From Candidatus Kryptoniota bacterium (lineage in GTDB: Bacteria; Bacteroidota; Ignavibacteria; Kryptoniales; JAKASW01): a DNA stretch of 64,000 nt. The position numbers were made by a program, and so were the translations under genes. The DNA is taken from the NCBI GenBank assembly GCA_036567965.1, contig DATCTN010000021.1, positions 8,906 through 72,905 on the forward strand, read 5' to 3'. The notes beneath the pieces were generated by a model. That model was not told the DNA's origin. It saw only the letters and a list, made by a program, of their open reading frames with translations, and searched no databases. This document shows positions 1 to 64,000 of this stretch, one piece after another (positions within the stretch are counted from its first letter, which is position 1; every line of letters begins with the position of its first letter).

Positions 1-495
1 ATTCCCGAGGGACATTACCTTAGTTTTGCTTTGCGCCCGCAAGCTCGGCACGGTAAGCTAGCATCCGCTGTTGTGGGGGAAAACGCTTTGCTCTTCGGTA
101 CGATGAGAGCATACCTTGGGAACATAATCGTCACACCTATGGCTGATTGGATCGACGAAGAGGGGCCGATCCATTTCCCAGTAAAGTCTGAGTTCGTTGT
201 CATAACGCCCAACGACGACCTTCCCTATTACTGGCTAGCTTATCTTCGCTCCCATCACTTTTTGGACAATCTTCCCCTAGGATCGGGTGGAACAAGACCC
301 CGCTTGAACCCAGAGCTTCTTGCTGAAACTCCTATAACTGTTCCACCTCTCAGCACTAGAGTATCTATACATAATCAATTGAAGGAGCTTGCGATGAATG
401 AGTGGCAAAACTATCGGAAGGTCTCCCTCGCGATCAATTCACTTACTCAGAAAACACAATGGCCGACATCACCGCAAATGAACTCAAATCACTAA
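1..495 (+). CDS. Restriction-modification specificity (HsdS/TRD-like) protein, C-terminal part. The 5' end lies upstream of the window.
   Basis: Frame 1 is open from base 1 to TAA at 493-495; the TTG at 31 used by the ORF track is probably internal. The tail ...GSGGTRPRLNPELLAETPITVPPLSTRVSIHNQLKEL resembles the end of a Methylase_S target-recognition domain. A PD-(D/E)xK gene follows directly. Confidence 0.45.
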   Translation: MPEGHYLSFALRPQARHGKLASAVVGENALLFGTMRAYLGNIIVTPMADWIDEEGPIHFPVKSEFVVITPNDDLPYYWLAYLRSHHFLDNLPLGSGGTRPRLNPELLAETPITVPPLSTRVSIHNQLKELAMNEWQNYRKVSLAINSLTQKTQWPTSPQMNSNH

Positions 496-1205
496 AGCAA
501 GAATTCGAGCCTTTAATTGGCTTAAGAGTGGACTGGTTGGCTTTGCCAGAAAGGTCCCTTCCCGGCTTTGAACCAAGTCAAATCGCAGTAATCGTAAATA
601 CCATCCTCGACGCAGCCTTGCCTCAAATCCAATTGCTCGCAACTTCACCAGAGAATCGTATAAAGCTTGAGCAAATTGGTCTATCGAAATTCCCGGGCCA
701 GGTTGGCGAACGTGAGCAGTATCCAGATTACATACATAAATCTGGTTACCGTGTTGAACTGAAGGGGCTGTTCGTAGATAACACCGATCTTAAGTTCAAA
801 CGTCCTCCTACACGAAGGGAACCATCTGCTAGGCTGAAGGAGAACGTTACATTGTACAATGTTGATTCGGCCAAGGACGCTCTGATGCTGCTCGCTGTCC
901 AGTTACAGGATTTCTCAGGGATATGCCACCCGGTAATTGTTGATCTCGCACTCTTTTCAATGATACGCTGCATCCGTGCAAGAGACAACCGTCTCAAGGA
1001 AGGTGGGGGCAGATGGCACAACGGCATCCCTCAGGTGGTCAAGAAGAACAGTATGTCCAAGTTTCGCGATGGTCTTACTCTTAAAGATTCGGACTTCGAG
1101 AAAGACACGAACTTCGGAAAATTGAAGCGCATTCCCTACGAGCCTCTTCAAGATTTCATGCGGAAGCAGGGTGCCGTCGGTAATAATGACGACGATGAAA
1201 CTTAA
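459..1205 (+). CDS. Putative type II restriction endonuclease (PD-(D/E)xK fold)
   Basis: ORF 402..1205; ATG at 459 gives MADITANELK. The motif EQYPDYIHKSGYRVELKGLF fits PD...(D/E)xK. It overlaps the 3' end of the specificity-like gene by 37 nt. A GTG start at 402 is an alternative. Confidence 0.5.
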   Translation: MADITANELKSLKQEFEPLIGLRVDWLALPERSLPGFEPSQIAVIVNTILDAALPQIQLLATSPENRIKLEQIGLSKFPGQVGEREQYPDYIHKSGYRVELKGLFVDNTDLKFKRPPTRREPSARLKENVTLYNVDSAKDALMLLAVQLQDFSGICHPVIVDLALFSMIRCIRARDNRLKEGGGRWHNGIPQVVKKNSMSKFRDGLTLKDSDFEKDTNFGKLKRIPYEPLQDFMRKQGAVGNNDDDET

Positions 1206-1390
1206 CCGCCGCAAACTGCAACTAACAAGCACGAAAGAGACGCTCCGCATTATATATGCAAGATGGTCGCTTCATTGCTTTCGCCCGATGACTCGGCGCT
1301 GCGCGACATTTATAGCGGGCGAAAGCAACGACTTCTTTTTGGTAAACGTTAGGCGAAATTGGGCGCAGGGGAAGGTTCGAAAGATAAACC

Positions 1391-2083
1391 ATGCTTGAGA
1401 ACATTTTGAATTTCATTCTGGACAATGTTAGGTCCCTGTTCTATGGTATTCTCCTGCTCATCGTGGCTTTGCTCTTTCTTCCCGATAAGATCATCCTATG
1501 GACATTGCGAAAGATTAAACCATCGATCCTTGAGAATGAAAACAAGAAATGGAAAGGCATTTTTGCCTTACTCATGAATATCCTCTTACATCGCAGTTTC
1601 ACAGATTTCAGCCAGTCCGAGACAATCAAAGCACGTCTTGAGGATATCAGACGACTGCAATCAAGTATCAGCGCGATGGAAAAGAACCTCTACTTTCTTG
1701 ATCTTTGTGTGGACACATTCCACATGCTCAATTTCGCTCTGCCACACGCTACAGGAGCTATTGACTATGACATCTTCTCCGAAGCGATCAACTACTTAAC
1801 AAACTATACTCAATACGTTACCCCATTCACTGAAAATGAAAACTTTGGCGAAAATGTAACCCGATCGATAAATGATCTTGATGAGGCTTTCACTGAGCTT
1901 TCCAAAATGCAGCAACAGAGTGGCAACCACGATGCAGTGGAAAAAGCCTTGTTTGAACAGCAGTTTATGAGAACTCGTGACTATCTGAAGTCTGAAAGAC
2001 ACGCTTTGGAACGAATCGTGGAGGAGAACCGGAACCAGATTAAAGCTGCGCTGGAGGAGGTCATCAATGAAACGGCTCAATGA
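1391..2083 (+). CDS. Hypothetical membrane-anchored protein (N-terminal TM helix, helical/coiled-coil C-terminal part)
   Basis: 230-aa ORF. Hydrophobic segment LFYGILLLIVALLFL near the N-terminus, and a charged helical C-terminus (ERHALERIVEENRNQIKAALEEV). The 3' end overlaps the next gene by 17 nt. Confidence 0.6.
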   Translation: MLENILNFILDNVRSLFYGILLLIVALLFLPDKIILWTLRKIKPSILENENKKWKGIFALLMNILLHRSFTDFSQSETIKARLEDIRRLQSSISAMEKNLYFLDLCVDTFHMLNFALPHATGAIDYDIFSEAINYLTNYTQYVTPFTENENFGENVTRSINDLDEAFTELSKMQQQSGNHDAVEKALFEQQFMRTRDYLKSERHALERIVEENRNQIKAALEEVINETAQ

Positions 2084-2435
2084 TGTAAACCAACTGATAG
2101 GTCAAGTCTCACAACTGGGCATCAAGTTTGTTTCAATTCAACATATTTTCCTTTTTGGAAGTCAGGTGCGACGCCGCACCCCCACATCTGATGTTGATAT
2201 TCTTGTTATCTTGTCAGATGAAAACCAAAGGCTCGATATCTTCCGGGAACTGTGTCAGCTTACCCTGCTCCACCACATCTTAATTCATCCCATAGTTCTA
2301 ACGACTCATGAATTCAATATCCGCAAGGGGTCGAGACTTTTTGACGAGAATATAGTATCCCTCTCGCAACATCTGTTCTGGCGACGCCCAACTTCGCCTA
2401 ACACTTTTAAAAGGTCAAACTCGAGAGACAAATAG
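2067..2435 (+). CDS. Minimal nucleotidyltransferase (MNT / Pol-beta superfamily)
   Basis: FLFGSQVRRRTPTSDVDILVILSD matches the GS-x(n)-DhDhhh signature of Pol-beta-fold minimal nucleotidyltransferases (MntA-like). Length is 122 aa. Confidence 0.75.
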   Translation: MKRLNDVNQLIGQVSQLGIKFVSIQHIFLFGSQVRRRTPTSDVDILVILSDENQRLDIFRELCQLTLLHHILIHPIVLTTHEFNIRKGSRLFDENIVSLSQHLFWRRPTSPNTFKRSNSRDK

Positions 2436-2636
2436 ATTGTTAATCGATGCGAAGGCACGGATTCTCTTTTTCCTAAGCTCCTGCTTGTCCGCAGGACTCC
2501 TTTGGGGGGAAACCCTCTTTCCAAGCTCCGCTTCGACCGGGCAGAATCAAGCAGAGCTGCAGTAGCTTGGGACGCAGAGGTAAGGTGAGATAGAGCGACA
2601 TCTTTTTTCATATGATCATCAATCTCGGAGGGCGCT

Positions 2637-3179
2637 ATGGGTAAGGATCGACCGGAAGACATTCTTGTACAACAACAAATGAAAAGTCTCGAGGACCGGG
2701 TAACGAAGATCGAAGTGAACTGGAAAGTGACTTTTATTCTGGCCGCCATATTCGGAATAGGAGGCGGCTTCGGAGGTTATTATGTCTCGTCTCTCTACAA
2801 TACGATTCACGACCTGAAAGTGCAGACCGACTCACTGCAGGCCGAGTCCAGCCATCTCCGGACTGCCATGCACGACACGTTAGTGTCGGTGCAGATAGAG
2901 GCATACAAAGACGCACCCGACGCGCTACGGAGAGCGGTCGAGGCCCAGCTTCACGTGTGTTCCGCCCGCATCGACGATGCACATGAGAGGATCGGCAGGA
3001 TAGCTTTAGTCGCGGGCAAGACGACGAAAACCAAATACCAGTCCGGTAAAGGTGACCACGCAGACCCTCAGAACCTGCTCTTCATGGCCGGACTGCAAAC
3101 GAGCGGCGGCAACAACACAAACTTCTACAAGGAAATCAAGTTGTACATCCCTCCGGAGGGCCACGGGCAGAACAAGTGA
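2637..3179 (+). CDS. Hypothetical single-pass membrane protein
   Basis: GGAGGG sits 5 nt upstream of the ATG. TM segment VTFILAAIFGIGGGFGGYYVSSL, followed by a helical region. I recognise no family. Confidence 0.55.
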   Translation: MGKDRPEDILVQQQMKSLEDRVTKIEVNWKVTFILAAIFGIGGGFGGYYVSSLYNTIHDLKVQTDSLQAESSHLRTAMHDTLVSVQIEAYKDAPDALRRAVEAQLHVCSARIDDAHERIGRIALVAGKTTKTKYQSGKGDHADPQNLLFMAGLQTSGGNNTNFYKEIKLYIPPEGHGQNK

Positions 3180-3532
3180 GGCGGTCCACCGTCGATTTTT
3201 TCTGTTTTCCTCCGAAGGAGTCCTTCACGAAGTGACCTGCGGTTGGACCTTCGGGACGTGAAAGACTCCTTTCCGACGAAATCCTTTGGATCGGAGGACA
3301 CCTTTGGAAGAGTCCTGTCCCGGGCACGGCCCGATGAAATCGCTGCAATGAGGAATTGCCATGAACCTTTTGGCTATTATTGACCCCACCTGGATGTAAT
3401 CCCTTTTTCGTCCCTTTGCCCTACTTTGCGATGTTAAATTTCTGGGTATCATAATGAGAAAGGTTTCATCACTTCAGGGACTAATAGTACAGCGCTGCGG
3501 GATCCTAATCTAAACCGAAAGGGAAGAAGATC

Positions 3533-3679
3533 ATGAGCAAAGGTCAAGAGGGCAAAAGGGACTCGAAGAAAAAGCCGGCCAAGACCAAGAAAGAAAAGAA
3601 GGCGGCTAAAAGAGAGAAGAAAAACGAGCAACTGAAGCATGGCCTCCTCGAGCCACAAGACATTGGAGGTCTGAAATAA
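3533..3679 (+). CDS. Possible small lysine-rich protein (48 aa)
   Basis: ATG at 3533 to TAA at 3677-3679 encodes MSKGQEGKRDSKKKPAKTKKEKKAAKREKKNEQLKHGLLEPQDIGGLK. It is below the ORF-track cutoff. The 69-aa antisense ORF 3449..3658 is its low-complexity mirror. Confidence 0.3.
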   Translation: MSKGQEGKRDSKKKPAKTKKEKKAAKREKKNEQLKHGLLEPQDIGGLK

Positions 3680-3815
3680 TAGACCTTATTGAAAAGACGT
3701 GCCTTGCAATGCCGATTCAATGATTCATCAATAGTAAAGGTGGATCACCAACCTGGCTTTATGGCAAATCAAGGTACCGAAAGATTTGTTCCGCACATCT
3801 ATAGGAAGATGACAT

Positions 3816-4241
3816 ATGATTAAGACTGAACAAAGTTCTACGGTAGAATCAGGGGCTGAGATGCGGATTGTTGGCCTCAACACAGACAAGACCCGTGCAT
3901 TGATTGGATCAGACAGTTTATATCAGGTCTATTTTGAACTATCAGGAATTCCGACGCAGGGGTGGAGAACGGTATTTGAGCGGGAGTGGAAGGCGTTGAA
4001 TGTGGGACAAGCGCTATCATTACAGGATACAAGTGTTGAGAGAGCATTTCTGGTGATGCACTGTCCCCTGCAGGATGTTGCCAAACATCTGCCGATTCTG
4101 AAAAAGGCGGTCGCTGCTGCCAATAAAGATTACTCCGAATATGCACGAGGGCAAGCAGAAGAAGAAAAAGGGCGCGAAGATCTTTGGAAGAATGAGCGTA
4201 AAACCGTCGAAGATGTTGCTAAGTCGTTACACTTCGATTAA
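3816..4241 (+). CDS. Hypothetical protein (141 aa)
   Basis: Clean ORF with AGGAAG upstream and a balanced amino-acid composition. I recognise no family. Confidence 0.55.
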   Translation: MIKTEQSSTVESGAEMRIVGLNTDKTRALIGSDSLYQVYFELSGIPTQGWRTVFEREWKALNVGQALSLQDTSVERAFLVMHCPLQDVAKHLPILKKAVAAANKDYSEYARGQAEEEKGREDLWKNERKTVEDVAKSLHFD

Positions 4242-4883
4242 CACCCCTTCAGCTGCTGTGCATTTAGTTCACTGGTGAGTATGCCGCGAGTATTTACCCG
4301 CCAGTTGACGACTACACGGTATGCTTTCACCGGGAGGTAAGCTGGCATGCTGGATGTGCAACAGGGGGAAATGGTGCCCGCACACAAATATTGGTTGCAC
4401 CGGAAAAACTCTGAACTGAATCAAAAAGTAGTCTGTCTCACAAACCGTTTGGGTCCCATCCGAAGTAATCTTAGATAATGTCCTGCCCGTTTAGGTTCAA
4501 CTTATAGGGTGGAACAGAAGCAGCTAGCGGGGAAGATGAGGGTACTATTTTGCGGCGAAAGTGGTTGTGGAAATATTTTTGTTTTGGGACTTTTATATGT
4601 TTCCTAATAATTTGAGCGCATTCAGGGGAAGTCATTATGCTGATCTGTGGGCGAGCACACATCCTGCTCCGGAGAAAGCTTAGTGGATTGCAGTTCACGG
4701 ACTGGGGAAGTATCTTCAAATGTCAGACGGGCAGCGTCCATAATAACAAAGGCGACCTCCTTCTGGATTCCGTGAGTCGAGGATAGGTCGCATGTCAAAT
4801 GCAGCGAAGCACAACAACGGCTCAAGTCGGGGCGCATCACTCCCACCTTTTTGCCGCTCGTAACTCTCGAGAGGAGACACATC

Positions 4884-6695
4884 ATGCGAAAAAATTCTCT
4901 TACCATTTTGATGATACTTATTTGTGCCGGTTTTGTCCGGAGTACTGCCGTGGCGCAGGAATTTCCAATAGCAGTAGGCACCGACTCGACATTCGGTCAG
5001 GGCGGCGCCTCTGATGGCACACACTATTTAATCGGGCTAGTTTCAAACCATAATGATCTTACCGCCCAGTTCCTCGCCGCCGGCGGTGCTCTGTATGGCC
5101 CCAGGTTCTCATTCGGAGGGACCGGCACCGGTTTAATGTTCGCTTTCGATGGGACGAATTATCTTGCGGTGTGGACCGATCCATTCCCGTTCTTTGCCGG
5201 CGGCGATACGAACGGCATCGGGGATCTTCACGGACAATTCATAAGCACCTCCGGAAGTCTGGTGGGGACACAATTCACCATTGCCACAGGAGTTAACATA
5301 AAATTCGGACAGGGGCGCGGCCGACTTATTTTTACAGATACAGATTATCTCCTGCTTTACGAGAAGGGTGGTAATCAACAGGATCATCTATATGCACAAC
5401 TCATAGACAAATCAGGTAACCTCGTAGGCGGCTCAGTCCAAATCAGCAGCAACTATGCGCGGGACATGGCAGCCGGATTTGATGGTACAAACTACCTGAT
5501 GGCATGGTGCGAAGGTTCGGATGTCCATGAGTTTATCTATGGCCAGTTTGTCAGCAAACAGGGTGCCCTCGTCGGTTCCAACTTCTTGATAGACGGCAGT
5601 CAGAATGCGAGCGATAATCCGGTGTCGGTGGCGTTTGATGGTTCAAGATATCTGGTGGCTTTTCACGACCAGGCTGCAGACGGCGTGACATGGAATCTCT
5701 ATGGCCGTTTCGTTTCAACTTCGGGGACGGTTGCACCTGATAAGATGACGATTTGCGATTCGACCAAGGCTCCGTTTAATCCTATGCTTGCGTTTGACGG
5801 AACAAACTATTTTGCAACCTGGATGGAGATGGCGGGACCTATACGAGTAATCGGAAGGTACTTCTGCACTACCGGCGTGCCGGTTGATACCGCATTCATT
5901 GTGTTTGACACCCTTGGCGGCAAGATGGCGCTTGGAGGTGTATCCGGTTTCTCGAACGGGCATTACACGCTAGGCGCTACACGAGTGGATATGAATCAGA
6001 CGGACGGCGACGTGTATGGAAGAATTATTGAACCATTATCCGTCGGGGGTGGTCCTTTACTCGGGACCTGGGCGAAAGCAAGCGGACCGGCAAATGTGCT
6101 GACGTACTACTTTAACAGTAGCTCTGTCGTTACCATGAAAATGGATTTTGATACTGCAATGACTGCCGGTTATGCCATCGACACATCGGTCACTCCTCAT
6201 CACATATCATGGTACGGCGGCAATGGTAAGTTAGGAAATCTTGGGATATGGAAAATCATTGGAGATAGTCTTCTGGTAAAGGCGACCGGCGGTGATACGA
6301 CCACATTTCCGACGTCCTTTGAACCTGAATCAGCATACCCCGACGAAGCCACCAGCTATGTCAAGGTGAAGCTGTTAACTGCTGTGAAGGAGAACCGGGT
6401 GGAGGTGGCAAAAGGATTTTCCCTCTTCCAGAACTATCCGAACCCATTCAACCCGTCGACAGTTATCGGCTATCAGCTCTCAGCAGTAAGCCATGTTACA
6501 TTAAAAATTTATGATGTACTTGGAAGGGAAGTGAAAACGCTTGTCAATGAGCGTCAAGACGCAGGAAGTCACTCGGTAACTTTTGATGCCTCCTATTTGC
6601 CTAGCGGAGTATACTTCTATAGGCTTTCCGCAGGATCCCTTACGGGACAAGTTGGAAGTTACAGTGCAACGAAAAAACTACTGCTTCTGAAGTGA
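4884..6695 (+). CDS. Secreted repeat protein with a T9SS C-terminal sorting domain
   Basis: GAGGAG precedes the ATG at 4884. Signal peptide MRKNSLTILMILICAGFVRSTAVAQ. About seven repeats of roughly 55 aa with the core [AG]FDG[TS]NYL. C-terminus FQNYPNPFNPST...GVYFYRL...KKLLLLK. Confidence 0.85.
   Translation: MRKNSLTILMILICAGFVRSTAVAQEFPIAVGTDSTFGQGGASDGTHYLIGLVSNHNDLTAQFLAAGGALYGPRFSFGGTGTGLMFAFDGTNYLAVWTDPFPFFAGGDTNGIGDLHGQFISTSGSLVGTQFTIATGVNIKFGQGRGRLIFTDTDYLLLYEKGGNQQDHLYAQLIDKSGNLVGGSVQISSNYARDMAAGFDGTNYLMAWCEGSDVHEFIYGQFVSKQGALVGSNFLIDGSQNASDNPVSVAFDGSRYLVAFHDQAADGVTWNLYGRFVSTSGTVAPDKMTICDSTKAPFNPMLAFDGTNYFATWMEMAGPIRVIGRYFCTTGVPVDTAFIVFDTLGGKMALGGVSGFSNGHYTLGATRVDMNQTDGDVYGRIIEPLSVGGGPLLGTWAKASGPANVLTYYFNSSSVVTMKMDFDTAMTAGYAIDTSVTPHHISWYGGNGKLGNLGIWKIIGDSLLVKATGGDTTTFPTSFEPESAYPDEATSYVKVKLLTAVKENRVEVAKGFSLFQNYPNPFNPSTVIGYQLSAVSHVTLKIYDVLGREVKTLVNERQDAGSHSVTFDASYLPSGVYFYRLSAGSLTGQVGSYSATKKLLLLK
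6429..6589 (+). repeat. Copy 1 of a near-identical 161-bp direct repeat (encodes the T9SS sorting-domain core)
   Basis: cagaactatccgaacccattcaacccgtcgacagttatcggctatcagctctcagc... differs at only a handful of positions from 7862..8022. Confidence 0.9.
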
Positions 6696-6742
6696 CGGGA
6701 ATCCCGGTTAAAATCAATTGCGCTTGGGAAAGGAAACGGGTC

Positions 6743-8107
6743 ATGTTCAAGAGTTTATTCGACTATTTAATAATGCTATTCATGTCCCTAGTGGTGACGG
6801 CAGCTGCCGAAGCCCAAACATGGGAATATCAAACGAATCCCACAATCGGTACAGCAGATACAGCGGGTGGCGGCAAAATTCAATTTGTAAGTTCCACCGA
6901 AGGCTGGATTTCTGCAAGTGACGGCAAATTGCTGCACACAACAAACGCCGGAACAGACTGGTCCGTCATGACGCCGTTCCCATCCGACACGGTGTGGAGT
7001 TTTTCTGATCCGTCGGTCACCATGAGCTGGGTCAATCAAACTCATGGCTGGAAGATCAACGCCATAGGCAAGGGATTCAGTGATGGCCATGGTGCTGTGA
7101 TTCACAAAACTACCGACGGAGGCAGCACCTGGGAAAAGAAAATAATATCTACAGACTCGGGCGAAGTCGGATTGGAAATTCAATTCGTCGATGAAAACAA
7201 TGGTTGGGCTCTTATCTATAACCTTTCCAACGGAAGTGGAAGTTTGCGGAAGAGTACTGACGGTGGAAATAGTTGGAGTTCGGTTGCTTCCGATACTGTG
7301 GGTGGTTTCTATTTTGTGGATGCAAGTAACGGTTGGTCGCTTATACCCTCGAACTCACAGGATTCATCTTTATTATTTCGTCGCACCACGAATGGGGGAG
7401 CTAACTGGGTCACGCAATATACAGACAAATCGCCCGGGAGTATTAATGCCGTGCAATTTACCGATCTAAATAATGGCTGGGCGGTTGGTGGAAATGCAAA
7501 AATTTTGAGAACAACTGATGGCGGTGCGAGTTGGACTTCAATCACTAATACTGGCATTGCTCCTCAATCAAACAGTAAGTGCCTCTTCTTTTTGAATGCG
7601 GATACCGGTTGGATTGGTACAAACGACGGCATTCAGGATCAAGGTCCCGACAGGGTAATCCTGCACACTACCAATGGTGGCTCAAGCTGGACGGTGAGCT
7701 ATAGGGATAAGAATAATAACAGTGCGATCTTTAGTATTTTCTTCCTGGATGCGAACAACGGATGGTTTACGGGCGACTATGGCGTCATCGGCCATACGAC
7801 CAACGGTGGAACGGGAGTAGTAAGTGATAAAAGCATAACGCCCAGCATCTTCTCGTTAGGTCAGAACTATCCGAACCCATTCAACCCGTCGACAGTTATC
7901 GGCTATCAGCTCTCAGCGGTCAGCCATGTTACATTAAAAATTTATGATGTACTTGGAAGGGAAGTGAAAACGCTTGTCAGTGAGCGTCAAGCTGCGGGAA
8001 GTCACTCGGTAACTTTTGATGCGGGCGGCTTACCCAGCGGTGTGTATTTCTACCGGCTGCAAGCCGGGAGCTTTAATGCAATCCAAAAACTCTTGCTCCT
8101 GAAATAA
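6743..8107 (+). CDS. BNR/Asp-box (Ycf48-like) beta-propeller protein with a T9SS C-terminal sorting domain
   Basis: Signal peptide MFKSLFDYLIMLFMSLVVTAAAEAQ. Six S/T-x-D/N-x-G-x-x-W boxes (TTNAGTDWS, TTDGGSTWE, STDGGNSWS, TTNGGANWV, TTDGGASWT, TTNGGSSWT). C-terminus GQNYPNPFNPST...YFYRL...KLLLLK. Confidence 0.85.
   Translation: MFKSLFDYLIMLFMSLVVTAAAEAQTWEYQTNPTIGTADTAGGGKIQFVSSTEGWISASDGKLLHTTNAGTDWSVMTPFPSDTVWSFSDPSVTMSWVNQTHGWKINAIGKGFSDGHGAVIHKTTDGGSTWEKKIISTDSGEVGLEIQFVDENNGWALIYNLSNGSGSLRKSTDGGNSWSSVASDTVGGFYFVDASNGWSLIPSNSQDSSLLFRRTTNGGANWVTQYTDKSPGSINAVQFTDLNNGWAVGGNAKILRTTDGGASWTSITNTGIAPQSNSKCLFFLNADTGWIGTNDGIQDQGPDRVILHTTNGGSSWTVSYRDKNNNSAIFSIFFLDANNGWFTGDYGVIGHTTNGGTGVVSDKSITPSIFSLGQNYPNPFNPSTVIGYQLSAVSHVTLKIYDVLGREVKTLVSERQAAGSHSVTFDAGGLPSGVYFYRLQAGSFNAIQKLLLLK
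7862..8022 (+). repeat. Copy 2 of the near-identical 161-bp direct repeat
   Basis: See 6429..6589. The surrounding coding sequence of the two genes is otherwise unrelated. Confidence 0.9.
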
Positions 8108-8153
8108 GGGGGCGAATCGTCATTTACAATTATTCTTCAGAAAAAATTAGGAG

Positions 8154-9110
8154 ATGCTTGTGAAACCATTTTTCCCGGTTTTGTTTATCTGCGCGACTCT
8201 TCTTGCATTTGAAAATGTTTTTGCCCAGACAGGGTCAGATTATTATTTGCCGCTGCGAATAGGAAACTACTTGAAATTCCATGCTGATGAAGGTCCACTT
8301 GGGTGGGCCGCGAGAACTACGACGCACACCATTGAAGGAACAGATTCCATTTCCGGAAAAGTCTATTTCAGGGAAAAGGACAGTGAGGAAGCAGATAATG
8401 GTATCTTCAGCGATGTGTTCAATGTCCTCTGGCTCAGTGAGGATTCGGCAAGGAATATACTTGTCGCGGCAGTCGGCGAAGAATCATCCGACATAGATTC
8501 GGCAACCATCCTTCCTAGCCCGGGCCCTTTTTTCCCCACTCAGGGTCTTGTTCCTGGCTACTCGATCCGGTATCCGTATAGCAACTATTTCATGGTAGAT
8601 TCCACTATCAGCGACACCGCGACAGTTGGGACGCCTGCAGGGACGTTTACGAATTGCGTCATGCAAAGTGAAACGCACTATGATAGTCTTGGGAAGGTCG
8701 TCTTCCTGGAATACCATTATTACGCGCACGGAGTCGGAATGGTTCTCAACCAGCGGGTCAAGCCTGATAGCAACGCGCACACCGATTATCTCATTCAATA
8801 TTCCGCCGTTACGGCTGTCCATGAAAAGAATGCCGCGGATGATCCACGCAGTTTCAGTTTGTTACAGAACTATCCGAACCCGTTTAATCCATCAACCACG
8901 ATCAGCTATCGGGTTGAAATGCGCAGCCAGGTTAGTCTGAAAGTTTACAACGTACTCGGTGAAGAAGTAGCAACTCTGGTAAACGAAACCAAAGATCCGG
9001 GTGAATACAGCGTGAAGATGGACGCGTCGAGATTCTCCAGCGGCGTCTACTTCTATCGGCTTTTTTCGGGAAATTACGTATCCACGAAGAAAATGTTGAT
9101 GACAAAATGA
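8154..9110 (+). CDS. Secreted protein with a T9SS C-terminal sorting domain
   Basis: Signal peptide ...PVLFICATLLAFENVFAQ. C-terminus LQNYPNPFNPSTTISY...GVYFYRL...KKMLMTK. The GTG at 8160 has better spacing to the AGGAG and is an alternative start. Confidence 0.85.
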   Translation: MLVKPFFPVLFICATLLAFENVFAQTGSDYYLPLRIGNYLKFHADEGPLGWAARTTTHTIEGTDSISGKVYFREKDSEEADNGIFSDVFNVLWLSEDSARNILVAAVGEESSDIDSATILPSPGPFFPTQGLVPGYSIRYPYSNYFMVDSTISDTATVGTPAGTFTNCVMQSETHYDSLGKVVFLEYHYYAHGVGMVLNQRVKPDSNAHTDYLIQYSAVTAVHEKNAADDPRSFSLLQNYPNPFNPSTTISYRVEMRSQVSLKVYNVLGEEVATLVNETKDPGEYSVKMDASRFSSGVYFYRLFSGNYVSTKKMLMTK

Positions 9111-9188
9111 TGAAATTGTTTTGGCAGAAATCAGCCGATCTTTTCGGCGAACTGCTCATGGAGTAACTCATTCGTCTCTTCGTTTCGT

Positions 9189-9226
9189 AAGTCCCGCTAT
9201 CATCATTGGTGGCGGGACTTTTTTTG
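9189..9226 (+). terminator. Rho-independent terminator after the T9SS cargo genes
   Basis: Stem aagtcccgc (9189-9197) pairs with gcgggactt (9212-9220) and is followed by a T-run. Confidence 0.6.
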
Positions 9227-9471
9227 TGTAGCGGTTGCATCCAGGAATAGAGGGAGAGAGCAGAGTAACCAAAACATTACCTCAGCGGGTACCGCTCTGT
9301 ACCACTATATACTCGAGTGACCAAAACGACACCGGTGCTCGTATAAATTTGATAAATCCGATGCTGACGATAAGAGAAAAGTGCTAAATCGGAATTAAAT
9401 GTGGGCACTTTGACCAGTCAAAAAGATCGTCAAGTTATATTTGCACGCACTCAGGAATTGGGAGCAGTCCT

Positions 9472-10098
9472 TCAATCTTGCGGAACATAAAAAGGTATGT
9501 AGAAAAACTTTGACTGGTAGAGGTACTTGATCGTTGCCACCTTGCAGCCCTGATACTCCTCAGGAAAAGCGACATCAAACGAGTCTGCTGAGCTGATGTT
9601 CAACGGGAACTTGTAGAAATAAGTTGCGAGGATCTCATGTCGGCGTGGAAATCTTACATCCCAGTGATACAGTCCTTCCTCGGGAAGCTTCTGCAGATTC
9701 GATTGGGCGTGGAAAACCTCCACCGGATATATCAATTCCGATCTGTCGTTTATTCGAAGCGCAACCCTCGGAGGCTCAACCAAAAGAACACTATCTGATG
9801 TTGAGACTTCGATATCATAGAAGAACTTGCTCCGCGTTCCCGCCCAGAATGGGAAAAAAGGTATGGCGGGAATCCCTACCAGTCCCCAGGACGGCCCGGC
9901 AACTGTACGCACTTTCAAGGACTTGTTTCCGCACTTGAACTCGTAAGCAAAAAGCGGGTCGACACTGTCAGGCAATACAGTCCATGTTACCGGTCGGGCC
10001 TGGATGAACGCTCCCGCGTGTCCAAATCTGGAGCAGCTCGCGAGTAAAGATGAAAGAAGAATAATCAAGACTAGAGTGGTCGAAACTTTGTTTCTCAT
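9472..10098 (-). CDS. Hypothetical lipoprotein
   Basis: An internal ATG gives MRNKVSTTLVLIILLSSLLASCS, a lipobox (L-A-S-C). I recognise no family. Confidence 0.6.
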   Translation of the reverse strand: MRNKVSTTLVLIILLSSLLASCSRFGHAGAFIQARPVTWTVLPDSVDPLFAYEFKCGNKSLKVRTVAGPSWGLVGIPAIPFFPFWAGTRSKFFYDIEVSTSDSVLLVEPPRVALRINDRSELIYPVEVFHAQSNLQKLPEEGLYHWDVRFPRRHEILATYFYKFPLNISSADSFDVAFPEEYQGCKVATIKYLYQSKFFYIPFYVPQD

Positions 10099-10503
10099 TT
10101 CGATTTCTCTCGATCTTCGGGTCGCGCGGGGATGAAGTTTCTTCCAAGGTTTTTCAAGCAGCAAGTCTGTATTGCCATGATCCTCTGCAAGACTTTACAT
10201 CATGAGCGAACGAAATGCAAGAGGATGTGCAGGGTCCTGACGAAACGAGGTTGTCTATCGATGGCTAGTCCTAAGTATTCAGGAGACATCAGGCTGAAAG
10301 GAAAGAGGACGTTATTGTTTCCTCCGTTGGGGAGATTACTTCGCTTGAAACCGTGCGAGTTGTATTTTCACTCACATGTGTATAATGTTATTCGAGTACG
10401 TATCAATCTCCAGAGCATCCGGAACAGGGAGAATGAACTGATCTTCTGTCCGGGCTTTACAATTATTATCCGGATTTCATTAAAGGATTACTTCTCTTAA
10501 GTC

Positions 10504-11673
10504 ATGAGCAAAAACAATTATGCACTTGTAAACGGAAAGCTTGTAACTCCAACAAGCGTTATCGAATGTGGTACACTTCTCGTCGAGGATGGAACGATAA
10601 GTGAAGCGCTTACCGAACATGCCAAGTTTCCTTCCGCCGGATTTGAGATTCTCGATTGCGCTGGTAGAATCGTTATGCCCGGATTCATCGACCTCCATAC
10701 GCACGGCGGGCGGGGTCATGATTTTGTTGATACAGATGACAATACTTGTGCACAACTATCTGAATATTATTTCTCGCACGGGGTTACGACGCTTCTCGCC
10801 ACATTGTCTCCACTTTCACATTCTCTACTACTTCCGGCAGTTCAACGGATGGCGAAATTTCTCGAGAGTCACAAAACAGTGACGAATATAATCGGGATTC
10901 ACCTCGAGGGTCCTTACATCAACAGGGCGATGACCGGCGGAAATCAGGAAAAGTATATCGAAGCGCCCAACTTTGAGGAATGGCAGAAGGTAGCTGCGGC
11001 GGGAAAAGGTCACATCAAGCTAATGACCGTAGCTCCCGAATTGCCCGGCATAGATCCTATTATCGATCACGCAATTAAGAATGGAATCGCCATCTCGGTC
11101 GGCCATTCGAAGGCGAACGGCGACATCATGGCAAGGATGATCGAAAGAGGTGTAACGCAGGTTACTCACTTATTCAACAGCATGCCGCCTCTCCACCACC
11201 GGGAAGTTGGAATACTTACGGAGGCACTCCTCTCGGATTGTGTCGACGCGCAGTTGATTGCTGATGGGATTCATGTTAACGCGAAGACATTTCGATTGGC
11301 GGTAAAGTTGAAATCGCCGGATCATATACTCGTGATCACCGACTCGATCAGGGCAACTGAAAAAGGAGATGGCAAGTACACATCCGCAGGAAGGGAAGTG
11401 GTCGTGAAAGAAGGTGTTGTGAGGGCGGATGATGGTACGCTTGCAGGAAGCACGCTGGTTATGGAAGATGCTCTTAGATTCCTGACAACCGCGGCGAGGA
11501 TTAATCTTCCTGACGCATCTAAGATGATGTCATTGAACGCGGCGCGTGCACTTGGAATCGACAAGGAAACCGGAAGCATAACGAAGGGTAAGAAGGCAGA
11601 CATCGTAGTTGTCGATGACAGGTTCCGTGTAACATTGACGATGGCGGCTGGGATATTGCGATATCGATCATGA
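10504..11673 (+). CDS. nagA: N-acetylglucosamine-6-phosphate deacetylase
   Basis: Amidohydrolase/NagA motifs are present: GFIDLHTHGG, HLEGPYI, VGHSKA, THLFNSMPPLHHRE, ADGIHV. Length is 389 aa. Confidence 0.9.
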   Translation: MSKNNYALVNGKLVTPTSVIECGTLLVEDGTISEALTEHAKFPSAGFEILDCAGRIVMPGFIDLHTHGGRGHDFVDTDDNTCAQLSEYYFSHGVTTLLATLSPLSHSLLLPAVQRMAKFLESHKTVTNIIGIHLEGPYINRAMTGGNQEKYIEAPNFEEWQKVAAAGKGHIKLMTVAPELPGIDPIIDHAIKNGIAISVGHSKANGDIMARMIERGVTQVTHLFNSMPPLHHREVGILTEALLSDCVDAQLIADGIHVNAKTFRLAVKLKSPDHILVITDSIRATEKGDGKYTSAGREVVVKEGVVRADDGTLAGSTLVMEDALRFLTTAARINLPDASKMMSLNAARALGIDKETGSITKGKKADIVVVDDRFRVTLTMAAGILRYRS

Positions 11674-12185
11674 GATAGCGCAGCTTCAAATCTAAGAAGT
11701 TGTATTCCGATGTGGCTGGACTTTGGTCCGGAGGTCTCCAACTTTCTGCAAGTCAGAATTAAGAAACGCGGGCTATTCTAAAAACTTCAATCATGACAAA
11801 AATGCGCGACATGTGTCTTTTCTAACCCGTGATAACTACTTCCTCGACGGGCAATCCATTTACAGAATTATGCTTGGCTGATTGGGAAATGACTTGCTAC
11901 AGCAGAAGACCAAAACATGATCATCAGGTCTAATGCCGTCACAGGTGCGAACGCTCTCGCAACGACCGGCGCGGAATTGGATCGGAGAAAATCACTCTTG
12001 AGGACCTGAAATCCGAAGCACATTTAAATCCCGTTGTCCAATGTTAGGATGAATGGAATAGGACTGCAACAACTCCAAAGTAAGGTAGTGGGCTTTTTCA
12101 AACAGATTTGACATCGACAAATTCTCTCACGGTCATTCCCGTCCGCATGCAAGATCGACGGTCAGATCGTAGGGACGTGCTCTTA

Positions 12186-12335
12186 GTCCCGTCGAAATAT
12201 TTGTATGTCGGGATCCCGACCGAGGTCGGGACGGGAATCCATCTCCTCTTTTCCATTTGGATTCCCGATGCCGCCTTGCGGCATGCCGTGAGCGCTTTTT
12301 GCGCCATCCCGACATATAAATAATTCTGACGGGAC
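12186..12335. repeat. 150-bp element bounded by imperfect terminal inverted repeats of about 29 nt (MITE-like or structured RNA)
   Basis: Left arm gtcccgtcgaaatatttgtatgtcgggat (12186-12214); right arm atcccgacatataaataattctgacgggac (12306-12335). Internal hairpins: palindrome gtcgggatcccgac at 12207-12220, and stems at 12215-12230, 12233-12266 and 12268-12284. Confidence 0.4.
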
Positions 12336-12881
12336 ATACTCGTATAGAATAATTGAGCGGCATAGGAGTGTTCGTGAATAACAATGTGTCATTTTCAAAT
12401 GCGATAGAGCACTCAACGATGGGACATATTGGTAGCGTCAAAGTAGGCCGCTACCCAAGATTATCATAATTTGCTATTGACGGGTACAGGGGATAAATTT
12501 AGTGGAAGTGTGATCATGTCAGGAAAAGGGTGTGGACAAGCAAACTGTCAAAGGAGCCCCTAAGAACTGCGTATCCGGGCGAAGAAATAACAAAAGGGAG
12601 GGCAAGAATTCGCCTGTGGCGGACGTCAGCCCCCCCGAAGTGACGCTCTACAATCGGCCATCGATGGCTGCCTGCGCCGCGGGTTCAATCCCTCTTCCAA
12701 TCATTTCAATACACGTCCCAACAAATTCACTTCAAGACCTCCATTACTATCGGTGCAGGCGGTATGAGATATGAGGGATCGAAGTGCTGCGTGATTTCAT
12801 GAGACGGAGAAGTCCGGCGACAGATGTCCGGGATCTGATCCTGGGGCAAGAGACTACCACGATAAGAATGAGGTAGCAGCA

Positions 12882-13247
12882 ATGAGGACCATGTTATGTA
12901 TAATCCTCGTATTCGTCTCTGTCATCTTCGTCGCAGGACTGCCTGTATCCATCGCACAAGACAGATGCAGAGCGAGTGCAGCGATCGTTTTGATAGTGCT
13001 TCCTTCCGCACAAGTCGAAGACGGTCTGATCGAGAAGACATTTGATTCTTGTTTCGCACGGGGTGTCGACCTTTTTCGGAATGCGGGAATAACTTTTCAC
13101 GTGTCGGGCGGATTTACACTTCAAATGAAATTTTTGGGGAGAGCGGCCACTTTCGGGATGCAATTCCGTAAACACGGAATCAGGTCCCTCGTGGAGAGAG
13201 AATTCAACAATGTTACGACCGTCGAGATAGTCCACCTCGAAGGCTGA
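12882..13247 (+). CDS. Possible small secreted protein (strand uncertain)
   Basis: Signal-like N-terminus MRTMLCIILVFVSVIFVAGLPVSIAQ and purine-rich first codon positions. An equally long antisense ORF (12894..13256) exists. Confidence 0.3.
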   Translation: MRTMLCIILVFVSVIFVAGLPVSIAQDRCRASAAIVLIVLPSAQVEDGLIEKTFDSCFARGVDLFRNAGITFHVSGGFTLQMKFLGRAATFGMQFRKHGIRSLVEREFNNVTTVEIVHLEG

Positions 13248-13323
13248 CAATTTCAACGCGCAGAATCATCGTGAATGTAATTTGAATGATACGCAGAAGG
13301 AGTATAACAATTTGAGATCGGTC

Positions 13324-15102
13324 ATGAATACTATGCCGTTAGCACCCTCCTCTTGCGCGGGAGGACTGAGCCGCGAAGGGAAGGCACGCAAAGTTTGCTT
13401 CGGAAAATTACTCGTTGAAGCGGGCTTATTCCTGATCCTCTTCGGAAGGATTTCATTCGCTCAAGGAGTAGGAATCAGCGAAACAACAATCACTCCTGAT
13501 CCGACGGCCATACTTGAGCTGAGATATTCGTCCGGAACGTTCAAGGGATTCCTGGCACCTCGGATGACTACTGCGAATAGAACCAGTATTAGTAGTCCGG
13601 CGGAAGGGCTTCTGGTTTATGATGTGAGTACCAAATCCTTTTATTATTACGACGGCGGCTGGATTGCGATTTCCGCAACCAACTCTACTCTTGGTGTAGC
13701 AAATGGCGGCACTGGTCTATCGTCGATTACAGCAAACGACCTGATGTATGGCAACGGAACAAGTGCAGTCTCCCTACTGACGCCGGGAGGTACGACCGGT
13801 GCGCTCCTGATGAACACTGTGTCGGGAGCACCCAGCTGGTCGCTCCTGAGTTCTTTGCCTAGCAGTGCGGGCGCTTTGCCTATCGCCAACGGCGGGACAA
13901 ATTCGAGTGCCGCACTGTCGGGATCATCCATCATGATCTCAAACGGTACCGCGGTTGTACAAGGCGCTGCAGGAACAACAACACAAGTCTTACATGGCAA
14001 CGCCGGCGGAGCCCCGTCTTACAGTCAAGTCAGTTTGTCCGCAGACGTTGCCGGCAACTTACCTGTTACAAATCTTAATAGCGGAACAGGCGCTTCCGGC
14101 ACCACTTTCTGGCGCGGCGATGGAACATGGGCTACTGTTGCAGCTAGTGGTGGTGGTACGGTGACTACTTTTTCAGCTGGCACCTTAAGTCCGTTGTTCA
14201 CGACATCGGTAGCAACACCAACAAGCACGCCTGCTCTGTCATTCACTCTTTCAAATGCCGGAGCCTACTCTATTTTGGGTAATAGGTCCAACGCAAGCGC
14301 CGCGCCTTCTTACACGTCAACTCCGATTGTGAGCACTATGGGGTTGGCGGGAAGTACAAGCGGAGTGATAACCATGCAGCCCCAGACAGCAGCCGGCACT
14401 TACAACTTCAATTTTCCGACAAGCGCCGGCACATCCGGTCAGCCACTAATAAGTGGTGGAGGTGGCGCTAACGCAATGACATTTGGAACATTGGGCGTTG
14501 CCGCGGGCGGAACAGGATTAATCTCAGGAAACTCGGGAGGAATACTCGGATTTACGGCTGCGGGAACAATTGCCTCTTCAGCTGCTCTCACCGCTAACGG
14601 AGTTGTGATCGGAGGCGGTGCAGGGGCGACGCCGACATCTACAGCTGTGGGAACCACTGGTCAGGTGTTGACGGGGACCGGTGCCGCACCAACTTGGCAA
14701 GCGCCCATCACGGCGACGACTTCCTCAGGCGCCCTTGGTGCTGATGTCACGATGGTGACGGCAGGAACATGGTACACTGGCGCTTCCATAACCCCGGGCG
14801 CAGGTACTTGGCTCATCACCGGGTCAATTACAATGGGTAAAGCAAACGGGACAGCTGACGTGGAATACGCCAGGATTTGGGATGGTACGACAGTTTACGC
14901 GTCAGGTCAGGCTCACAATCCTGGAGTCAATCCTCACGCGACGACTATTACAATGACTTGCACGGTGACGACTGGAGCCGGCACCACGGTATCTGTTCAA
15001 GGGACATCTTCAGTAGCGAATGGTTTGATTAAAGCGGCATTAACTGGGAACGGCCAGGGTAACAATGCAACCAGGATTATTGCTGTCAAAATTGCTCCGT
15101 GA
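13324..15102 (+). CDS. Tail-fibre-like surface protein
   Basis: Hydrophobic leader ...LFLILFGRISFAQ. The N-terminal module AILELRYSSGTFKGFLAPRMTTANRTSISSPAEGLLVYDVSTKSFYYYDGGWIAI is typical of Bacteroidota tail-fibre-domain proteins. It has repeated ANGGTG/N and GQVL..G..GAP.W units and an FWRGDGTW motif. There is no T9SS sorting domain. Confidence 0.7.
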   Translation: MNTMPLAPSSCAGGLSREGKARKVCFGKLLVEAGLFLILFGRISFAQGVGISETTITPDPTAILELRYSSGTFKGFLAPRMTTANRTSISSPAEGLLVYDVSTKSFYYYDGGWIAISATNSTLGVANGGTGLSSITANDLMYGNGTSAVSLLTPGGTTGALLMNTVSGAPSWSLLSSLPSSAGALPIANGGTNSSAALSGSSIMISNGTAVVQGAAGTTTQVLHGNAGGAPSYSQVSLSADVAGNLPVTNLNSGTGASGTTFWRGDGTWATVAASGGGTVTTFSAGTLSPLFTTSVATPTSTPALSFTLSNAGAYSILGNRSNASAAPSYTSTPIVSTMGLAGSTSGVITMQPQTAAGTYNFNFPTSAGTSGQPLISGGGGANAMTFGTLGVAAGGTGLISGNSGGILGFTAAGTIASSAALTANGVVIGGGAGATPTSTAVGTTGQVLTGTGAAPTWQAPITATTSSGALGADVTMVTAGTWYTGASITPGAGTWLITGSITMGKANGTADVEYARIWDGTTVYASGQAHNPGVNPHATTITMTCTVTTGAGTTVSVQGTSSVANGLIKAALTGNGQGNNATRIIAVKIAP

Positions 15103-15173
15103 ACGGTATCTGGTTGTGAATGCATATTTGATTCAGGCGCCCAAACGGAGGCGGCCCGGCAGATGGAAGAATA

Positions 15174-17456
15174 TTGAGGACACTTGAAAGATTGATTCAA
15201 CTAATCAAAGCCGACGGAAAGTTTAATTTCTCAATAGCACCATATCTAGTCGGTGCTTTGTTGATCTGGCTCCCGAATGTCTCGATGGGACAGGTGCTAT
15301 CCAACAACAGCGCCGTTGTGTCACTGACTTCTGGCGCCTTCGTCGTCTCTATGGATGTCGGAAACGCGAGCGGCACAATAGCGAACAACGGGACTATTCA
15401 ACTCAGCGGGTCTTATACAAACGGCGGCACGACCAGCGGAAATGGAACATTTCAGCTCGGCGGTGACTGGACCAACAATGGAACCTTTTCCGCGGGATCA
15501 GGAACCTTGACATTTAACGGCACGGCATTGCAGCATATGGGCGGTTCGGCGTCAGCCCAGAACTTCAATAATGTAATCGTCAGTAACTCATCCGGCGTAG
15601 TGCTTGGTGGTTCTGGAAGTTTCACCATTAACGGCTCAATGACAATTAGCAACGGCTCGAGTTTAGATCTTCCAACCGGGCCTGTACTTACATTTGGATC
15701 CGGCGCATCCATTACAACAACCGGAACTGGAAAGATAATTCTTCAGTCCGGTTCGAATTATGTAAATCTCAGCAGCAGCGCGCCGACGCTTCAGGCGCAA
15801 ACCAATATCGCAGGGAGTGCAGGATGGCGAATGCTGGCGTCTCCCGACAATGTCACCGTCGGTTCAATGTTCGCAGCTCCTTTCGTCACACAGGGCTTCA
15901 CGGGTTCGAGCTATCCTTCATTACAACCCAACCTCCTCTGGTGGGATGAGACGAGCCAGGGCTCTTCACTCCAGGCGTGGAGAGATCCATCTTCGACTTC
16001 CGATGGCGTGGCGCTCGGTAGAGGCTATATGTTCTATGTGTTCGACGGGGCACAGAGATCAGATACCGCCAGCATCAATTATAGTGACGTACTTCCACTC
16101 ACGATGAGCGCGTCGGGTACGGAGCAGCCACTGACCACGGCATTTGATTTTGGCGTAACTGCCACCACACGATCAGCCGGCGGGCCGTCAGACACAACGT
16201 ACGTCGATACTAATGCCGTGGATTACGGATGGAACCTTGTCGGCAATCCGACTCCCTCGACGATCGACTGGGATGCTTCTCCGGGTTGGACAAAGGCGAA
16301 TATGGATGGGACTATTTACATCTGGGATCCGGCCGACACGAGCGGTGGATACAAGACCTGGAATGGGACAACCGGGAACCTCGGCAGCGGACTTGTTGCG
16401 CCATTTCAGGCTTTCTGGGTAAAGGCGAACGGCGCCGGTCCGTCTCTGAAATGCGACAATGGTGTGAAGTCGACCGGCGGCAGTTTTCTCGGGAAGATAG
16501 CAATGGATTCGGCAAAGGGGAGTCCACTTAAAAAGTTGACTAAGGATTCATCGCCGGTGCATTCTCTTGTGAAGGTTGCCAGCGATTCCACGGCCCGGCC
16601 GCCTGTTCTTCGTCTCGATCTCCTAAGCAATGGAATACAAACCCAAGCGTACTTTATGTTCAGAGATGCGGGAAAACTGACGTACGATCCGTACGACGCA
16701 TTTAGTTTAGTCCCGCCGTCCGACAAGTATTTGATTCTGTATTCCGTCGCCGGACAAGGCCAGCCTGCGATGCAAATTCAGGATCTGCCGGACACCGGCT
16801 TCGCTGATCCATTCATCTTGCCACTGTACGTCGGGGGAACAAAAGGAGGACAACCGCTCGACGGATCGTTCACGCTGCGCTGGACTTTCGAAGGACAAAT
16901 TCCGTCCGGTTGGAGTATCGCGCTCATGGATGATTCCACGGGCAAAGCCTACAACATGGTACAGGAGGGCGAGTTGACATTTCGATACAACACGCCGCCC
17001 GATCTGGTTCCGTCAGGCGGTAATTTCTTGCAGAAGAAATCTAGTCTTGCATCTACCCAACGATCGCCGGCTGTGCTGCCACGGCCGGTCGTACATACCG
17101 TGCCTGTCTCTAAGTTGTCGAAGGGCGCCGGTACATCGATCCGTTTCCGTGTCGCAATTTCGGCGCGCAACGATTTCGCGGGCTATTTGCCCAGCACTCC
17201 CGACCTGGCACAGAACTATCCGAACCCGTTCAATCCGTCCACGAACATTTCTTTCTGGGTTCCGTCCCCCACTCGAGTAACGATCCAGGTGTTCAATGTC
17301 CTGGGTCAGAGGGTCGCCACCGTCACGGACCGGGAGTATCCGACGGGCAAATATTTAGTTACATGGACCGCAAGGGGCGCGGCGAGTGGTGTCTATTTTT
17401 GCCGTATGATTGCTGGAACTCATGTGCAAACAAAAAAGATGGTCCTGGTCCGATGA
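15174..17456 (+). CDS. Large Gly/Ser/Thr/Asn-rich surface protein with a T9SS C-terminal sorting domain
   Basis: 760-aa ORF with a TTG start whose exact position is uncertain. The N-terminal third is G/S/T/N-rich and beta-helix-like. C-terminus AQNYPNPFNPSTNISF...GVYFCRM...KKMVLVR. Its stop overlaps the next start (ATGA at 17453-17456). Confidence 0.8.
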   Translation: MRTLERLIQLIKADGKFNFSIAPYLVGALLIWLPNVSMGQVLSNNSAVVSLTSGAFVVSMDVGNASGTIANNGTIQLSGSYTNGGTTSGNGTFQLGGDWTNNGTFSAGSGTLTFNGTALQHMGGSASAQNFNNVIVSNSSGVVLGGSGSFTINGSMTISNGSSLDLPTGPVLTFGSGASITTTGTGKIILQSGSNYVNLSSSAPTLQAQTNIAGSAGWRMLASPDNVTVGSMFAAPFVTQGFTGSSYPSLQPNLLWWDETSQGSSLQAWRDPSSTSDGVALGRGYMFYVFDGAQRSDTASINYSDVLPLTMSASGTEQPLTTAFDFGVTATTRSAGGPSDTTYVDTNAVDYGWNLVGNPTPSTIDWDASPGWTKANMDGTIYIWDPADTSGGYKTWNGTTGNLGSGLVAPFQAFWVKANGAGPSLKCDNGVKSTGGSFLGKIAMDSAKGSPLKKLTKDSSPVHSLVKVASDSTARPPVLRLDLLSNGIQTQAYFMFRDAGKLTYDPYDAFSLVPPSDKYLILYSVAGQGQPAMQIQDLPDTGFADPFILPLYVGGTKGGQPLDGSFTLRWTFEGQIPSGWSIALMDDSTGKAYNMVQEGELTFRYNTPPDLVPSGGNFLQKKSSLASTQRSPAVLPRPVVHTVPVSKLSKGAGTSIRFRVAISARNDFAGYLPSTPDLAQNYPNPFNPSTNISFWVPSPTRVTIQVFNVLGQRVATVTDREYPTGKYLVTWTARGAASGVYFCRMIAGTHVQTKKMVLVR

Positions 17457-17965
17457 CAAGATTCTTCGGATGCCTCATCACGGTATGCGTGCTGACGTGC
17501 GCCGTCGCTTGCGCTCAATCGCTAAAGGCGCATCAGGCAATAGCAACGATCACTGCTACTGCAACTGTGGTAGGAAATCTCGACATGATCGTGATGAAAG
17601 ATCTCGAATTCGATATTTCCACTCTCTCGCCTACTGAAATTGTCCTGAATCCGCAAACCGACCCGCGTTCCGGAGAAATCAAGATAGTCGGCAATCCTAA
17701 CGGTCTAGTGCGAGTGACGAACGAAATGGAATCTGTTCTCCAGCACGAGAGTGGCGAATCGCAGCTATACTTCACGTACAACCTGAGCGGAAGTTCGTCC
17801 GATGTCCAGAGCGAATCGACCCTCCTCACACAGAACAATGAAATCAGGCTGAGTGACCGGGGCGTGTATTATGTCTGGATTGGAGGTCAACTCTCGGGCA
17901 TTGAAGACATCATCCCTGGTAATTATGCGATGGACCTTACTATCGAGGTGGAATACCTCCCATGA
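17453..17965 (+). CDS. Pilin-like subunit 1 (SCPU/DUF4402-like)
   Basis: Signal peptide MTRFFGCLITVCVLTCAVACAQ. About 150 mature residues, beta-rich. It ends PGNYAMDLTIEVEYLP, matching the G.Y.G...V.Y tail of spore-coat-U/DUF4402 fimbrial subunits. Confidence 0.6.
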   Translation: MTRFFGCLITVCVLTCAVACAQSLKAHQAIATITATATVVGNLDMIVMKDLEFDISTLSPTEIVLNPQTDPRSGEIKIVGNPNGLVRVTNEMESVLQHESGESQLYFTYNLSGSSSDVQSESTLLTQNNEIRLSDRGVYYVWIGGQLSGIEDIIPGNYAMDLTIEVEYLP

Positions 17966-18576
17966 CTCCTCTCGCACGCACAATCCAACAGATGGGAATG
18001 ATACTTCTGTTGACCGTATTTCAGTGCCGCCAGGGAGCGGCACAAAAAATAAATTTCGGAGCCTATACAACTTCTCAGGGCATCACTTTGAACGTCAGCG
18101 GAGACTTGAACTTCAACGACAAAGAGCCTGTAATCGTCAGCAACAGCAATGAGACTGTGACTATCGCCTTGAACGACAACGAGTCACAGTATATCCAAAT
18201 CGTCGGAGATGCCACAAGGGATATTACGATAACGATTATGGCTCCTTCGTATCTCACCGTCGGTGCGGGTGGTCCGGGCAACCAGGTATCATTCAACTGT
18301 CAATTCGCGTATTCGAACCTTGGATCAGACACTGTGTCAGCCGCAAAAGCAGTTGCGGTCCAGGTACCTTCAGGTTTTACGGCAATTACGCTGCCTATGC
18401 TTCGGCGGGCATCGGGTACACCACTTCCGCCACCGACACCAGCGCACGGTGGTTATACACCTCCCTCCGCGACAGCATATCTATTTCTCTATGGTTCGCT
18501 GGGACCGGTGGGAAATGTTACACCTGGAATTTATTCGGGAACGATCAATGTCAGCGTTGATTACACGACATATTGA
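17962..18576 (+). CDS. Pilin-like subunit 2 (SCPU/DUF4402-like)
   Basis: ATGA overlap with subunit 1. Signal peptide ...ILLLTVFQCRQGAAQ. It ends PGIYSGTINVSVDYTTY. Confidence 0.6.
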   Translation: MTPLARTIQQMGMILLLTVFQCRQGAAQKINFGAYTTSQGITLNVSGDLNFNDKEPVIVSNSNETVTIALNDNESQYIQIVGDATRDITITIMAPSYLTVGAGGPGNQVSFNCQFAYSNLGSDTVSAAKAVAVQVPSGFTAITLPMLRRASGTPLPPPTPAHGGYTPPSATAYLFLYGSLGPVGNVTPGIYSGTINVSVDYTTY

Positions 18577-18586
18577 TGCTAGTAAT

Positions 18587-19165
18587 ATGACAAGCTACGG
18601 ATCGGTCACCGCATGGGTGATCGTGCTGGCCATTGCAGTAATGACACTGACTGCCGGGATTCCACTTGAGAGCGAGGCCCAGGTAAAACCGACTCTCAAG
18701 ATCAAAGTGAACGTCGAATCGTCAGTGGGCATATCAAAGATGGATGCGGGGATGAAGGGTTTGCTTATTGAGGAGTCGCCTTTTCTCAAAGACCTTATCT
18801 CCGGAGAATTTGGTGAGCGCGATACCGTGAGCCTTAGCTCAGGTTACGCGATCTCAGCGTACGAAAACATAAGTGTTCTCGTGACGGTCACGACTCCCGG
18901 GCTGATTAGAGACGGGAACCCGAATTCACCACGGATCACTTGCGGTTACTTGAACGATGGGACTACTTATTTCAGGCGAGCTACAATCACGAACAAGAGT
19001 GCCATAGACTTCCGGTTAAGGAACAACAGTTTATTGAAACGTTCTATGAAGACAAGGAATCCACTTTTTGTGGCATATGTGTTTTTTTTAATCCATCAGC
19101 AAAAGGAGGAAATGGGAAATGAATATCCGTTGCCGATCTCGACCGTAACTGTCGAGTTCATCTAG
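18587..19165 (+). CDS. Pilin-like subunit 3 (divergent)
   Basis: The ATG lies 10 nt after the subunit 2 stop. Signal/TM segment AWVIVLAIAVMTLTAGIPLESEAQ. It ends PISTVTVEFI. Family assignment is weaker than for the other three subunits. Confidence 0.45.
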   Translation: MTSYGSVTAWVIVLAIAVMTLTAGIPLESEAQVKPTLKIKVNVESSVGISKMDAGMKGLLIEESPFLKDLISGEFGERDTVSLSSGYAISAYENISVLVTVTTPGLIRDGNPNSPRITCGYLNDGTTYFRRATITNKSAIDFRLRNNSLLKRSMKTRNPLFVAYVFFLIHQQKEEMGNEYPLPISTVTVEFI

Positions 19166-19250
19166 GAAAGATGATCCTTGAGGAAAGATTTTTCCGCAAA
19201 GAGAAGAAATAATTTTGAACAACAAATAACCAAGTACAAAGGAGGTACTT

Positions 19251-19802
19251 ATGTTGCGTAAACTGCAATTCGCCGCGCTCATCGCGATTGTCACGATGAT
19301 ATGCAGCGAGAACTCTTTCGCGCAAACGGGTTATGCGAAGACCCAGAATATTAACGCAAGCGCGAATATCTTTGCTACAATCACCCTTGCTTCTGCCGCA
19401 AATGTTGACTTCAGTAATATCAACGTGGGGCAGATACCGACGATAGATCCAACCGTAGCAGCATCAAGTTGGACAAACGTCGGAGCAAGTGCCACGCTCG
19501 GAGGATTCACGGTCGCAGGAAGTAATGGTGCGAACGTCACTGTGTCTTGGACAACCCAAGACCTGAGTGATGGCGCGTCCCATTCTGTGACATACTCCCC
19601 GTTGGTTTCCTATGGGGCCACTCAGGTGGGATCTACGTCAGTTGCCAGCGGAACGACGCACATACCCTTGGGGGCGACAGCAATGCCACTGTACATAGGC
19701 GGTCATCTGTACCAGCAGGGCACGTCAAACCCTGTTCCAGCAGCCCAGACGGCCGGAACATACACCGGCACCGTGACCTTCACCGTCGATTATGTACTGT
19801 GA
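19251..19802 (+). CDS. Pilin-like subunit 4 (SCPU/DUF4402-like; possible major subunit)
   Basis: Strong RBS (aaaggagg). Signal peptide MLRKLQFAALIAIVTMICSENSFAQ. VDFSNINVGQ resembles the DUF4402 L.FG motif. It ends AGTYTGTVTFTVDYVL. Confidence 0.7.
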   Translation: MLRKLQFAALIAIVTMICSENSFAQTGYAKTQNINASANIFATITLASAANVDFSNINVGQIPTIDPTVAASSWTNVGASATLGGFTVAGSNGANVTVSWTTQDLSDGASHSVTYSPLVSYGATQVGSTSVASGTTHIPLGATAMPLYIGGHLYQQGTSNPVPAAQTAGTYTGTVTFTVDYVL

Positions 19803-19983
19803 AGAAGACGTAATGCGCGATTCATTTCCAGTTGAATGAAAGGCGCGAGGGGAGGCCCTTTTGCAGAGGGCTTCCCTTGTTTTTACCAAGTTCAGAGATT
19901 CGTTCATATGGATGCTCTCTCGGTGGCAGGTGTCAATTGCATCGGGTCCGGCGGTTTAACTTAGAATACATTGGAGGACGCTC

Positions 19984-20835
19984 ATGAAACACATGATCAG
20001 AAGTTCAGCTTTGGCAGCGACAATCATCAATTTGATAATGTTTTCTTTCGGAGTAGAAGCTTCGTACTCCCAGGTTAGTGTAGCTCCGTCGTCAGTCTTC
20101 ATTCACGGCAAAGGCGGCATCGGCAACCTTTACATAACGAACAACTCTTCAACCCCACAGGAAATCAGCATAGACTTCACTTTTGGGTATCCGGGCGCAG
20201 ACAGTGCAGGGAACCCGGTGATGAACTACAACGATACTATTGCAGCCCAAGCTTATGCCCTGAATCCATTTATAAAGGCATATCCGAAAGCTTTTACTCT
20301 GAACCCTGGCGAAGAGCAGACCGTCAGATTTCAGGTGCGCACGAACGGTTCCGTTAGGAATGCTTTTTATTTTACAAGAGTAAAAGTCACTTCGAATCAA
20401 AAATCTGCAGAGATCGAAAGAAAACAGAGCGACTCGGTAGCAGCTCAAGTCAGATTCAGGTTTAATCAGATACTTCCCGTTTTCTATCAAAAGGGAGATG
20501 TTTCGACAGGCTTGACAATCCACGACGTAAGCACTCTGATCAATAATGATACGCTTGAGGCTGTTGCGGATGTCGAGCGCACTGGGACTGCACCCTTCAT
20601 CGGAAGCGTCAGAGCGGAGCTTTTTTCTCCTGCAAATGAAAGGGTAGCACTATTCGAATCAACCATCTCAATCTATTTTAGAATGAAAGACAAGATGGAA
20701 CTTGACCTGTCCAAGGCAGGAAAAGGGCCGCATCGGTTAGTGCTGACATATGAGACGAAACGCTCAGACGTCTCAGCGGAGGACCTGCTGCAGACACTCC
20801 CGGTATCAAAAGAAGTAACAGTGAATCTTCCGTAA
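19984..20835 (+). CDS. Putative periplasmic pilus chaperone (PapD-like)
   Basis: Signal peptide, then VSVAPSSVFIHGKGGIGNLYITNNSSTPQEISIDF, which resembles the first beta-strands of PapD-family chaperones (v.v.P.r......l.v.N.s....). It sits between the subunits and the usher-like gene. Confidence 0.55.
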   Translation: MKHMIRSSALAATIINLIMFSFGVEASYSQVSVAPSSVFIHGKGGIGNLYITNNSSTPQEISIDFTFGYPGADSAGNPVMNYNDTIAAQAYALNPFIKAYPKAFTLNPGEEQTVRFQVRTNGSVRNAFYFTRVKVTSNQKSAEIERKQSDSVAAQVRFRFNQILPVFYQKGDVSTGLTIHDVSTLINNDTLEAVADVERTGTAPFIGSVRAELFSPANERVALFESTISIYFRMKDKMELDLSKAGKGPHRLVLTYETKRSDVSAEDLLQTLPVSKEVTVNLP

Positions 20836-21181
20836 TGGGCGCGATGCAGATTCGTGATTGCGAGTCTGCAGATCTCGGCCGAAGCAATCCCATACTAGGA
20901 GCCAGATTGCAGACTGCAGCTATTCCGCTCACTAATTTTGGGCGAGGATGCCTGGAATCTTGAGGGGGCGCCTCATCGCTGAGCTCACCCCGCCTATGGC
21001 AGGGCTTGTCGCAATTAAGGTGTTAAAGCGTTTCACAGCATGCCTTGAAGGGTCGACGGACTACCTTAAAACGTGTCGTACGGTGACCGAGGCGTGACGA
21101 AAGAGTGTAACCGGCAAATGCTTGTCAGGACAATCAGCTTGCGGGTTGAATTGGGATACATCGCCAGTGTGTGACTTGCCC

Positions 21182-24100
21182 ATGTCAGGAGAATCTCGTC
21201 ACGCTGTGGGAGTCGTCCTCGCGGTGCTAGGCATGACATCTGCCTTTTCTTTCCTTGCGCCGTCTCAGTCGTTGAGTCAACAATCTCCGCAATATGAAGA
21301 AGTTGTCTTCGGATTCACTTTAAAAGAACTGGGAAGTTACAATATATCGGTGGCCGTCAAGAACGACAGGATTTACCTTCCCGTTATGGAATTGTTCAAC
21401 ATTTTCGAAGTGTATTTTACGATCGAGGGACAAAACGTCATAAAGGGAACGTACCTCTCTTCAAAATTTCCGCTGGTCATCGATCCGGTAAATAGGATTG
21501 TTACGCTTGGTGATAAAAGATACGGACTTGCACCGGATGAGATTTTTAAAGGTGACATGGATATCTATATGTCCCCGGAAAAATTCGGAGAGATTTTCGG
21601 CGTCAACAGCACAGTTAATATGAACCGGCTTCAGATAATCGCCGAGACTGACAAAGAACTCCCCGCACTCGTTCGCAGGAGAACTCTATTGGAGCGATCG
21701 GAGACGATGAGCACCGCCGTGGTGCCGGTGAAATATCCGCTCAGGTTCGATCGCGAGCGTTCGCTAATCGACGGCGCAGTGCTGGACTATAACATCACTA
21801 ATTCACTGAACGGTCTCTCATCGCAGGCAACCAGCATGACGTTTACCGGCGGAGGAGAAGTCGCGGGAGGCGATGTGCAGGGGAGCCTTATCGCTGGCAC
21901 TGGCCAGACCCCATCATACAGCGACGTTCGCTGGCGCTATGTCGTGCGGGAGAATAAATATTTCAGCTCGTTCGCGGCGGGTCAGATCCTCACAAGCAGT
22001 GAGTTCATCCCGAGGGTCACCGGCATCGCACTCTCGAACGAACCGGTTGAACCGCGAGTCATGTTTGACAACTACGTGGTTGACGGATATACAGAGCCGG
22101 AGTCCGATGTCGAGTTGTATCTTAACGATCGCCTCATCGATTTCCAGCGAGCAGATGCGGCGGGATACTACCGCTTCCAGTTCCCGCTTATGTACGGGAC
22201 GATGCGCTTGGCAGTGAAAACCTTCTCTAAATACGGCGACATCAACGTGGAGGAGAAGCAGGTTCAAGTCCCCTTCTCGTTTGTGCCGGGCGGCGTGCTG
22301 AGTTACGACATCCAAGCCGGGAAGGCGGATGAGAGTACCGTGGCGGCGAAGGATGTGTATTTGGGCGATGCCAATTTTCTTTTCGGCGCCACCAACTGGC
22401 TGACGATCAATGGCGGCCTCGAGCAGAGTCTCAACAGCGGCCTCGGGAAACTCATCTATCATGGTGGATTCTCATCCCGATTGTTCTCACAATACATTGT
22501 CGATATGGATCTTGCGCCAGACGCATATTATCGACTGGACGCAAACACTCTTTTCGCCTCGAACGCGGGCGTGTTCGTCCAGTACGCGAAATACATGTTG
22601 ACTGATACGGTCATCGGCACGATGCCGCAACAGAACGCGAGTCTCGCACTCTACCTGCCGCTCACGTTCATCTCTCCCGGCACGGGGTTCAGGCTCTCCG
22701 AGGATTACATTGATGCGGAGCCGGGCAAACGTCTGTCACCGCGATTCGATCTCTCGACGCGTCTTACCGATGTACAGCTGCTGATAAGTTATAGTGAGGT
22801 GACGAACGGTTCGGGCGTGCGCCCGTTGAACTTTGCCGGCGATGGGCTTGTCGCGGTTACAGCTATGTACTCACTTCCAAGAGGATCAATTCTGCCTGCA
22901 TTCCTGAGGGCTTTTTTGTTGCGCGGGCAGGCAAGCTACGACCTGGGTGCAAAAACCTTCCAGGATGTGACCCTGCAAGCCTCGAAAACGTTCGCTCAGG
23001 TCTTCCAGTTCAACCTGGGAGTCACGCACAATGTTGCTGCCCACCTGACAACTGTTGAGGCCGGACTAATCATGGACCTGGATGTAACGCGCGAATCTTC
23101 GGTCTTTGATGTATCGAGCGGGACCAGCACCTCGCGTCACTCGCTCTACGGTTCGGTAGGAGTCGATCGCAACAGAGTGTCATTTTCAAACCGAGAAGAG
23201 ATCGGGAAGGGCGGCGTCGATGTGATACTGTTCGTCGATAACAATGATAATGGCGTGTATGATGCAGGCGATGAGTTGATCCCCGCGAAAGGTGTCAAGC
23301 TAGATGGCATGGGGAAAGTCGAACTCGGAAGCGACAGTGTCATACACGTGTCGCAGCTGGAAAGCTATTTCAGATACAATCTTGAAGTCGACAGGCAGCA
23401 GATTGATCCTAATCTGGTTCCGACAACTGACAAGTTCTCTTTTGTTGCCGACCCGAATCAATTCAAGCGAATCGAGATCCCGTTTTACCGTGGAGGGACG
23501 ATTTCGGGAACCGTCTATCTTGAAAAAGACGGAAGTCGTACACCGTTAAGCGGAACCCGCGTCATCTTGCGATCGACCGAAGGGACTTACGGCGATACCC
23601 TTCATACGTTTGCCGACGGCGGTTTCTACGCCATGAATATCGCACCCGGGAATTACACCCTCTCGGTGGATTCCACGCAGCTTCAATTCCTCGGGGCGAT
23701 GCAGGAGGACGGTCCCTTGGACCTTACCGTGCATCGTTCTCAAGAGGGTGATGTCATCGATACTCTTGAAATTGTAATTGTAAACCGGGGGTGGAAGATC
23801 AATCTCAACGTGGAAGACGAAGCGCAGAGATTGATTTCGAGACTGAATGAATTGGAAATGAGGTGGGCAGCAGCAAAACAGAGGGGAGACAGTTTGAGAC
23901 AGGCGATAAACGCGGAGGGTGTAGCGGCCGCCGAAAAGCAGATGACGTGGCCGGAAACAAAAACGCCAAACAAATCGGCAGTCGGAGGAAAAGACTTGAT
24001 CACTGATTACCAGAATGCATTGAGGGAATTTGCGCACGAGGATTTTGACGGTGCGGCTGTTGCGCTTCAAGAAATATTGGATCGGAACCCGCCAGATGAT

Positions 24101-24712
24101 ATTACTGACCACTGCCACTACTGGATCGGAGAATGCAAGTATGCGGCGAAGGAATATGGGGAGGCCCTGCGGGAATTCACCGAGGTGCTCAGTTTCGGAT
24201 CATCTGTGAAGAAGGGCGACGCGCAGTTCATGATCGGACGATGTTACGAAAGAATGGGCAAAAGGGATCAAGCAATAGAGGCCTTCCGAATAGTTGTGAG
24301 ACACTATCCGATGAACGAAAATGTCGATAGGGCAAATGAGAACATTGCCAGACTGGTAAAGTACGAAAACGGCTTGGTGGCTTTCAATTCGGAAAATTAC
24401 ACCGATGCAGCAATGGCATTTAGGGAAATTCTGATTGAAAAAGTGCCGGACGACATTGCTGCTCACTGTTATTACTGGATCGGGGAATCGCAATTCGCGG
24501 CACGGAATTATCGGGAAGCGCTTCAGGAATTCCGGAAAATACTCACTTCCAGGCGATCTGTGAAGATAGGGGACGCGCTCTTCATGATCGGCCGATGTTT
24601 CGAGAAGATGGGGGAGAAGGCGAAGGCAAGAGAGACTTTTCAGAAGCTCGTGGAAGACTACCCAATGAATGGAAACGTCAAGACGGCAAAGAAACACCTG
24701 TCCAAATTGTAA
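21182..24712 (+). CDS. Usher-like outer-membrane protein fused to a CarboxypepD_reg-like domain and two CpoB/YbgF-type TPR modules
   Basis: The segment IPRVTGIALSNEPVEPRVMFDNYVVDGYTEPESDVELYLNDRLIDFQRADAAGYYRFQFPLMYGTMRLAVKTFSKYGDINVEEKQVQVPFSFVP parallels the FimD/PapC plug region. GTISGTVYLEKDGSRTPLSGTRVIL...GGFYAMNIAPGNYTL is CarboxypepD_reg-like. The C-terminus has two tandem repeats of about 115 aa (HCHYWIGECKYAAKEY.../HCYYWIGESQFAARNY...) like YbgF/CpoB. The start could instead be the TTG at 21122. Confidence 0.55.
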   Translation: MSGESRHAVGVVLAVLGMTSAFSFLAPSQSLSQQSPQYEEVVFGFTLKELGSYNISVAVKNDRIYLPVMELFNIFEVYFTIEGQNVIKGTYLSSKFPLVIDPVNRIVTLGDKRYGLAPDEIFKGDMDIYMSPEKFGEIFGVNSTVNMNRLQIIAETDKELPALVRRRTLLERSETMSTAVVPVKYPLRFDRERSLIDGAVLDYNITNSLNGLSSQATSMTFTGGGEVAGGDVQGSLIAGTGQTPSYSDVRWRYVVRENKYFSSFAAGQILTSSEFIPRVTGIALSNEPVEPRVMFDNYVVDGYTEPESDVELYLNDRLIDFQRADAAGYYRFQFPLMYGTMRLAVKTFSKYGDINVEEKQVQVPFSFVPGGVLSYDIQAGKADESTVAAKDVYLGDANFLFGATNWLTINGGLEQSLNSGLGKLIYHGGFSSRLFSQYIVDMDLAPDAYYRLDANTLFASNAGVFVQYAKYMLTDTVIGTMPQQNASLALYLPLTFISPGTGFRLSEDYIDAEPGKRLSPRFDLSTRLTDVQLLISYSEVTNGSGVRPLNFAGDGLVAVTAMYSLPRGSILPAFLRAFLLRGQASYDLGAKTFQDVTLQASKTFAQVFQFNLGVTHNVAAHLTTVEAGLIMDLDVTRESSVFDVSSGTSTSRHSLYGSVGVDRNRVSFSNREEIGKGGVDVILFVDNNDNGVYDAGDELIPAKGVKLDGMGKVELGSDSVIHVSQLESYFRYNLEVDRQQIDPNLVPTTDKFSFVADPNQFKRIEIPFYRGGTISGTVYLEKDGSRTPLSGTRVILRSTEGTYGDTLHTFADGGFYAMNIAPGNYTLSVDSTQLQFLGAMQEDGPLDLTVHRSQEGDVIDTLEIVIVNRGWKINLNVEDEAQRLISRLNELEMRWAAAKQRGDSLRQAINAEGVAAAEKQMTWPETKTPNKSAVGGKDLITDYQNALREFAHEDFDGAAVALQEILDRNPPDDITDHCHYWIGECKYAAKEYGEALREFTEVLSFGSSVKKGDAQFMIGRCYERMGKRDQAIEAFRIVVRHYPMNENVDRANENIARLVKYENGLVAFNSENYTDAAMAFREILIEKVPDDIAAHCYYWIGESQFAARNYREALQEFRKILTSRRSVKIGDALFMIGRCFEKMGEKAKARETFQKLVEDYPMNGNVKTAKKHLSKL

Positions 24713-25046
24713 AATACTGATCGTCACAATTGGCCGCCCATAGAATTGTGATGCACCCGGCATTGCACTACTCCTCACATGCAGCGGCGCCCACCCCTCC
24801 ACATTTCCACATAATCACCATAACACATTTTGCACCCGGATGACTCTCTGTTAGCCAGCCTATTCCAACTGGAACCATCCTCGTCTTGAAATGGTTGTCT
24901 ACTATTAATCGAGAAGGACTTTTTTCCTAATCATCGAGTTGCGACATCACTGAACCATGGAGCCAATAGAGACCTGGACATTTGATTCTGACCAGCCTTC
25001 CGCAAAGTTATCACATCCTATCTTACATTAGGAAAGGAATATCGTC

Positions 25047-25317
25047 ATGGGCAAGCTGTCCCTGGGTATTGCAGTGGCAATTTGTGTATCAGCTCCTTAA
25101 GTTTATTCTCAATATTTCCGGAGACAGACCTTCGGACCCTACGGTGGTACAGTTCAATCTATTCTTACAACCGGATCAGACACGGTGTTCACCGGTACTT
25201 ACGGCGGCCTTTTCCGATCTGTTGATGATGCGGCGAGCTGGAGTCTGTCGGGTCACAGCACAGGGTGTATCGGGAGAGAAATTTCTATCCACGAAGAAAT
25301 TGATGCTTGTAAAATGA
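25047..25317 (+). pseudogene. Decayed remnant of a T9SS-secreted propeller protein
   Basis: RBS plus MGKLSLGIAVAICVSAP, then a stop. A second frame reads TGSDTVFTGTYGGLFRSVDDAASWS (Asp-box-like). A third frame ends ...GEKFLSTKKLMLVK, a T9SS sorting-domain tail. The three pieces lie in three frames within 270 bp. Confidence 0.4.
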
Positions 25318-25653
25318 TAAGAGATGGATTCAGGCGGGACTTTCAAGTGCTACTTAATAGTTTAAACATACATATCATGCATAGTCGGTCGAACGAGAAA
25401 TTTGACCGGTCGGATATTTTTTTCAAGATCTGCCCGAGTTCCGTTTGCACATCGCCGTACGGGCGCATAAATTATTCGGTTCGATTTGTTGATGGAAAAA
25501 GTCTCAAAATGAACAGGCTTCTTTTCCGGCGGCTTCATCGTTCGAATTACGGTTCCACGTTTGATTGAGTAGGTTTGATATTTCAGAAATGAACCAGGAT
25601 CAATAGGGCAGCCAGCGGAATCTGAGACCGCGACCTGCCGGAGGAGGATTCAA

Positions 25654-26907
25654 TTGGAAAAGCCCGCTTTCAAGGTATATGGTTATCGGTGGCTTATACT
25701 GCTGGTGTACATGCTGGTCGCAGCATTTAACCAGTTGGTCTGGATAACATTCGCTCCAATCACTGACTCCGCCGCAGCATTCTACGGTGTCTCGCAGCTC
25801 GACATCGGACTTCTCTCGATGAGTTTCATGATTGCTTATCTTGTCGTTTCCATCCCGGCTTCATGGGTGATCGACACGTACGGTTATCGAGTTGCAGTGG
25901 GCATCGGTGCGGCGCTTACAGGCATCTTCGGTTTGATGCGCGGAATGGTCGCGTCGAATTTCACTCTCGTGATGATCGCGCAAATTGGAACGGCAGTGGG
26001 ACAGCCATTTATCCTGAATGCCCTGACAAAAGTTGCGGCCCGCTGGTTCCCAATCCAGGAACGCGCGACCGCGTCTGGACTCGGCTCACTCGCAATGTAC
26101 ATCGGAATACTTGCGGGCCTCGCTCTGACACCTCCCCTTGCGTTAAGCGCAGGGATGACCAACATGCTGATGTACTACGGGATCGGTGCGATTGCCGCCG
26201 CCGTAGTATTCATTCTGCTCGCGCGAGAACATCCCGCGACTCCTCCGGGTCCCCCTGAACTCGAGGAACGCGCGCTCATGTTCGACGGGATGAAACAAAT
26301 TCTGCGGAAGAAAAACTTCATATTCCTCATGGCAATCTTCTTCGTAGGACTCGGTGTATTCAACAGCGTGACAACATGGATCGAGGATATAATTGGTCCC
26401 CGGGGCTTCACTGCAACTCAGGCAGGGAATGCAGGCGGCCTCATGATCGTTGGAGGCATAGTCGGAGCCGTAATACTTCCTACTCTTTCCGACCGTTATC
26501 GAAAGAGAGTGCCGTTCATTATTCTCGGGTTGGCGGGCACTGTTCCGGGACTGCTCGGCATTACCTTCGCGAGTACCGTCGGACTTCTGTACGCTTCATG
26601 TTTCGCGCTTGGATTCTTTCTTTTGAGCTGCGGACCGATCGGGTTTCAATATGGCGCGGAGATCGGTAGGCCGACACCTGAAGGAACTTCTAACGGTCTC
26701 CTCCTCCTCATGGGCCAGATATCGGGAATCGCATTCATTTTCGCCATGGACAGTTTTAGGGTGGGTCCCGCCGGCTCGATGACACCATCTCTGCTCGCAA
26801 TGATCGGGCTTATTATCGTGGGCCTGCTGTTCGCGACAAGGCTCAGGGAGTCGGATCTTGTCGGGAATGTGGCGTTGCAATCGCGACAGGTCTCGGAACC
26901 AACTTGA
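25654..26907 (+). CDS. MFS transporter
   Basis: 417 aa with about 12 hydrophobic segments. TTG start preceded by GGAGGAGG. Substrate unknown. Confidence 0.8.
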   Translation: MEKPAFKVYGYRWLILLVYMLVAAFNQLVWITFAPITDSAAAFYGVSQLDIGLLSMSFMIAYLVVSIPASWVIDTYGYRVAVGIGAALTGIFGLMRGMVASNFTLVMIAQIGTAVGQPFILNALTKVAARWFPIQERATASGLGSLAMYIGILAGLALTPPLALSAGMTNMLMYYGIGAIAAAVVFILLAREHPATPPGPPELEERALMFDGMKQILRKKNFIFLMAIFFVGLGVFNSVTTWIEDIIGPRGFTATQAGNAGGLMIVGGIVGAVILPTLSDRYRKRVPFIILGLAGTVPGLLGITFASTVGLLYASCFALGFFLLSCGPIGFQYGAEIGRPTPEGTSNGLLLLMGQISGIAFIFAMDSFRVGPAGSMTPSLLAMIGLIIVGLLFATRLRESDLVGNVALQSRQVSEPT

Positions 26908-27136
26908 TCGCCGGGAAATCCTGCGCTTCGCGGATTCGCTCATTGCCTTCACTCTAACGCCCGGACTGTCCTTTCGATTCGCATGAGCATCGGGAGGTTC
27001 GCAGACATGGAGATTCATGTCGTCGCAATAACTCCTTAGTTTGACTCGCTACCCGGTCGTTCGCAATTTCCAATTCTTGTCCATAACTTTCACAGTCGGT
27101 TTAACTCATATCACGAAACTAACTGCGAATTCTGCC

Positions 27137-30100
27137 ATGACAAAGAATTTACTTCGTTCTACCGCATACGTTGTTCTTCTCCTTATCTTCACCTCGATCC
27201 AGGCTTCCGGGAAGATCGTCGTATTTTATGAAAAGGGCTTCCCATCGGTCGATAATGGCGTTATCTCACGTGAATCGCTCGAGAAAGCATTTGCACAGGC
27301 CGATGCGAGGTTCGTCAACCTCGACGAGCTCAAAAGCAATCTGCACACCGGCGACCTTTTGGTTTTGCCGTTTGGTTCGGCTTTTCCCGCTGATGCGTGG
27401 GACGCGATCCGTGATCATTTGAATCACGGCAACCTGCTGATACTCGGAGGAAGACCGCTTTATGTCCCGGTGTACCATGATAGCGGTGGATGGCGTACGG
27501 AGAATGCGCAAAACACTTACTCGCACAACCTTGGAATAATGTATTCGTATGCCGTTACCGAGCACGGTCCGTGGAAATTGAAGTGGGATGAAGATGCGCC
27601 GTTCTTCCATGAAGCTTCCCTCAATCCCAGACAAGTCTTTGCTAACGCGGGTTTCGGCTGGAGATATAGGGGAGTCGGATTTCTTGTCGACACGCAGGGC
27701 GACCGGCTCGCTGCTCCGATCGTCGCCGACGACGCCGTGGGCAGAGCTCAACCTGCACGCAGAGCCGTGTTTCTGAGTTTCGATTCAGAGTCTTCCTACT
27801 GGGCCTCGGGGGATGGGATCGAGTTAATGCGCGAAGCCGCTGCTTACGCTTCTCAGGGCGGCGTTCGGATCTGGCTCGATATCCAGCAGCTCACAGTGGA
27901 TCAGGGCGGACATGTTTCCGGAGCAGTGGATGTCCTTCGAAACGGTGAACCCGCGAAACTCACTCTTGAAATCATGTCAGGTTCGAAGGTGATTGAGTCT
28001 CGGACGACTTCCTGCGGAAACTTACTGCACGAGGAGATCGGGCTTCATTCACCGCTGAATAAACCCGGCCTGTACCTGGTGCGGGCAACACTGTCGCACG
28101 GTGACACGGCGTTTGATAGGTACACCTCAGGTGTCGAAGTCCGGGATGAAGAGCTTCTCCAATCGGGTGACAAACTCTCTGCAGGACGCGATTATTTTCT
28201 TCGCGATGGCAAGCCTTATTTGATGACCGGTACGAATTATTTTTCAACCGATCCTAACACATCAGACTTTTTTGTCGGCGGCAGTCTCGGAGGGAATGCT
28301 TATGTCTGGGAACGGGACTTTACCGAAATGGAACGGCAGGGAATCACAGTTGTCAGGACAGGAACATGGCTCAACCGTGCAAGGTATCTCGACGAGGTCA
28401 CTGGTGCGGCGGACGAACGCTTGCTTCGTGCAATCGAGGCTTACCTCGACGCGGCCGCACGTCACCACATGCAGGTGATATTCACTCTGTTCGCGTTTGA
28501 TCCCCAGGTTGAGTTGCAGCAGGGACAAGGGCAGGAAGGAGACATGCTTGGACCGGGGTCAAACCCATACCTCGATCCCGTTGCTGTCGATGCGGAAACC
28601 GAGTACGTCAAGACAATCGCCTCGAGATTTTCCTCAGTTCCGTTTCTTAGCTTTGACCTGATCAATGAGCCGAGTTTCAGTAATCCGAAAATGATTTGGA
28701 AGGGCAACTCACCAAACGGCGATCCTAACGAACTGGCAGGATGGCATGAATGGCTTCAAAAGCGGTATGCCTCGATCGATACGCTTGCGAGCGCATGGCA
28801 TGTCTCGCCAGCTGAGCTGGGGAATTTTGAGAATGTTCCCGTCCCGGCCGCAACCGACATGGAGCTTTCGAGGTACGGGAACACAACGACCATCCGGGCG
28901 TTGGACTTTAACCTGTTCGCGCAGGACGCATTCATCAAATGGACCGATACGATCATACAGGCAATCCGTTCCACCGGATCCAAACAACTGGTGACCGTAG
29001 GTCAGGACGAGGGTGGAGTCGTTGATCGTGTGCTGGCACAGTTCTGGGCCAACTCAGATGTTGACTTTACTGTCAATCACACATGGTGGCACGATGATGC
29101 GCTTCTGTGGAGCTCGATGGCTTCAAAGACCACATTCAAGCCGAACCTGATTGAAGAGACTGGTCCTCAACCTGTATGGAACATGGATGGTAGGTGGAGG
29201 TGGGATGACGCCGGCGGGACTGGGCTCATCGAAAGGAAACTGGTCCTCGGATTCGCCGGCGGCAACGCCGGAACGATCCAGTGGGACTGGTCGCGAAGCG
29301 ATGACTTCGGCCTTCTGAGACGCGACGGCTCCTACAAAGATTGGATGGAAGTAATGAAAGGGTTGGGCACTTTTGCCCACGATGCGGAAAGCTACGCGAC
29401 CTCAGTGGAGCAACCTGAAATTGCCATAGTCTTTCCGCAGTCGCTTCAACTGTCTCCGTTTGGAAAGTTCTCGATTCTCGCACAGGGAAACGCCGTGCGA
29501 GCGCTTTATCAGCACGCACGCGGATCAGCATTCGTCGTCGGCGAGTATCAACTTTCTCAAATGCCCCCTGCGAAACTGATCATCGTTCCATCTCCGTGGA
29601 TCTTAACGACGAAGGCCTGGGACGTACTCATGGACAAGGTGTCAAGCGGGGCAACAGTCCTATTCTCGGGACGTGCGGACGCTGACGAACATTGGCTGGC
29701 AGATCCCTCGCGCACCAAGTCGTGGGACGTCCATTACTCATACGAAGACTTGACGTCGCGTGAGGCAGAACTCAGGTGGCCGGGTGACTCTGCGCGACTC
29801 AGCTATCCGGACGACATAACAACTTATTTGCAGCGCGGCGTTCTCCCGGGCGACAACACATTTCTTGACATTCCTGTGGGACGCGGCCACTTGTTCTATT
29901 TTGCGTTACCTCTGGAATTGTCGACTCAGCTCGACGCGGTGGGCAGAATATACAAGTATGCGATGGACAAAGCCGGAATAACAGCACCTTACACAACAAC
30001 TTGCGACGATCCGGGAATACTTATTTGTCCTACACGGCTTCCGAATGCAACGCTCTATGTCCTGACTTCTGAAAGCTCTAATGACAGCATGGTCAGCTTC

Positions 30101-30211
30101 CATGATAACCTCAGCGGGGCAAATGTGAGAATAAATATTTCCCCCGGAAGAGCGGCTCTCCTCCTGGTGGACAGAAACGGGAATATCAAAGCGACCTACA
30201 ACGCAAAGTAA
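27137..30211 (+). CDS. Large secreted clan GH-A glycoside hydrolase (GH42/GH5-like)
   Basis: Signal peptide MTKNLLRSTAYVVLLLIFTSIQASG. TIM-barrel motifs GTNYF...WERDFTEMERQGITVVRTG and FDLINEPSF (NEP acid/base). WHEWLQKRYASIDTLASAW is GH42-like. A late AKLIIVPSPWIL...SSGATVLFSG segment resembles the GH42 trimerisation domain. Confidence 0.75.
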   Translation: MTKNLLRSTAYVVLLLIFTSIQASGKIVVFYEKGFPSVDNGVISRESLEKAFAQADARFVNLDELKSNLHTGDLLVLPFGSAFPADAWDAIRDHLNHGNLLILGGRPLYVPVYHDSGGWRTENAQNTYSHNLGIMYSYAVTEHGPWKLKWDEDAPFFHEASLNPRQVFANAGFGWRYRGVGFLVDTQGDRLAAPIVADDAVGRAQPARRAVFLSFDSESSYWASGDGIELMREAAAYASQGGVRIWLDIQQLTVDQGGHVSGAVDVLRNGEPAKLTLEIMSGSKVIESRTTSCGNLLHEEIGLHSPLNKPGLYLVRATLSHGDTAFDRYTSGVEVRDEELLQSGDKLSAGRDYFLRDGKPYLMTGTNYFSTDPNTSDFFVGGSLGGNAYVWERDFTEMERQGITVVRTGTWLNRARYLDEVTGAADERLLRAIEAYLDAAARHHMQVIFTLFAFDPQVELQQGQGQEGDMLGPGSNPYLDPVAVDAETEYVKTIASRFSSVPFLSFDLINEPSFSNPKMIWKGNSPNGDPNELAGWHEWLQKRYASIDTLASAWHVSPAELGNFENVPVPAATDMELSRYGNTTTIRALDFNLFAQDAFIKWTDTIIQAIRSTGSKQLVTVGQDEGGVVDRVLAQFWANSDVDFTVNHTWWHDDALLWSSMASKTTFKPNLIEETGPQPVWNMDGRWRWDDAGGTGLIERKLVLGFAGGNAGTIQWDWSRSDDFGLLRRDGSYKDWMEVMKGLGTFAHDAESYATSVEQPEIAIVFPQSLQLSPFGKFSILAQGNAVRALYQHARGSAFVVGEYQLSQMPPAKLIIVPSPWILTTKAWDVLMDKVSSGATVLFSGRADADEHWLADPSRTKSWDVHYSYEDLTSREAELRWPGDSARLSYPDDITTYLQRGVLPGDNTFLDIPVGRGHLFYFALPLELSTQLDAVGRIYKYAMDKAGITAPYTTTCDDPGILICPTRLPNATLYVLTSESSNDSMVSFHDNLSGANVRINISPGRAALLLVDRNGNIKATYNAK

Positions 30212-30349
30212 TTTCCCCGGTCGGCTGCAGTTGGCACGTTGCACACGCATGCTTCCAACGTAGGTCTCTTACTGCCGGCGAATAAATTCGCTCTTGGGCC
30301 AGTCGGCACTTTATGCATTTTGTTTTCCCGGATGTTAATTTAATCTGCG

Positions 30350-30988
30350 ATGGAACAGGAGGCTGTCTTATATTTCGTCGAGATCGTTTCGGGTTTCGCT
30401 CTGGGGGCGTTCATAAATATGCAGGTCGTCTTACCTCTCTTCTACAAATTTCCTAAAGCGCTGGTCCTGTGGGCGAGAAAAAAACTCCTGTACCGCGCCG
30501 TCCTTGTCAACCTTGTCCCGCCGGTAATATGGATTGTGATCTTCTTTCTCGTTTATCTCTTTTTCCCGGTCATCTTCTTGACCGATTTCGTGGATAGCAT
30601 GGAGTTTGCTGGCGGCGTCGCCGGAGGAGTGGCTATATTCTCCGGTTACTCAGTTCTCACAAAAAGAGGCCGGCTCCATCTCAAATATGATTTTTTCAAT
30701 CGGACGAGACGGCACATTGCAACTGCAGGAATCATGGAGTACCTGGTTCTCGCGAACGAGAGCTTGAAGTTCAAACAATACGAGCGCGCAATAAAAATAT
30801 TCAGACAGGCAGATGCGATCGAACCGGGAAATCCAACCGTTCATCTCGGACTCGGATTGTGCTACATTGGCGTCCTTAGCTTTAAAGAGGCACTCAAGGA
30901 ATATGAGTACCTCTCCAACAGAAGCCCGAACGCTGCAACTAAACTTTATGGTGCACTCATGAAAGTGGGAAAGGCGCCACTGGGTTGA
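30350..30988 (+). CDS. Membrane protein with a C-terminal TPR-like region
   Basis: Three or four hydrophobic segments, then KFKQYERAIKIFRQADAIEPGNPTVHLGLGLCY (TPR-like). Confidence 0.6.
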   Translation: MEQEAVLYFVEIVSGFALGAFINMQVVLPLFYKFPKALVLWARKKLLYRAVLVNLVPPVIWIVIFFLVYLFFPVIFLTDFVDSMEFAGGVAGGVAIFSGYSVLTKRGRLHLKYDFFNRTRRHIATAGIMEYLVLANESLKFKQYERAIKIFRQADAIEPGNPTVHLGLGLCYIGVLSFKEALKEYEYLSNRSPNAATKLYGALMKVGKAPLG

Positions 30989-31205
30989 TGAAATCCCAAA
31001 TCGGATCGGTCACCCATTTCCCCCCAGGCATAAGCATGTTGATGTGTGCGGATTCAGGTGCGCACATTCTCCCAGACTCGATGTCTTGTATTTTTCCGTA
31101 AAATGCCAGGAATAAATCTCGGTGAATCTTGCAACTTATAAAGCCTGCTAAACTGAACCGCAATTTTATCCCCATAATTCTATTATTAAACGAGGTTGAG
31201 GAATC

Positions 31206-33131
31206 ATGACAAACTCAACGCCGAAGACAATCCCACACCTCTTCGAAATGAGTGTAGCAAAGTTTTCCTCGAACATTATGCTGTGGGAAAAGAAAACCGA
31301 TAAGTATGTCGGGACAACCTACCAGGACATCCGGGAAGTTGTCCATAAGTGTGGCGCCGGCTTAATGAGTATCGGAATTCGGAAGGGAGATAGGATCGCA
31401 CTTATTTCCGAGGGGAGAAATGATTGGGTCGTCGCCGAACTCGGGATCCTTTTTGCCGGAGCCATCAACGTCCCTCTCTCTGTGAAGATCGAAGAACTTT
31501 CCGAGCTGAAGTTCCGGCTTGCACATTCAGGCACTAAGATGATAATCGTGTCCGGTGCCCAGCTGGGGAAAATTCGACAGGTTAGAAAAGACCTTCCCCA
31601 GATAGAGAAAGTCATCGTTCTCGATGGTGAAGCTGCAGGCGCCAATGATGAAATGTCTTTTTCTGAGTTGCTTCTCAAGGGCGAATCCTACCTGAGGGCT
31701 TACGGTGGCGAGTTCGAGGCCAGATGGAAGTCCGTGGCGGAAAACGATCCCGCTAATATTTGCTACACTTCGGGCACTACCGCCGATCCGAAAGGGATTA
31801 TTCTGACTCATCGGAATTATACATCGAACACCGAACAATCATCCAAACTCCTCAACGTACCCGAGTCCTTTTGCTCGCTTACTATTCTTCCGTGGGACCA
31901 CTGCTTCGCTCACACGGCGAACATATACGCTCTCATGTACAACGGTGCGAGCCTCGCATCGGTCCAGGTTGGTAAATCACCGATGGAGACATTGAAGAAT
32001 ATCCCGCTGAACATCAAGGAGACAAGACCTCATTTCCTCTTGAGCGTCCCGTCTCTTGCGAAGAATTTCAGGAAGAATATTGAGAAGGGAATTCACGAGA
32101 AAGGAGAACGGATAGAGAAGCTCTTCAAGCGCGCGCTCAAAGTCGCATATGCCTACAATGGAAACGGGTGGAACAAAGGTAAGAACGCATCGCTCATGAC
32201 GAAGCTCGAATACGACCTTTACGACTTTCTGATTTTCAGGAAAATCAGGAAGAGCTTCGGCGGGCGGCTCGAATTCTTCATAGGTGGAGGTGCATTGCTT
32301 GACATCGAACTCCAGCGCTTCTTTTATGCGATTGGGATTCCCATGTTCCAGGGATACGGGCTAACTGAAGCTTCGCCGGTAATCTCCGCGAACGTCCCTC
32401 AACGGCATAAACTGGGCTCGTCCGGGACCGTTGTCTCCGATCTTGCTCTGCGTATCTGTGACGAAGAGGGAAGAGATCTGCCCGCAGGGATGCAAGGCGA
32501 AATCGTGGTGAAGGGGGAGAACGTGATGGCTGGATACTGGCGCAACAACAAAGCGACAAGCGAGACTATCTGCGACGGTTGGCTGCACACCGGCGACCTC
32601 GGGTATCTTGATGAAGATGGATTCCTGTTCGTCCTGGGCCGCGAGAAGAGTCTGCTGATAAGTCACGACGGCGAGAAGTACAGCCCGGAAGGGATCGAGG
32701 AGGCGATCACCGATAACTCCCGCTACATAGATCAGATTCTTCTTTACAATAATCAATCTCCGTATACCGTCGCGCTTCTTGTGCCGAACAAAGATGCGAT
32801 GGTTTCGTATCTCAAGAACGTAAACCTCTCTCAAGATACCGACGAAGGGCCGGCCGCCGCGCTGAAACTGCTGGATTCGGAGATCGGCGAGTATAGGAAA
32901 GGCGGAAAGTTTTCGGGCGAGTTTCCGGAGCGATGGCTCCCCTCCGCGATCGCGGTTCTGGGTGAGGGTTTCACAGAACAAAATAGATTTCTTAACAGCA
33001 CGTTGAAGATGGTTCGTGGAAAGATAACTGAATTCTACAAAGACCGGATAGATTTTTTGTTCTCAGCCGAAGGGAAAGATATCTGCAATAAGCAGAACAG
33101 GGCGATCATCAAGAAGATTGGAATGCCTTGA
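31206..33131 (+). CDS. Long-chain-fatty-acid--CoA ligase (AMP-dependent synthetase)
   Basis: AMP-binding motifs are present: ICYTSGTTADPKGIILTHRN, GYGLTEASP, TGDLGYLDEDGFLFVLGREK. Confidence 0.9.
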   Translation: MTNSTPKTIPHLFEMSVAKFSSNIMLWEKKTDKYVGTTYQDIREVVHKCGAGLMSIGIRKGDRIALISEGRNDWVVAELGILFAGAINVPLSVKIEELSELKFRLAHSGTKMIIVSGAQLGKIRQVRKDLPQIEKVIVLDGEAAGANDEMSFSELLLKGESYLRAYGGEFEARWKSVAENDPANICYTSGTTADPKGIILTHRNYTSNTEQSSKLLNVPESFCSLTILPWDHCFAHTANIYALMYNGASLASVQVGKSPMETLKNIPLNIKETRPHFLLSVPSLAKNFRKNIEKGIHEKGERIEKLFKRALKVAYAYNGNGWNKGKNASLMTKLEYDLYDFLIFRKIRKSFGGRLEFFIGGGALLDIELQRFFYAIGIPMFQGYGLTEASPVISANVPQRHKLGSSGTVVSDLALRICDEEGRDLPAGMQGEIVVKGENVMAGYWRNNKATSETICDGWLHTGDLGYLDEDGFLFVLGREKSLLISHDGEKYSPEGIEEAITDNSRYIDQILLYNNQSPYTVALLVPNKDAMVSYLKNVNLSQDTDEGPAAALKLLDSEIGEYRKGGKFSGEFPERWLPSAIAVLGEGFTEQNRFLNSTLKMVRGKITEFYKDRIDFLFSAEGKDICNKQNRAIIKKIGMP

Positions 33132-33189
33132 ATCGACTAGATCTGAGGCTTTGGAATCGCCCTAGAGAATTCTGCGATCAGCAGAAATA

Positions 33190-35043
33190 TTATTGTTGCA
33201 GCAATTTGAACTTGTAAAACTCGCCTTTCGCGTTAATCAAATCATCATGCGTTCCCGATTCGACGATGGTGCCGTTCTTCATTACCATTATCCTGCTGGC
33301 ATTCCTTATCGTCGAGAGCCGGTGTGCCACGATGAATGTGGTACGGCCATTCACGAGCCTTCGGATTGCCTCCTGGATCAACGATTCCGATACGACGTCC
33401 AGCGACGATGTCGCCTCGTCCAGAACGATCACTTTCGGATCACGGACGAGCGCACGGGCAATCGAGATTCGCTGGCGTTGTCCGCCGGACAATCGGGCGC
33501 CGTGCTCGCCAAGTGCAGTATCAAGACCCTGCGGAAGCCTTGAAACGAATTCTGCGGCATTTGCGAATTCCAGTACTTCCCAGAGCCGGGCGTCCTTTAA
33601 GCCGTCAAGGCCGTAAAGGATATTCTCGCGCACCGATCCGCTGAATAAGAGAGTTGTCTGGGGAACAACCGCAAGAAACCGCCTGTATCGCCTGAGATCG
33701 AGTTCCTGCATATCCTTTCCGTCAAGAAGTATTCTGCCTGACGTGGGCCGCCGGAATCCGATGACAAGGTTCATGAGTGTTGACTTCCCGGACCCCGACT
33801 CTCCGACAAATGCAACCGATTCGCCCGATGGTATCTGGATCGAAATCCCTTTAAGCGCCGGCTGCTCGGCGCCCGGGTACCTGTAAATAACGTTTTCAAA
33901 TGTGAAGCTCCCGGTTACGGACGTGACGGCTTTCTTCCCTTCGTTTTGTTCGATGTCGGGAGACTCCAGGATTTCTCCGATCGAACGTATCGATTCGAAT
34001 CCGCGCGCAAGATCGGGATAAGAATTAAGTATCAGGTTGACCGCTCCCACTATCATCGCGAAGTAACTTTGGAACAGGACCACGTCACCGACCGTTATCA
34101 CTTTCCGGTAAGCCAGCACGGAGGTGAACATCAGGCAGACGAGCATTACAATCTGGAAAGAGGTCCACGAGCTCGCGCCGAAGAGAGCCCCGATCACTTC
34201 GAGCTTTATTCCTTTGCGTTTTACATTCTCGAGCCTTGAATTCATCTTGCGCACTTCAACGTCCTCAACAGCGTGAGCCCTGGTAACAGGGATCATCTGA
34301 ATCATCTCAACGACATTCGCTGAGAGCGACTCGATCTCTGTCCTGTATTCTCTGTTCCTTGAAGTCATCTTTTTTGAAAAAATAAAAACAAGGCTGGAAG
34401 AAACGGGTACGGAAACTATATAAAAGACCGCGACTAACGGCTGACTGAAGACGGTTACCGAGAATGCCACGATGATCGTCAGGATTGCCGGGAAAACAGA
34501 ATTCATCAGATTGCGCGAAAGTATCTCGAGAGTCTCGACGTCTCTCAAGACTTTTGTCTGCAGACGTCCGGATTGAAAACTGTCGTGAAATGATATTGAG
34601 AGCTCCTGGAGTCGTCTCACTATCGAGGATCTTAAATTCAATTGCATAGTATTCAATGCGGTACTGAAGACCCTCACGTAAAGCGTGTGCGTCGGTATAT
34701 TCTGTAATATTATCGCGAAGAAAATCATTCCGACAACCCATAGGTCGTGGATTGTATATCTGGCCGTGTCGCTGATTATGTTTATCATTCGTGCGATAAT
34801 GATCGGCAGGATCCAGACGGGGGAGTGTTTTATGGCAAATAGGATGATCGACAGGACGATCTTCAGGTATTGACCCCTGTATATGTGAAGGAGATTTCTT
34901 AAAGGATGCACGCTGCTGTAATCCAGCTCGAGATTCGAGTAGTCTTTTTCAGGCAGCTGGTCTTTCAATCCTTTGTCCTGACGAAATTGAGAATGCTGTT
35001 TATGGATCAATATTATTCTGGATCGCGAAAGAAACAATCGCAT
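33190..35043 (-). CDS. ABC exporter, fused permease/ATPase (MsbA-like)
   Basis: An N-terminal 6-TM region, Walker A GESGSGKST, signature LSGGQRQRISIARAL, and Walker B VIVLDEATSSLD. Confidence 0.9.
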   Translation of the reverse strand: MRLFLSRSRIILIHKQHSQFRQDKGLKDQLPEKDYSNLELDYSSVHPLRNLLHIYRGQYLKIVLSIILFAIKHSPVWILPIIIARMINIISDTARYTIHDLWVVGMIFFAIILQNIPTHTLYVRVFSTALNTMQLNLRSSIVRRLQELSISFHDSFQSGRLQTKVLRDVETLEILSRNLMNSVFPAILTIIVAFSVTVFSQPLVAVFYIVSVPVSSSLVFIFSKKMTSRNREYRTEIESLSANVVEMIQMIPVTRAHAVEDVEVRKMNSRLENVKRKGIKLEVIGALFGASSWTSFQIVMLVCLMFTSVLAYRKVITVGDVVLFQSYFAMIVGAVNLILNSYPDLARGFESIRSIGEILESPDIEQNEGKKAVTSVTGSFTFENVIYRYPGAEQPALKGISIQIPSGESVAFVGESGSGKSTLMNLVIGFRRPTSGRILLDGKDMQELDLRRYRRFLAVVPQTTLLFSGSVRENILYGLDGLKDARLWEVLEFANAAEFVSRLPQGLDTALGEHGARLSGGQRQRISIARALVRDPKVIVLDEATSSLDVVSESLIQEAIRRLVNGRTTFIVAHRLSTIRNASRIMVMKNGTIVESGTHDDLINAKGEFYKFKLLQQ

Positions 35044-35547
35044 CAGAGGATTGAACGGCCTCCAGATGGACCATTGCTTGAAAGATCCTCAACTCTCCTC
35101 CCCGAAAGTGGATATCACTTTTTATTTTGAGGAGAGATTGAATATTTCAGAATCAATCTCTAAGATGTGTTGTTGTGTGCTTCGGTGCGGCAGGTGGGCG
35201 TTTGATTTGGAAGAAGTCTAAGTAAATGGACGCGAGTCTTGGACTACCGGACGGCCACGAAATCGGCCTCTGCCCATGTTATTCCGGTGTAGTCGTGAAC
35301 ACTATTGCAGGCTTCTGACATAGCTGTGATGAATCGAGACGTGACATTCACCGAATCATTAATCATGTGTTAAAGTTTGAGAAGGGAATGCCGATGATGC
35401 TAGTAAACGATGCGGGCAACCTTTTTAGAAGACAACAAGGCTTTTTTTGTGCATATATTTTTGGAACCGCTTCCAGAACAAAGTTCGTCGTGGGTGAAGT
35501 CTCAATCCGAACGACAGCAATTTCTGAAAGGTCACACTCAATTGAGA

Positions 35548-38148
35548 ATGTCTGACTTGATCAGGCGCCTTATCCTGACCGTCCTCTTGATTGCATCGAT
35601 GCTTTCGATGATGACGGACGCAGTTTATGCCTTAGATCCCCAAAAGACAATTTCGCAGTATGGTCACAATGTCTGGCTGCGACAGAACGGTCTTCCGGCA
35701 AATCTGGTGAACGTTGCATTCCACACTAGCGACGGATATTTATGGCTAGGCACTTCGGCCGGGTTGTTTAGATTTGACGGAGTGAATTTCACAAATGTCC
35801 CGACCAATCCACTAAATCCGCGTGACAGGGAAACAGTGACAGCGCTGTGCCAGACGAGCGACGGAAGTCTCTGGATCGGAACCATATTCAGCGGACTCCG
35901 CAGACTGAGTGGTGACAGCATGTCTGTCTACGGATTGAAACAGGGATTCTACGACACTCAAGTATGGTCGTTAATGGAAGATAAGTCGGGACATCTCCTC
36001 ATTGGCACTTCAATCGGGCTATTTACATTTACGGCAGGAGGTTTCAAACCGATCCTTGAAAGCCCGAACTACGTTGCAGCTGTTTGTGAAGACTCTCTCG
36101 AAAGGATTTGGGTTGGAACGCATGATGGCGTATTTGTTTTCCCGGAATCTTTGCTGACGGATAAGTCCGGATCTATCAGGATGCAAAATATTTCGTCTAA
36201 AGACGGCCTGCCCAACGACGTAACAACATGCCTTCTTGCCGATGAGCGGGGAGGTGTCTGGATCGGGTCTTACAGCGGGCTCGCTTATTGGATAAATGGA
36301 AAGATCTCTACTTTCGGTATGAACAACGGGCTACCAGACTACCATGTCAATTCCATATTTGAGGACCGGGATGGAAATATCTGGGTCGGCACAAGAAACG
36401 GCCTCAGCAGGTTTAATGGCGGAAAGTGGACGACTTATAATCAGAACGACGGGTTGACCGACAACAATGTAACTTCATTCGAAGAAGACAATGAAGGAAG
36501 TCTGTGGGTGGGTACGTCGAACGGATTGAATCAGTTCGAAGACGTAAACATGACCACCTACACGACGAGCGAAGGACTCGCCAGCAATTACCTATCCAGT
36601 GTTCTGGAGACGCAAGATGGTACGCTCTATTTCCTGAGCGATCAGGGGGCGAGTGTCACAGCCATGAAGAATGGTGAGACGAGGGTTTACAACATTTCGG
36701 TTGGTCCCGCATACGTATCGCGTGACGGCAGTCTTTGGATCGGCCAGACCGGCGTGCTCAACCGCATCAAAGACGGCATCCTGACCTCCTATAAATCGGA
36801 AGCTGGAATCCCGGTCAAGTGGATCTCCGCCATAACTGAAGATAGTAGAAGCCTCATTATATATGTCGACCACACAGGCCTTTTCAGGTTTAAGAACGGG
36901 ATGATCTCACCGTATAAGATTTCAAGCGGTGCGGAGTATCCCGCTGCAGAGGCTGTCATGTGTTTCTACTGGCAAAGGAGCGGCGACATATTGTGGGTGG
37001 GAGCGGCAGACTCGCTCGTAAAAATTGAAGGAGGGAAGATCACCGGTTACACGACCGCCGACGGACTCGCGGGAAACTGGAACAGTTCTTTTTATGACGA
37101 TCACCAGGGGAATTTGTGGATCAGCTCTCCCCAGGGAGGTTTAACGCGTTATCATGACGGCAAATTCACAGCGTACAACACAAGCGTCGGACTATTCACT
37201 AACTCTATATTCTGTGTTGTCGGCGACAATGACGGCGGCCTCTGGCTCAGCAGCCCGAGGGGGGTAGGACTGGTCTCGCTAACGGAGTTGAATGATTTCG
37301 CCGCACGCCGCGTCGATAGTATCCAGACGAAGGTGTTTGGCGTCGAAGACGGAATGAAGCGGGAAGAGTGCTTCGGGTTCTGGCAGCCTGCCGGCTGGAA
37401 AGACTTGCACGGAAATATCTGGTTCGCGACTCGCGAGGGCGCGGTGACTTTTAATCCGCGAAAGTTCAAATTAAATCAAATTGCACCTTCGGTTCTTGTT
37501 GAGCAGGTCGTTGCCGACAATATGGCCGTACCTCACCACGGATCTGTTGTGTTACCGCCCGGGACAGACAAGCTTGAGTTTCACTACACGGCGTTAAGTC
37601 TTGCCGCTCCAGATCGGGTGATGTTCAAATATGAACTGGTGGGATATGACAACACCTGGGTTGATCCGGGAACGCGACGCGTGGCCTACTATACTAACCT
37701 TCCTCCCGGAGAATACAAGTTCCGTGTGATCGCGTGCAACAACGACGGAATTTGGAATTACTCGGGAGCTGAATTCAGTTTTAACCTGAAGCCGCATTTT
37801 TACGAAACCTACTGGTTCTACATCCTGATGATATTATTGTTTTGCGGAGTGGCGTTCGGAATCTATCGATTGCGTGTTTGGCAGCTCCTCGCAAAGGAGA
37901 AGGAACTGAACGTTCGTATCCAGGAAGCACTGGCAAACATCAAGACGCTCGGCGGCCTGATTCCAATTTGTTCTAACTGCAAGAAAATCCGCGACGATAA
38001 AGGCTATTGGGAACAGCTCGAAGGATATATACAGAGTCACTCAGAAGCGCAGTTCTCACATGGCATTTGCCCCGATTGTGCCGCGAAACTCTATCCGGAT
38101 TACTACAAGTCGAAAGGCAATGAACCGGACAGTTCCTCCGGCCGATAA
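35548..38148 (+). CDS. Transmembrane sensor: two-component-regulator propellers plus Y_Y_Y domain plus TM helix plus short 4-Cys cytoplasmic tail (no kinase)
   Basis: Signal/TM segment LILTVLLIASMLSMM. Many GL..n.V..i.eD..G.lWiGT propeller repeats. Y_Y_Y motif PGEYKFRVIACNNDGIWN. TM helix YWFYILMILLFCGVAFGIY. Tail IPICSNCKKIRDDKGYWEQLEGYIQSHSEAQFSHGICPDC. Confidence 0.85.
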   Translation: MSDLIRRLILTVLLIASMLSMMTDAVYALDPQKTISQYGHNVWLRQNGLPANLVNVAFHTSDGYLWLGTSAGLFRFDGVNFTNVPTNPLNPRDRETVTALCQTSDGSLWIGTIFSGLRRLSGDSMSVYGLKQGFYDTQVWSLMEDKSGHLLIGTSIGLFTFTAGGFKPILESPNYVAAVCEDSLERIWVGTHDGVFVFPESLLTDKSGSIRMQNISSKDGLPNDVTTCLLADERGGVWIGSYSGLAYWINGKISTFGMNNGLPDYHVNSIFEDRDGNIWVGTRNGLSRFNGGKWTTYNQNDGLTDNNVTSFEEDNEGSLWVGTSNGLNQFEDVNMTTYTTSEGLASNYLSSVLETQDGTLYFLSDQGASVTAMKNGETRVYNISVGPAYVSRDGSLWIGQTGVLNRIKDGILTSYKSEAGIPVKWISAITEDSRSLIIYVDHTGLFRFKNGMISPYKISSGAEYPAAEAVMCFYWQRSGDILWVGAADSLVKIEGGKITGYTTADGLAGNWNSSFYDDHQGNLWISSPQGGLTRYHDGKFTAYNTSVGLFTNSIFCVVGDNDGGLWLSSPRGVGLVSLTELNDFAARRVDSIQTKVFGVEDGMKREECFGFWQPAGWKDLHGNIWFATREGAVTFNPRKFKLNQIAPSVLVEQVVADNMAVPHHGSVVLPPGTDKLEFHYTALSLAAPDRVMFKYELVGYDNTWVDPGTRRVAYYTNLPPGEYKFRVIACNNDGIWNYSGAEFSFNLKPHFYETYWFYILMILLFCGVAFGIYRLRVWQLLAKEKELNVRIQEALANIKTLGGLIPICSNCKKIRDDKGYWEQLEGYIQSHSEAQFSHGICPDCAAKLYPDYYKSKGNEPDSSSGR

Positions 38149-38190
38149 GCTCTGTACATTTCGTCCCGGGCGCGCATCCTGCCGGGTAAA

Positions 38191-39633
38191 TCAGTTCGTT
38201 CCGCTTTTTTTCCAGAGGGCGTTCATTTGTTCGAGGGATACGCCCTTCGTCTCCGGAACCATTCTCCACATGAACAGTCCGGCGAGAATCGCCATCAGAC
38301 CATATACCCAGTACGCAAACCCGTGGTGGAACATCTGTGTCAATAATGTGCTCTTGTCGAGCATGGGGAATGTCCACGACACGAGATAGTTTGAAATCCA
38401 CATCACCGCCACTGAAATTGACATCGCTTTTCCCCTGATCTCATTCGGGAAAATCTCGGACAGCAATACCCATACGATCGGTCCCCACGAAAAAGAAAAG
38501 CCGGCCATGAAAATGAGCATGCACACGAGCGCGCCGATGCCGAGGCTGGAAGTTTGAAATACAAAACCGAGGCCGATCATTGATATCGCCATTACTCCCG
38601 CCCCGGCCAACTGAAGAGGCTTGCGTCCGAACCGGTCGACTGTGGTAATGGCGACGATAGTGAAAAGAAAATTCACGGATCCCACGATTAGTGTTTGCAG
38701 GAGCGCGGCGCTCGTCCCGCTGCCAAGGTTCTTGAAAATCTCCGGGCCGTAGTAGAGCACGACATTGATTCCCACAAATTGTTGGAAGAAAGCCAGAAGA
38801 ATTCCGATCATCACCAACTTCAGCCCGAATGACAAGAGTCTTCCTTGCTTGAACGCGAAGGAGTTCTTGATCTCATCTATAATGCGACGCGCGTCCTCCT
38901 CTCCGTTAACCCTGATGAGTATCCGCAGAGCTTTCTCGTTTTGATCGTTCATGATAAGCCATCTCGGCGATTCAGGGATGAAGAACAGAAGAATGAAGAA
39001 AAGACAGGCCGGGATTATTTCCGAACCGAACATCCATCTCCAGCCTGATTCGTTCAACCACACCTCGTTTCCCTGGAATGAGACAAAATAATTCACGAAG
39101 TACACAAGGATCATCCCGATAATTATTGCGAGCTGGTTATATGAGACAAGCTTGCCCCTTTTCCGCGCCGGCGCGATTTCTGCGATGTACATTGGGGAGA
39201 GAAGCGATGCCATCCCCACTCCTATCCCGCCGATGATCCTGTAAATGGTGAATTGCGTCAGAAATGAATAACCGCCGGTTCCGATTGCCTTGTAACCCAA
39301 TTCCGGAAGTGCGGAACCTACCGATGTTATCATGAAAAGTATCGCGGAGATAAGGAGCGATGTTCTCCGTCCGAATTTGTTGCTCATGAATCCCGCTATC
39401 GCGCCGCCGATAATGCATCCTATCAGCGCACTTGAGACCGCGAATCCGAGGAGAGAATTTGCCGACGTTTCCGCCAGCCCTCTCGGGAGTACGAAATAAT
39501 AGTTGAGTGCGCTCACCGTTCCCGATATGACCGCCGTGTCATATCCGAACAACAATCCTCCGAGTGTCGCGACCAACGTAATTAGTAGGGAGTAAGAGTC
39601 TTTCTGATTTTCCTGAGAGTCATTCATCGTCAT
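38191..39633 (-). CDS. MFS sugar porter (sugar:H+ symporter family)
   Basis: Sugar-porter signatures are present: GGLLFGYDTAVISG, FGRR, PESPRWL, PETKG. It has 12 TM segments. Confidence 0.9.
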   Translation of the reverse strand: MTMNDSQENQKDSYSLLITLVATLGGLLFGYDTAVISGTVSALNYYFVLPRGLAETSANSLLGFAVSSALIGCIIGGAIAGFMSNKFGRRTSLLISAILFMITSVGSALPELGYKAIGTGGYSFLTQFTIYRIIGGIGVGMASLLSPMYIAEIAPARKRGKLVSYNQLAIIIGMILVYFVNYFVSFQGNEVWLNESGWRWMFGSEIIPACLFFILLFFIPESPRWLIMNDQNEKALRILIRVNGEEDARRIIDEIKNSFAFKQGRLLSFGLKLVMIGILLAFFQQFVGINVVLYYGPEIFKNLGSGTSAALLQTLIVGSVNFLFTIVAITTVDRFGRKPLQLAGAGVMAISMIGLGFVFQTSSLGIGALVCMLIFMAGFSFSWGPIVWVLLSEIFPNEIRGKAMSISVAVMWISNYLVSWTFPMLDKSTLLTQMFHHGFAYWVYGLMAILAGLFMWRMVPETKGVSLEQMNALWKKSGTN

Positions 39634-39719
39634 GCCCGGTTCTTTCTTTTCCCGACTGGGATATCAATATCATCAATCGGCAGATTCGATTTCCCCCTCG
39701 ATTCGACGTGGAACGATCT

Positions 39720-40649
39720 TCACTTTCTCGATCGGACGACTTCCGCGATCTTCCTGATATGCTCAGGCGTTGTACCGCAGCATCCGCCGATTATGTTTGC
39801 GCCTGCTTCAATGAGCGGATTTATCCACAACACAATGTCCTCCGGTGATTGAGGATAGACCGTCTTCCCGTTCATCGTTAGTGGCAAACCGGCGTTCGCC
39901 TGGATGAGTACCGGTATGGTGCCGTCGACGCGCCGCAGTTCCTTCGTTATGTCGACCATTGCCTCGATTCCGTTTCCGCAATTAGCTCCGATGATGTCTG
40001 CACCTGAGGCGATGAGCGCATCTGCTGCAGCTTCCGGTGTTGTGCCCATCATCGTGTGGAATCCTGCTTCTTTATTCCCGTCAAACGTCATTGTACAGAT
40101 CACTTCGCATGTAGTACTGTCACGCGCTGCTTGTATCGCGCAGCGCGCCTCTTCGATATCAAACATGGTCTCCACCACGATAGCGTCGGCGCCTCCGGAT
40201 GCAAGCGCCTCTGCCTGCTCAGCAAAACATTTGTACAATTCTTCGGTTGTTATGTCTTCCATCATTAGAATTTTTCCTGTGGGTCCGACTGAACCGAGGA
40301 CATACACATGGTCGCCGGCCGCTTCGCGCGAAATTTCTGCCGCGGTCTTGTTTATCAAGACAGTCTTGTCTGCCAGCCCGTAAGAGTGGAGCTTTACTCG
40401 GCTTCCGCCGAAGCTGTTGGTCTCGATCATGTCGGCACCGGCACTCACATAGCTTCGCGCTATGTCCAGGACTTCAGATCTGTGTTCAAGGTTCCACAGT
40501 TCGGGGCACTCGTTCAACTTGAGACCCTTCTTGTGGAGCTCGGTACCCCATGCGCCGTCCGAAATGAGGATTTCTCCGGCCAGGATTCTTGCCTTTATTT
40601 TATTCTTAGGGTTCAACGAGTTGTCTCCATGTAATCTAAAGGTTCGCAA
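39720..40649 (-). CDS. Homocysteine S-methyltransferase-domain protein (MetH Hcy-binding-module-like)
   Basis: LISDGAWGTEL, GADMIETNSFG, and Zn-ligand cysteines in GANCGNG and GGCCGTTPEHI. There is no pterin-binding or B12 domain in this ORF. Confidence 0.85.
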   Translation of the reverse strand: MRTFRLHGDNSLNPKNKIKARILAGEILISDGAWGTELHKKGLKLNECPELWNLEHRSEVLDIARSYVSAGADMIETNSFGGSRVKLHSYGLADKTVLINKTAAEISREAAGDHVYVLGSVGPTGKILMMEDITTEELYKCFAEQAEALASGGADAIVVETMFDIEEARCAIQAARDSTTCEVICTMTFDGNKEAGFHTMMGTTPEAAADALIASGADIIGANCGNGIEAMVDITKELRRVDGTIPVLIQANAGLPLTMNGKTVYPQSPEDIVLWINPLIEAGANIIGGCCGTTPEHIRKIAEVVRSRK

Positions 40650-41632
40650 AGCGCAAGAAGGTTCTTACTCGGCGTGCCCGCGGGAATCTCGCATCCGGCA
40701 TTGACCATGAACGGGTTCCCCACGATCCTGTACGAGTTCACGACGTGTGACCGGATCGATGCCGGTGTCCCTCTCAAGACACCTGAGACGGGGTCGATGT
40801 TCCCGCTGATCGCAACTCGCGGGCCCACGGCCTCACGAACCGCCGCGAGATCCACCATATGGTCCACATCAAGAATGTCGACGTCGAGTCCGGCGATGCC
40901 CGGTAGAAGGTGGGTGATATTCCCGCAGATGTGAAGTCTGACTAATGCTCCGGACGAGTGTATCGCATCGACAAGCAACTTCTCTCTCTGTTGTATCAGA
41001 GTTTCGTAAGTCTCGGGCGGAAGCTGGCTCGCTACGGCGTCTCCGATCCCTATTGTGTCGGCGCCTGCAGCTACCTGTGCTTTCGCAAAACTTATTCCGG
41101 CTTGCGTGCAAATGTCCATCAGGTCTGCGACGAAGCCGCTGTCTTCTATCGTGTCCATCATGAAATTCGCCACGTCGCGCAGGTCGGCTGCTTCGGCTGC
41201 AGGTCCCTCGACCCAGCCCATAATCGAGAAATCTTTGGAATCCAGTCGTCTGTAATCCTCAATGGCCCGAATCCGGTCCGCCATCCTCGTCGATGTTTTG
41301 CTGTCGGGCTTTAAAAGGAATGACAGGTCTTTGGAATTTTCAAGTGGGTGAGTGCAGCGCGGTACACCATCGCGAACATAAGTTATCTTCCCGCCAAATC
41401 CCTCCGTCTCCCGGTATGGATCCGATATCGCGCTGAGCTGGTCGAAACCGAATTCACGCGCACACCTGCGGTTCGCCTCAACAAGTACTTGGAAATCAGA
41501 GGCGAACTCTCCGTAATTGGATCCGATACGCTCGGCGGCATACTGCATCACTATCGGGATGCGTGGTACATGGTCGACTCGTTCGCCCTTTAACATCCCG
41601 AGGTATCGTTCAAGGCTGTTCACCTGGAGCAC
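40613..41632 (-). CDS. UROD/MtaA-family methyltransferase, paralogue C
   Basis: N-terminal GERVDHVPRIP. Zn motif H-x-C in VRLHICGN and a distal Cys in NAGCEIPAGTP, as in methylcobamide methyltransferases (MtaA/MtbA). Confidence 0.75.
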   Translation of the reverse strand: MLQVNSLERYLGMLKGERVDHVPRIPIVMQYAAERIGSNYGEFASDFQVLVEANRRCAREFGFDQLSAISDPYRETEGFGGKITYVRDGVPRCTHPLENSKDLSFLLKPDSKTSTRMADRIRAIEDYRRLDSKDFSIMGWVEGPAAEAADLRDVANFMMDTIEDSGFVADLMDICTQAGISFAKAQVAAGADTIGIGDAVASQLPPETYETLIQQREKLLVDAIHSSGALVRLHICGNITHLLPGIAGLDVDILDVDHMVDLAAVREAVGPRVAISGNIDPVSGVLRGTPASIRSHVVNSYRIVGNPFMVNAGCEIPAGTPSKNLLALCEPLDYMETTR

Positions 41633-41641
41633 CTTTCACAA

Positions 41642-42361
41642 TTACTCAACAGAGTCATCCCGTCGTCTCAGATTCCTGTAGAGACAATCTGAATCCTCGC
41701 AGAGGCTGCAAGTATAAGGGTTGAATTTAACCGATGTTCCGATCCCGATTATACCGCTCACTGATTTTACGGGGCGCATAAGACAAGAATCTGTCAACTC
41801 AATTCCACAGAACCTGTCGGGAAGGAGACTGAATAGTTTCTTTTGCTCCGATACGTCCCATCCGCAATAGCCGGGGCTATAGCGGTTCGTGATTTTCAAG
41901 CCAAGCTTCCCAACATACTGCTTCAGTGATTCCTGGACATAATCCATCCCGCTTTCGACCGCCAGGGAACCGTAAACATCGTAGATATATCCTTTGAGAA
42001 AATCTCCTTCCTTCATGAGCGCTCTGGATTTTTCGATGATTTCGTTTCCCGCAGTGCAGACAAAAATGGCGATTTGCTCCGATCTTCTGAGTTGTTGAAA
42101 GACGACTTTTCTGGTCTCGAAATGTTTTTTTTCGGCAATAAGCATGCCTTGCTCGTCGTCGAATTCTAGACCACCGACTAACCTGTAGCCGCCGACCACT
42201 TTGCATAACATCCCGGCGTCCTCGAGGACTTCTTCGATTGTCTCGTTCACCTGAGGAGGAGCGGCTGCAGGCCCGTATCCGATTACAATAGCGATCTCTG
42301 ATTTTGAAACGATAATGTCTTTCGATTCGATTGAATATGTCTCAATATCTGAAGGCGTCAA
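41642..42361 (-). CDS. Methionine-synthase activation-domain-like protein (Met_synt_B12)
   Basis: NRYSPGYCGWDVSEQKKLFSLLP...GIELTDSCLMRPVKSVSGIIGIG matches the RxSPGYgdW...P.KS.sg core of the MetH reactivation (SAM-binding) domain. Confidence 0.75.
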   Translation of the reverse strand: MTPSDIETYSIESKDIIVSKSEIAIVIGYGPAAAPPQVNETIEEVLEDAGMLCKVVGGYRLVGGLEFDDEQGMLIAEKKHFETRKVVFQQLRRSEQIAIFVCTAGNEIIEKSRALMKEGDFLKGYIYDVYGSLAVESGMDYVQESLKQYVGKLGLKITNRYSPGYCGWDVSEQKKLFSLLPDRFCGIELTDSCLMRPVKSVSGIIGIGTSVKFNPYTCSLCEDSDCLYRNLRRRDDSVE

Positions 42362-43385
42362 TTACTCTCCTCTCATGTTTGGCGTTGAATTCCCTGACTG
42401 CCTTGAAGAAGGCCGCTACATTTTCTGCCGGCGTGCCTGGCGGGAGATCGCATCCGGAAGATATTATGAAATTCCCCTTCGAAATGGTTGCCGACAAGAG
42501 CTGGGCGGTTGACTCGTGAACTCTGTCGGGGGTGGAGGATTTGAAGACTCCGACGGGATCCAAGTTTCCCATCACGAGAACATTGGAAGGGACAATCGAG
42601 AGCACGTCGAGCAAGTCGACCTTATTCCCAAAGTGAAGTCCTCCCGCTCCGGTTGAGATCATCGATCGGGTTACGTGCCCGGTATTTCCACAATTATGGA
42701 GAATGAATAGAAAGCTGCCGTCTTGTACTTGAGATACAATTTCTCTGATATAATGAGAAGAGAAATCGTCGCATAAATCGGCAGACAACAATCCTGCAGC
42801 TGGTTCAGCCATGATTATTCCGTCGGCCCCAACCTTTTTTGTTTCCAGGATATATTGGGCGAGAAACAGTGAGCATTTTCTAACAAGAACTGATATCGCC
42901 TCCGGTTCGATAAGGATGGAGGTCATGATTTCGGATAGCCCGAAAAGTCTCCCAGCGAGTGAGAAGGGGCCGATGCAGACTGCAAACACAGGCTTGTCAG
43001 TTATTGTCTTTGTCACATTCTGTAGGGAACTCAGTTGCTGCCGGATGCGCGCCATATTGAGAGAAGGGACGACAAGTTTTTCAATGGCTGCCGAATCCTC
43101 GAGAAGCTTACCTGACAAGGAAGGTATTTCGTTTTCATGAAAATCCACGTCGGATCCGAATGCTTCTGCTTCGAGCGTCAAATCCATCATCATTGTTGCA
43201 GCATCGGGGGCGAATCGCTTTTGAATCGCGATAATCGCCGAGTATTGTACTTCATGAGATTTGACTGCATCGATTGTTCGCTTCCGAATAATCTCGATTC
43301 CGGGATGCGTCATTATCGGTATAGCAAGCCTCTTCGGGGAATTGCGAATGGACTTAACCCATTCTTCCATGTTGCGGTTCAACAT
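42342..43385 (-). CDS. UROD/MtaA-family methyltransferase, paralogue B
   Basis: H-x-C in FILHNCGN and a distal Cys in SSGCDLPPGTP. AEAFG and MAEP motifs are typical of MtaA/CmuA-like proteins. Confidence 0.8.
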   Translation of the reverse strand: MLNRNMEEWVKSIRNSPKRLAIPIMTHPGIEIIRKRTIDAVKSHEVQYSAIIAIQKRFAPDAATMMMDLTLEAEAFGSDVDFHENEIPSLSGKLLEDSAAIEKLVVPSLNMARIRQQLSSLQNVTKTITDKPVFAVCIGPFSLAGRLFGLSEIMTSILIEPEAISVLVRKCSLFLAQYILETKKVGADGIIMAEPAAGLLSADLCDDFSSHYIREIVSQVQDGSFLFILHNCGNTGHVTRSMISTGAGGLHFGNKVDLLDVLSIVPSNVLVMGNLDPVGVFKSSTPDRVHESTAQLLSATISKGNFIISSGCDLPPGTPAENVAAFFKAVREFNAKHERRVIDAFRY

Positions 43386-43399
43386 CTCGGCATCTTCTT

Positions 43400-44068
43400 T
43401 CAGGTTGAGAGCTGGTTCAAATACTTGACTGCTCCCTGAGGATCCGGAGAGTAAAAGTTCGCGCCGATGCTCGCGCAGAAATCAGCGGACAGGGGAGCAC
43501 CACCGACAAGTATTACCTTCTCAGGATATTTGTCGCGTATTCCTCTAACGATCGATCCCATGTTTGCCATCGTGGTTGTCAGAAGGGCGGACATCCCGAC
43601 GACACAGTCCGGATATTTCCCGATCGCGTCGAGAAATTTCTCGCTCCTGACGTCGACTCCGAGATCGATTACCTCCCAACCTGCACCTTCAACAGTCATT
43701 GCGACAATATTCTTGCCGATGTCGTGAAGGTCGCCCATCACAGTTCCGACTACAAACACGCCCTTCCGTTTTATTTCGCCCGACGCGAAATAGGGTTTCA
43801 GGTGCTTCATCGCTGCCGTCATCGCTTTGGCCGCGATCAACATTTCGGGCACGAATGCTTTTCCTTGAGAAAATTTGTCGCCGATCCTCGACATCCCGGG
43901 AATCAGTGCGTCGTTAAGGATTTCCTCCGGATTGATCCCGATGTCCAGGGCAGCTTTACAAAGTTCATCCGCTCCATCCTGACCTTTCATCGCCGGCGGA
44001 AACGGCGACGCTTTATTGATTTTCCCGAACTCGATGCAGGTGGTCAGTTGTTCAAGAATCTGGTTCAT
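43400..44068 (-). CDS. Corrinoid (cobalamin-binding) methyl-carrier protein
   Basis: B12-binding_2 cap helix bundle plus Rossmann domain. It has the base-off/His-on motif GDLHDIGKN (DxHxxG), SALLTTTM and VGGAP. Length is 222 aa, typical of MtaC/MtbC-type proteins. Confidence 0.9.
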   Translation of the reverse strand: MNQILEQLTTCIEFGKINKASPFPPAMKGQDGADELCKAALDIGINPEEILNDALIPGMSRIGDKFSQGKAFVPEMLIAAKAMTAAMKHLKPYFASGEIKRKGVFVVGTVMGDLHDIGKNIVAMTVEGAGWEVIDLGVDVRSEKFLDAIGKYPDCVVGMSALLTTTMANMGSIVRGIRDKYPEKVILVGGAPLSADFCASIGANFYSPDPQGAVKYLNQLST

Positions 44069-44104
44069 CTAGTAGTCCTTTGAGAAAGAAGTCGATTTGT
44101 AAAT

Positions 44105-45370
44105 TCAGTATTTCCTGTACTTATTAAAAGTGTCGATCACGGCCATGAGATTCTCTATCGGAACTCTGGCCTGAATATTATGGACTGTGTTGAATACAAA
44201 GCCTCCACCCTGCGCGAACGTCTCTATCCTTGAACGTACTTCGGATGCCACCTCTGCCGGCTTACCGAAGGGGAGTGTCTTCTGTGTGTCAACTGCGCCT
44301 CCCCAGAATGTGAACTTATCTCCGAACTCGGACTTCAGTCGGGCGGGTTCCATCTCGGCTGCAGAACACTGAACGGGATTCAATATGTCAAAACCAGAAT
44401 TCGCAAACTCGGGCAGGAGACGGTATACCGACCCGCAAGAATGAATGAAGGATTTCCAGCCTGTATTCTTGTGGATCCAGTTGTTCACTTCTCTATGGAA
44501 GGGTTGATACAGATCGCGGTATGCTTCCACGGAAATGAATGGTCCCCTCTGCGTTCCGAAGTCTGTGCCGCTTATGAAAACGGCAGTTACCTTGTTTCCG
44601 ACCTGTGTAAATAGTTTCTCGAGGTTTTGTATTCCTATCTCACATTGTCTCTCGAATATTTTGTACACGAAATCCCTGCGGGAGATTGTGCTGATGTACC
44701 AGTCTTCTATACCGCGGATGCCTTTGGGATTCTTAAGCCAGGGTGCGGGGACCATCGCGATGTCACCGAAAGCGGTACCGCCGAATGTTGCGAAGATCGC
44801 TTTATCTGTTTCCGCATAAAGGCGATCCGCTCCCATTTTGAAATGATTCAGGTCCTCGTCCGATATAGGAACGAACTCCTCGAGATTGTCGCGGACATCC
44901 AGGCGACTTTCGTCAATCTCTTCCTGTCTAACAATAGCGTCGAAGTAGAATCCTCCATTCGGCATCCTCCCGCTCGGAGACACGCTCTTGTCACCTTCGG
45001 GGTAGAGGAGAATGTCGCCATTGGGCTCGGGCGCCGTATTGAATCCTTCAGGGACGAGTACCGGGGTGCCGTCGAAGAGGCACCACTCCTTCCAGCCTTT
45101 GTTGGGGAATCCGAACATAGTCTTGCGTGAGATTAATCCAACAACGTCGATCCCGATCGAGTCCATGAGATCGCTTCCGACTTCTCCGAGCATTTGGTAC
45201 GGTTCTGTCACTTTCACCGGAGTGCCGGGTGAATCGAGTGCAAGAGCCTGTCGGAGTTTATATAGTGTGCTCGCGTGAATCCCCGTAACCGCAGACCCGC
45301 CCATGTCGAATGGAACCATGTCAGGTTCCTTGTGGTCCAACGAGGTGAGGACTCTTTCTCTGGAGATCAT
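44105..45370 (-). CDS. UROD/MtaA-family protein, paralogue A (longest, about 420 aa)
   Basis: An internal ATG gives MISRERVLTSLDHKEPDMVPFD. H-x-C in FIHSCGS. The distal Cys position is replaced (FNTVHNIQ). Extra insertions relative to paralogues B and C. Confidence 0.7.
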   Translation of the reverse strand: MISRERVLTSLDHKEPDMVPFDMGGSAVTGIHASTLYKLRQALALDSPGTPVKVTEPYQMLGEVGSDLMDSIGIDVVGLISRKTMFGFPNKGWKEWCLFDGTPVLVPEGFNTAPEPNGDILLYPEGDKSVSPSGRMPNGGFYFDAIVRQEEIDESRLDVRDNLEEFVPISDEDLNHFKMGADRLYAETDKAIFATFGGTAFGDIAMVPAPWLKNPKGIRGIEDWYISTISRRDFVYKIFERQCEIGIQNLEKLFTQVGNKVTAVFISGTDFGTQRGPFISVEAYRDLYQPFHREVNNWIHKNTGWKSFIHSCGSVYRLLPEFANSGFDILNPVQCSAAEMEPARLKSEFGDKFTFWGGAVDTQKTLPFGKPAEVASEVRSRIETFAQGGGFVFNTVHNIQARVPIENLMAVIDTFNKYRKY

Positions 45371-45536
45371 GTTCCTGACCGCTTGCCCAAGTTGACCTTC
45401 AAAATTAATTGCAATAGATAAAATCAGAACAAATTTCGTCCGTTTCAAGGAAAGATTTGTTCATTTGACCGGGAAGAACGATGGATGTGGACTAAATCAA
45501 TGTAAAAAATCCCGGGGAGGCACGGAGGAGAGACTT

Positions 45537-46634
45537 CTATTTCGGAGGGTAAGCAAAGATCATCTTCATGCCTTCGTCTGTTTTATACTCGACTTCTTTT
45601 GTTGAAAAGGGAATGAGAAATCTGTCGCCCAACTTGAGACCTTCACGATGGCCTCCTGCTGCCATCGAACCGATCCCTGACTTCACGATTCCCACATGAA
45701 ACGAGTCGGATCTCCTCCGGAATTTGTTTGTGACATCAAGCTGTAACACTTCAAAACACCGGGTCTGCTTTTCATCAATGAGTATGTACTCGATTCCGCC
45801 TTTGCCGCTTCTCGTTATCCTTGGAGGACAAAAATGTTTTCGCCGCACATCCTCTCCGGAAGTTTGGGTGAAGTCGATCATTTCGATCGCGAAATTCACG
45901 TCCCGACCCATGAACCGTGATGGCTCCGGCAGGATGTAACCTCCTCGCTCAAACTCGAGTCTTACTACGAAGTCCGTTGGCTCCATGATCTCTATCATGA
46001 AGATGCCTTCGCCGATTGCGTGAGGCATTCCGCCTGGAATTAGAAATACGTCCCCGGCATGAACTGGAACTTTTTCAAAGCACGACAGCAATTCGCTTGT
46101 CTCCTGCTTCAGTACGATTTCCCGGAATCTTCCTTTTGATGGTGCATGTTGAAATCCGAGATAGATGTAAGGTTCGCTGATCTCCTTTCGGACTCCGAGA
46201 ATGACGTACGCTTCTGTTTTCCCTGAATTGCTATTCAGATGCTTCTTCGCGAACTGGAGCGTAGGATGTGCCTGGATGTGAAGCCTGATATTCGAGTCCA
46301 GGAGCTTAACGAGAAATTGAGCTTCCGATCCGTACTTTGCGAAATGAGTCGGCCCGAGAATTTCTGCGGGGAATTTCTGAAGGAGATTCTTCAGTGAGAT
46401 CTCTTTTTCACCGAGTGCCACCCTTGAGATTCCCTCATTAACGGATTCATTGCGCCCCGGATTTATCGCCGCAGTTGTTGAGCAAACCCAGTCTTCTGGA
46501 AAATGAGAATCATCCGCGTCAACTTTGCCCTCGAGCTGGTCGAGAAGCTTGCCGCCCAGATAGCTTCTCCAAACTCGATTAGGAAGAAGTCTGATCAGTG
46601 GAGGTATTGCGGCGGATGATTCTTTACTCGACAA
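45537..46634 (-). CDS. Class I phosphomannose-isomerase-like cupin sugar isomerase
   Basis: VWRSYLGG, LHIQAHP, GKTEAYVILG, GDVFLIPGGMPHAIG and IEIMEPTDF parallel the ManA/Pmi motifs (vWGG, SvQvHP, GKtE.W, GD...ipaGt.HA, E.q..SD). Confidence 0.7.
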   Translation of the reverse strand: MSSKESSAAIPPLIRLLPNRVWRSYLGGKLLDQLEGKVDADDSHFPEDWVCSTTAAINPGRNESVNEGISRVALGEKEISLKNLLQKFPAEILGPTHFAKYGSEAQFLVKLLDSNIRLHIQAHPTLQFAKKHLNSNSGKTEAYVILGVRKEISEPYIYLGFQHAPSKGRFREIVLKQETSELLSCFEKVPVHAGDVFLIPGGMPHAIGEGIFMIEIMEPTDFVVRLEFERGGYILPEPSRFMGRDVNFAIEMIDFTQTSGEDVRRKHFCPPRITRSGKGGIEYILIDEKQTRCFEVLQLDVTNKFRRRSDSFHVGIVKSGIGSMAAGGHREGLKLGDRFLIPFSTKEVEYKTDEGMKMIFAYPPK

Positions 46635-48780
46635 GGAGGACGACCACCTGATACTGACGGATTTTGAGCGGGACCGAGATTGTCGACGTTTGTCGCGCGA
46701 ACTGGAGTTCAGTGTCGGAGATGATATCCTTCACCGAGCGCACTTCAAGACCGTCGCAGTCCAGCTCAAGCGAACCGGATTTCGGAGTGTCTTGCGAATT
46801 GATGACATATACGATTCGCGCGGTTTCGGTCTCGTGAACTTTTATATCTAGGTATGAGTGATCGTTGGAATTGAACTTAGTTCCGAGAGTAACGCCCGCA
46901 ACCGATGCAAAGCTCAGGACTAGCCTGTTCACTGGATTGTCCGTTCTCTTGAAGTAACTCGCGCCAAGCGGCACCGCGCAAAGGATCGCCCTCCCTTTGC
47001 CGTAACGGTTCTGAGTCACGGCGACCTCTCCGTTGTCTACAAAGGAGCCAAGAATATTCACGCTGCTTCTCGGGTGGAGATGCTCTCTGAAATATCTTCC
47101 CTCGAATTGAAAAGCCTCTTTCTTCACGGCAGCATTTATGCGAATTCTGGAGTTCTTATCAGATGCGATCCAGTCGGTCCGTGTCGCTCCAAACACATCA
47201 TCGAGCCCCGCGCCTGGACTCGTAGTGTAGGCAAAATCTAGCTCGTCAATCGTCGCAGTCCGTGCATCAGCCACGATCCAACCGCCAAGCTTCACATACT
47301 CCTTGAGAATCTCAGCGCACTCGCGCCGCATGACGATCTGGAACGGAAGAAAAATAATTTTGTATTGTCCAAGAGATTTCAGGTCGATACCACGGTCCAT
47401 CCTGACAATGTCCGTCACGATATTCGCTTCATGGAATGCTTTGAAGATGCCCGCATAACTTTCATACATAAATTTGTTGGTAGCCATTTCAGTGGTTTGC
47501 TCGAGTGTCTTGATCAAACCTACGACATCCACAAGGACGGCGACCTCAGCCTTTCGAAGGTGGGCGCGACTGAGCACTTCACCATACCTTTGGACCACAG
47601 CTCCGAGATCGCGGACCGCTTCACCTCGGGGTGCCAGCTCTCCATCGACGCGACATAGTCCCCTTCCGAGCGACTGGCGGCCCCGCGTAAATGGCCGCCA
47701 TTTCCAGTAGACTAACCCTTTGCAATCATTGGATAGAGCTGTCCACGCTAAAAGTGTTACCGCGTCCTTCGTCAGGTAACCGTTGAGCGCGAGACCATTC
47801 TGGGCGTTCGTGAAGAGCTCCGTTAGGATGTAGTCCTTGTTACCCGCCGAACACCTGACTGCGTTGAATGCAAGGTTGTGCAGCCAAAATGGGACCTCCT
47901 CATTTCCATGCTCGCGTTCCCAAATGTCGGGGTAGTAAGAAATTCCATGTATATCATTCTTGTCGGCAAGTGGTAAGTCGTCGACATCGTAAGACCCGAA
48001 ATCCTTGAAGCTCATCCAGGTCGTCCCGACGGAGTTTGCATTGACCGCGTGAGTTTTGTCGTATCTTCTCAATGTCTGAATCAATTCACCGAGAAGAATT
48101 CCATTCAGTTCGTTCCTGAATATTTTCCAATCTATCTGCGGCATTGAGGAGTCCCAGTTGTCATTCAGGAAAGGTGATACTTGAAGCCAGTTGTTGTATT
48201 CTTTCCCCCACGAACGCCGGAGCGCCGGCAAGGTTCCATACCTCTTCTTCAGCCAGTTCCGGTACCGCTCCATGACATGTTCGGCGTTGGAGCTGTAATG
48301 AGGTTCGTTCCATATGTTGTAGAACGCGAGTGCGGGGCTGCTGCCGTATCTCCCAATCACAGCTTTGAAGTATTCTTCGACGAGCGGGTACACCCTCGGG
48401 TCCGCGAAGTCCACGTTTTCTCTATTGTTCTTATTTCCATTCTTCAGATTGTACTGCTGCCACAGACCTTCGATCTCACTGAATTTCCAGATGGGGAAAT
48501 AGTGACTGCACTGTTCCTCCTTGAGAAGCAACGGAACAAATTTCATTCCGCATGATTCGATCCTCCGTACGATGTAATCGGTGCGCGTCCACACAAGCTC
48601 TTTGGTATCGGGATCCCATTGGCTCATCGGGAAAATCATGACATGACTTATCCCCGCTGCCGTCATAAGCTCGATGTCCCTGTCGGCCCGCTTGAAGAAT
48701 TGTTCGTCGGTTACGAACTCTTCATGGAAGATGTGGTACACCGTTCCGACGATGATCGAGCTCCCTGCGGAGAATGTCAT
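46624..48780 (-). CDS. GH42-family glycoside hydrolase (beta-galactosidase / alpha-L-arabinopyranosidase family)
   Basis: AFYNIWNEPHY (acid/base NEP), RYRNWLKKRYGTLPALRRSWG, GISYYP. The C-terminal KIIFLPFQIVM...YVKLGGWIVADA resembles the GH42 trimerisation domain. No signal peptide, so it is probably cytoplasmic. Confidence 0.8.
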   Translation of the reverse strand: MTFSAGSSIIVGTVYHIFHEEFVTDEQFFKRADRDIELMTAAGISHVMIFPMSQWDPDTKELVWTRTDYIVRRIESCGMKFVPLLLKEEQCSHYFPIWKFSEIEGLWQQYNLKNGNKNNRENVDFADPRVYPLVEEYFKAVIGRYGSSPALAFYNIWNEPHYSSNAEHVMERYRNWLKKRYGTLPALRRSWGKEYNNWLQVSPFLNDNWDSSMPQIDWKIFRNELNGILLGELIQTLRRYDKTHAVNANSVGTTWMSFKDFGSYDVDDLPLADKNDIHGISYYPDIWEREHGNEEVPFWLHNLAFNAVRCSAGNKDYILTELFTNAQNGLALNGYLTKDAVTLLAWTALSNDCKGLVYWKWRPFTRGRQSLGRGLCRVDGELAPRGEAVRDLGAVVQRYGEVLSRAHLRKAEVAVLVDVVGLIKTLEQTTEMATNKFMYESYAGIFKAFHEANIVTDIVRMDRGIDLKSLGQYKIIFLPFQIVMRRECAEILKEYVKLGGWIVADARTATIDELDFAYTTSPGAGLDDVFGATRTDWIASDKNSRIRINAAVKKEAFQFEGRYFREHLHPRSSVNILGSFVDNGEVAVTQNRYGKGRAILCAVPLGASYFKRTDNPVNRLVLSFASVAGVTLGTKFNSNDHSYLDIKVHETETARIVYVINSQDTPKSGSLELDCDGLEVRSVKDIISDTELQFARQTSTISVPLKIRQYQVVVLLVE

Positions 48781-48784
48781 GGGA

Positions 48785-49744
48785 TTATTCGCGGGGAGTT
48801 TCTCTCAGACTTGACAAACAGCTGATGAGGTAATCAAGATGCTGTCCAATTTTTGGCCATGCTTGGAATTCAAGACCGAAATCGTATTTCATATCGGAGA
48901 CATCGAAGAGGGTAACGTTGTCGCTCCATCCCTTGTCTCTGACGATGATCTTACTCTTTGAGCGGCACTTTCGCACCGCCTCCGCTGCGATATTCTCCCA
49001 TGAAACAAATGTCCTCGATAATCCGAAATAAGTCCTTCTGTTCAGGTTACTCTCGAGAACACTGACATAGAGTTTTGCAAGATCCCCTGCCCAAATAAAC
49101 TGAGTCCCGTCGTTCTTCACTACTTCTATTTGTTCGTTTCGCAGCGCATTCTTCACGATTGTCTCAAATCTTCTATCGCGCTGTGTGCTTGCGCCCGTGA
49201 CAACGGGATTTCCGAATGTATATCCGGGTCTGATGATGTTCACCCGCATATGAGTATTGTATGACACGGCGAGCAGGTAGTTCTCACTCGCAGCCTTGGT
49301 CGCCCCATAAAGAGTGGTCGGGTGATGTTTTGTAGTGGTCTCGACTTTCGATATCAGCCCGTCTATTTTGTTCTGTTCAACCATATATACATAATCGTTG
49401 ACTGCAGTCGAAGAAGTGTACAAGAATTGCTTCACCCCGGCTGCTGCGGCGAGATCGGCCATAAGAACGGTGGGGAGTGTGTCTTCTACGAGGACTTCCG
49501 CGGCAGACTCCTTTGTATACTTCAACGCCACGTGCACGCACGCATCCTTGCCTTCTACGAGCATTGCAAGGAGAGCTCCGTCCCCCAGGTCGCCTTCCAC
49601 GACTTCAAGGCCATACTGGTCCAATAATGCCGGGACCTTATTCCTGTCCCTTGCGAGGATAGTGACGTTATTCCCCCGTGAGAGGAGTTCCATGGCGACG
49701 TATGATCCGATGAAGCCAGTACCGCCGGTTAGAAACACGTTCAT
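48785..49744 (-). CDS. NAD(P)-dependent epimerase/dehydratase (extended SDR)
   Basis: MNVFLTGGTGFIGSYV (Rossmann) and YGATKAASE (YxxxK). Confidence 0.9.
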   Translation of the reverse strand: MNVFLTGGTGFIGSYVAMELLSRGNNVTILARDRNKVPALLDQYGLEVVEGDLGDGALLAMLVEGKDACVHVALKYTKESAAEVLVEDTLPTVLMADLAAAAGVKQFLYTSSTAVNDYVYMVEQNKIDGLISKVETTTKHHPTTLYGATKAASENYLLAVSYNTHMRVNIIRPGYTFGNPVVTGASTQRDRRFETIVKNALRNEQIEVVKNDGTQFIWAGDLAKLYVSVLESNLNRRTYFGLSRTFVSWENIAAEAVRKCRSKSKIIVRDKGWSDNVTLFDVSDMKYDFGLEFQAWPKIGQHLDYLISCLSSLRETPRE

Positions 49745-50025
49745 TCCAATTTTCCCATTGTCCTACGGCAGAAGGAAGTTAATAAGACGGAGTCACAATT
49801 GATAATGCGCAAACGAAGCTCGATGAACTTGAAACCTCAAACTGAAAAGTCCTGACGATGATGGGACGGAAACCTAAAAGTGTCGAAGAAATTTGATTCT
49901 TCTTTGGGGGCACAGTAAAATGATTGCAGGGTTCCTGAAGAAGCGTTGCTTTAATCGTCCGCTTCTCTTCGCAACTGTTGCATTTGCGCGGGGGACTCCA
50001 TAGCTGGAAAAATCTCGGAGAATCC

Positions 50026-51498
50026 ATGATGAACGCTACCTTTCGAGAAATGAGTTGTCTGATCCTCCTCGCACCCTTGTCTCTTCAGGCACAGCAGGGC
50101 GACACCCTCCTCATCCCCAATCGCGAACCGAACGAGATGGTGAGAATAATTACAGGAGATACCTTGACGAACGGGAAAAGAGCTGATCTGAAGAGGGTGT
50201 ATGTCCTCTTGAGAGGAGAGCGTTATGTGACCAGTCTTCCGTTGATCAACGAAGGGTACAAGTTGCGGATCGTCGGCCAGCCTGCTCCTCAGACCGGAAT
50301 TGACCCGGGGCCTCCGGTGCTCCAACATTCTCCTGATAGCACAGGTCATTATGATACGGATCGTTTGTTTGTCGTCCGTGGTGACTTCGAACTTCAGAAT
50401 GTCTGGATCCTGGCCTGGGTGTCCACAGGAGCGCAGCTCTGGGAGCCTATATTGGTGGAGCAGGACAGCGCGCGCCTGAGTGTTGACCATTGCATCTTCG
50501 AATGGTGCCAGGGACCGGCTATTCACGCCGCATCGAAGTGGACCACCGTACACCTTACTAACGATTTGTTTCGCAATGCGAATTACACCAACGAATGGTG
50601 GGCAGGGAGAGTAATCTACTATACGGCTCCTGCAGACACACTTGTGGAGGTAAACAATACAGTTGAGAACGTTGGATTCGGATTGCTGCAGTCGCAGGGG
50701 ATCGGGTTGAATTATTATTTATGTGATCATAACACGGTAGTAAATTGTGCGAAGTTCTGTTGGCTGGAGAGTTACTACACTGAAGCATACATCGCGAACA
50801 ATTTGCTTATCAATTGCCACTTCACGGGTGAAAGGCAGCAGGACCGTCCGCGGCAGGATCCCGATCTTCTTCTGTATGGGCAGGCGTTAAGCGCGGATAC
50901 TCTTGTAGTCGACGGCAAAACGATTGCCGCCTCTGACCCAAGAGAGTCGGGGCGTGTTCTGATTTACGCGAACAACGCTGTCTATTTCGATACGTCCAGC
51001 TTTTATCCTTTCTACCGCTCATACAACGACACAGTTACATCGACGGAAGGAAAGATTCTCCCGGAACCGGTAATGAATTCACGAACTGCATCTATGTTCA
51101 CCTGGCATACAGGAATGAAAGATACCGGATCGATCGAAGGAGTAAATCCACTTGTCACGAGAATGCCTCAAAACGTGACAGAGATTGTAAGATTTTTGAG
51201 AGACAGGTACTCGGTTCATCCGCGGAACAATATACTCTGGGGTTATGACCCCGACAGTCTCAATGATCCAATCGCGCATGTGTCTGGAAGGGAACTGACA
51301 CTTGTTTACAACAACTCGTCTCGTGGTACATATCCAATTCCCGAAGATCTTTCTTATGCGAGCAAGAGAATCTATTCGGGCGCCATCGGCGGTTTTGCGA
51401 TCGGAGATCTGAATTGGTTCCCGGATGAATTGAAGAAATGGAATCTCGATAATGACGTCACGCATCTGAAAATGTTAGCTCCTCAGGGTGGAGATTGA
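50026..51498 (+). CDS. Secreted hypothetical protein
   Basis: Signal peptide MMNATFREMSCLILLAPLSLQAQ. About 490 aa. Divergent from the minus-strand operon. I recognise no family with confidence; a beta-helix fold is possible. Confidence 0.6.
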   Translation: MMNATFREMSCLILLAPLSLQAQQGDTLLIPNREPNEMVRIITGDTLTNGKRADLKRVYVLLRGERYVTSLPLINEGYKLRIVGQPAPQTGIDPGPPVLQHSPDSTGHYDTDRLFVVRGDFELQNVWILAWVSTGAQLWEPILVEQDSARLSVDHCIFEWCQGPAIHAASKWTTVHLTNDLFRNANYTNEWWAGRVIYYTAPADTLVEVNNTVENVGFGLLQSQGIGLNYYLCDHNTVVNCAKFCWLESYYTEAYIANNLLINCHFTGERQQDRPRQDPDLLLYGQALSADTLVVDGKTIAASDPRESGRVLIYANNAVYFDTSSFYPFYRSYNDTVTSTEGKILPEPVMNSRTASMFTWHTGMKDTGSIEGVNPLVTRMPQNVTEIVRFLRDRYSVHPRNNILWGYDPDSLNDPIAHVSGRELTLVYNNSSRGTYPIPEDLSYASKRIYSGAIGGFAIGDLNWFPDELKKWNLDNDVTHLKMLAPQGGD

Positions 51499-51613
51499 AT
51501 TGCAGAAGGCACAACTATCCCGGCCCGGCACGGAGCGATCGATTTGACTTTTACGGTCATGGAGAGATATAATCTCTTACCAACTAATCGTCAACTAAAG
51601 TGGAACCATCGTA

Positions 51614-52612
51614 ATGAGTCAAAAGAAGTATAAGTCTTCAGACAAGAGATACGACAGAATGAGCTACAGGCGCTGTGGAAGAAGCGGCGTTATGTTGCCG
51701 GCGGTGTCGCTTGGATTATGGCACAACTTCGGCGGGGTTGATTCGGATCGGACCTACAGAAAAATTCTTTGGAGTGCCTTTGATCTTGGTGTCACTCATT
51801 TTGATCTTGCGAACAATTATGGCCCGCCGCCCGGCTCGGCAGAATCAAACTTCGGCAGGATCGTGAAACAAGACTTCTCGTCCTACCGGGATGAGATGAT
51901 CATCTCCACAAAGGCCGGCTATCTCATGTGGCCTGGTCCTTACGGAGAGTGGGGCTCGCGCAAGTATCTCATAGCCAGCCTCGACCAGAGCTTACTCAGA
52001 ATGGGTCTTGAATATGTCGACATTTTCTATTCTCATCGACCGGATCCTGATACTCCACTGGAGGAAACCATGGGCGCACTTGCCGACATCGTGGAGCAGG
52101 GGAAAGCACTGTACGTGGGAATCTCAAATTATAGAAACGATGTCGCTGCCACGGCGATCCAGACGCTTGAGAGAATGGGGGTTCATTGCTTGATTCACCA
52201 GCCACGCTACTCGATGTTCGATCGCTGGGTAGAAGAGGGGCTACTAGACGTACTCGCCAAGTATGGAGTTGGTTGTATCCCGTTTTCACCTCTCGCCCAG
52301 GGCTTGCTTACGGATCGCTACCTCAATGGAATTCCGCGCGGCTCGCGTGCTTCCAAGCCTCATGGTTTCCTCAGACCTGAGCAAATTACAGAGGAGAAGA
52401 TTTCGAAAGCTAAAAAGCTCAACGAGATAGCTAAGTCGAGAGGTCAGAGTCTGGCGCAGATGTCGCTTTCCTGGCTCCTCAAGGATACAAGAATAACATC
52501 AGTACTCATAGGGGCGAGCAGCGTGGACCAGTTGCGAAACAATTTGAAGTCGGTCGATAATCTGAGTTTCACAGACGCTGAACTGAACGCAATAGAGATG
52601 GTCCTGCAATGA
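51614..52612 (+). CDS. Aldo/keto reductase (YghZ / Kv-beta-like subfamily)
   Basis: YRRCGRSGVMLPAVSLGLWHNFGG...FDLGVTHFDLANNYGPPPGSAESNFG closely parallels the E. coli YghZ-type AKR N-terminus. The rest of the AKR fold follows (332 aa). Confidence 0.9.
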   Translation: MSQKKYKSSDKRYDRMSYRRCGRSGVMLPAVSLGLWHNFGGVDSDRTYRKILWSAFDLGVTHFDLANNYGPPPGSAESNFGRIVKQDFSSYRDEMIISTKAGYLMWPGPYGEWGSRKYLIASLDQSLLRMGLEYVDIFYSHRPDPDTPLEETMGALADIVEQGKALYVGISNYRNDVAATAIQTLERMGVHCLIHQPRYSMFDRWVEEGLLDVLAKYGVGCIPFSPLAQGLLTDRYLNGIPRGSRASKPHGFLRPEQITEEKISKAKKLNEIAKSRGQSLAQMSLSWLLKDTRITSVLIGASSVDQLRNNLKSVDNLSFTDAELNAIEMVLQ

Positions 52613-52850
52613 TGCACCTTTGGCAAGAGCTTGAACGGCTGGCTCAGCAGGCCGCTGGTTAGCCCGGTTGATGTGAGGTAAAAAAGGGGGCAAAGTGTCC
52701 TGCATCATTTTTGAATTTGGAAGGAAATTCCTAACTTGTTTAGAACAAAGTGCATAAGGCCATGCATTTCTGCCAGATGACAATTCACCGCCAGAGGGGG
52801 CGTCGAGATGTCGTGTGTCAAAACCAGACGTCCACATAAGGAGTTAGCAA

Positions 52851-53288
52851 ATGGGTACCCAGCAGCTTTTGCTCATCGTACTTGGGGTGGTGATTGTCGG
52901 GATAGCCATCGCAATTGGGATAACGCTCTTCAAAAGCAATCAACAGAGTTCGAACCGTGATCAGGTGATCAACGATCTTGAGAACCTTGCATGGAAGGCG
53001 CAGGCTTATTACAGAAGGCCCGTGTCGATGGCCGGCGGCGGTGAAGACTTCAAAGGATTCTACATCATGTCTGCGGACACGGGGAATGACAACGGTAGTT
53101 ACACGGCGAGCCCTACAGCTCCAACCGGAAATGCTTATGTTCCGGGAGATACGACGCATATCCAGGCCGCATCCCAGAAGATATATATCATCGGTTGTGG
53201 AAAGATCATAGGCAACGACGAAGTAAGTTTTGTGAAAGTTTACGTAACCGTTACTCATATGACACAGGATATATTTATCCTCAATTAG
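52851..53288 (+). CDS. Pilin/pseudopilin-like protein with a very short leader
   Basis: MG|TQQLLLIVLGVVIVGIAIAIGITLF is a pilin-type N-terminal hydrophobic helix that lacks the canonical G|FTLIE and Glu+5. Confidence 0.5.
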   Translation: MGTQQLLLIVLGVVIVGIAIAIGITLFKSNQQSSNRDQVINDLENLAWKAQAYYRRPVSMAGGGEDFKGFYIMSADTGNDNGSYTASPTAPTGNAYVPGDTTHIQAASQKIYIIGCGKIIGNDEVSFVKVYVTVTHMTQDIFILN

Positions 53289-53892
53289 TATACTCGCCAA
53301 ATTGTCAGTATGGCGACCGTAGGAAAGTGCTCATCGCGGTCAATCTGGGGATCATCAATCATATAATGTGGAGATTCAAAATTCAGAGGGGTTAATTTGA
53401 CCTAAAGTCGAATTAACCGGTACTGGATCTTAATTTCGGGGGATGAATACGCAAGGTAGATGCATTTCATCAGCTTGACCGGTCATCGCTGAACCCGCAT
53501 TACGACTCCGGCACATGAGTGTTACAATTGGGTACCAAGATGTCGCTTACATTTTTTCCGGCAGACCCCGTCCTTGATGAAAGCTCCTTAAATGACCTCA
53601 ATCACTGAAAAAATTACCTCTTTTGAGTAACATGTACTCGGAATCTACGCAGGCAGTACTGTCCAGCCTTTGGCATAGAAATGGAACACTTGAGGATGTG
53701 AGAGCCACGAGTCGGGTCGCATCCGGTGACGTTTGAGCACGCGAAGAACCATTAGTCTTAGATATAGATCAGAGTTGCCGTTGCACCTTTCTTTTTCAAA
53801 GCGTTAGGTAGATCTTGAAATATAGGCCGCGGCCGTCAAGTTCATTTTGAGGCGGTTTTGATTCTAAAGTTGGAGAAAGTGAAGGTGAGTTA

Positions 53893-54390
53893 ATGGGCAG
53901 CGGACAAATGTTGATCACGATCGGCGCGATAGTACTTCTGGGAAGTATTATCCTGACCACAAACAGGGGCATCAATGGAAGCCGCAATATTCTCCTTTAT
54001 TCTAACATCGGATTGGAGTCGGTTTCACTGGCAACTTCCACAATTGAGGAAGCCGAGAGCAAGAGTTTCGACGAAACAACGATCCTTCAAAACGACACTG
54101 CGGTGAGTGAATTGACTGCACCGAGTTCGCTTGGTCAGGAGAGTGGAGACATGGATGATTTTGATGACTGGAACGGACCTAATCATACTGGCTTGACACA
54201 AACGTACAACTTAAGCACCGGGATTTACAAAGTCCTATCTAAAGTCTGCTATGTCAACGTGGGGAATCTGCAGGGTACGTCTGCAACAAGAACATGGCAC
54301 AAACGAATCGATGTCTGGGTATGGAATACGGTAGACACGACCGACAAGGTTTACATGTCTGCAATCTACAGTTACTGGTATTTCAGGTGA
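53893..54390 (+). CDS. Pseudopilin-like protein
   Basis: MGSG|QMLITIGAIVLLGSIILT N-terminus. 165 aa. RBS present. Confidence 0.5.
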   Translation: MGSGQMLITIGAIVLLGSIILTTNRGINGSRNILLYSNIGLESVSLATSTIEEAESKSFDETTILQNDTAVSELTAPSSLGQESGDMDDFDDWNGPNHTGLTQTYNLSTGIYKVLSKVCYVNVGNLQGTSATRTWHKRIDVWVWNTVDTTDKVYMSAIYSYWYFR

Positions 54391-54399
54391 GGAGCTAAT

Positions 54400-55002
54400 A
54401 TGGGCAGCACAAGTTTACTCGACATACTGGGTTCGCTTGTCATCGGAGGGTTGCTCCTTCTGGTGGCGTTGAGAATGAACTCGCAAGCGACAATGAATAC
54501 ATATTCAAGTCAGGCGAGTCTTACAGTGCAACAAAATATGACGGCTATAATTCAGAACATTGAATGGGACTTTCGAAAGATCGGATACTGTAAGAATCCT
54601 ATGTTGACATCTGATCCAACTCATTACATCCTGAAAGGCAAATCCGACAGCATTTCATTTATCGCGGACCTGTACAATAGTGGGACGGCAAACACGGTGT
54701 CATGGTATTTGGGATCATATGTAGGTCCGAATCCTCGAGTGAGAAAGCTCTGCAGAAAAGTCGATGGAGGAGCCGCGCTCGAGGCAAATCTCGGAGTGAC
54801 ACAATTCAGCATGATATATTTCGGGGCGTCGGGAGACACGATTGTGCTTCCTTACAGCGCAGGTGATTCGGTTACCCCTCAGCTAATCGAGCTTACTCTC
54901 AGAGTTGAGCCCACTGTCGCCTACGACACAGCTTATACTCAGAGCTACTCATACTGGAGGCAAACCAGACTCGTATCAAGAAACCTGAAAATGAACAGGT
55001 AG
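54400..55002 (+). CDS. Pseudopilin-like protein (PilW/FimT-size)
   Basis: MG|STSLLDILGSLVIGGLLLLVAL N-terminus, with an acidic residue at about +6. It starts 9 nt after the previous stop. Confidence 0.5.
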   Translation: MGSTSLLDILGSLVIGGLLLLVALRMNSQATMNTYSSQASLTVQQNMTAIIQNIEWDFRKIGYCKNPMLTSDPTHYILKGKSDSISFIADLYNSGTANTVSWYLGSYVGPNPRVRKLCRKVDGGAALEANLGVTQFSMIYFGASGDTIVLPYSAGDSVTPQLIELTLRVEPTVAYDTAYTQSYSYWRQTRLVSRNLKMNR

Positions 55003-55012
55003 GAGAAGGATC

Positions 55013-56410
55013 ATGGTTGGAAAAGGATCATTAATAGTCATCTTAGGATTCAGCATGATATTCGGACTCGCGGGACAGTACTGGAACAGGATGAGTACCG
55101 ATGCGATGGAGAATTTTGCAAATTACTATGACTCGACTGCGGCCCACAACATAGCTATCAGTGCTGCGAACATCCTTGCAGATTCCATATTTTGGAATTC
55201 GAGTGCCGCAAATATGAGCACCACCTCCCCATTCACGTTCAATGGGGGTACTTTCACTCTGAGGACTCAGTACATGGTGGTCAACGGAGATAGCGATGTT
55301 CTGGCTACCGTTGCGTCGAGTTACAACGGATTCAGGGGGCATGTTATCAAAGACTCCGTGCAGATTCTCCTTCATCCTGCAAGATTCTCTGAGTACGCCT
55401 ACTTTACAAATAATGATAACAATGTGAACTGGATTACGGGAGAAGTGATGAATGGGCCGTACCACACTAATGGTCGCCTCCTCATCAGTGGCTCGCCGAC
55501 ATTTCTGGGTTCGGTGACTACCGGCACCGGACTGGCGACTCCATACGCGAATCCAGTGAATCCCTCGTCGCTGCCCGACTCGCACGGAGATAGACTGAAT
55601 TGCGCAAGCTACCAATCGGGAGTAATCATTCCTCTTCCGACCTCGCTTGCACAATACACTTCCATTCCGGGAACCGTTATTTTCAACAACACTGATACTC
55701 ACACTTCATACAACTATGATTTCTACGCGACTTTCAGTAGCACTGATCCGACCAAGATCAGTTTTCACACCGAACTGAAGAACGGTGCAACGATGGTGAC
55801 AAGAGTCCCCGCCTCGGGAGATTCGACTATCCCTATTTCGACACTTGGCGGCGGCGCCAGCGGCAGCGGTGTTGTTGTGATCCAGAACGGAGACATCCAC
55901 ATTTCTGGGAACATGAATGGAGACATCACTTTTGTCGCTCAAGCCGGTACCCGCACGAGTCTAGATGCTAGCGCCTCAGGATCGGGCGGATTCGACCTGT
56001 CTGACGCAAATGGCAACTCCCATAACGGTAACATAATTATTGAGGGGGGAATCACGTACGCGAACAATCCGGTGACAAATCCCGCAAGTACGAACATGCT
56101 TGGACTTGTGGCTGACAACAGTATCATGATCAAGAAGCAAACCACTCAGAATCTGGCAATCCAAGCCGCATTATTCGCTCGATCCGGGAGCTTCTTCTAC
56201 CAGGATTATAACCAGGGAAGCTCGATGGGAACGCTGAACATTCTTGGCTCTGTCGGCCAGTCCACACGCGGAGCCGTCAATACGAACAACAGTGGGACCG
56301 TGGTAACCGGATACAAGAAGAACTACTTATACGATACAAGGTTTGCGTCGACCGCGCCCCCATATTTCCCCACCACCGGAAAATTCAATATCCTCTCATG
56401 GCGTGAGTAG
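55013..56410 (+). CDS. PilX-N-like large pseudopilin / pilus-tip candidate
   Basis: MVGKG|SLIVILGFSMIFGLAG resembles the PilX N-terminal segment (kGs.Li.al..l..l). The 465-aa globular part is Gly/Asn/Thr-rich. Confidence 0.5.
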   Translation: MVGKGSLIVILGFSMIFGLAGQYWNRMSTDAMENFANYYDSTAAHNIAISAANILADSIFWNSSAANMSTTSPFTFNGGTFTLRTQYMVVNGDSDVLATVASSYNGFRGHVIKDSVQILLHPARFSEYAYFTNNDNNVNWITGEVMNGPYHTNGRLLISGSPTFLGSVTTGTGLATPYANPVNPSSLPDSHGDRLNCASYQSGVIIPLPTSLAQYTSIPGTVIFNNTDTHTSYNYDFYATFSSTDPTKISFHTELKNGATMVTRVPASGDSTIPISTLGGGASGSGVVVIQNGDIHISGNMNGDITFVAQAGTRTSLDASASGSGGFDLSDANGNSHNGNIIIEGGITYANNPVTNPASTNMLGLVADNSIMIKKQTTQNLAIQAALFARSGSFFYQDYNQGSSMGTLNILGSVGQSTRGAVNTNNSGTVVTGYKKNYLYDTRFASTAPPYFPTTGKFNILSWRE

Positions 56411-56455
56411 CTGAATCGTCTGCGATTGCAGGGATTTATTTGTTAAGAATAACTA

Positions 56456-56486
56456 GCGGCCAACATTTATGGCCGCTTTTTGTTTT
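56456..56486 (+). terminator. Rho-independent terminator after the pseudopilin genes
   Basis: gcggcc (56456-56461), loop aacatttat, ggccgc (56471-56476), then TTTTTGTTTT. Confidence 0.65.
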
Positions 56487-56705
56487 GCCGCCTGTTTCCT
56501 TAATCTACTAGGTGCGGCATGTATGATTGTTTTCACATGGTGCCCAAAGACGCTTGAGACTGTTTGAGACTTGAGATATATTACAACGTCATCATTATGG
56601 GCGTTGCGAGGTGTTGTCATCAGTGTCAGTTAAAAATAATATCGTGAGCGCAGATTCAGTACCGCGTTCAAGCATCTCCAGTATTAACCAAACTAATCAG
56701 GAGGG

Positions 56706-57284
56706 ATGGTCATGCGTTATCTAGTTTCGTTGCTGTCTGCTGTTGCGGTAGTCATTCTAATGGGCTGCGGCGGCTCAAAGCCGATGCAGTCAACAGATAC
56801 GGGAGAAATTCCTGACTGGTTCACAAATGTGCCACAGGATCCGAATTTTATCTATGCTGCTAACACACAGGTCTCTCAGGATTTGCAACTCGCTATCGAC
56901 AAGGCAGTCACAGGCGGTCGGTCAGAGGTCGGGCGGCAGGTCGAAGTAAGGTTACAAGGTTTGCAAAAAAAGTTCACCGAAGAAACAGGAACGGGAAATG
57001 ATGCCCAGCTTCTCCAGATGTTTACAGAAGCCGAGAAGACGGTGGTCTCCACAACTCTATCCGGAAGTCGTGTGAAGTACCAGAGGCAAATGAAAGATGG
57101 GAACATGTGGAGAGCTTATGTCCTCGTTGAGTATCCCGTCGGAGCCGCGAACGAGGCGTTCATGGATCAGCTGAAGAAGAGCGACCAAATGTACACGCGC
57201 TTCAGGGCTTCGGAAAGTTTCAAAGAGCTCCAGGACGAAGTTGACAAGTACGACAAGTACAAACAAGATCAGGGAACAAAGTAG
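56706..57284 (+). CDS. LPP20/FlgP-family lipoprotein
   Basis: Lipobox VVILMGCGG. PDWFTNVPQDPNFIYAANTQVSQDLQLAIDKAVTGGRSEVGRQV is the LPP20-type P.W......g.iyg.G.......A...A...A..eia pattern. Confidence 0.7.
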   Translation: MVMRYLVSLLSAVAVVILMGCGGSKPMQSTDTGEIPDWFTNVPQDPNFIYAANTQVSQDLQLAIDKAVTGGRSEVGRQVEVRLQGLQKKFTEETGTGNDAQLLQMFTEAEKTVVSTTLSGSRVKYQRQMKDGNMWRAYVLVEYPVGAANEAFMDQLKKSDQMYTRFRASESFKELQDEVDKYDKYKQDQGTK

Positions 57285-57309
57285 ATCATAGCGGCCGCAG
57301 AGTCATTGA

Positions 57310-58029
57310 ATGAAGGCGCTTTCGATCCTTTTGGCGTTATATGGATCGTTGAACGCCCAATCCTATCCGAGATGGTTTCTCGAGCCGATCGGTCTTACGT
57401 GCGGCCCGACTGCCTGCGGGTATGTAACACCATCATTCTATAGAAGTTCGTCCGACTCTGCGGCTTTCCTCAACGGCTGCGAGAATCTTGCGCACCAGCA
57501 CTTTGCTGAAATATCCGGCGGTGAATCTTATTGGGAAACGGAAGCGGGTGTTTACTGGATGGGGAATGATTTCAAGGAGAAGATTGACAGTTCCTATCTT
57601 GCAGAATGCATCTCCAAAGCGAACCGAGCAGCAGTCTTCGCTATTCCCGGCATTGAGCTCGTCCTCGTGTCGGAACGTGACTGCATCATCCCGGATTCGA
57701 TGAGCAAGGTTGTCAGATGTTCCGGGAAATCACCAGCATGGGTTGACACGATCCCTGATGTACCAGGCTACATATACGCTACGGGAGTCGCGCCGCAGTA
57801 CTTCTACGAGTCGAGCTCCTGGAGGTCCGCTGAGAAAAAAGCGCGCTTCAATCTCGCCAGGGAAATTAGAGTCTCTCTCAAAGCACTGCAAAAGGTCGAT
57901 CAATCTTCGGGACAAGAGATAAGGAGCGAAGAGATTTCCGGTTCCGTATCGAAAATGGAAGTTGTATACCGTTGGCGTGACGTTCGTCAGGGATTGTACT
58001 TAGTTCTCATGCGGGCACCTTCGGAATAA
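57310..58029 (+). CDS. LPP20-domain protein (domain at the C-terminus)
   Basis: Signal peptide MKALSILLALYGSLNAQ. PAWVDTIPDVPGYIYATGVAPQYFYESSSWRSAEKKARFNLAREI. Confidence 0.55.
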   Translation: MKALSILLALYGSLNAQSYPRWFLEPIGLTCGPTACGYVTPSFYRSSSDSAAFLNGCENLAHQHFAEISGGESYWETEAGVYWMGNDFKEKIDSSYLAECISKANRAAVFAIPGIELVLVSERDCIIPDSMSKVVRCSGKSPAWVDTIPDVPGYIYATGVAPQYFYESSSWRSAEKKARFNLAREIRVSLKALQKVDQSSGQEIRSEEISGSVSKMEVVYRWRDVRQGLYLVLMRAPSE

Positions 58030-58135
58030 TGAGGCGCCGAGAGCCATGTCATGTGGATAATATGGATGAATTAACGCATGCTGTACTCAATGTGAGGCGA
58101 TTTCCTCTTAAGAATACAATGAAGGGAATATCCAA

Positions 58136-58735
58136 ATGCGCAAGCTAAGTTCTAGTTTGATGCTCGTAACCCTGATTCTTGCCGGCTGTTCTTCCTCGAG
58201 GCAGGTATCGAGGGTCTCCTCCGATAACGTGACCGACTTGAGTGGCAAATGGAATGACACTGATTCTCGGTTGGTTGCCGAACAGATGGTGTCCAGCCTC
58301 ACGTCGCGTCCGTGGCTTGACGACTTTGTGTCGAAGAACGATAAGAAGCCCGCCGTTATCGTCGGGACTGTTCGCAATCTGAGTTCGGAGCACATCGAGA
58401 CGAACACATTTATAAGCGACATTGAGCGAGAACTCGTCAATAGCGGAAAAGTGACATTCGTAGCAAGCAAGCAGGAACGCAAGGAGGTTCGTGAAGAACG
58501 ACTCGACCAGCAGAGCAACGCGACCGAAGAATCTGCAAAGAAACTTGCAGCTGAAACCGGCGCCGATTACATACTCCGCGGGAGTATCAAGGACATTAAC
58601 GATCGCGTCGAAGGAACCGAGGTAAAGTATTACCAGGTTGACCTGGAGCTGGTCGATCTCCAGACGAATGAAAAAGTGTGGATTGATACGAAGAAGATAA
58701 AGAAGATCGTCGAGCGGTCTAACTACAACTGGTGA
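58136..58735 (+). CDS. LpoB/COG3417-like lipoprotein
   Basis: Lipobox LILAGCSSS. LVAEQMVSSLTSRPWLDDF...KPAVIVGTVRNLSSEHIETNTFISDIERELVNSGKVTFV and YILRGSI...YQVDLELVDLQTNEKVW match the LpoB-family fold pattern. Confidence 0.65.
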   Translation: MRKLSSSLMLVTLILAGCSSSRQVSRVSSDNVTDLSGKWNDTDSRLVAEQMVSSLTSRPWLDDFVSKNDKKPAVIVGTVRNLSSEHIETNTFISDIERELVNSGKVTFVASKQERKEVREERLDQQSNATEESAKKLAAETGADYILRGSIKDINDRVEGTEVKYYQVDLELVDLQTNEKVWIDTKKIKKIVERSNYNW

Positions 58736-58743
58736 ATGGGAAG

Positions 58744-60123
58744 ATGTTGAGGAGCCGGATCGCGCCTCTTGTTCTGTGCGCTCTGGTGGTTGCAGGATGC
58801 TCCTCCACGTATACTCAGAAGAAGGGTTTCGTGGAGGTTGACAACGCGGTCGCGGAGCAAAATTATAGTCTGGCCGCGCGTTCTCTTGAAGAGTCCAAAA
58901 AAAAGTACTTCTCCGAAAAGGACAGGGTCCTATTTTATCTTGACACGGGGATGCTGTATCACTATTGCGATGAAACAGATCGGAGCAACCAGTCTCTGAG
59001 TTCTGCCGAAGACGATATTGACGAGCTTTATACGAAGAGTATTTCGGCTGGCATCGAATCGCTGTTGCTGAATGACAACGCACTCGCGTATAGCGGGGAA
59101 GATTACGAAAACGTCTATCTAAACATTTTTAAAGCGCTGAATTACGTCGAGGAGAACAAATTCGACGACGCGTTTGTCGAAGTCAGACGTGCTGATTACA
59201 AATTGGCTACACTGGAAGACAAGTACACAAAGATGGCGGATATGTATAACCAATCGCCCGACGCCAAGAAAAGGTTTTCGGTTTCGGAGAATCGTTTTAC
59301 CAACTCTGCCTTCGCGAGGTTTATAAGCATGCTGATGTACCGAACCGACGGCAAGTACGACGATGCCAGGATCGACGCTGACAAGATCAACGAAGCATGG
59401 AACACTGAAGCTGCACTTTATGATTTTGACAAACCAGATGTCTCCAGCTGGATCCAGGACGAGGATAAAGCAAGGCTCGATGTGGTCAGCCTGGTCGGCA
59501 AATCCCCCGAATTGTTTGCTCGTGTCCTTACCATACATACCTTCAAGGACGCCGTAGCAATTTACCAGTCGGATGGAAAAAAGGAGAAGAGACTGGAGAT
59601 GTTCCCGTGGGACGGCATGAAAGACGGTTATCATTTCAAGTTTTCTCTCCCATATATGGAGAAGAAGGGGACTTCGGTCGCAAGAGTAACGGTGGAACTC
59701 AACGGCGGAGAAGTGGGAAACATGCAAACGATTGAAAGTATCGAAAATGTCGCCGAGGAGACTTACAAACTCCACGAGGGAATTACATATTTAAAGACCA
59801 TCATCCGGACGATCGTGAAGGGACTCCTGAATGAGAAAGCGAACGAAGAGCTTGACAAGAAAACTGGCGGCGGAGTCTGGGGAAGTCTGACGAGGGCAGC
59901 CACAAGTGCCGCGGTGGACGTCAGCGAGAACGCGGATCTCCGACTCTCCAGGTACTTTCCGGCAAGGGCACTTGTACAGGAAGTGAGAGTCGATCCGGGA
60001 ACGTACCATCTGGTTCTGAAGTACTATTCATCTGATGGTACACTTCTGCACGCTGACGACAAAGGAACTATCACGGTGAGAGCGAATGCTCTCAATCTGT
60101 TCAGGTCTGTTTTTCTCAATTAA
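58744..60123 (+). CDS. Large lipoprotein (helical/TPR-like N-terminal half)
   Basis: MLRSRIAPLVLCALVVAGCSS lipobox. The GTG at 58732, overlapping the previous stop, is an alternative start. About 460 aa. Confidence 0.65.
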   Translation: MLRSRIAPLVLCALVVAGCSSTYTQKKGFVEVDNAVAEQNYSLAARSLEESKKKYFSEKDRVLFYLDTGMLYHYCDETDRSNQSLSSAEDDIDELYTKSISAGIESLLLNDNALAYSGEDYENVYLNIFKALNYVEENKFDDAFVEVRRADYKLATLEDKYTKMADMYNQSPDAKKRFSVSENRFTNSAFARFISMLMYRTDGKYDDARIDADKINEAWNTEAALYDFDKPDVSSWIQDEDKARLDVVSLVGKSPELFARVLTIHTFKDAVAIYQSDGKKEKRLEMFPWDGMKDGYHFKFSLPYMEKKGTSVARVTVELNGGEVGNMQTIESIENVAEETYKLHEGITYLKTIIRTIVKGLLNEKANEELDKKTGGGVWGSLTRAATSAAVDVSENADLRLSRYFPARALVQEVRVDPGTYHLVLKYYSSDGTLLHADDKGTITVRANALNLFRSVFLN

Positions 60124-60137
60124 GAAACGGAGAATAA

Positions 60138-61151
60138 ATGACGACCTCGATATTGTGCCAGTTCATATTGATGCTGAATCTTGCCGGTCCTGCGACGCAG
60201 GTAGGCCGTCCTTTGTGGATTGATAACCCCGACAAGAGCTACCCCAACGCGCAATTTCTTACTGCGGTCGGATCGGGGGATTCGCGAAAGGACGCGGAGA
60301 ATTCCGCAGCATCGAACCTCTCAAAGATTTTTGAATCAAATATCAAGTCGGAAGAGACCATAAATGCTCGCTACAAGGAATTGATGAAGTCGGAAAATCA
60401 GTCATCACTTGAGAGTGAGACAAATATAAACAAGAATGTTTCCGTTTCTTCGCAACAAACATTGTACAATATTCGATATGCGGAAAGTTATACGGACCAG
60501 CTTGGCAGAATTTATATCCTGGCGGTGATCGAAAGAGAGCCGACGGCTGCGATATATGTTAAGAAGATAGATGAGAACGACGCTCGGGTATCATCGTATC
60601 TTGATGGATACGACAAGCTCACCGATCCGATTAAGCGATACGCTGTCGTGAACGCCGCACAAGTTATATGCAAGATAAATGATGTTTTGAGACAGCAGCT
60701 ACTGATAATCATGCCAGGAATGACATATGAGCCCAAATCCGGATACACGCTGGACAAAATTTCCGAAATGTGCTCGGATGCTAGGAAAGGCATACCATTT
60801 GAAATCCATATTACTGGCGGAAACCTTGATAAGGTCACGTCGATGATAAACGAGACCCTATCGGATCTCGGTTTCATAAACTCGCAAGAAGGCAAATTGA
60901 TAATCAAGGGGAGTACGGAGATCGTCCATATCGATCTAAACAGCGAGCAGAAATTTGTGAGGTGGAGCTACACTCTCTCAGTTTACGATCTTGCCGGTAA
61001 TTCGATCATCTCACTGTCCGAAAACGGTAGGGAAGGTCACTTGAATTACGAAGAAGCCGAAGCTCGTGCGCTCCGTACAATGAAAGAGAAGATAAAATCT
61101 AATTTCGCTAAGGAGATCAACTCCTATTTCGACGGCATGGTCTTGAAATAA
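60138..61151 (+). CDS. LPP20-domain protein with a C-terminal extension
   Basis: PLWIDNPDKSYPNAQFLTAVGSGDSRKDAENSAASNLSKIF is LPP20-like. 337 aa. Confidence 0.55.
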   Translation: MTTSILCQFILMLNLAGPATQVGRPLWIDNPDKSYPNAQFLTAVGSGDSRKDAENSAASNLSKIFESNIKSEETINARYKELMKSENQSSLESETNINKNVSVSSQQTLYNIRYAESYTDQLGRIYILAVIEREPTAAIYVKKIDENDARVSSYLDGYDKLTDPIKRYAVVNAAQVICKINDVLRQQLLIIMPGMTYEPKSGYTLDKISEMCSDARKGIPFEIHITGGNLDKVTSMINETLSDLGFINSQEGKLIIKGSTEIVHIDLNSEQKFVRWSYTLSVYDLAGNSIISLSENGREGHLNYEEAEARALRTMKEKIKSNFAKEINSYFDGMVLK

Positions 61152-61543
61152 GATTCTCTTTGCGTCGCAACATTCTCCTGCATCTCTGAAAAAAAAGAAG
61201 TACTTGCCGATCGCCGGGCAGGAGAATTATCCTGACCAGCCCTTCTGTCAGCCCGAACGGATATGCGGCACTGACAGCGTAAGGAACCCACTACCCCCCG
61301 TACAATGGTATACCCTGATCATTGATGCAGTTGTCCGTAAGTTCTCAGCACACGGATCTGAATTTTGTTGCTCCGGGGAATTTTCTAAGGCCGGACAGTG
61401 TCATATGGCCTGAAGAATATGCACGCGTTGGATGCAGATATTGCGCGACATTTTCTTAGGATTCGCCAAAACTGATGGCTGGAAGCGGCACAGTAATTGA
61501 GCTTAGATTTAACAGTTCAACACGGAATAGCTGGAGGAGAGTA

Positions 61544-62902
61544 GTGAGAACGTTATCAATCATAGATAGACAGAAACTCGTCGAGTGCGTCGCGAGGTTT
61601 GCGGCGGTCGCAGTTGCGATTTCCATTCTCTCGCTCGTCGGTTGTAGTAAGAGCAGCTCAACTGGCCCAACAGCTCAGTCGTCGACAATTCGTGGAACCG
61701 TGACGGACGATCAGGGTACACTTTCTGCGGGCAAGTTAGGAAAGACAGATGCCGCTGTTCAGGGTGCGGTGGTTTTAGCCGCACGCGTACTTGCGGATGG
61801 AACACTCAGTCCTATGTCCGATTCGGCACAGACTGACGCCAACGGTCACTTTATGGTGACATGCGACGCCACAAATATCACCAACGCGGTCGTGATAGCG
61901 ACAAAGGCAGGAGTCAAATGGGAAGGAGTCGTGAGTAGTAATCTTGCGCAAGGAGCGACTGAAACGTGCGCGCCGTTAAATACTCAGACAACAGCTCAAG
62001 CCGAAGTGTACATTAAGATGGTGACTGATGTCGGTGCAGACGGGGTTGTCTTTGACGATGTGGGACTCTACGTAAGCTCAGAAGTTGCAGCCGCGGTCCA
62101 ATATAATCTCGCCGCTCATTCACAGGTGGCAGGAGCCATTGAAGCTGGTGAATCCGCCTGGCAAAGTGCGATGGTGAACTCCTCGATCGGAAATTCTTCG
62201 CAGCAGGGAATTCAGGCGATAATATATGCAAGGATGTCCGCTCAGGGGGATTATCAATCGGCGCTCTACGCCGCAGGCGAAAACCAAACCTCGGTGCAGA
62301 CGGCATTCAGAAGCTATGAGGCAGACGAGCTTGGTCTTTACACTACAGGCGATTTGAGCACCGATGGGGCGGCTAAGGTCCACGAGGTAGTCGCCAGAGC
62401 GATGATGAACGCAACAGTCAATGCGAGCACCGATGTCAGGCTGGCGCTTTGCAGACAAGCCGCGGATATCAGGGCGTATATGATAAGCACAGCGGTCCGG
62501 GCGCAGCTGCAATTGCTCGGAGCAACCCACGAAGAACTAAATAACGCCGACACCGCTTACTCAACTCTTGTGACATCTATTTCGGCATCATCCACAATCG
62601 ACTTGATTGCCGCTTCTTTTCTGTCTTATCATAGTTCGATAGTTACACTCACCGGTGGAATTAGTGGAGTGAACGCCTCGACGATGGCAGATCTGGACGG
62701 TCAGATAAACGCTGGCGGAGCGGCGAAGACCATACTTCTCTCCGCGGTTAGCACGCAGCTAACGCCCCAGTCTCTGGCTCAAGCTTATGCTTCCTTTTTT
62801 GCCACAGTTAATTCGTCCGTCACCGCGGGCATGACAGGCATGACCGGCGCGAAAGTTCAAGCGGTGGCTGAAATTCTGATGCTCACAAATATGACTGCCT
62901 GA
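61544..62902 (+). CDS. Ala-rich lipoprotein with an N-terminal CarboxypepD_reg-like domain
   Basis: GGAGGAG lies 5 nt upstream of the GTG at 61544. Lipobox ISILSLVGCS. STIRGTVTDDQGT...ANGHFMVT is a Cna/CarboxypepD_reg-like beta-sandwich, followed by about 330 aa of Ala/Ser/Thr-rich helical sequence. The ORF-track start at 61475 is an alternative. Confidence 0.55.
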   Translation: MRTLSIIDRQKLVECVARFAAVAVAISILSLVGCSKSSSTGPTAQSSTIRGTVTDDQGTLSAGKLGKTDAAVQGAVVLAARVLADGTLSPMSDSAQTDANGHFMVTCDATNITNAVVIATKAGVKWEGVVSSNLAQGATETCAPLNTQTTAQAEVYIKMVTDVGADGVVFDDVGLYVSSEVAAAVQYNLAAHSQVAGAIEAGESAWQSAMVNSSIGNSSQQGIQAIIYARMSAQGDYQSALYAAGENQTSVQTAFRSYEADELGLYTTGDLSTDGAAKVHEVVARAMMNATVNASTDVRLALCRQAADIRAYMISTAVRAQLQLLGATHEELNNADTAYSTLVTSISASSTIDLIAASFLSYHSSIVTLTGGISGVNASTMADLDGQINAGGAAKTILLSAVSTQLTPQSLAQAYASFFATVNSSVTAGMTGMTGAKVQAVAEILMLTNMTA

Positions 62903-63326
62903 CCGGTAAGAACGGATTTGAATTTCGATGCGAAGTGTCGTCGAACCAGTGCGAGCCACAGTGCCCGAGCCGCTGAACGGGTCACCCCTTCGTTAGAACT
63001 TACACACACGTGAATGAGTCATATATGCTGGTGTCGAAGATTATGCTAGCGCACCAAATTGTATACCACCCAATCTATAACTTTTTTATTCGGCATAATT
63101 ATTCTCTCTCCCTCAGTGTACCATTTCCGCAATAGTCCTTTGGACCTCACCAAACGATGGAGCCGGTCGGACCGTCTGAGCATGACGGTGAGGGTCGGTC
63201 GAGTCGGCGCCGGACCTTTTGCTCATGAGGACGGGACTCATTATTTTTTGTCGAAAGAGAAGGAGGATCTGACTGAAAGCAAAACGAGTTGATTTCCCTG
63301 CGCAGAAATTGTTTTGGCGTATCAGA

Positions 63327-64000
63327 TTGACTGCTCGCATCGTAGTGCTTCAAATATTACTTATCGCCTTGTGCCGGCAATGTGGGGCACAAATCGCCGA
63401 TTTCAAGAATTACTCTGTCCGCGAAGGATTGCTGTCTAACGCCGTAGGCGCGTTGTGTCAGAATTCGATCGGGTACTTGTGGATAGGGACCAGTGACGGC
63501 GTAAGTGTGTATGACGGCCTGACTTTTCAAAACTACACGTTCGCGAACGGTCTTCCGTCGAGCCAGGTCAATTGCATCATGGAAGACAAGCAACAGAGAG
63601 GAGTGATGTGGATCGGGACCAATGGAGGGGGAATCAGCAGGTTTGAGCAGGGGACATTTACGAACTATCGAGTCGGTACCACTGCATGGTCTGACAGGAT
63701 AAACGGCATCGCAGAAGATGACTTTGGAACTTTGTATTGTGCCACTGATGATGGCCTCTACAAAATGAAGGACGACTCATCGACGTTCTTAAGTCGGGAG
63801 TTTAGCAAAGGTGTTTACGAGAAGATAGTCTGTAAAGGAGACACTCTTCTATTCGTATCTGAAGGGGTCTTTCTTGTTGCATACAACGTCAGGAGCGGGG
63901 ACTATCATGCTTTAAGTATCTCAAAAAGAGCGACGGAAGAAATATCTTCGTTTGCATTCGATTCCAGGAACCAGCTATGGATCTCGTGCGCCGACGGTAC
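63327..64000 (+). CDS. Second two-component-regulator-propeller sensor, 5' part. It continues past the window end.
   Basis: The frame is open from 63273 to base 64000 and is absent from the ORF track because no stop is reached. Signal-like IVVLQILLIALCRQCGAQ, then propeller repeats (GLLSNAVGALCQNSIGYLWIGTSDGVSVYDG, GLPSSQVNCIMEDKQQRGVMWIGTNGGGISRF). The start codon is uncertain (TTG 63327 or GTG 63345). Confidence 0.7.
   Translation, partial: MTARIVVLQILLIALCRQCGAQIADFKNYSVREGLLSNAVGALCQNSIGYLWIGTSDGVSVYDGLTFQNYTFANGLPSSQVNCIMEDKQQRGVMWIGTNGGGISRFEQGTFTNYRVGTTAWSDRINGIAEDDFGTLYCATDDGLYKMKDDSSTFLSREFSKGVYEKIVCKGDTLLFVSEGVFLVAYNVRSGDYHALSISKRATEEISSFAFDSRNQLWISCADG

Follow-up and report, generated by a model that had tools for sequence, protein, structure and literature searches.

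The nearest described counterparts of the locus reported here are the chaperone–usher (CU) systems Csu of Acinetobacter baumannii and CupE of Pseudomonas aeruginosa, in which, as here, several small pilins of the spore-coat-U (SCPU) type lie 5′ of the assembly genes and the chaperone gene stands immediately ahead of the usher gene. Type V pili (FimA/Mfa) are surface fibres of Bacteroidota-type organisms that polymerise by strand exchange, a likeness to the fibre inferred here; their pilins are lipoproteins that are matured by a protease and are assembled without a periplasmic chaperone or usher. The hosts of CU pathways have been given as Proteobacteria, Cyanobacteria and Deinococcota (PMC4654587, PMC10104325), and no such pathway was described for the bacterial group considered here in the literature that we searched.

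The window, a stretch of 64,000 nucleotides, comes from a Candidatus Kryptonia MAG of the FCB group and carries at least four genes with T9SS sorting domains. Six ORFs, all on the + strand, occupy positions 17453–24712: four paralogous secreted proteins (S1–S4), then one protein of 283 aa and one of 1176 aa. The original prediction placed a CU-type system at these same coordinates, in a T9SS-bearing FCB-type genome where none was expected. The arrangement and the genome type are confirmed, the host falls outside the groups given in PMC4654587 and PMC10104325, and the CU assignment is borne out by an usher-fold model, a CU-chaperone-fold model, SCPU-homologous subunits and conserved synteny. 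We put the probability at roughly 0.82 that the locus encodes a deep-branching archaic, SCPU-like CU system whose surface fibre is assembled from as many as four paralogous pilins. Folds, family relationships, synteny and domain fusions are demonstrated here by prediction and homology; fibre formation and function are inferred, and the evidence is computational throughout, since the organism is an uncultured MAG without expression or microscopy data.

Annotation overlooked the cluster because all six proteins fall short of the Pfam thresholds. The GenBank proteins for S1–S4 are identical to our ORF calls, and five of the six locus proteins are named “hypothetical protein”, the sixth (the usher-like protein) being a “tetratricopeptide repeat protein”. 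It counts against the main reading that no locus protein passes the curated Pfam/NCBIfam thresholds for Usher, PapD_N, SCPU or DUF4402, and that PDB sequence and profile searches found no usher, chaperone or pilin. All six proteins begin with a hydrophobic signal peptide. From their sequences, we read S1–S4 and the chaperone as being cleaved before Gln, the near-invariant Q22 of the subunit family and the invariant Q30 of the chaperone family; the usher has a comparable site (SLSQQ).

The four pilin-like genes encode S1 (170 aa; 17453–17965), whose signal peptide is followed by an alternating-hydrophobic N-terminal strand and which ends in the tail GNYAMDLTIEVEYLP; S2 (204 aa; 17962–18576), with a conserved Pro-rich insert (family consensus PPGPPPTP); S3 (192 aa; 18587–19165), a divergent paralogue with clear orthologues only in the closest relatives; and S4 (183 aa; 19251–19802), which is Ala/Thr/Ser/Gly-rich, with the tail AGTYTGTVTFTVDYVL. 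In Pfam searches, S1, S2 and S4 match DUF4402 below threshold (E 4.7e-4, 8.4e-3 and 4.1e-4, respectively) and S3 has no match; DUF4402 is matched by 54 of 97 relatives. Profile–profile comparison of the orthologue groups with SCPU gave 74% (2.7e-5) for S1, 93.5% (2.3e-7) for S2 and 88.4% (2.8e-6) for S4, with no direct signal for S3. Compared with one another, the groups score 99.7% (2.7e-26) for S1 with S4, 97.8% for S1 with S2, 96.7% for S2 with S4 and 94.4% for S2 with S3, and Jackhmmer merges all four. When the S family was compared, after removal of signal peptides, with a profile of 87 representative spore-coat-U/CsuA/B pilins, hhalign returned 95.9% (E 5.5e-9) over 137 columns, and the CsuA/B donor strand aligned to the N-terminal strand of S1. 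Reversed-profile and unrelated-profile controls all stayed below 1%. Judged by these alignments, S1–S4 share ancestry with SCPU/CsuA/B pilins across the entire domain, the N-terminal donor-strand segment included.

The original prediction had also proposed a shared tail motif, citing LTIEVEYLP, INVSVDYTTY, VTVEFI and VTFTVDYVL. These strings are exact and the motif, G.Y.G..(T/L)(V/I).V.Y, is complete in S2 and S4; it is incomplete in S1, where Met replaces the family-consensus Gly (GNYAMDLTIEVEY), and in S3, where the alternating terminal strand (ISTVTVEF) is all that remains. Kinship of the four proteins exceeds chance, with group scores of 94.4–99.7% against controls below 1%, and the high divergence ascribed to them is evident, as none is above the Pfam threshold for SCPU or DUF4402. 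Alternating hydrophobic patterns are present at both termini in all four groups. The S proteins stop 1–3 residues past the conserved F-strand Tyr/Phe and therefore leave no space for a seventh strand; an incomplete, six-strand Ig-like fold is inferred from homology. S4 is encoded by the last pilin gene ahead of an intergenic hairpin, and is a candidate for the major subunit.

The 283-aa protein (19984–20835) was modeled by AF2 with a pLDDT of 85.4 as two Ig-like domains (residues 31–170 and 175–282), the first with a long disordered loop separating its last two strands. The PapD-like character originally proposed would have been refuted by a model lacking two Ig-like domains, and this did not occur. 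Against the PDB, Foldseek matches the model to CsuC (2.8e-8) and EcpB (3.1e-8), then to FimC, Caf1M and PapD, all with probability 1.0. P101 and R132 are invariant in the family; by model and alignment, the Pro lies at a kink of the D1 strand and the Arg in the F1 strand. These residues are features of CU chaperones generally and of non-classical ones in particular (PMC4654587). Placement in the archaic (sigma) clade is supported only by the subunits and by these chaperone sequence features, without an usher phylogeny.

The large ORF encodes 1196 aa from TTG at 21122 or 1176 aa from ATG at 21182, the latter being the form in public data (21182–24712). The AF2 model of this usher-like outer-membrane protein (pLDDT 86.5) has FimD/PapC as its best 19 PDB matches (E 7e-29 to 7e-10; TM 0.5–0.62, target-normalised), with full-length alignments of 720–910 columns; for the translocation-domain structures 2vqi, 3ohn and 3fip the E-values run from 1e-13 to 7.5e-16, except for chain 3fip_B (7.3e-10). 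DSSP of the model delimits an N-terminal periplasmic domain (residues 39–156; 21296–21649), a barrel (residues 196–662; 21767–23167) of 24 long strands by our count of the element list, and two C-terminal beta domains (residues 665–770 and 772–868; 23174–23785). The second of these resembles CarboxypepD_reg/transthyretin (PF13620, E 2.2e-6), which is matched by 16 of 25 homologues. An insert of six strands (residues 294–363; 22061–22270) lies between barrel strands 6 and 7, and no other part of the family is as strongly conserved; it has the invariant columns E311, G328, F332, G339 and G352. By its position in the strand order we identify it as the plug, its placement inside the barrel being inferred. 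It corresponds to residues 314–383 of the 1196-aa form, in keeping with the plug parallel predicted at about 300–400 and with the expectation of a 24-strand barrel with a plug. The window usher has no Pfam Usher match; sub-threshold PF00577 matches occur in 5 of 25 homologues, at profile positions 47–212, which cover the early barrel and plug.

Synteny of the cluster is conserved in relatives drawn from 344 species genomes (Bacteroidota, Balneolaceae, Ignavibacteriota and Kryptoniota). Among 80 related loci, chaperone orthologues are present in 73 and pilin-like ORFs, usually four to five per locus, in 66, and the gene order is shared; S1 orthologues occur in 56, and direct S3 orthologues in seven. 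This gene context also surrounds the most divergent usher homologue (23% identity). That chaperone and pilin genes occur together at almost every locus, in clades with identities of 23–73%, indicates selection on the whole set.

Absent from the original prediction were the CpoB/YbgF-like and TPR tail of the usher, a coupled upstream T9SS gene and a terminator-like hairpin. The tail (23813–24709) comprises a long helix (residues 878–909), a disordered linker and two YbgF/CpoB-type TPR modules, and matches PRK10803 CpoB (6.7e-22; residues 874–1076 in 1196-aa numbering) and CpoB in the PDB (6g5s, 1.6e-8). It reaches at least 90 aa in 54 of 70 homologues, with SPOR in 29 of these and TPR in 15; the SPOR domains are bona fide (E 4e-27). 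The role of the tail is inferred to be that of an anchor or localisation device, most likely tying the assembly platform to peptidoglycan or to the Tol–Pal/cell-wall machinery through its CpoB-like coiled coil and TPRs, or through SPOR in relatives. Upstream, a 760-aa protein (15174–17456, + strand) has a T9SS type A C-terminal sorting domain (TIGR04183, 41.4 bits, cut-off 23; Por_Secre_tail, 9.5e-9). Its stop codon overlaps the S1 start (ATGA, 17453–17456), just as the S1 stop overlaps the S2 start (ATGA), and this T9SS-sorted, adhesin-like gene is predicted to be translationally coupled to S1. In 33 of 64 related loci a homologue precedes the first pilin gene, and in 20 of these 33 the distance is no more than 600 bp; all seven homologues tested keep the T9SS domain, and three have Invasin_D3 Ig-like domains. 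Between S4 and the chaperone gene, a G+C-rich hairpin with a 14-bp stem is followed by a T-run (19848–19878, + strand), resembling a terminator or attenuator (−25.1 kcal/mol, z = −3.0). Of 63 related loci, 43 have a hairpin and T-run of −10 kcal/mol or better at this position, the hairpin sequences being unrelated. We infer that the hairpin probably holds pilin transcripts in excess over those of the chaperone and usher.

By homology with known systems, S1–S4, the chaperone and the usher would be exported by Sec and cleaved before the conserved Gln. In the periplasm, the last strand of chaperone domain 1 (∼156–168) would complete the six-strand Ig-like fold of each subunit, while the invariant Arg132, whose location in the cleft is inferred, would grip the subunit C-terminal carboxylate, as in non-classical chaperones. 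The usher N-terminal domain would receive chaperone–subunit complexes and the plug would exit the barrel. Donor-strand exchange, also inferred, would then polymerise the subunits as the alternating-hydrophobic N-terminal segment of an incoming subunit displaces the chaperone strand, and the fibre would pass out via the barrel, its base held by the two C-terminal beta domains.

A CU machinery could also have a product other than a pilus. Such a case is the Mcu system of Myxococcus xanthus, which exports spore coat protein U, and the S proteins, four similar single-domain subunits homologous to that family, might be secreted as a surface coat or short oligomers. The locus encodes no two-domain CsuE-like tip adhesin, which fits such a product and counts against the main reading. 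However, the N-terminal donor-strand-like segment conserved in the four S groups and aligned with that of CsuA/B implies polymerisation, and the solved members of the SCPU family, Csu and CupE, are fibres; we consider a non-pilus product unlikely.

Much harder to sustain is the view that the large protein serves chiefly in envelope tethering or cell division, as a CpoB/SPOR-type protein with a barrel anchor, the likeness of the adjacent genes to pilus components being incidental or the pilus function lost. Its only match above a curated threshold is indeed to CpoB/YbgF (TIGR02795, 135 bits, cut-off 90), relatives carry SPOR in place of TPR, and its GenBank name reflects the repeats, but the tail is reduced to 34 residues or fewer in 16 of 70 homologues whereas the 870-residue core is always kept, conservation peaks at the plug region and the neighboring chaperone and pilin genes are nearly always retained. 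The lowest Foldseek E-value of the 283-aa protein, 4.6e-9 to an Enterococcus faecium WxLIP, also runs counter to the main reading and would suggest a binding protein of the surface or periplasm that resembles WxLIP, within a different surface-protein complex. WxL proteins, however, are Gram-positive, about 40 of the top 50 matches are CU chaperones, target-normalised TM-scores are higher to these (0.5–0.67) than to WxLIP (0.41–0.44), and at nearly all loci the gene has an usher-fold gene beside it, leaving this identification highly improbable.

Taken as an archaic CU system, the locus resembles Csu and CupE further in its two-domain chaperone with the Pro and F1-strand Arg of non-classical chaperones (PMC4654587), in its usher, modeled here as a 24-strand barrel with a plug, and in subunits that match CsuA/B from the donor strand to the G.Y....V.V.[YF] C-terminus. 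It differs in its FCB-group hosts, its extreme divergence (SCPU, PapD_N and Usher all below Pfam threshold), subunits closer by Pfam to DUF4402 than to SCPU, the lack of the CsuE-like adhesin of Csu, the module added to the usher C-terminus (CpoB-like/TPR or SPOR) and the T9SS-sorted, adhesin-like gene coupled upstream. The classical CU pili, type 1 (Fim) and P (Pap), provide the best structural matches to the usher architecture (N-terminal domain, barrel, plug and two C-terminal domains) and also match the chaperone fold, but the usher is only 11–14% identical to FimD/PapC in structural alignments and the subunits belong to the SCPU type rather than to Fimbrial (PF00419). The first chaperone strand lacks a basic residue equivalent to the classical Arg8 anchor, whereas an equivalent of Lys112, the second classical anchor, is not excluded, since the G1 strand ends in Lys170, which is ∼70% conserved. 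Unlike type V pili, the locus has a chaperone and an usher, and no locus protein matched a FimA or Mfa family in Pfam. The usher tail matches CpoB from the coiled coil through the TPR, but proteins of the CpoB and SPOR kinds occur free in the periplasm or in the inner membrane, whereas this tail is part of an outer-membrane usher. The P-usher CupB3 carries its added module at the N-terminus, as a POTRA-like domain, and has no cell-wall-associated module at the C-terminus. CupB3, which is mentioned in PMC4793230, is a precedent for fusion of an usher to another module. Compared with these systems, the locus would extend the CU pathway into a bacterial group for which the searched literature describes none, with an usher that bears an unusual cell-wall-associated tail.

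Six genes occupy positions 17453-24712 on the forward strand of the window. Four encode paralogous secreted, pilin-like proteins, S1 (17453-17965, 170 aa), S2 (17962-18576, 204 aa), S3 (18587-19165, 192 aa) and S4 (19251-19802, 183 aa), and these are followed by genes for a 283-aa protein (19984-20835) and for a large protein (21182-24712) that has 1176 aa when read from the ATG at 21182, the form used for residue numbers here, or 1196 aa from the first TTG at 21122. For S1-S4 and the 283-aa protein, the predicted sequences agree exactly with GenBank entries VIS48_08430 to VIS48_08450 of the "Candidatus Kryptonia bacterium" MAG, each of which bears the name "hypothetical protein"; the entry for the large protein reads "tetratricopeptide repeat protein". 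The original prediction read this region as an archaic chaperone-usher (CU) pilus locus in a T9SS-bearing, FCB-type genome. The C-terminal tails that it quoted for S1-S4 are exact, and its label for the genome is right because T9SS type A sorting domains score above threshold in at least four window genes; Candidatus Kryptoniota is placed in the FCB group in the NCBI taxonomy. The G+C content across the locus (0.49-0.54) is close to that of the rest of the window, so base composition does not suggest a horizontally acquired island.

The locus proteins miss every curated sequence threshold for CU components. A search of 5.8 billion proteins returned 63 relatives of the large protein at 21-73% identity, which share a core of ∼870 residues and have variable C-termini. 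The Pfam Usher profile (PF00577, gathering score 27.1 bits) gives no match to the window protein even at E values up to 1, and its matches in 5 of 25 relatives are all sub-threshold (best 26.3 bits) and limited to profile positions 47-212 of 549. The Pfam matches of the window protein are confined to TPRs and a CarboxypepD_reg-like domain. When the PDB was searched with the sequences of the large protein, of the 283-aa protein and of the protein encoded upstream of S1, TPR proteins or spurious matches, such as ribosomal proteins L33 and L6, and no CU protein were returned; no CU protein was found when it was searched with a profile of the large-protein alignment.

In an AlphaFold2 model of the large protein built from a 57-sequence alignment (mean pLDDT 86.5), DSSP assigns an N-terminal beta domain (residues 39-156), a barrel of 24 long strands (196-662), two further beta domains (665-770 and 772-868) and a long helix (878-909), after which a disordered linker leads to TPR helices that continue to the C-terminus. 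Barrel strands 6 and 7 are separated by a six-strand insert (294-363), the position at which PapC and FimD bear their plug. The invariant columns of the family are concentrated in and around this insert (E311, G328, F332, G339 and G352), which is the stretch that had been recognized as plug-like from the sequence. Foldseek matches in the PDB are exclusively FimD and PapC at ranks 1-19 (E 7e-29 to 7e-10, probability 1.0), with target-normalized TM scores of 0.5-0.62 for most and alignments to full-length ushers that extend over 720-910 columns; archaic ushers are absent from these PDB fold matches. At the level of prediction, then, the large protein is an usher, with a plug insert in a 24-strand barrel and with N-terminal and two C-terminal periplasmic domains. 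The placement of the plug within the barrel lumen was not inspected.

The pilin-like proteins also escape family models. DUF4402 (PF14352, cut-off 25.2 bits) scores sub-threshold for S1 (21.2 bits), S2 (17.2 bits) and S4 (21.4 bits), S3 has no Pfam match, and the Pfam spore-coat-U (SCPU) family (PF05229) matches none of the four. Iterative searches seeded with S1, S2, S3 or S4 all reach the same set of ∼250 ORFs in related loci. Among the subunit relatives, 54 of 97 match DUF4402 at E values up to 0.01 (best 5.6e-10), the only family that recurs. A PDB profile search with the subunit alignment found no CU protein; its weak match to a DUF3992 protein (E 0.1) was rejected, as only the C-terminal motif is held in common.

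We compared the subunit profile with CsuA/B using hhalign. The CsuA/B query is identical to PDB 7zl4_A at 155 of 155 residues, and 8244 relatives were collected from it for an SCPU profile, of which 87 single-domain representatives were used. Against the lone CsuA/B sequence the match is not significant (P 0.042) and covers the C-terminal motif only. A score of 96.8% obtained with signal peptides retained is in part driven by those peptides; with signal peptides removed, the score is 81.7% for a shallow profile and 95.9% (E 5.5e-9, 137 columns) for the deep profile of 87 representatives. Reversed and unrelated control profiles score 0.1-0.6%. The profile-profile alignment pairs IATITATATVV of S1 with the CsuA/B donor strand TGQVDVKLNIS, which is confirmed by the self-complemented construct in PDB 6fm5, and also aligns the two C-termini. 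Scored by group against the SCPU profile, S2 reaches 93.5%, S4 88.4% and S1 74%; S3 gives no direct signal and is linked solely via the S2 group (94.4%). By these profile comparisons S1-S4 are homologous to SCPU-type pilins over their full length, donor strand included, with S3 connected through S2 only. In all subunit groups an alternating hydrophobic stretch directly follows the signal peptide, and the C-terminus lies 1-3 residues past the terminal strand. Because full-length homology to CsuA/B is accompanied by this hydrophobic N-terminal segment and by termination just past the last strand, the subunits are inferred, by homology and without a structure model, to have an incomplete Ig fold that lacks the seventh strand and an N-terminal donor strand.

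The paralogues are not all alike. S2 carries a conserved proline-rich insert at residues ∼140-155 (consensus PPGPPPTP) that is absent from the other pilin paralogues and from CsuA/B, and that may form an exposed loop with a special role. S4 is rich in Ala, Thr, Ser and Gly and is encoded by the last gene before a hairpin, features that make it a candidate for the major subunit, although this inference is weak.

The 283-aa protein has 77 relatives, several of which are JGI records already titled "P pilus assembly chaperone PapD". Its match to Pfam PapD_N is sub-threshold (E 0.032), and neither a PDB sequence search nor a PDB profile search with the chaperone alignment retrieved a CU protein. 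The AlphaFold2 model (pLDDT 85.4) has two beta domains, at residues 31-170 and 175-282. A single proline in strand D1 is invariant throughout the CU superfamily, and archaic and alternative chaperones have a hallmark arginine in strand F of domain 1, where classical chaperones have an Arg/Lys pair in that domain (PMC4654587). The non-classical carboxylate anchor consists of this arginine together with a Tyr and an Arg in domain 2, without the classical pair (PMC4654587). The window protein has an invariant proline, P101, between half-strands 97-100 and 103-106 and an invariant arginine, R132, in the predicted F1 strand, the penultimate of domain 1; R132 follows P101 by 31 residues, compared with 30 in CsuC. 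The first strand (A1) contains no basic residue, and R199, Y231, Y256 and R260 are candidates for the domain-2 part of the anchor. A role for R132 as the non-classical anchor is consistent with these features but not proven, since coordinates were not superimposed. The model also contains a 16-residue loop of low confidence between the last two strands of domain 1 (residues 140-155, window ∼20401-20448), which is reminiscent of the long loop between F1 and G1 in FGL-type classical chaperones, the assemblers of thin fibres.

Two other surface systems could be considered for this locus. The best Foldseek E-value of the 283-aa protein belongs to WxLIP of Enterococcus faecium (E 4.6e-9), and a WxLIP system would encode such a protein together with WxL-domain surface proteins in Gram-positive bacteria. 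That condition is not met here: the neighbours are SCPU-like pilins and an usher, and the target-normalized TM scores for WxLIP (0.41-0.44) are below those of the CU chaperones that follow it, namely CsuC (2.8e-8), EcpB, FimC, Caf1M, SafB, DraB, CfaA, FaeE, PapD and CupB2 (0.5-0.67). CU chaperones make up ∼40 of the top 50 matches, and the Foldseek probability is 1.0 for CsuC, EcpB, FimC, Caf1M and PapD. In the literature searched, Bacteroidota-type bacteria figure as users of the T9SS and of type V pili. Such pili are built from FimA/Mfa lipoprotein pilins with neither chaperone nor usher; S1-S4 match no FimA/Mfa family, and both assembly factors are present. The 283-aa protein is, as modeled, a PapD-like periplasmic chaperone with two Ig-like domains and the superfamily-invariant strand-D1 proline, and the locus as a whole is a member of the CU superfamily at the fold level. 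All of the structures are predicted, the genome is an uncultured MAG and a surface fibre has not been shown. The subunits and features of the chaperone support placement in the sigma clade, without an usher phylogeny.

In a scan that took a single genome from each of 185,579 species, 344 genomes contained an usher relative, and the locus counts given here rest on the best 80 of these. The 80 include Bacteroidota MAGs near the window genome, Ignavibacteriota, Bacteroidales, Lentimicrobiaceae, Saprospiraceae, Chitinophagaceae and, above all, Balneolaceae, among them the cultured Gracilimonas sp. Q87, Aliifodinibius salipaludis WN023, Fodinibius sp. SL11 and Halalkalibaculum sp.; one Neomarinimicrobiota protein also belongs to the usher family. 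Chaperone orthologues are present in 73 of the best 80 loci and pilin-like ORFs in 66, most often four or five per locus. The order pilins, chaperone, usher is invariable among the related loci examined, including the window, and the farthest usher relative (23% identity) has these neighbours too. Such clustering and shared conservation of subunit, chaperone and usher genes is what a CU pathway would lead one to expect. Three related loci (L011, L018 and L021) lie on soda-lake sediment contigs of 3.8-5.5 kb titled Nitriliruptoraceae, Thioalkalivibrio and Methanofastidiosia, and their ushers are 36-37% identical to that of the window, like those of Bacteroidales. We discount these titles as evidence for occurrence outside the FCB group, as the contigs are short pieces that are most likely mis-binned.

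The CU locus of the original prediction stands, but three features were overlooked: the usher tail, a T9SS gene upstream and a hairpin after S4. The tail is the only part of the usher that scores with NCBIfam, where the tol-pal YbgF model reaches 135 bits (cut-off 90); the match to CpoB is 6.7e-22. In this tail a CpoB/YbgF-like coiled coil precedes two TPR modules of the YbgF type. PorW/SprE, PorE, BamD, GltC and other NCBIfam matches are far below cut-off, fall in the TPR region and reflect generic TPR similarity. Among 70 usher homologues in which the core is complete, 54 extend beyond it by 90-595 residues at the C-terminus, with a SPOR domain in 29 (best 4e-27) and TPRs in 15, and the remaining 16 have tails of at most 34 residues. 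SPOR domains bind peptidoglycan, and CpoB acts with Tol-Pal and peptidoglycan synthases. Because two unrelated cell-wall-associated modules occupy the same position, we infer that the tail ties the usher platform to the cell wall, where it would serve as an anchor or a localizer. Such a fusion suggests that the pilus platform is anchored or positioned in a manner undescribed for ushers.

The product of the T9SS gene (15174-17456, forward strand) has 760 aa and bears a T9SS type A sorting domain. The gene is translationally coupled to S1: its stop codon overlaps the start of S1 as ATGA, an overlap of the same kind as that between S1 and S2. In 33 of 64 loci (L001-L003, L008, L016, L026, L055 and L067 among them) a homologue that covers residues ∼60-760 is encoded upstream of the first pilin gene, within 600 bp in 20 of the 33. 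The sorting domain is retained in all seven homologues tested, and three contain Invasin_D3 Ig-like domains. In some Balneolaceae loci two or three other genes intervene, and some lack the T9SS gene entirely. The intervening ORFs (∼205, 365-390 or 425-476 aa) are conserved and lie, in the coordinates of each locus, at 2856-4130 (L034), 2659-4089 (L037), 2569-4369 (L042), 1416-3140 (L056) and 3434-4543 (L039). The sorted protein may serve the fibre system as a partner adhesin, one that reaches the surface by a different secretion route, and the repeated linkage suggests cross-talk between the two routes.

The wider neighbourhood is rich in T9SS cargo. Three successive genes at 4851-9110 (614, 471 and 318 aa) all encode a C-terminal T9SS type A sorting domain, with BNR/Ycf48-like repeats in one of them. 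A 606-aa protein rich in Gly, Thr, Ser and Ala with 'ANGGTG'-like repeats is encoded at 13282-15102, 72 bp upstream of the T9SS gene; Pfam and NCBIfam give no match for it, and the examined flanks of related loci contain no homologue.

The hairpin, at 19848-19878 and 3′ of S4, has a 14-bp G+C-rich stem followed by a T-run (-25.1 kcal/mol, z = -3.0). In 43 of 63 loci the genes for the last pilin and the chaperone are likewise separated by a comparable hairpin, with its position kept and the sequences unrelated. It looks like an attenuator that would set the ratio of pilin to assembly-factor transcripts, and thereby stoichiometry, although no intergenic background rate is available. Sigma-70-type promoter and terminator-like matches show no enrichment over shuffled sequence, and only this strong hairpin was retained; there is no Rfam family match within 12500-25700. 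The chaperone and usher genes of the window are separated by an untranslated gap of ∼350 bp (20836-21181), which has no Rfam match of its own and recurs in the closest relatives (L001 and L003); there is no such gap in Bacteroidales and Balneolaceae loci, where the two genes abut or overlap.

Archaic CU pili have been assigned to Proteobacteria, Cyanobacteria and Deinococcota (PMC4654587, PMC10104325) or, elsewhere, to "a wide range of phyla" (PMC9452303), and the literature searched contains no description of such a CU system in the FCB group. What is new here is a deep FCB clade of CU systems in which the usher has a distinctive architecture and a T9SS partner recurs. With a conserved locus in Kryptoniota, Bacteroidales, Saprospiraceae, Ignavibacteriota and Balneolaceae, the pathway would have a wider known range and a deeper origin, and the Balneolaceae carriers in culture open the system to experiment. 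The locus family is invisible to current curated models and, with the six window proteins labeled hypothetical or "tetratricopeptide repeat protein", hundreds of genomes are therefore probably under-annotated for adhesion machinery. Automatic pipelines occasionally name single members "usher" or "PapD", so the individual similarities have not gone wholly unseen.

The most far-reaching interpretation is that the locus represents an undescribed, FCB-wide CU clade that works as a composite organelle, with a wall-tied usher and a T9SS-exported adhesin partner. We hold it only tentatively, at roughly one chance in four. Interchangeable C-terminal modules, CpoB-like TPR or SPOR, would tie the usher to peptidoglycan or to the Tol-Pal/division apparatus, and assembly might be placed or braced at division sites or poles, because both module types are known from septum-associated proteins. 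If so, two outer-membrane secretion pathways cooperate on one adhesion device, and the CU pathway predates the split between the FCB group and Proteobacteria.

The comparison with Csu bears on where adhesion would reside. Csu owes its adhesion to a two-domain tip pilin, whereas no two-domain tip adhesin is encoded at the window locus. Adhesion might instead be supplied by S2, with its proline-rich insert, or by the T9SS-sorted neighbour, although either assignment is speculative; in the composite organelle, the co-transcribed adhesin-like T9SS protein would take over the function of the Csu tip pilin. On the favoured reading, the locus works like the archaic Csu and CupE pili, as a CU fibre system operating by donor-strand complementation and exchange.

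Follow-up and report, generated by a model that had tools for sequence, protein, structure and literature searches.

Gene content of the locus

Positions 38191-49744 of the 64,000-nt stretch of DNA analysed here (the window), which derives from a soil bacterium of the Candidatus Kryptonia lineage, carry ten co-directional open reading frames on the minus strand (Table 1). ORF and Pfam analyses recovered all ten where the first-pass annotation had placed them and with the domains it had named (Sugar_tr/MFS_1, S-methyl_trans, three times URO-D, Met_synt_B12, B12-binding_2 plus B12-binding, Glyco_hydro_42 with 42M, and Epimerase); its label of a PMI-like protein stands in a weakened form, every Pfam and NCBIfam match staying under its cutoff (manA TIGR00218: 74.7 vs 116.2). 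Alignment with relatives sets the start of URO-D A at the ATG at 45370 (the longest ORF would give 447 aa), as a gap previously listed as 45371-45536 already implied. The homocysteine methyltransferase begins, according to the gene call of the source contig, at a TTG overlapping the URO-D C stop by 4 nt, and measures 309 aa if read from the longest-ORF TTG start at 40649; the 37-nt overlap reported before holds for the latter start and not for the former.

Table 1. Features of the locus in the order of transcription (positions in the window)
Feature	Position	Strand	Length	Evidence
SDR-type NAD-dependent epimerase/dehydratase-family protein	48785..49744	-	319 aa	Pfam Epimerase 5.7e-27
Cytoplasmic GH42 glycosidase	46624..48780	-	718 aa	Glyco_hydro_42 8.8e-25, Glyco_hydro_42M 3.1e-20
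PMI-like cupin protein (weak assignment)	45537..46634	-	365 aa	PDB 1qwr 8e-7
Promoter-like motif, Bacteroidota-type, TTTG-N22-TAATTTTG	45400..45433	-		Consensus match only
URO-D A, long URO-D-superfamily protein	44105..45370	-	421 aa	Pfam URO-D, AF2 fold
Corrinoid (B12-binding) methyl-carrier protein	43400..44068	-	222 aa	Pfam B12-binding_2, B12-binding
URO-D B, MtaA-like methyltransferase	42342..43385	-	347 aa	Pfam URO-D 1e-53
Stand-alone MetH-type reactivation (AdoMet-binding) domain protein	41642..42361	-	239 aa	Pfam Met_synt_B12, 38 bits
URO-D C, most MtaA-like of the three paralogs	40613..41632	-	339 aa	Pfam URO-D
Homocysteine S-methyltransferase-domain protein	39720..40616	-	298 aa	Pfam S-methyl_trans 3.8e-73, full profile
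XylE-type sugar-porter MFS transporter, terminal cassette gene	38191..39633	-	478-480 aa	Sugar_tr/MFS_1, NCBIfam XylE

Two separately conserved modules

The ten genes are two separately conserved modules rather than a single conserved unit: a core of seven (38191-45370; URO-D A, corrinoid protein, URO-D B, MetH-type activation protein, URO-D C, homocysteine methyltransferase and XylE-type porter) and an accessory SDR-GH42-PMI-like module of three. This reading follows from the recurrence of the core without GH42, the recurrence of the three-gene block without any corrinoid gene, and the promoter-like motif between the two. A survey of 160 loci around either URO-D A or URO-D B found no GH42, PMI-like or SDR gene, and neither do five close relatives of the cassette contain one. 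An SDR ortholog (68%) heads the same three-gene block in locus L168, which contains no corrinoid genes; GH42 orthologs (64-67%) occur in L168, L169 and L170, where the cassette is absent, and PMI-like orthologs (55-58%) adjoin or lie near GH42 in L168 and L170. The GH42 protein has no signal peptide, carries the WNEP acid/base motif and is divergent from solved GH42 beta-galactosidases (best PDB match 7.8e-19). The block is a separately conserved module, predicted to process glycosides in the cytoplasm, and its adjacency to the core may be opportunistic.

Between the end of the promoter-like motif and the start codon of URO-D A lie 29 nt. The 38-50 kb region has no other copy, and the whole 64 kb contain four copies of the composite motif where 0.85 would be expected; the motif may act as an internal promoter, and the core probably has a promoter of its own. 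Terminator-like sites were found in neither of the two large intergenic gaps. The arrangement of the seven core genes is not a matter of chance, since the same gene order is kept in other genomes.

Proteins of the methyl-transfer core

Pfam URO-D covers just the C-terminal half of URO-D A (7e-13) and no PDB sequence matches it, and its AF2 model (pTM 0.81) shows the UroD/MtaA fold at a TM of 0.5-0.65. The protein is a member of a so far uncharacterised family with representatives in 590 or more species and about 58-78% identity across phyla. Its zinc site His-x-Cys...His (His-Cys-His) is invariant in the 19 sequences aligned; across the family at large, 13 of 78 representatives have Asp in place of this Cys, a kind of zinc-ligand substitution linked to O- rather than S-methyltransferases (PMC10418091). 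URO-D A is a candidate substrate:corrinoid methyltransferase (MT1).

The three URO-D paralogs are not equivalent. URO-D B has a His-Cys-Cys zinc site: each of 46 relatives shows HNCG, and 44 of 45 keep the third Cys. Its gene forms a conserved adjacent pair with that of the activation protein in the majority of 80 metagenome loci; tblastn finds the pair in 66, and many of the remaining loci lie on short contigs. URO-D C, present in 6/6 porter-linked cassettes, matches PDB MtaA 4ay7 (4.9e-25), the alignment including LHICGN and GC(E/G)I, and keeps the His-Cys-Cys ligands in 10/10 relatives. Best matches of both are MT2-type (MtaA-type) enzymes, at 105-112 bits against equivalog cutoffs of 400-600 for the coenzyme M enzymes. 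Such a site is assigned to S-/Se-methyltransferases (PMC10418091), and its presence in B and C, as in MtaA, makes acceptor-side or S-methyl enzymes more likely; URO-D C is a candidate methyl-corrinoid:thiol methyltransferase (MT2). The grouping with MT2 enzymes, which the first-pass annotation had named as speaking against sugar demethylases, is found in part, for B and C; A has His-Cys-His.

The corrinoid protein, 78-83% conserved among related cassettes, bears a DLHDIG motif at residue 113 and matches the NCBIfam methyltransferase-cognate corrinoid proteins below their cutoffs. In the activation protein, Met_synt_B12 covers only ~50 residues, and a profile of six orthologs aligns over residues 8-207, nearly the full length, with Thermotoga maritima TM0269 (1j6r; 3.4e-11), annotated as methionine synthase, which is a stand-alone activation domain. 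An extra C-terminal Cys cluster is invariant (invariant residues C166, C185, C218, C221, C226). The homocysteine S-methyltransferase protein, with a zinc triad Cys224/Cys290-Cys291, appears to be the methionine-forming acceptor module. The earlier proposal that methyl groups are transferred here by a corrinoid system, one equipped with an acceptor module for homocysteine and a reactivation protein of the MetH type, is supported.

Coupling to sugar transport and carbohydrate genes

The porter scores 722.7 bits against the NCBIfam XylE equivalog (cutoff 608); by this measure it could be a plain D-xylose transporter, which counts against the sugar-demethylation reading. Each of the five closest porter relatives examined (72-74% identity) is the last gene of a corrinoid/URO-D cassette, among them those of L171 to L174, retrieved by the porter query alone. 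L086 holds all seven core genes (58-82% identity), and the operon in front of them, a HypD glycyl-radical one, is unrelated. Also against that reading, porter and cassette are kept without URO-D A in L171, L173 and L174; the substrate side there must fall to B or C, whose zinc sites are of the thiol type, or to a gene outside the cassette. The link between porter and cassette is specific, repeated and real. Of the co-occurrences that the first-pass annotation proposed to survey, that with the porter holds (6/6 cassettes) and that with GH42 fails.

Among 80 species-level loci of URO-D A, a co-directional corrinoid protein lies beside it in 16 and a sugar-porter MFS near it in 12 (Planctomycetota, Hydrogenedentota and Bacteroidota), six of these 12 being co-directional with a gap of at most 300 nt; the two genes overlap by 4 nt in L087. 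A FucP equivalog stands immediately upstream in L053, and five Chloroflexota/Bacillota loci contain a LacI regulator, three of them with CUT2-type sugar ABC transporter genes, so URO-D A is found beside three unrelated kinds of sugar transporter. Porter, URO-D A and corrinoid protein co-occur in the window, L086 and L143; in L043, URO-D A and a corrinoid protein are joined to an ABC sugar transporter instead. Eight Acidobacteriota loci combine URO-D A with C-like enzymes, a corrinoid protein and a RACo activase, the classic MT1/CP/MT2/activase layout. About 60% of the URO-D A loci have no informative neighbour, which counts against sugar demethylation, and in four KSB1/Phycisphaerae loci URO-D A follows a genuine MtaB and corrinoid protein, which counts against an MT1 role since MtaA, an MT2, normally holds that position.

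The gene families around cassette relatives are overwhelmingly carbohydrate-related. A GH31(PA14) gene lies immediately upstream of the cassette in L173 and L174, and parts of it are accompanied by GH95 and AraC in L143 and by a GH42-like protein, UxuA, LacI and AKR in L088. On human-gut Bacteroidales contigs, related parts sit inside a common SusC/SusD polysaccharide utilisation locus (PUL) with GH31.

Proposed function and alternatives

Taking gene content and synteny together, we give about an even chance to the core carrying out B12-dependent demethylation of an imported small neutral methylated sugar, homocysteine or a different thiol receiving the methyl group. Gene content, motifs, conserved synteny and the specific coupling of porter and cassette are observations; the substrate class, the direction of transfer, the MT1 and MT2 roles and the thiol sink are inferences from them. 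The sugar would most plausibly be an O-methyl pentose or deoxyhexose, for example a methyl-xylose. The XylE-type proton symporter would bring the sugar in; URO-D A would bind it, and its His-Cys-His zinc would polarise the methyl-bearing oxygen, much as the zinc of MtaB activates methanol. Cob(I) on the corrinoid protein would accept the methyl group, so that a plain sugar could enter central metabolism, and methyl-cob(III) would be discharged to thiols: the PF02574 protein would methylate homocysteine to methionine, and the MtaA-like URO-D C together with URO-D B may methylate another thiol or sulfide as the catalytic methyl sink. Cob(II) formed by oxidation would be rescued through reductive methylation by the TM0269-like protein. 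Two further points count against this scheme: for breaking an alkyl (sugar) methyl ether with the help of a corrinoid, methanol is, to our knowledge, the sole precedent, and homocysteine alone is too small a sink for one methyl group per sugar catabolised.

A methyl-sulfur system is possible, though clearly less probable. The cassette would then demethylate a methylthio compound, for example an imported methylthio-sugar such as 5-methylthioribose or a compound of the methanethiol/DMS type, and transfer to homocysteine would amount to Mlp-type anaerobic methionine/sulfur salvage. The homocysteine module, the S-/Se-type site and MtaA-type matches of URO-D B and C (PMC10418091), the L173 and L174 cassettes with their porter and thiol-type methyltransferases only, the PfkB kinase and RuBisCO-like protein upstream of URO-D A in L072, and the methylthio-ether dismantling proposed for some mlp clusters (Kountz and Balskus, PMC10418091) all fit. 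However, the member with the widest links to sugar transporters is URO-D A, which lacks a His-Cys-Cys site and varies from Cys to Asp; the partner transporters are XylE-, FucP- and CUT2-type; GH31, GH95 and PUL partners suggest glycan-derived sugars; none of the inspected loci showed MtnK, MtnA, MarHDK or selenium genes; and the activase is MetH-type, not RamA/RACE.

Improbable in our view is a non-canonical split methionine synthase, in which corrinoid protein, URO-D B, activation protein and homocysteine methyltransferase would constitute MetH, a URO-D module binding a common C1 donor in place of the pterin module, and the porter would be an ordinary xylose transporter (it does exceed the XylE cutoff) lying nearby for reasons of regulation or history. 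L088 and L089 carry exactly these four genes without porter, A or C; three modules are MetH-like, yet no PF00809 module is found among the ten genes by Pfam; and split MetH has precedents in TM0269 and MtgBCDE (PMC12478193). Against it, the porter is terminal in 6/6 close cassettes, including L171 and L172 which are devoid of the homocysteine methyltransferase; the gut PUL has URO-D B and activation protein with a corrinoid fusion protein and likewise no homocysteine methyltransferase; and a housekeeping enzyme is not expected in PULs or beside GH31.

The integrated ten-gene pathway of the first-pass annotation, with GH42 freeing a methylated galactoside or arabinoside unit, the cassette demethylating it and the PMI-like and SDR proteins processing the product, we consider similarly improbable. 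The genes are co-directional with gaps of at most 36 nt within each block, the 166-nt gap has no terminator-like site, each block has to do with carbohydrates, related cassettes have other glycosidases (GH31, GH95) as neighbours, and L072 has a PMI-like homolog 7 kb from URO-D A. Nevertheless, the independent recurrence of the SDR-GH42-PMI-like block, its absence from the 160 loci and five relatives and the promoter-like motif before URO-D A speak against membership of these three genes, and a monosaccharide-type porter leaves the cytoplasmic glycosidase without an obvious imported glycoside substrate.

URO-D A occurs in Acidobacteriota, the phylum of Holophaga foetida, which demethylates methoxy-aromatics. 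The alternative offered earlier, in which the cassette would O-demethylate a methoxylated aromatic aglycone after its release from a phenolic glycoside, is nevertheless very improbable: the characterised aryl MT1 enzymes OdmB and VdmB do belong to the URO-D superfamily (PMC10418091), but the transporters are sugar-type (the porter scores 55 bits against PcaK, 723 against XylE), none of the inspected loci showed a transporter for aromatic acids or a gene of aromatic catabolism, both a tetrahydrofolate methyltransferase and an ATP-dependent activase are absent from the window, GH42 and the cassette are not conserved together, and the lignin O-demethylase of Bathyarchaeia is of a different superfamily (MtgB).

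Relation to known systems

The type 1 mlp clusters (Kountz and Balskus, bioRxiv 2023, PMC10418091) share with the cassette several MtaA-like URO-D-superfamily methyltransferases, a corrinoid protein, an activator, the absence of a tetrahydrofolate methyltransferase and a proposed thiol or methionine as methyl fate, and Mlps have the His-Cys-Cys site of URO-D B and C. Unlike the cassette, mlp clusters, described mainly in Firmicutes and in a selenium or sulfur gene context, encode a RamA/RACE ATP-dependent activase instead of a MetH-type (TM0269-like) protein, lack a homocysteine methyltransferase gene, sugar porter and carbohydrate context, and have nothing resembling the 421-aa His-Cys-His URO-D A. 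The methanogen MtaB/MtaC/MtaA methanol:CoM system likewise passes from MT1 over a corrinoid protein to a zinc-thiolate MT2, MtaA (4ay7) aligning with URO-D C including the zinc ligands, and in both a donor-side zinc would activate a poor alkoxide/hydroxide leaving group; its MT1, however, has the MtaB fold instead of the URO-D fold of our candidate, its donor is methanol instead of a presumed sugar, and the scores of B and C argue against coenzyme M as the acceptor in the cassette. MtgBCDE of marine bacteria (PMC12478193) and the T. maritima split MetH also place PF02574, B12-binding and reactivation on separate polypeptides, and in MtgBCDE one corrinoid protein serves both a catabolic glycine betaine demethylase and the PF02574 homocysteine module (PMC12478193); the donor side is served there by an MttB-family module (MtgB) and a pterin-binding one (MtgD), whereas the cassette has URO-D-family proteins, no pterin-binding module and, in addition, a sugar porter. 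The Odm/Vdm/Mtv aryl O-demethylases of acetogens and Desulfitobacterium combine a URO-D-superfamily corrinoid-dependent MT1 with corrinoid protein, MT2 and activator as the cassette does, but act on phenyl methyl ethers with a good leaving group, use tetrahydrofolate as acceptor and an ATP-dependent activator, and have no sugar transporter or glycosidase context.

The sole characterised enzymatic removal of a sugar methyl ether is by the cytochrome P450 6-O-methyl-D-galactose demethylase of marine Bacteroidota, encoded among polysaccharide-degradation genes (PMC6292453). This O2-dependent monooxygenase, which releases formaldehyde and is unworkable in anoxic habitats, is unrelated to the cassette in sequence and chemistry. 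A literature search found no description of such a porter-linked corrinoid methyl-transfer system, in agreement with the earlier view of the arrangement as undescribed. The seven-gene cassette is a testable candidate for an as yet unknown O2-free route by which methyl groups would be stripped from sugars.

Gene content of the ten-gene array

All ten co-directional minus-strand open reading frames between 38191 and 49744 were found where the first-pass annotation had placed them, and Pfam and NCBIfam bear out the domains it had ascribed to their products. Seven genes form the cassette considered here, namely URO-D A, the corrinoid protein CorP, URO-D B, the MetH-type activation protein Act, URO-D C, the homocysteine S-methyltransferase HMT and a sugar porter; upstream of URO-D A lies a block of three further genes (SDR, GH42 and a PMI-like cupin). 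The start of URO-D A was corrected to 45370 (421 aa). URO-D C and HMT do overlap, as had been claimed, the overlap probably being 4 nt instead of 37 nt, with HMT starting at a TTG codon that overlaps the URO-D C stop. Neither a cobalamin nor any other riboswitch was found by an Rfam scan in the window, part of a metagenomic contig of 4.57 Mb, nor were any tRNAs.

The porter belongs to the sugar-porter MFS proteins, is 100% identical to an NCBI protein of a Candidatus Kryptonia MAG and passes the cutoff of the NCBIfam XylE equivalog NF007484 (722.7 bits vs 608), a score by which it is counted as a putative D-xylose:H+ symporter XylE. HMT matches PF02574 over the full profile and carries the zinc triad Cys224/Cys290-291. 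CorP contains the Pfam domains B12-binding_2 (the cap, PF02607) and B12-binding (PF02310), and with cap, Rossmann domain and the His-on motif DxHxxG (DLHDIG at residue 113) has the features of a corrinoid carrier. In the GH42 protein both PF02449 (88.3 bits) and the trimerisation domain PF08532 (73 bits) score over their cutoffs and a WNEP acid/base motif is present, so that it is predicted to be a member of glycoside hydrolase family 42 (clan GH-A); no signal peptide was found in it. SDR is an epimerase-family protein, and the assignment of the PMI-like cupin is weak.

The Pfam match of Act, to Met_synt_B12, covers only about 50 residues, and a profile built from six orthologs matches T. maritima TM0269 (PDB 1j6r), which we take to be a stand-alone MetH activation domain, over about 200 residues (3.4e-11). 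With this profile the prediction of Act as a MetH-type activation protein, and with it as the corrinoid activator of the cassette, is solid. Act and its orthologs further share five invariant Cys residues (C166, C185, C218-x2-C221-x4-C226) outside the region covered by TM0269, which may form a metal or Fe-S site supplying electrons to corrinoid reactivation.

Features discussed in the text, with positions in the window or in surveyed loci of relatives (L numbers)
Sequence	Position	Strand	Feature
Window	27041-30211	+	1056-aa protein, weak GH5 (Cellulase) and GH42-like matches, no NCBIfam family
Window	35410-38148	+	912-aa Reg_prop/Y_Y_Y beta-propeller protein, convergent to the porter gene, weak PorZ-like match
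Window	38191-45370	-	seven-gene cassette
Window	40613-40649	-	URO-D C/HMT overlap as first annotated (37 nt)
Window	41642-42361	-	Act
Window	49978-51498	+	open reading frame, no Pfam match
Window	51614-52612		YghZ-type aldo-keto reductase (463 bits vs cutoff 448)
Window	52818-53300	-	open reading frame, no Pfam match
Window	53893-54390	+	open reading frame, no Pfam match
L072 (Chloroflexota MAG)	~7000-10000		PfkB-family sugar kinase and RuBisCO-like protein, directly upstream of URO-D A
L086	6750-9911		HypD (trans-4-hydroxy-L-proline dehydratase equivalog, 1321 bits) and radical-SAM activase, directly upstream of the cassette
L088	12657-14069		phosphofructokinase-family gene
L130 (SCPP01000021.1)	3599-17641		human-gut locus
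L168	9994-11421		phosphofructokinase-family gene
L169	12343-17477		two beta-propeller paralogs (56-57%), downstream of the GH42 ortholog
L171	7556-7921		inserted small gene
L173	6363-6788		inserted small gene
L173	10899-12308		phosphofructokinase-family gene
L174	4823-5191		inserted small gene
L174	10474-11883		phosphofructokinase-family gene

Linkage of the sugar porter to the cassette

The coupling of sugar uptake to corrinoid methyl transfer, as first proposed from the window, is real and conserved, and its support now goes beyond what sequence alone could give. Porter relatives were picked without regard to their neighbours, a reciprocal test which could have exposed a generic xylose transporter. 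Among relatives lying on long contigs, the four closest ones (72-74% identity) all have the porter gene as the terminal gene of a corrinoid/URO-D cassette. Over six loci (the window, L086 and L171 to L174) URO-D C and the porter are always present, CorP is found in five, HMT in four, URO-D A and URO-D B in three each, GH31 in two and GH42 in one. The porter subclade of at least 72% identity is thus cassette-linked in 6/6 cases; XylE relatives of 60-65% identity occur in aerobic Flavobacteriia. A modular cassette emerges, with the sugar porter as its most constant partner.

Gene order in surveyed loci carrying the porter
Locus	Gene order
L171	CorP - URO-D C (frameshifted) - porter
L172	URO-D A - URO-D C - porter
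L173	GH31(PA14) / CorP - Act - URO-D C - HMT - porter
L174	GH31(PA14) / CorP - URO-D B - Act - URO-D C - HMT - porter - PFK
L143	GH95 / porter - URO-D A / AraC / CorP - URO-D B

Small unrelated genes, two of the 23S_rRNA_IVP family (PF05635) and one DUF559, are inserted within three of these cassettes, directly after CorP in L171 and L174 and one gene later (after Act) in L173; together with the frameshift in L171 this suggests a site of repeated insertion, or decay in progress. A phosphofructokinase-family gene of 469-475 aa, whose score lies below the ATP-PFK cutoff (346 vs 400 bits), recurs beside the cassette or beside the SDR-GH42-PMI block.

Two modules in one gene array

To survey conservation, URO-D A was searched in a set of genomes with a single representative for each GTDB species (at least 590 species; 80 loci with flanks) and URO-D B in metagenome contigs (80 loci); GH42 and the porter were compared with a protein collection, and the gene contexts of their closest relatives were taken from long contigs. 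The GH42, PMI-like and SDR genes, which had been taken as part of the methyl-transfer unit, were not found in any of the 160 loci anchored on URO-D A or URO-D B, nor in any of the five close relatives of the cassette, and no corrinoid genes lie near the closest GH42 relatives (L168, L169, L170). The block stands free in L168 (SDR, GH42 and PMI-like at 68/67/55% identity to the window), while the GH42 relative lies near a PMI-like gene in L170 and amid other glycosidases in L169. As a whole the cassette is most closely matched in L086, at 58-82% identity across the seven genes. Of the original corrinoid-sugar interpretation, the link between uptake and methyl transfer is therefore retained and that to the GH42 block is given up as lacking conservation.

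The ten genes share one strand and short gaps, yet the 166-nt gap before URO-D A holds a promoter-like motif of the Bacteroidota consensus type, TTTG-N22-TAATTTTG, which ends 29 nt before the ATG; the composite motif has four copies in 64 kb against 0.85 expected. Scans for intrinsic terminators and sigma-70 promoters, an approach ill-suited to Bacteroidota, gave nothing beyond shuffle expectation, and since no terminator-like site lies in the gap, read-through across it is possible. The ten genes are two modules, which are conserved independently.

In L086 a HypD operon occupies the position held by SDR-GH42-PMI in the window; its glycyl-radical enzyme was considered as a pathway member and dismissed, being a HypD equivalog that comes with an activase of its own. 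The beta-propeller protein beside the porter, in which no kinase or DNA-binding domain was found, has two paralogs near the GH42 ortholog of L169 and therefore goes with GH42, not with the cassette. On the other side of the gene array, three open reading frames divergent from or near it match no Pfam family, one of them (506 aa) adjoining the YghZ-type aldo-keto reductase. The 1056-aa protein 8 kb from the array is a further uncharacterised glycosidase.

Zinc sites of the URO-D paralogs

The URO-D-superfamily proteins URO-D A, B and C all keep the H-x-C-G motif of MtaA; as third zinc ligand, B and C share the Cys of MtaA, and A has an invariant His instead. Among relatives of URO-D B, HNCG is found in 46/46 and the third Cys in 44/45, and the zinc ligands of URO-D C are kept in 10/10; in the wider URO-D A family, Asp replaces the Cys of the motif in 13 of 78 representatives. 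S- and Se-methyltransferases of the URO-D superfamily have a His-Cys-Cys zinc site, and in its O-methyltransferases carboxylates or non-ligands replace one or both Cys residues (Kountz and Balskus, PMC10418091). Measured against this rule, B and C resemble enzymes that act on thiols or thioethers, and A does not. Of the three, A stays a candidate O-demethylase, and B and C, given their thiol-type sites, probably are none. An arrangement with A as the substrate:corrinoid methyltransferase (MT1) and C (and B) with HMT on the acceptor side fits these motifs; HMT would be the methyl-corrinoid:acceptor methyltransferase (MT2), besides two MtaA-like His-Cys-Cys proteins. What makes A a candidate is that its zinc site is not of the thiol type, that it has tandem paralogs and that it is paired with CorP and a C-like enzyme, although it is missing from some of the close cassettes.

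The zinc sites of B and C would also suit a methyl-sulfur system instead of sugar O-demethylation. This main rival stays alive particularly because L173 and L174, among the close cassettes without the MT1 candidate URO-D A, still have the porter; the site of URO-D A, which is not thiol-like, speaks against it, and we consider it unlikely.

Relation to known corrinoid systems

The architecture of the cassette is of a known kind, the corrinoid three-component methyltransferase, and its substrate class is plausibly new. The nearest precedents are the mlp clusters (PMC10418091) and MtgBCDE, where one corrinoid protein serves both the demethylase and a PF02574 module (PMC12478193). As judged by zinc site and scores, B and C are SCMT-like His-Cys-Cys proteins and may correspond to Mlp2 and Mlp3, at least one of each of which belongs to a type 1 mlp cluster (PMC10418091). 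Those clusters, however, need a RamA/RACE-type ATP-dependent activase, whereas no RACo or RamA domain protein is encoded by the ten genes, their activator being MetH-type; RACo is present in the Acidobacteriota and KSB1 relatives. Aryl methyl ether O-demethylases differ in using, next to their URO-D-type MT1, a tetrahydrofolate MT2 and an ATP-dependent activase, neither of which is found among the ten genes.

The cassette proteins are neither MtaA/MtbA nor HemE, because their scores lie far under the cutoffs. For MtaA/MtbA (TIGR01463, cutoff 235.4) and MtaA (cutoff 400), C reaches 142.7 and 107.9 bits, B 123.3 and 104.8 bits, and A 37.7 bits; of the three, C gives the best MtaA match (4.9e-25), and the zinc ligands of MtaA/MtbA are common to B and C only, not A. 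The homocysteine-binding, B12-binding and activation modules of MetH all are present among the ten genes, but no PF00809 pterin-binding module was found in the ten proteins and metH equivalog scores are far below cutoff; since the pterin module is missing from the ten genes, the cassette is no canonical or split MetH. For HemE (TIGR01464, cutoff 302.95), B scores 84.4 bits, C 75.1 bits and A gives no match, and the zinc-ligand motif of all three proteins is, to our knowledge, lacking in HemE.

The URO-D A family and related gut loci

Homologs of URO-D A with 58-78% identity occur across many phyla (Bacteroidota, Acidobacteriota, Chloroflexota, Planctomycetota, KSB1, Hydrogenedentota, Armatimonadota, Bacillota, Bathyarchaeia), and an exhaustive search gave 828 clusters at 50% identity below 1e-30. 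A sequence search of the PDB gave no match. The AlphaFold model (pTM 0.81) is a UroD/MtaA barrel with large insertions, and the fold search returned only distant UroD/MtaA matches (TM 0.5-0.65, 10-14% identity) and no ligand-informative relative. The 'lignin O-demethylase' of Bathyarchaeia was rejected as a candidate identity for URO-D A, because that system is MtgB-family.

Neighbours were counted from tblastn matches, leaving out spurious reverse-frame ORFs in high-GC loci (L072_-3 and L072_-4 among them). A co-directional corrinoid protein lies near URO-D A in 16/80 species-level loci; in eight Acidobacteriota loci the order is [HMT]-[DUF1638]-URO-D C-like-RACo activase-CorP-URO-D A, and A frequently has a paralog in tandem. 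A XylE-like porter lies within about 5 kb in 12/80 loci (Planctomycetota, Hydrogenedentota, Bacteroidota), six of them co-directional with gaps of at most 300 nt (in L087 a 4-nt overlap), and in L053 a FucP equivalog is directly upstream. Five Chloroflexota or Bacillota loci have a LacI regulator, three of them with CUT2-type genes for ABC sugar transport directly upstream of URO-D A, and the surroundings of about 60% of loci are uninformative. URO-D A represents a large, unusually conserved and uncharacterised family tied to corrinoid proteins and sugar transporters.

Some loci show other company. In four KSB1/Phycisphaerae MAGs (L061, L064, L065, L079) there are 'methyltransferase islands', in which RACo activase, CorP and a bona fide MtaB (Pfam 4e-162) precede URO-D A together with as many as five more URO-D paralogs; the L065 island also carries an Act-like protein (30%). 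The RuBisCO-like protein of L072 scores below all cutoffs (best matches type III, OiaX and MtnW), and LacI and a PMI-like cupin (35%) lie further upstream. In L004 and L012 (KSB1) and L015 (Cytophagia), thus in two phyla, URO-D A is followed at +1 and +2 by a conserved pair, a protein of 377-411 aa whose ArgZ-like Rossmann match is weak and a HAD-family hydrolase of about 290-300 aa, a pair which could hint that these lineages act on a phosphorylated or another substrate.

Most of the 80 metagenome loci have URO-D B and Act side by side (by tblastn 66 contain Act, many of the others being short contigs). The soil loci L088 and L089 carry a CorP-B-Act-HMT unit adjoining a GH42-like/DUF5597 protein, another URO-D, AKR, UxuA and LacI. 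On most human-gut contigs B-Act follows SusC, SusD and a histidine phosphatase, a layout which is a very common polysaccharide utilization locus (PUL) of human-gut Bacteroidales with corrinoid methyl-transfer parts. These observations suggest a generic CorP/B/Act core with interchangeable substrate modules. The gut locus annotated in detail, L130, has SusC, SusD, histidine phosphatase, a URO-D B-like (53%) and an Act-like protein (40%) on the plus strand, converging on an SSF symporter, a 600-aa corrinoid fusion protein and a GH31, which is nearest to alpha-xylosidases but below cutoff; about 50 of the loci L095-L167 share the spacing of URO-D B, Act and opposite-strand corrinoid gene. The fusion protein joins a corrinoid-binding domain to an orphan N-terminal domain, for which no Pfam or PDB match was found and hhalign against URO-D A was insignificant.

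A possible route of sugar demethylation

Onto the gene content, motifs and conserved linkage we project a route whose substrate, direction and acceptor would be as follows. A neutral methylated sugar would be imported, URO-D A would move its methyl group to cob(I) with the assistance of zinc, methyl-cob(III) would be unloaded onto homocysteine by HMT and onto another thiol by C and B, and the TM0269-like Act would reactivate the corrinoid. We give this B12-dependent sugar-demethylation model an even chance. Methyl-xylose or methyl-fucose is an attractive guess for the substrate, from the porter type, the FucP partner and the GH31/GH95 neighbours. More tentatively, a hitherto unrecognised B12-dependent removal of sugar methyl ethers might be shared by anaerobes as distant as soil Kryptonia, Planctomycetota, Acidobacteriota, Chloroflexota and human-gut Bacteroidales; such a route could, though we hold this with some doubt, be built on URO-D A proteins, or on equivalents that take their place, with a corrinoid carrier and with thiols as acceptors, and its substrates might conceivably be units of methyl-xylose or methyl-fucose from pectin RG-II or from glycans of algae or microbes.

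Normal sugar breakdown through isomerases and kinases is obstructed by methyl-etherified sugars, for instance 2-O-methyl-xylose and 2-O-methyl-fucose of pectin RG-II, 4-O-methyl-glucuronate of xylan, 6-O-methyl-galactose of porphyran and methyl sugars in microbial glycans. Only one sugar demethylase has been characterised, an O2-dependent P450 (PMC6292453). Given this requirement, anoxic soils, sediments and the gut are left without a characterised route for methyl sugars. Our literature searches brought up no paper that treats sugar demethylation by a corrinoid system, the URO-D A family or the gut PUL.

In this locus a concrete candidate is at hand for cloning, namely a conserved cassette that brings its own sugar importer, includes a member of a very widespread uncharacterised methyltransferase family and has related parts in an abundant human-gut PUL; the demethylation hypothesis is directly testable with a handful of recombinant proteins, and abundant gut bacteria hold related parts. 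If the sulfur reading were true, the cassette would represent a new sugar-linked route of methionine salvage. If sugar demethylation holds, the cassette would do without oxygen what the P450 enzyme does with it, carbohydrate alkyl ethers would join aryl ethers and methanol as targets of corrinoid ether cleavage, and B12 enzymology would gain a new substrate class. Glycan foraging would then have a new B12 dependency, bearing on the competition for corrinoids in the gut, and sugar-bound methyl groups would be tied to the production of methionine or volatile methyl-sulfur compounds.

What the first reader, a model, noticed from the sequence alone, without database searches (positions are those of the whole stretch)
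39720..44068. MetH taken apart: Hcy-binding, B12-binding and reactivation modules are separate genes, and no methyl-THF (pterin) module is present
What the sequence shows:
- Three of the four MetH modules are present as stand-alone ORFs. They are the Hcy domain (GANCGNG and GGCCGT Zn ligands), the B12 cap plus Rossmann domain (GDLHDIGKN), and the activation domain (RYSPGYCGW...PVKSVSG).
- I could not find a pterin-binding (MeTr/DHPS-like) module in any frame of this interval. UROD/MtaA-like genes are interleaved in its place.

Established knowledge:
- In MetH the pterin module supplies the methyl group, and the activation domain uses SAM plus an electron donor to rescue cob(II)alamin.

Inference:
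- The system makes methionine from a methyl donor other than methyl-THF.
- It uses MetH-style SAM-dependent reactivation rather than the ATP-dependent RACE activators typical of O-demethylases.
- That combination of parts is unusual.
Basis: partly seen in the sequence, partly recalled or inferred. Interest (0 to 1): 0.62.

Follow-up and report, generated by a model that had tools for sequence, protein, structure and literature searches.

The report
B12 methyl relay feeding homocysteine
A soil/peat bacterium carries a sugar-utilisation operon with a vitamin-B12 methyl-transfer machine made of methionine-synthase-like parts but no folate part, so it probably strips methyl groups from imported methylated sugars without oxygen and parks them on homocysteine; I found no paper describing such a route.

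Summary
On the minus strand, 39720-45448 encodes separate proteins:
- a MetH-type homocysteine (Hcy) barrel with its three zinc cysteines;
- a corrinoid protein (DxHxxG);
- a stand-alone MetH-type activation protein (RxxxGY, fold of T. maritima TM0269);
- three UroD/MtaA-like zinc methyltransferases.

No pterin module lies in the window. The genome has no RACE/RamA activator, no MetE, no SelA and no MtaB. It does keep a full MetH and an MTHFR fusion elsewhere. The operon is therefore an accessory system, not the cell's methionine synthase.

Relatives of the activation protein occur in at least 594 species genomes, in two exclusive layouts:
- corrinoid protein + pterin methyltransferase + MTHFR;
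- corrinoid protein + UroD(s) + Hcy barrel, often with a XylE-type sugar porter and glycoside hydrolases.

One relative reads MtaB, corrinoid protein, Hcy barrel, activator. There the Hcy barrel is the only possible methyl acceptor enzyme.

Best reading: the UroDs load methyl groups from imported methylated sugars onto the corrinoid protein. The Hcy barrel unloads them to make methionine. The activator repairs Co(II) with SAM, perhaps through a conserved cysteine cluster.

The relay architecture is well supported. The methyl donor is inferred. Nothing has been tested biochemically.

The parts
39720..40649 (-). Stand-alone MetH-type homocysteine-binding barrel (309 aa). Proposed role: methyl-corrinoid:homocysteine methyltransferase (MT2).
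   Evidence: PF02574 scores 247 bits. The best solved relative is the Hcy domain of T. maritima MetH, 1Q7M, at 195 bits, against 76 bits for BHMT and 49 bits for HMT. It carries the DGAWGT, ETNSF, GANC and GGCC motifs. Orthologues sit beside the corrinoid protein and activator in L005, L007, L010-L014, L051, L073 and L083.
40613..41632 (-). UroD-A, an MtaA-like zinc methyltransferase (339 aa). Proposed role: substrate:corrinoid methyltransferase (MT1).
   Evidence: PF01208 scores 192 bits. MtaA (4AY7) scores 91.7 bits, with LHICGN and AGCE aligned to the stretches of MtaA that I recall hold its Zn ligands. The motifs are conserved in orthologues. The block UroD-A, Hcy barrel, XylE-like MFS recurs in L010, L013 and L016.
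41642..42361 (-). Stand-alone MetH-type activation protein (239 aa, TM0269-like) with a subfamily-specific cysteine set. Proposed role: reductive remethylation of Co(II) using SAM.
   Evidence: 1J6R aligns at E 5e-7 over residues 18-206. The AlphaFold model has pLDDT 86.8. Foldseek gives 1J6R at TM 0.83, then the MetH reactivation domains. R160, S162, P163, G164, Y165, C102, C166, C218, C221 and C226 are invariant in 22 sequences. The CxxCxxxxC tail is present in 204 of 205 homologues.
42342..43385 (-). UroD-B, a UroD-family zinc methyltransferase (347 aa). Proposed role: second MT1.
   Evidence: PF01208 scores 183 bits. LHNCGN and SSGCD are conserved in 10 orthologues. It is the only UroD in the operons of L011 and L038 and of L005, which has a second, distant UroD about 4 kb upstream.
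43400..44068 (-). Corrinoid (B12) carrier protein (222 aa, MtaC/MtgC type).
   Evidence: PF02607 and PF02310 both match. MtgC_2 scores 171 bits and pyl_corrinoid 157 bits, against 120 bits for MetH. It carries DLHDIG, SALL and GG motifs. It is the only stand-alone corrinoid protein found by tblastn in the genome. A 161-nt metatranscriptome contig is identical to 43601-43761.
44105..45370 (-). UroD-C, a divergent UroD-fold protein. It is 421 aa from the ATG at 45370. The longest ORF starts at a TTG at 45448 and gives 447 aa. Proposed role: third MT1.
   Evidence: PF01208 scores 48.5 bits over residues 245-444. It has no close solved relative. IHSCGS and FNxxHNIQ are conserved in the 421-aa orthologues of L009, L010 and L018.
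38191..39633 (-). Sugar-porter-family MFS transporter (480 aa, XylE type). Proposed role: importer of the methylated substrate.
   Evidence: PF00083 scores 431 bits. NCBIfam XylE equivalog NF007484 scores 722.7 bits against a cut-off of 608. Orthologues 72-73% identical sit in the same position in L010, L013 and L016. Sugar_tr matched 8 proteins across the 18 related loci tallied.
45537..49744 (-). Upstream genes of the same operon-like run. They are a PMI-like cupin (45537-46634), a cytoplasmic GH42-like hydrolase (46624-48780) and an NAD-dependent epimerase/dehydratase-family protein (48785-49744).
   Evidence: Pfam and NCBIfam hits are. Gaps to neighbouring genes are at most 88 nt, or the genes overlap. 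A 157-nt metatranscriptome contig is identical to 46808-46964.

Best explanation
The ten-gene minus-strand run 38191-49744 is a carbohydrate-utilisation operon that contains a corrinoid methyl relay.

**Proposed steps**
1. A XylE-type porter imports a methylated sugar or small glycoside. The GH42-like enzyme releases the monosaccharide.
2. One of three zinc UroD-fold methyltransferases (UroD-A, B or C) moves the substrate's methyl group onto Co(I) of the 222-aa corrinoid protein. These three are the variable, substrate-specific MT1 enzymes.
3. The stand-alone MetH-type homocysteine barrel moves the methyl from methyl-Co(III) to homocysteine. This gives methionine and regenerates Co(I). It is the constant MT2, and it stands where related systems have a pterin-binding methyltransferase plus MTHFR.
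4. When the cofactor slips to Co(II), the TM0269-like activation protein restores it by reductive methylation with SAM. Electrons possibly enter through a metal (Fe-S?) site formed by its conserved cysteines. This replaces the ATP-dependent RACE/RamA activator.
5. The demethylated sugar goes on to the isomerase and epimerase and into central metabolism.

**What is shown and what is inferred**
- Shown: domain identities, catalytic motifs, gene order, absence of pterin, RACE, MetE, SelA and MtaB in the genome, and conserved synteny.
- Inferred: the direction of transfer, homocysteine as acceptor, SAM use, metal binding by the cysteines, and above all the identity of the methyl donor.

**My odds**
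- About 0.85 that this is a corrinoid relay with the Hcy barrel as MT2 and the PF02965 protein as activator.
- About 0.5 that the donor is an O-methylated sugar or a sugar-like polyol.
For: **Parts and motifs**
- There is no pterin module in the window.
- The genome has no RACE, no MetE, no SelA and no MtaB.

**The cell's own methionine route is intact elsewhere**
- MetH lies at C12:70275-73891.
- A YitJ-like Hcy-methyltransferase/MTHFR fusion lies at C8:134280-136124.
- The module is patchy: 16 of the 25 genomes of its genus hold a relative of the activator (the window's own included), and 0 of 16 in sister lineages do.
- No SAM or B12 riboswitch is present in the window.

**Comparative evidence for the roles**
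- At least 594 species genomes hold relatives of the activator.
- Among 85 loci, the corrinoid protein and activator pair either with Pterin_bind plus MTHFR or with UroD(s) plus the Hcy barrel.
- The activator tree separates the two layouts. The window's clade of 20 rows (support 100/97) has 11 Hcy-linked rows (13 once L005 and L006, which tblastn shows to have Hcy, are counted) and no pterin-linked row. A 53-row clade (100/96) has 44 pterin-linked rows and no UroD or Hcy row.
- L051 reads MtaB (518 bits), corrinoid protein, Hcy barrel, activator.
- L010 is fully syntenic with the window.
- UroD content varies between loci, from none detected (L012, L051) to three, while one corrinoid protein, one activator and one Hcy barrel stay constant.

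**The sugar link**
- The porter passes the XylE equivalog cut-off.
- Flanks of 18 related loci include Sugar_tr (8 proteins), GH42, GH78, GH43, GH92, GH127, GH106, GH88, GH31, GH2, PFK, UxuA, aldo-keto reductase and LacI/AraC regulators.
- The sequence occurs in soil and peat metagenomes.

**Precedents in the literature**
- A stand-alone activation protein is required by T. maritima MetH (title cited in PMC7857596).
- A shared corrinoid protein serves both a catabolic demethylase and a separate Hcy subunit in Ruegeria (PMC12478193).
Against: - No enzyme of this family has been assayed.
- Corrinoid-dependent cleavage of aliphatic (sugar) methyl ethers has no biochemical precedent that I know of or could find.
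- UroD-A and UroD-B carry a His-Cys-Cys zinc set. Kountz and Balskus associate that set with S- or Se-methyl substrates, and carboxylate ligands with O-demethylases (PMC10418091).
- The Hcy barrel is about as similar to the genome's YitJ-type domain (37%) as to its MetH domain (35%). Homology alone therefore does not fix its methyl donor.
- Homocysteine is a low-capacity sink unless methionine is turned over.
- Glycoside-hydrolase neighbours are common in these lineages. Related loci are not phylogenetically independent.
- Some loci lack a Hcy gene within 10 kb (L009, L017, L018, L071).
- Expression evidence is three short metatranscriptome contigs only.
Confidence: 0.55

Rival explanations
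1. [quoted passage not shown] The UroD/MtaA-like proteins demethylate methylthio compounds, for example methylthio-sugars from MTA or small methyl sulfides. The methyl group is recycled to methionine through the corrinoid protein and the Hcy barrel.
For: - Three MtaA-like proteins plus a corrinoid protein with no H4folate methylase is the mlp layout. Its authors proposed recycling of the methyl group into methionine (PMC10418091).
- UroD-A and UroD-B have the His-Cys-Cys zinc set that those authors link to S/Se substrates.
Against: - There is no Ram/RACE gene, which is a core mlp component.
- There is no SelA, so no selenocysteine trait.
- The cluster sits in a sugar operon with a XylE-type porter, and relatives sit among glycoside hydrolases rather than sulfur-metabolism genes.
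- UroD-C lacks the distal Cys.
- CmuA-type and MtaB enzymes, as far as I recall, also use Cys-containing zinc sites for substrates that are not sulfur compounds.
Confidence: 0.15
2. The system is an aryl methyl ether O-demethylase for plant phenolic glycosides, such as methoxylated flavonoids or lignin-derived glycosides. The glycoside hydrolases remove the sugar, the UroD-type MT1s demethylate the methoxy-aromatic aglycone as in acetogen O-demethylases, and homocysteine replaces tetrahydrofolate as acceptor.
For: [quoted passage not shown]
- Rhamnosidases and beta-galactosidase-like enzymes in related loci also fit deglycosylation of flavonoid glycosides.
- The habitat is peat or soil rich in plant phenolics.
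Against: - The in-operon transporter is a sugar porter that passes the XylE equivalog cut-off. It scores only 55 bits against the PcaK aromatic-acid transporter model.
- The zinc ligands are not the carboxylate type reported for aromatic O-demethylases.
- The PMI-like isomerase and epimerase suggest that the demethylated product is itself a sugar to be metabolised.
- A fermenter without the acetyl-CoA pathway gains little from an aromatic methyl group.
Confidence: 0.12
3. The system is a second, disaggregated methionine synthase. The Hcy barrel, corrinoid protein and activator form a split MetH whose methyl-THF module is supplied in trans by the pterin domain of the canonical MetH. The UroD genes and sugar genes are unrelated neighbours.
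For: - Split MetH enzymes exist in Phaeobacter and Ruegeria (PMC5764234; PMC12478193).
- The genome's own MetH is already encoded as two ORFs split at the folate/cap linker.
- Many Bacteroidales loci are corrinoid protein, pterin methyltransferase, MTHFR, activator with no Hcy gene nearby.
Against: - The genome already has every MetH module.
- The UroD genes are interleaved with overlaps or gaps of 9 to 36 nt. They co-vary with the Hcy-type layout and are absent from the main pterin-linked clade of loci; only one of the 85 loci (L042) shows both a pterin module and a weak UroD-like match.
- The MtaB, corrinoid protein, Hcy barrel, activator operon shows that the core takes non-folate donors.
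- The module is patchy within the genus.
- No SAM or B12 riboswitch is present.
Confidence: 0.08

Closest known systems
Cobalamin-dependent methionine synthase MetH, including the naturally two-piece T. maritima form (TM0268 plus the stand-alone activation protein TM0269, PDB 1J6R)
   Same: - The Hcy barrel has the Cys3 zinc site and is closest to the T. maritima MetH Hcy domain.
- The B12 cap and Rossmann fold carry DxHxxG.
- The activation module has RxxxGY and the TM0269 fold, and it is encoded as a separate protein as in T. maritima.
   Different: - There is no pterin (methyl-THF) module.
- UroD-fold methyltransferases take its place.
- All parts are separate proteins.
- The corrinoid protein is of the MtaC/MtgC type.
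- The activator has an extra invariant cysteine set, including a C-terminal CxxCxxxxC that TM0269 lacks.
- The operon is embedded among sugar-utilisation genes.
Three-part split methionine synthase of Phaeobacter inhibens, and MtgBCDE of Ruegeria pomeroyi (PMC5764234, PMC12478193)
   Same: - The Hcy-binding subunit and the corrinoid subunit are separate.
- The corrinoid protein is also loaded by a catabolic, non-folate methyl donor (glycine betaine through MtgB). Methionine synthesis and demethylation therefore share one carrier.
   Different: - Those systems keep an essential pterin subunit (MtgD).
- They use an MttB-family MT1.
- They are reactivated by a RamA-like DUF4445 protein plus DUF1638, and no PF02965 member is present.
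- Here there is no pterin subunit in the operon, the MT1s are UroD-family, the activator is PF02965-type, and the genome has no RamA.
Corrinoid-dependent O-demethylase and methylotrophic methyltransferase systems of anaerobes (MT1, corrinoid protein, MT2 and a RACE activating enzyme; examples are OdmABCD/Vdm, MtvABC, MtaABC, MtgABC)
   Same: - The logic is the same: a substrate-specific MT1, a small corrinoid carrier, an MT2, and a repair enzyme.
- The MT1 and MtaA enzymes of several such systems are UroD-superfamily zinc enzymes.
   Different: - The acceptor enzyme is a MetH-type Hcy barrel. It is neither a pterin-binding methyl-THF-forming MT2 nor a CoM methylase.
- The activator is SAM-type (inferred) instead of ATP-dependent RACE.
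- The context points to sugars rather than aromatics, methanol or amines.
Type 1 mlp gene clusters (Kountz and Balskus, PMC10418091)
   Same: - Several MtaA-like UroD proteins sit with a corrinoid protein.
- No H4folate methylase is present.
- Most members have a His-Cys-Cys zinc set.
- The authors suggested that the methyl group could end up in methionine.
   Different: - mlp clusters have a Ram/RACE gene as a core component and no Hcy barrel.
- They are mostly in Firmicutes and are linked to selenium or sulfur genes.
- Here there is no RACE and no SelA, a Hcy barrel and a PF02965 activator are present, and the genome context is FCB-group sugar utilisation.

Membership tests
MetH (cobalamin-dependent methionine synthase, TIGR02082 / PRK09490) | Hcy-binding barrel with three Cys zinc ligands | tested here: met
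   PF02574 scores 247 bits. GANC and GGCC align with the corresponding Cys of T. maritima MetH 1Q7M.
MetH (cobalamin-dependent methionine synthase, TIGR02082 / PRK09490) | Pterin-binding (methyl-THF) barrel, PF00809 | tested here: not met
   A six-frame PF00809 search of the genome finds hits only on C6 and C12, and none in the window.
MetH (cobalamin-dependent methionine synthase, TIGR02082 / PRK09490) | Curated whole-protein score and a single multidomain chain | tested here: not met
   TIGR02082 gives 184.6, 119.8 and 20.8 bits for the three proteins, against a cut-off of 1010.85. The modules are separate ORFs.
MetH (cobalamin-dependent methionine synthase, TIGR02082 / PRK09490) | Activation domain with the SAM-binding RxxxGY motif | tested here: met
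   RYSPGY is invariant in 22 homologues. The fold matches 1J6R, 1MSK and 6BM5. SAM binding itself was not tested.
Split MetH of Rhodobacterales (MtgC/MtgD/MtgE with RamA and DUF1638) | Separate Hcy subunit and separate corrinoid subunit | tested here: met
   The Hcy protein scores 216 bits against PRK07534. I take that model to cover the bacterial 'BHMT' that PMC12478193 calls a homologue of MtgE; this mapping is my inference.
Split MetH of Rhodobacterales (MtgC/MtgD/MtgE with RamA and DUF1638) | Separate pterin-binding subunit that is essential for function | tested here: not met
   No stand-alone pterin methyltransferase was found. The only PF00809 hits are a 296-aa ORF that I read as FolP-like and the MetH ORF1.
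Split MetH of Rhodobacterales (MtgC/MtgD/MtgE with RamA and DUF1638) | RamA-like (DUF4445, PF14574) reactivation protein | tested here: not met
   PF14574 gives no hit in the genome, which is estimated 100% complete.
Anaerobic corrinoid O-demethylase / methylotrophic MT1-CP-MT2-AE systems | UroD-superfamily or other MT1, plus a MtaC-type corrinoid protein | tested here: met
   There are three PF01208 proteins and one corrinoid protein. All three UroDs fall below the MtaA/CmuA cut-off: 142.7, 123.3 and 37.7 bits against 235.4.
Anaerobic corrinoid O-demethylase / methylotrophic MT1-CP-MT2-AE systems | MT2 that methylates tetrahydrofolate (pterin-binding) or coenzyme M | tested here: not met
   There is no pterin module. 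The MT2 slot is held by a Hcy barrel. UroD-A is MtaA-like, so a thiol-methylating role for it cannot be excluded.
Anaerobic corrinoid O-demethylase / methylotrophic MT1-CP-MT2-AE systems | ATP-dependent RACE activating enzyme | tested here: not met
Type 1 mlp gene cluster (PMC10418091) | Encodes at least an Mlp2 and an Mlp3 clade member | not testable with these tools
UroD-A is MtaA-like (91.7 bits to 4AY7).
Type 1 mlp gene cluster (PMC10418091) | Ram/RACE gene in the cluster, and a selenium or sulfur gene context | tested here: not met
   There is no PF14574 hit and no SelA. The neighbours are sugar genes.
TM0269-type stand-alone MetH activation protein | Activation-domain fold as a separate protein of about 200 aa | tested here: met
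TM0269-type stand-alone MetH activation protein | Encoded next to, and serving, a short MetH that lacks the domain | tested here: not met
   It lies between two UroD genes beside a MtaC-type corrinoid protein. The genome's MetH has its own activation domain.

The most novel reading that the evidence does not exclude
This operon, and its relatives in many uncultured Bacteroidota and other FCB-group genomes, would encode the first oxygen-independent sugar O-demethylase.
- Zinc UroD-fold enzymes would cleave aliphatic methyl ethers of plant or microbial sugars onto a B12 protein.
- The methyl group would be discharged onto homocysteine instead of folate.
- The B12 protein would be kept alive by a new kind of activator: a MetH-type SAM domain that carries its own Fe-S (or other metal) electron-entry site, replacing both flavodoxin docking and ATP-dependent RACE enzymes.
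Probability: 0.35. Interest if true: 0.85.

Novelty: new variant of a known kind. Interest (0 to 1): 0.66.

Why it matters
**An open gap in anaerobic sugar breakdown**
- Methylated sugars are common in plant, moss, algal and microbial glycans. Examples are 4-O-methyl-glucuronate, 2-O-methyl-xylose and -fucose, 3-O-methyl-rhamnose and 6-O-methyl-galactose.
- From my own knowledge, the only sugar demethylase I recall is an oxygen-dependent P450 from marine bacteria. My searches turned up no paper on how anaerobes in peat, sediments or guts remove these methyl groups.
- This operon offers a concrete, testable candidate.

**A third acceptor for corrinoid relays**
- If homocysteine is the acceptor, it joins folate and coenzyme M as an acceptor for corrinoid methyl relays.
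- That would tie glycan breakdown to methionine and SAM supply.

**A possible new way to repair B12 proteins**
- The activator subfamily is found in at least 594 species genomes and carries an invariant cysteine cluster.
- It may represent an ATP-independent way to repair corrinoid proteins.
- That could be useful for cobalamin-methyltransferase biocatalysis, where reactivation is the practical bottleneck.

Tried and rejected
- **Hidden pterin module.** Rejected. The six-frame PF00809 search found nothing in the window, and every ORF is filled by another domain.
- **RACE/RamA, MetE, SelA or MtaB elsewhere in the genome.** None was found.
- **Riboswitch control (SAM or cobalamin).** No Rfam hit at gathering score anywhere in the window.
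- **Promoter and terminator scan.** Counts were no higher than in shuffled sequence, so it was uninformative.
- **Methanol as donor.** Rejected for this genome because it has no MtaB. A relative does use MtaB with the same core.
- **The Hcy protein as an MmuM/YagD-type SAM or S-methylmethionine enzyme.** Judged unlikely. It scores 49 bits to 5DML and 99 bits to PRK09485, against 195 bits to the MetH Hcy domain, and it is always beside a corrinoid protein.
- **Literature.** Five searches on corrinoid or cobalamin enzymes and methylated sugars found no relevant paper. The library is incomplete, so this is not proof of absence. The TM0269 paper (PMC2203375) is not held.
- **Taxon names from protein clusters.** They came back truncated.
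- **Cysteine proximity in the AlphaFold model.** I could not measure it because no coordinates are returned.

Full report
**1. What is there**

Between 38191 and 49744 the minus strand carries ten genes. Neighbours overlap or are separated by at most 88 nt. In order of transcription they are:

| Coordinates | Product |
|---|---|
| 48785-49744 | NAD-dependent epimerase/dehydratase-family protein |
| 46624-48780 | cytoplasmic GH42-like hydrolase |
| 45537-46634 | PMI-like cupin |
| 44105-45448 | UroD-C (probable start 45370, giving 421 aa like its orthologues) |
| 43400-44068 | corrinoid protein |
| 42342-43385 | UroD-B |
| 41642-42361 | stand-alone MetH-type activation protein ("Act") |
| 40613-41632 | UroD-A |
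| 39720-40649 | stand-alone homocysteine (Hcy) barrel |
| 38191-39633 | sugar-porter MFS transporter |

**2. The three MetH-like modules**

- *Hcy barrel.* Its best solved relative is the Hcy domain of T. maritima MetH (1Q7M, 195 bits). Other MetH enzymes follow at 160-176 bits, BHMT at 76 bits and an HMT at 49 bits. The zinc cysteines and the DGAxGT and ETNxF signatures are conserved.
- *Act.* Pfam matches only its last 50 residues. The whole chain aligns to the stand-alone activation protein TM0269 (1J6R, E 5e-7). An AlphaFold model (pLDDT 86.8) retrieves 1J6R first (TM 0.83 by target). It then retrieves the reactivation domains of Thermus, E. coli and human MetH.
- *Corrinoid protein.* It has DxHxxG, SxL and GG. 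It scores better against MtgC, MtbC and pyl_corrinoid models (143-171 bits) than against MetH (120 bits). It is therefore a methylotroph-type carrier rather than a detached MetH domain.

**3. No pterin module; the rest of the genome**

- A six-frame PF00809 search of the 4.15-Mb genome (estimated 100% complete) hits only two sites. One is a 296-aa ORF on C6 that I read as FolP-like. The other is the pterin domain of MetH on C12.
- MetH lies at C12:70275-73891 with all its modules. It is encoded as two ORFs (611 aa and about 592 aa). The first stops with TAA, and an ATG follows 5 nt later behind a GAGG.
- A 615-aa YitJ-like Hcy-methyltransferase/MTHFR fusion lies at C8:134280-136124.
- The genome has no MetE, no RACE/RamA, no SelA and no MtaB.
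- By tblastn with the window's corrinoid protein, the only other B12-binding match in the genome is MetH.

The cell's ordinary methionine route is therefore complete without this operon. If the window's corrinoid protein needs repair, the only candidate repair protein is Act.

**4. Comparative genomics**

Act has 3058 database homologues. Relatives occur in at least 594 species-level genomes. Most are uncultured Bacteroidales or Bacteroidota. Ignavibacteria, Spirochaetota, Syntrophaceae/Smithella and one MAG labelled Deltaproteobacteria also appear.

I mapped the window's proteins onto 85 loci. Two layouts emerged.

- *Layout I (about 45 loci).* Corrinoid protein, Pterin_bind methyltransferase, MTHFR (with DUF5981), Act. 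No UroD or Hcy gene lies nearby.
- *Layout II (the window's).* Corrinoid protein, none to three UroDs, Act, Hcy barrel, and often a Sugar_tr porter.

An Act tree separates the two layouts.
- The window's clade has 20 rows (support 100/97). Eleven are Hcy-linked, or 13 once L005 and L006 are counted, which tblastn shows to have Hcy. None is pterin-linked.
- A 53-row clade (support 100/96) has 44 pterin-linked rows and no UroD or Hcy row.

The Hcy barrel thus occupies the slot that a folate methyltransferase fills in sister systems.

Three loci are especially telling.
- L010 is fully syntenic with the window: UroD-C, corrinoid protein, UroD-B, Act, UroD-A, Hcy barrel, MFS.
- L013 reads GH31, corrinoid protein, Act, a small ORF, UroD-A, Hcy barrel, MFS.
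- L051 is a complete Bacteroidales chromosome. It reads MtaB (518 bits), corrinoid protein, Hcy barrel (62% identical to the window's), Act. MtaB is an unambiguous methanol:corrinoid MT1. The only possible acceptor-side enzyme in that operon is the Hcy barrel.

Across layout II the UroD complement varies, while one corrinoid protein, one Act and one Hcy barrel stay constant. This is the usual pattern of variable MT1 enzymes around a constant core.

**5. The link to sugars**

- The in-operon transporter passes NCBI's XylE equivalog model (722.7 bits against a cut-off of 608). Orthologues 72-73% identical sit in the same position in L010, L013 and L016.
- In 18 layout-II loci the flanking genes include Sugar_tr (8 proteins), GH42, GH78, GH43, GH92, GH127, GH106, GH88, GH31, GH2, PFK, UxuA, aldo-keto reductases and LacI/AraC regulators.
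- Layout-I loci also sit among carbohydrate genes. In the one locus I annotated gene by gene (L029) these are SusC/D, GH115 and a GFO/IDH/MocA oxidoreductase. The tally over nine such loci adds GH116-like proteins, FGGY kinases and LacI regulators.
- The window's sequence is found in soil and peat metagenomes.
- Three short metatranscriptome contigs from the same study match at 100%. They fall in the corrinoid-protein gene, in the GH42-like gene, and at the junction of the sensor and MFS genes. This is weak evidence of expression.
- The module is patchy: 16 of the 25 genomes of its genus hold an Act relative (the window's own included), and 0 of 16 in sister lineages do. That fits an accessory catabolic trait.

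**6. Mechanism proposed**

1. An imported methylated sugar, released by the GH42-like enzyme, is demethylated by a zinc UroD onto Co(I) of the corrinoid protein.
2. The Hcy barrel transfers the methyl group to homocysteine and makes methionine.
3. Act repairs Co(II) by SAM-dependent reductive methylation.
4. The demethylated sugar enters metabolism through the isomerase and epimerase.

The architecture is supported by the evidence in sections 2 to 5. The direction of transfer, homocysteine as acceptor and SAM use are inferred from homology and synteny. The donor is inferred from context only.

**7. Points against, and rivals**

- UroD-A aligns with MtaA including its H-x-C...C zinc ligands. 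UroD-B has HNCGN...SGCD. UroD-C has HSCG...HNIQ. All are conserved in orthologues.
- Kountz and Balskus link His-Cys-Cys to S/Se-methyl substrates and carboxylate ligands to aromatic O-demethylases. This favours a methyl-sulfur reading.
- Against that reading, the genome lacks RACE and selenocysteine genes, and the neighbours are sugar genes rather than sulfur genes.
- Aryl methyl ethers from plant glycosides are a second rival. The XylE-type porter and the downstream sugar enzymes argue against it.
- A "second split MetH with bystander UroDs" is unlikely, given the interleaving, the co-variation and L051.
- I know of no biochemical precedent for corrinoid-dependent cleavage of aliphatic sugar methyl ethers.

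**8. A feature not in the original finding**

The Act subfamily carries cysteines that are invariant in the alignment of 22 homologues: C102 (CTAG), C166 (directly after RxxxGY) and C218, C221, C226. The last three form a C-terminal CxxCxxxxC, present in 204 of 205 homologues. TM0269 has none of the first four conserved cysteines (C102, C166, C185, C193), and its 214-residue chain ends before a tail could fit. The tail is the only low-confidence part of the model, as expected for a metal-dependent fold. I infer a metal site, possibly Fe-S, that could be the entry point for the repair electron. This is untested.

**9. Comparison with the known**

The closest described systems are:
- MetH and TM0268/TM0269;
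- the split MetH/MtgBCDE of Rhodobacterales (PMC5764234, PMC12478193);
- acetogen and methanogen MT1, corrinoid protein, MT2 and RACE systems;
- type 1 mlp clusters (PMC10418091).

This operon fails at least one defining feature of each (see the membership table). It is a new combination of known parts: UroD MT1s, a MtaC-type carrier, a MetH-type Hcy MT2 and a cysteine-rich PF02965 activator. I found no paper describing it or describing anaerobic sugar demethylation. The paper library is incomplete.

Earlier AI notes of this scan reach similar readings in other genomes. They are leads, not independent evidence.

**10. Verdict**

Methionine is probably the sink rather than the purpose. The B12 module is of the MtaC type.
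- Novelty: a new variant of a known kind.
- The bolder reading remains open and is directly testable: an oxygen-independent sugar O-demethylase with a new type of corrinoid activator.

Noticed in passing
own genome, contig C12:70275-73891 (outside the window): The canonical MetH is encoded as two adjacent ORFs. One is Hcy plus pterin (611 aa). The other is cap plus B12 plus activation (about 592 aa). The first stops with TAA, and an ATG follows 5 nt later behind a GAGG. This is either a genuine split at the folate/cap linker or an assembly frameshift.
   Followed up: partly
L051:7005-10690 (Bacteroidales MAG chromosome CP070654.1): A four-gene operon reads MtaB (518 bits), corrinoid protein, MetH-type Hcy barrel, Act. 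It is a candidate methanol:homocysteine methyl-transfer route, that is, methionine made from methanol, in a Bacteroidales genome.
   Followed up: partly
L029:1141-15603 and about 45 similar loci (L019-L089): In the nine such loci I annotated, the layout is corrinoid protein, Pterin_bind methyltransferase, MTHFR (DUF5981 plus MTHFR), Act, with no recognisable MT1; in the other loci the pterin gene and a gap of the same size were seen by tblastn only. In L029 the set lies directly after SusC/SusD and beside GH115 and a GFO/IDH/MocA oxidoreductase. It is either a split MetH/MetF set or a folate-linked demethylase whose MT1 is unknown.
   Followed up: partly
window 49978-51498 (+): A 506-aa ORF is transcribed divergently from the operon and has no Pfam or NCBIfam hit. 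An aldo-keto reductase follows at 51614-52612 and passes the L-glyceraldehyde-3-phosphate reductase subfamily cut-off (463 bits against 448). Two aldo-keto reductases also turned up among the first eight related loci tallied (one is in L005).
   Followed up: no
window 27041-30211 (+): A 1056-aa protein has only weak GH5 and GH42 matches (about 36 bits each). It may be a secreted paralogue of the operon's cytoplasmic GH42-like enzyme and might release the substrate outside the cell.
   Followed up: no
window 35410-38148 (+): A 912-aa Reg_prop/Y_Y_Y sensor-like protein with no kinase or regulator domain detected by Pfam. It converges on the 3' end of the operon and could be its glycan sensor.
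   Followed up: no
relatives G001-G040: Within the window's genus, Act homologues fall into two classes, about 58-60% and about 38-42% identical. Even the closest congeners are only about 60% identical to the window's copy. This suggests either a broad genus or lateral exchange of the module.
   Followed up: no
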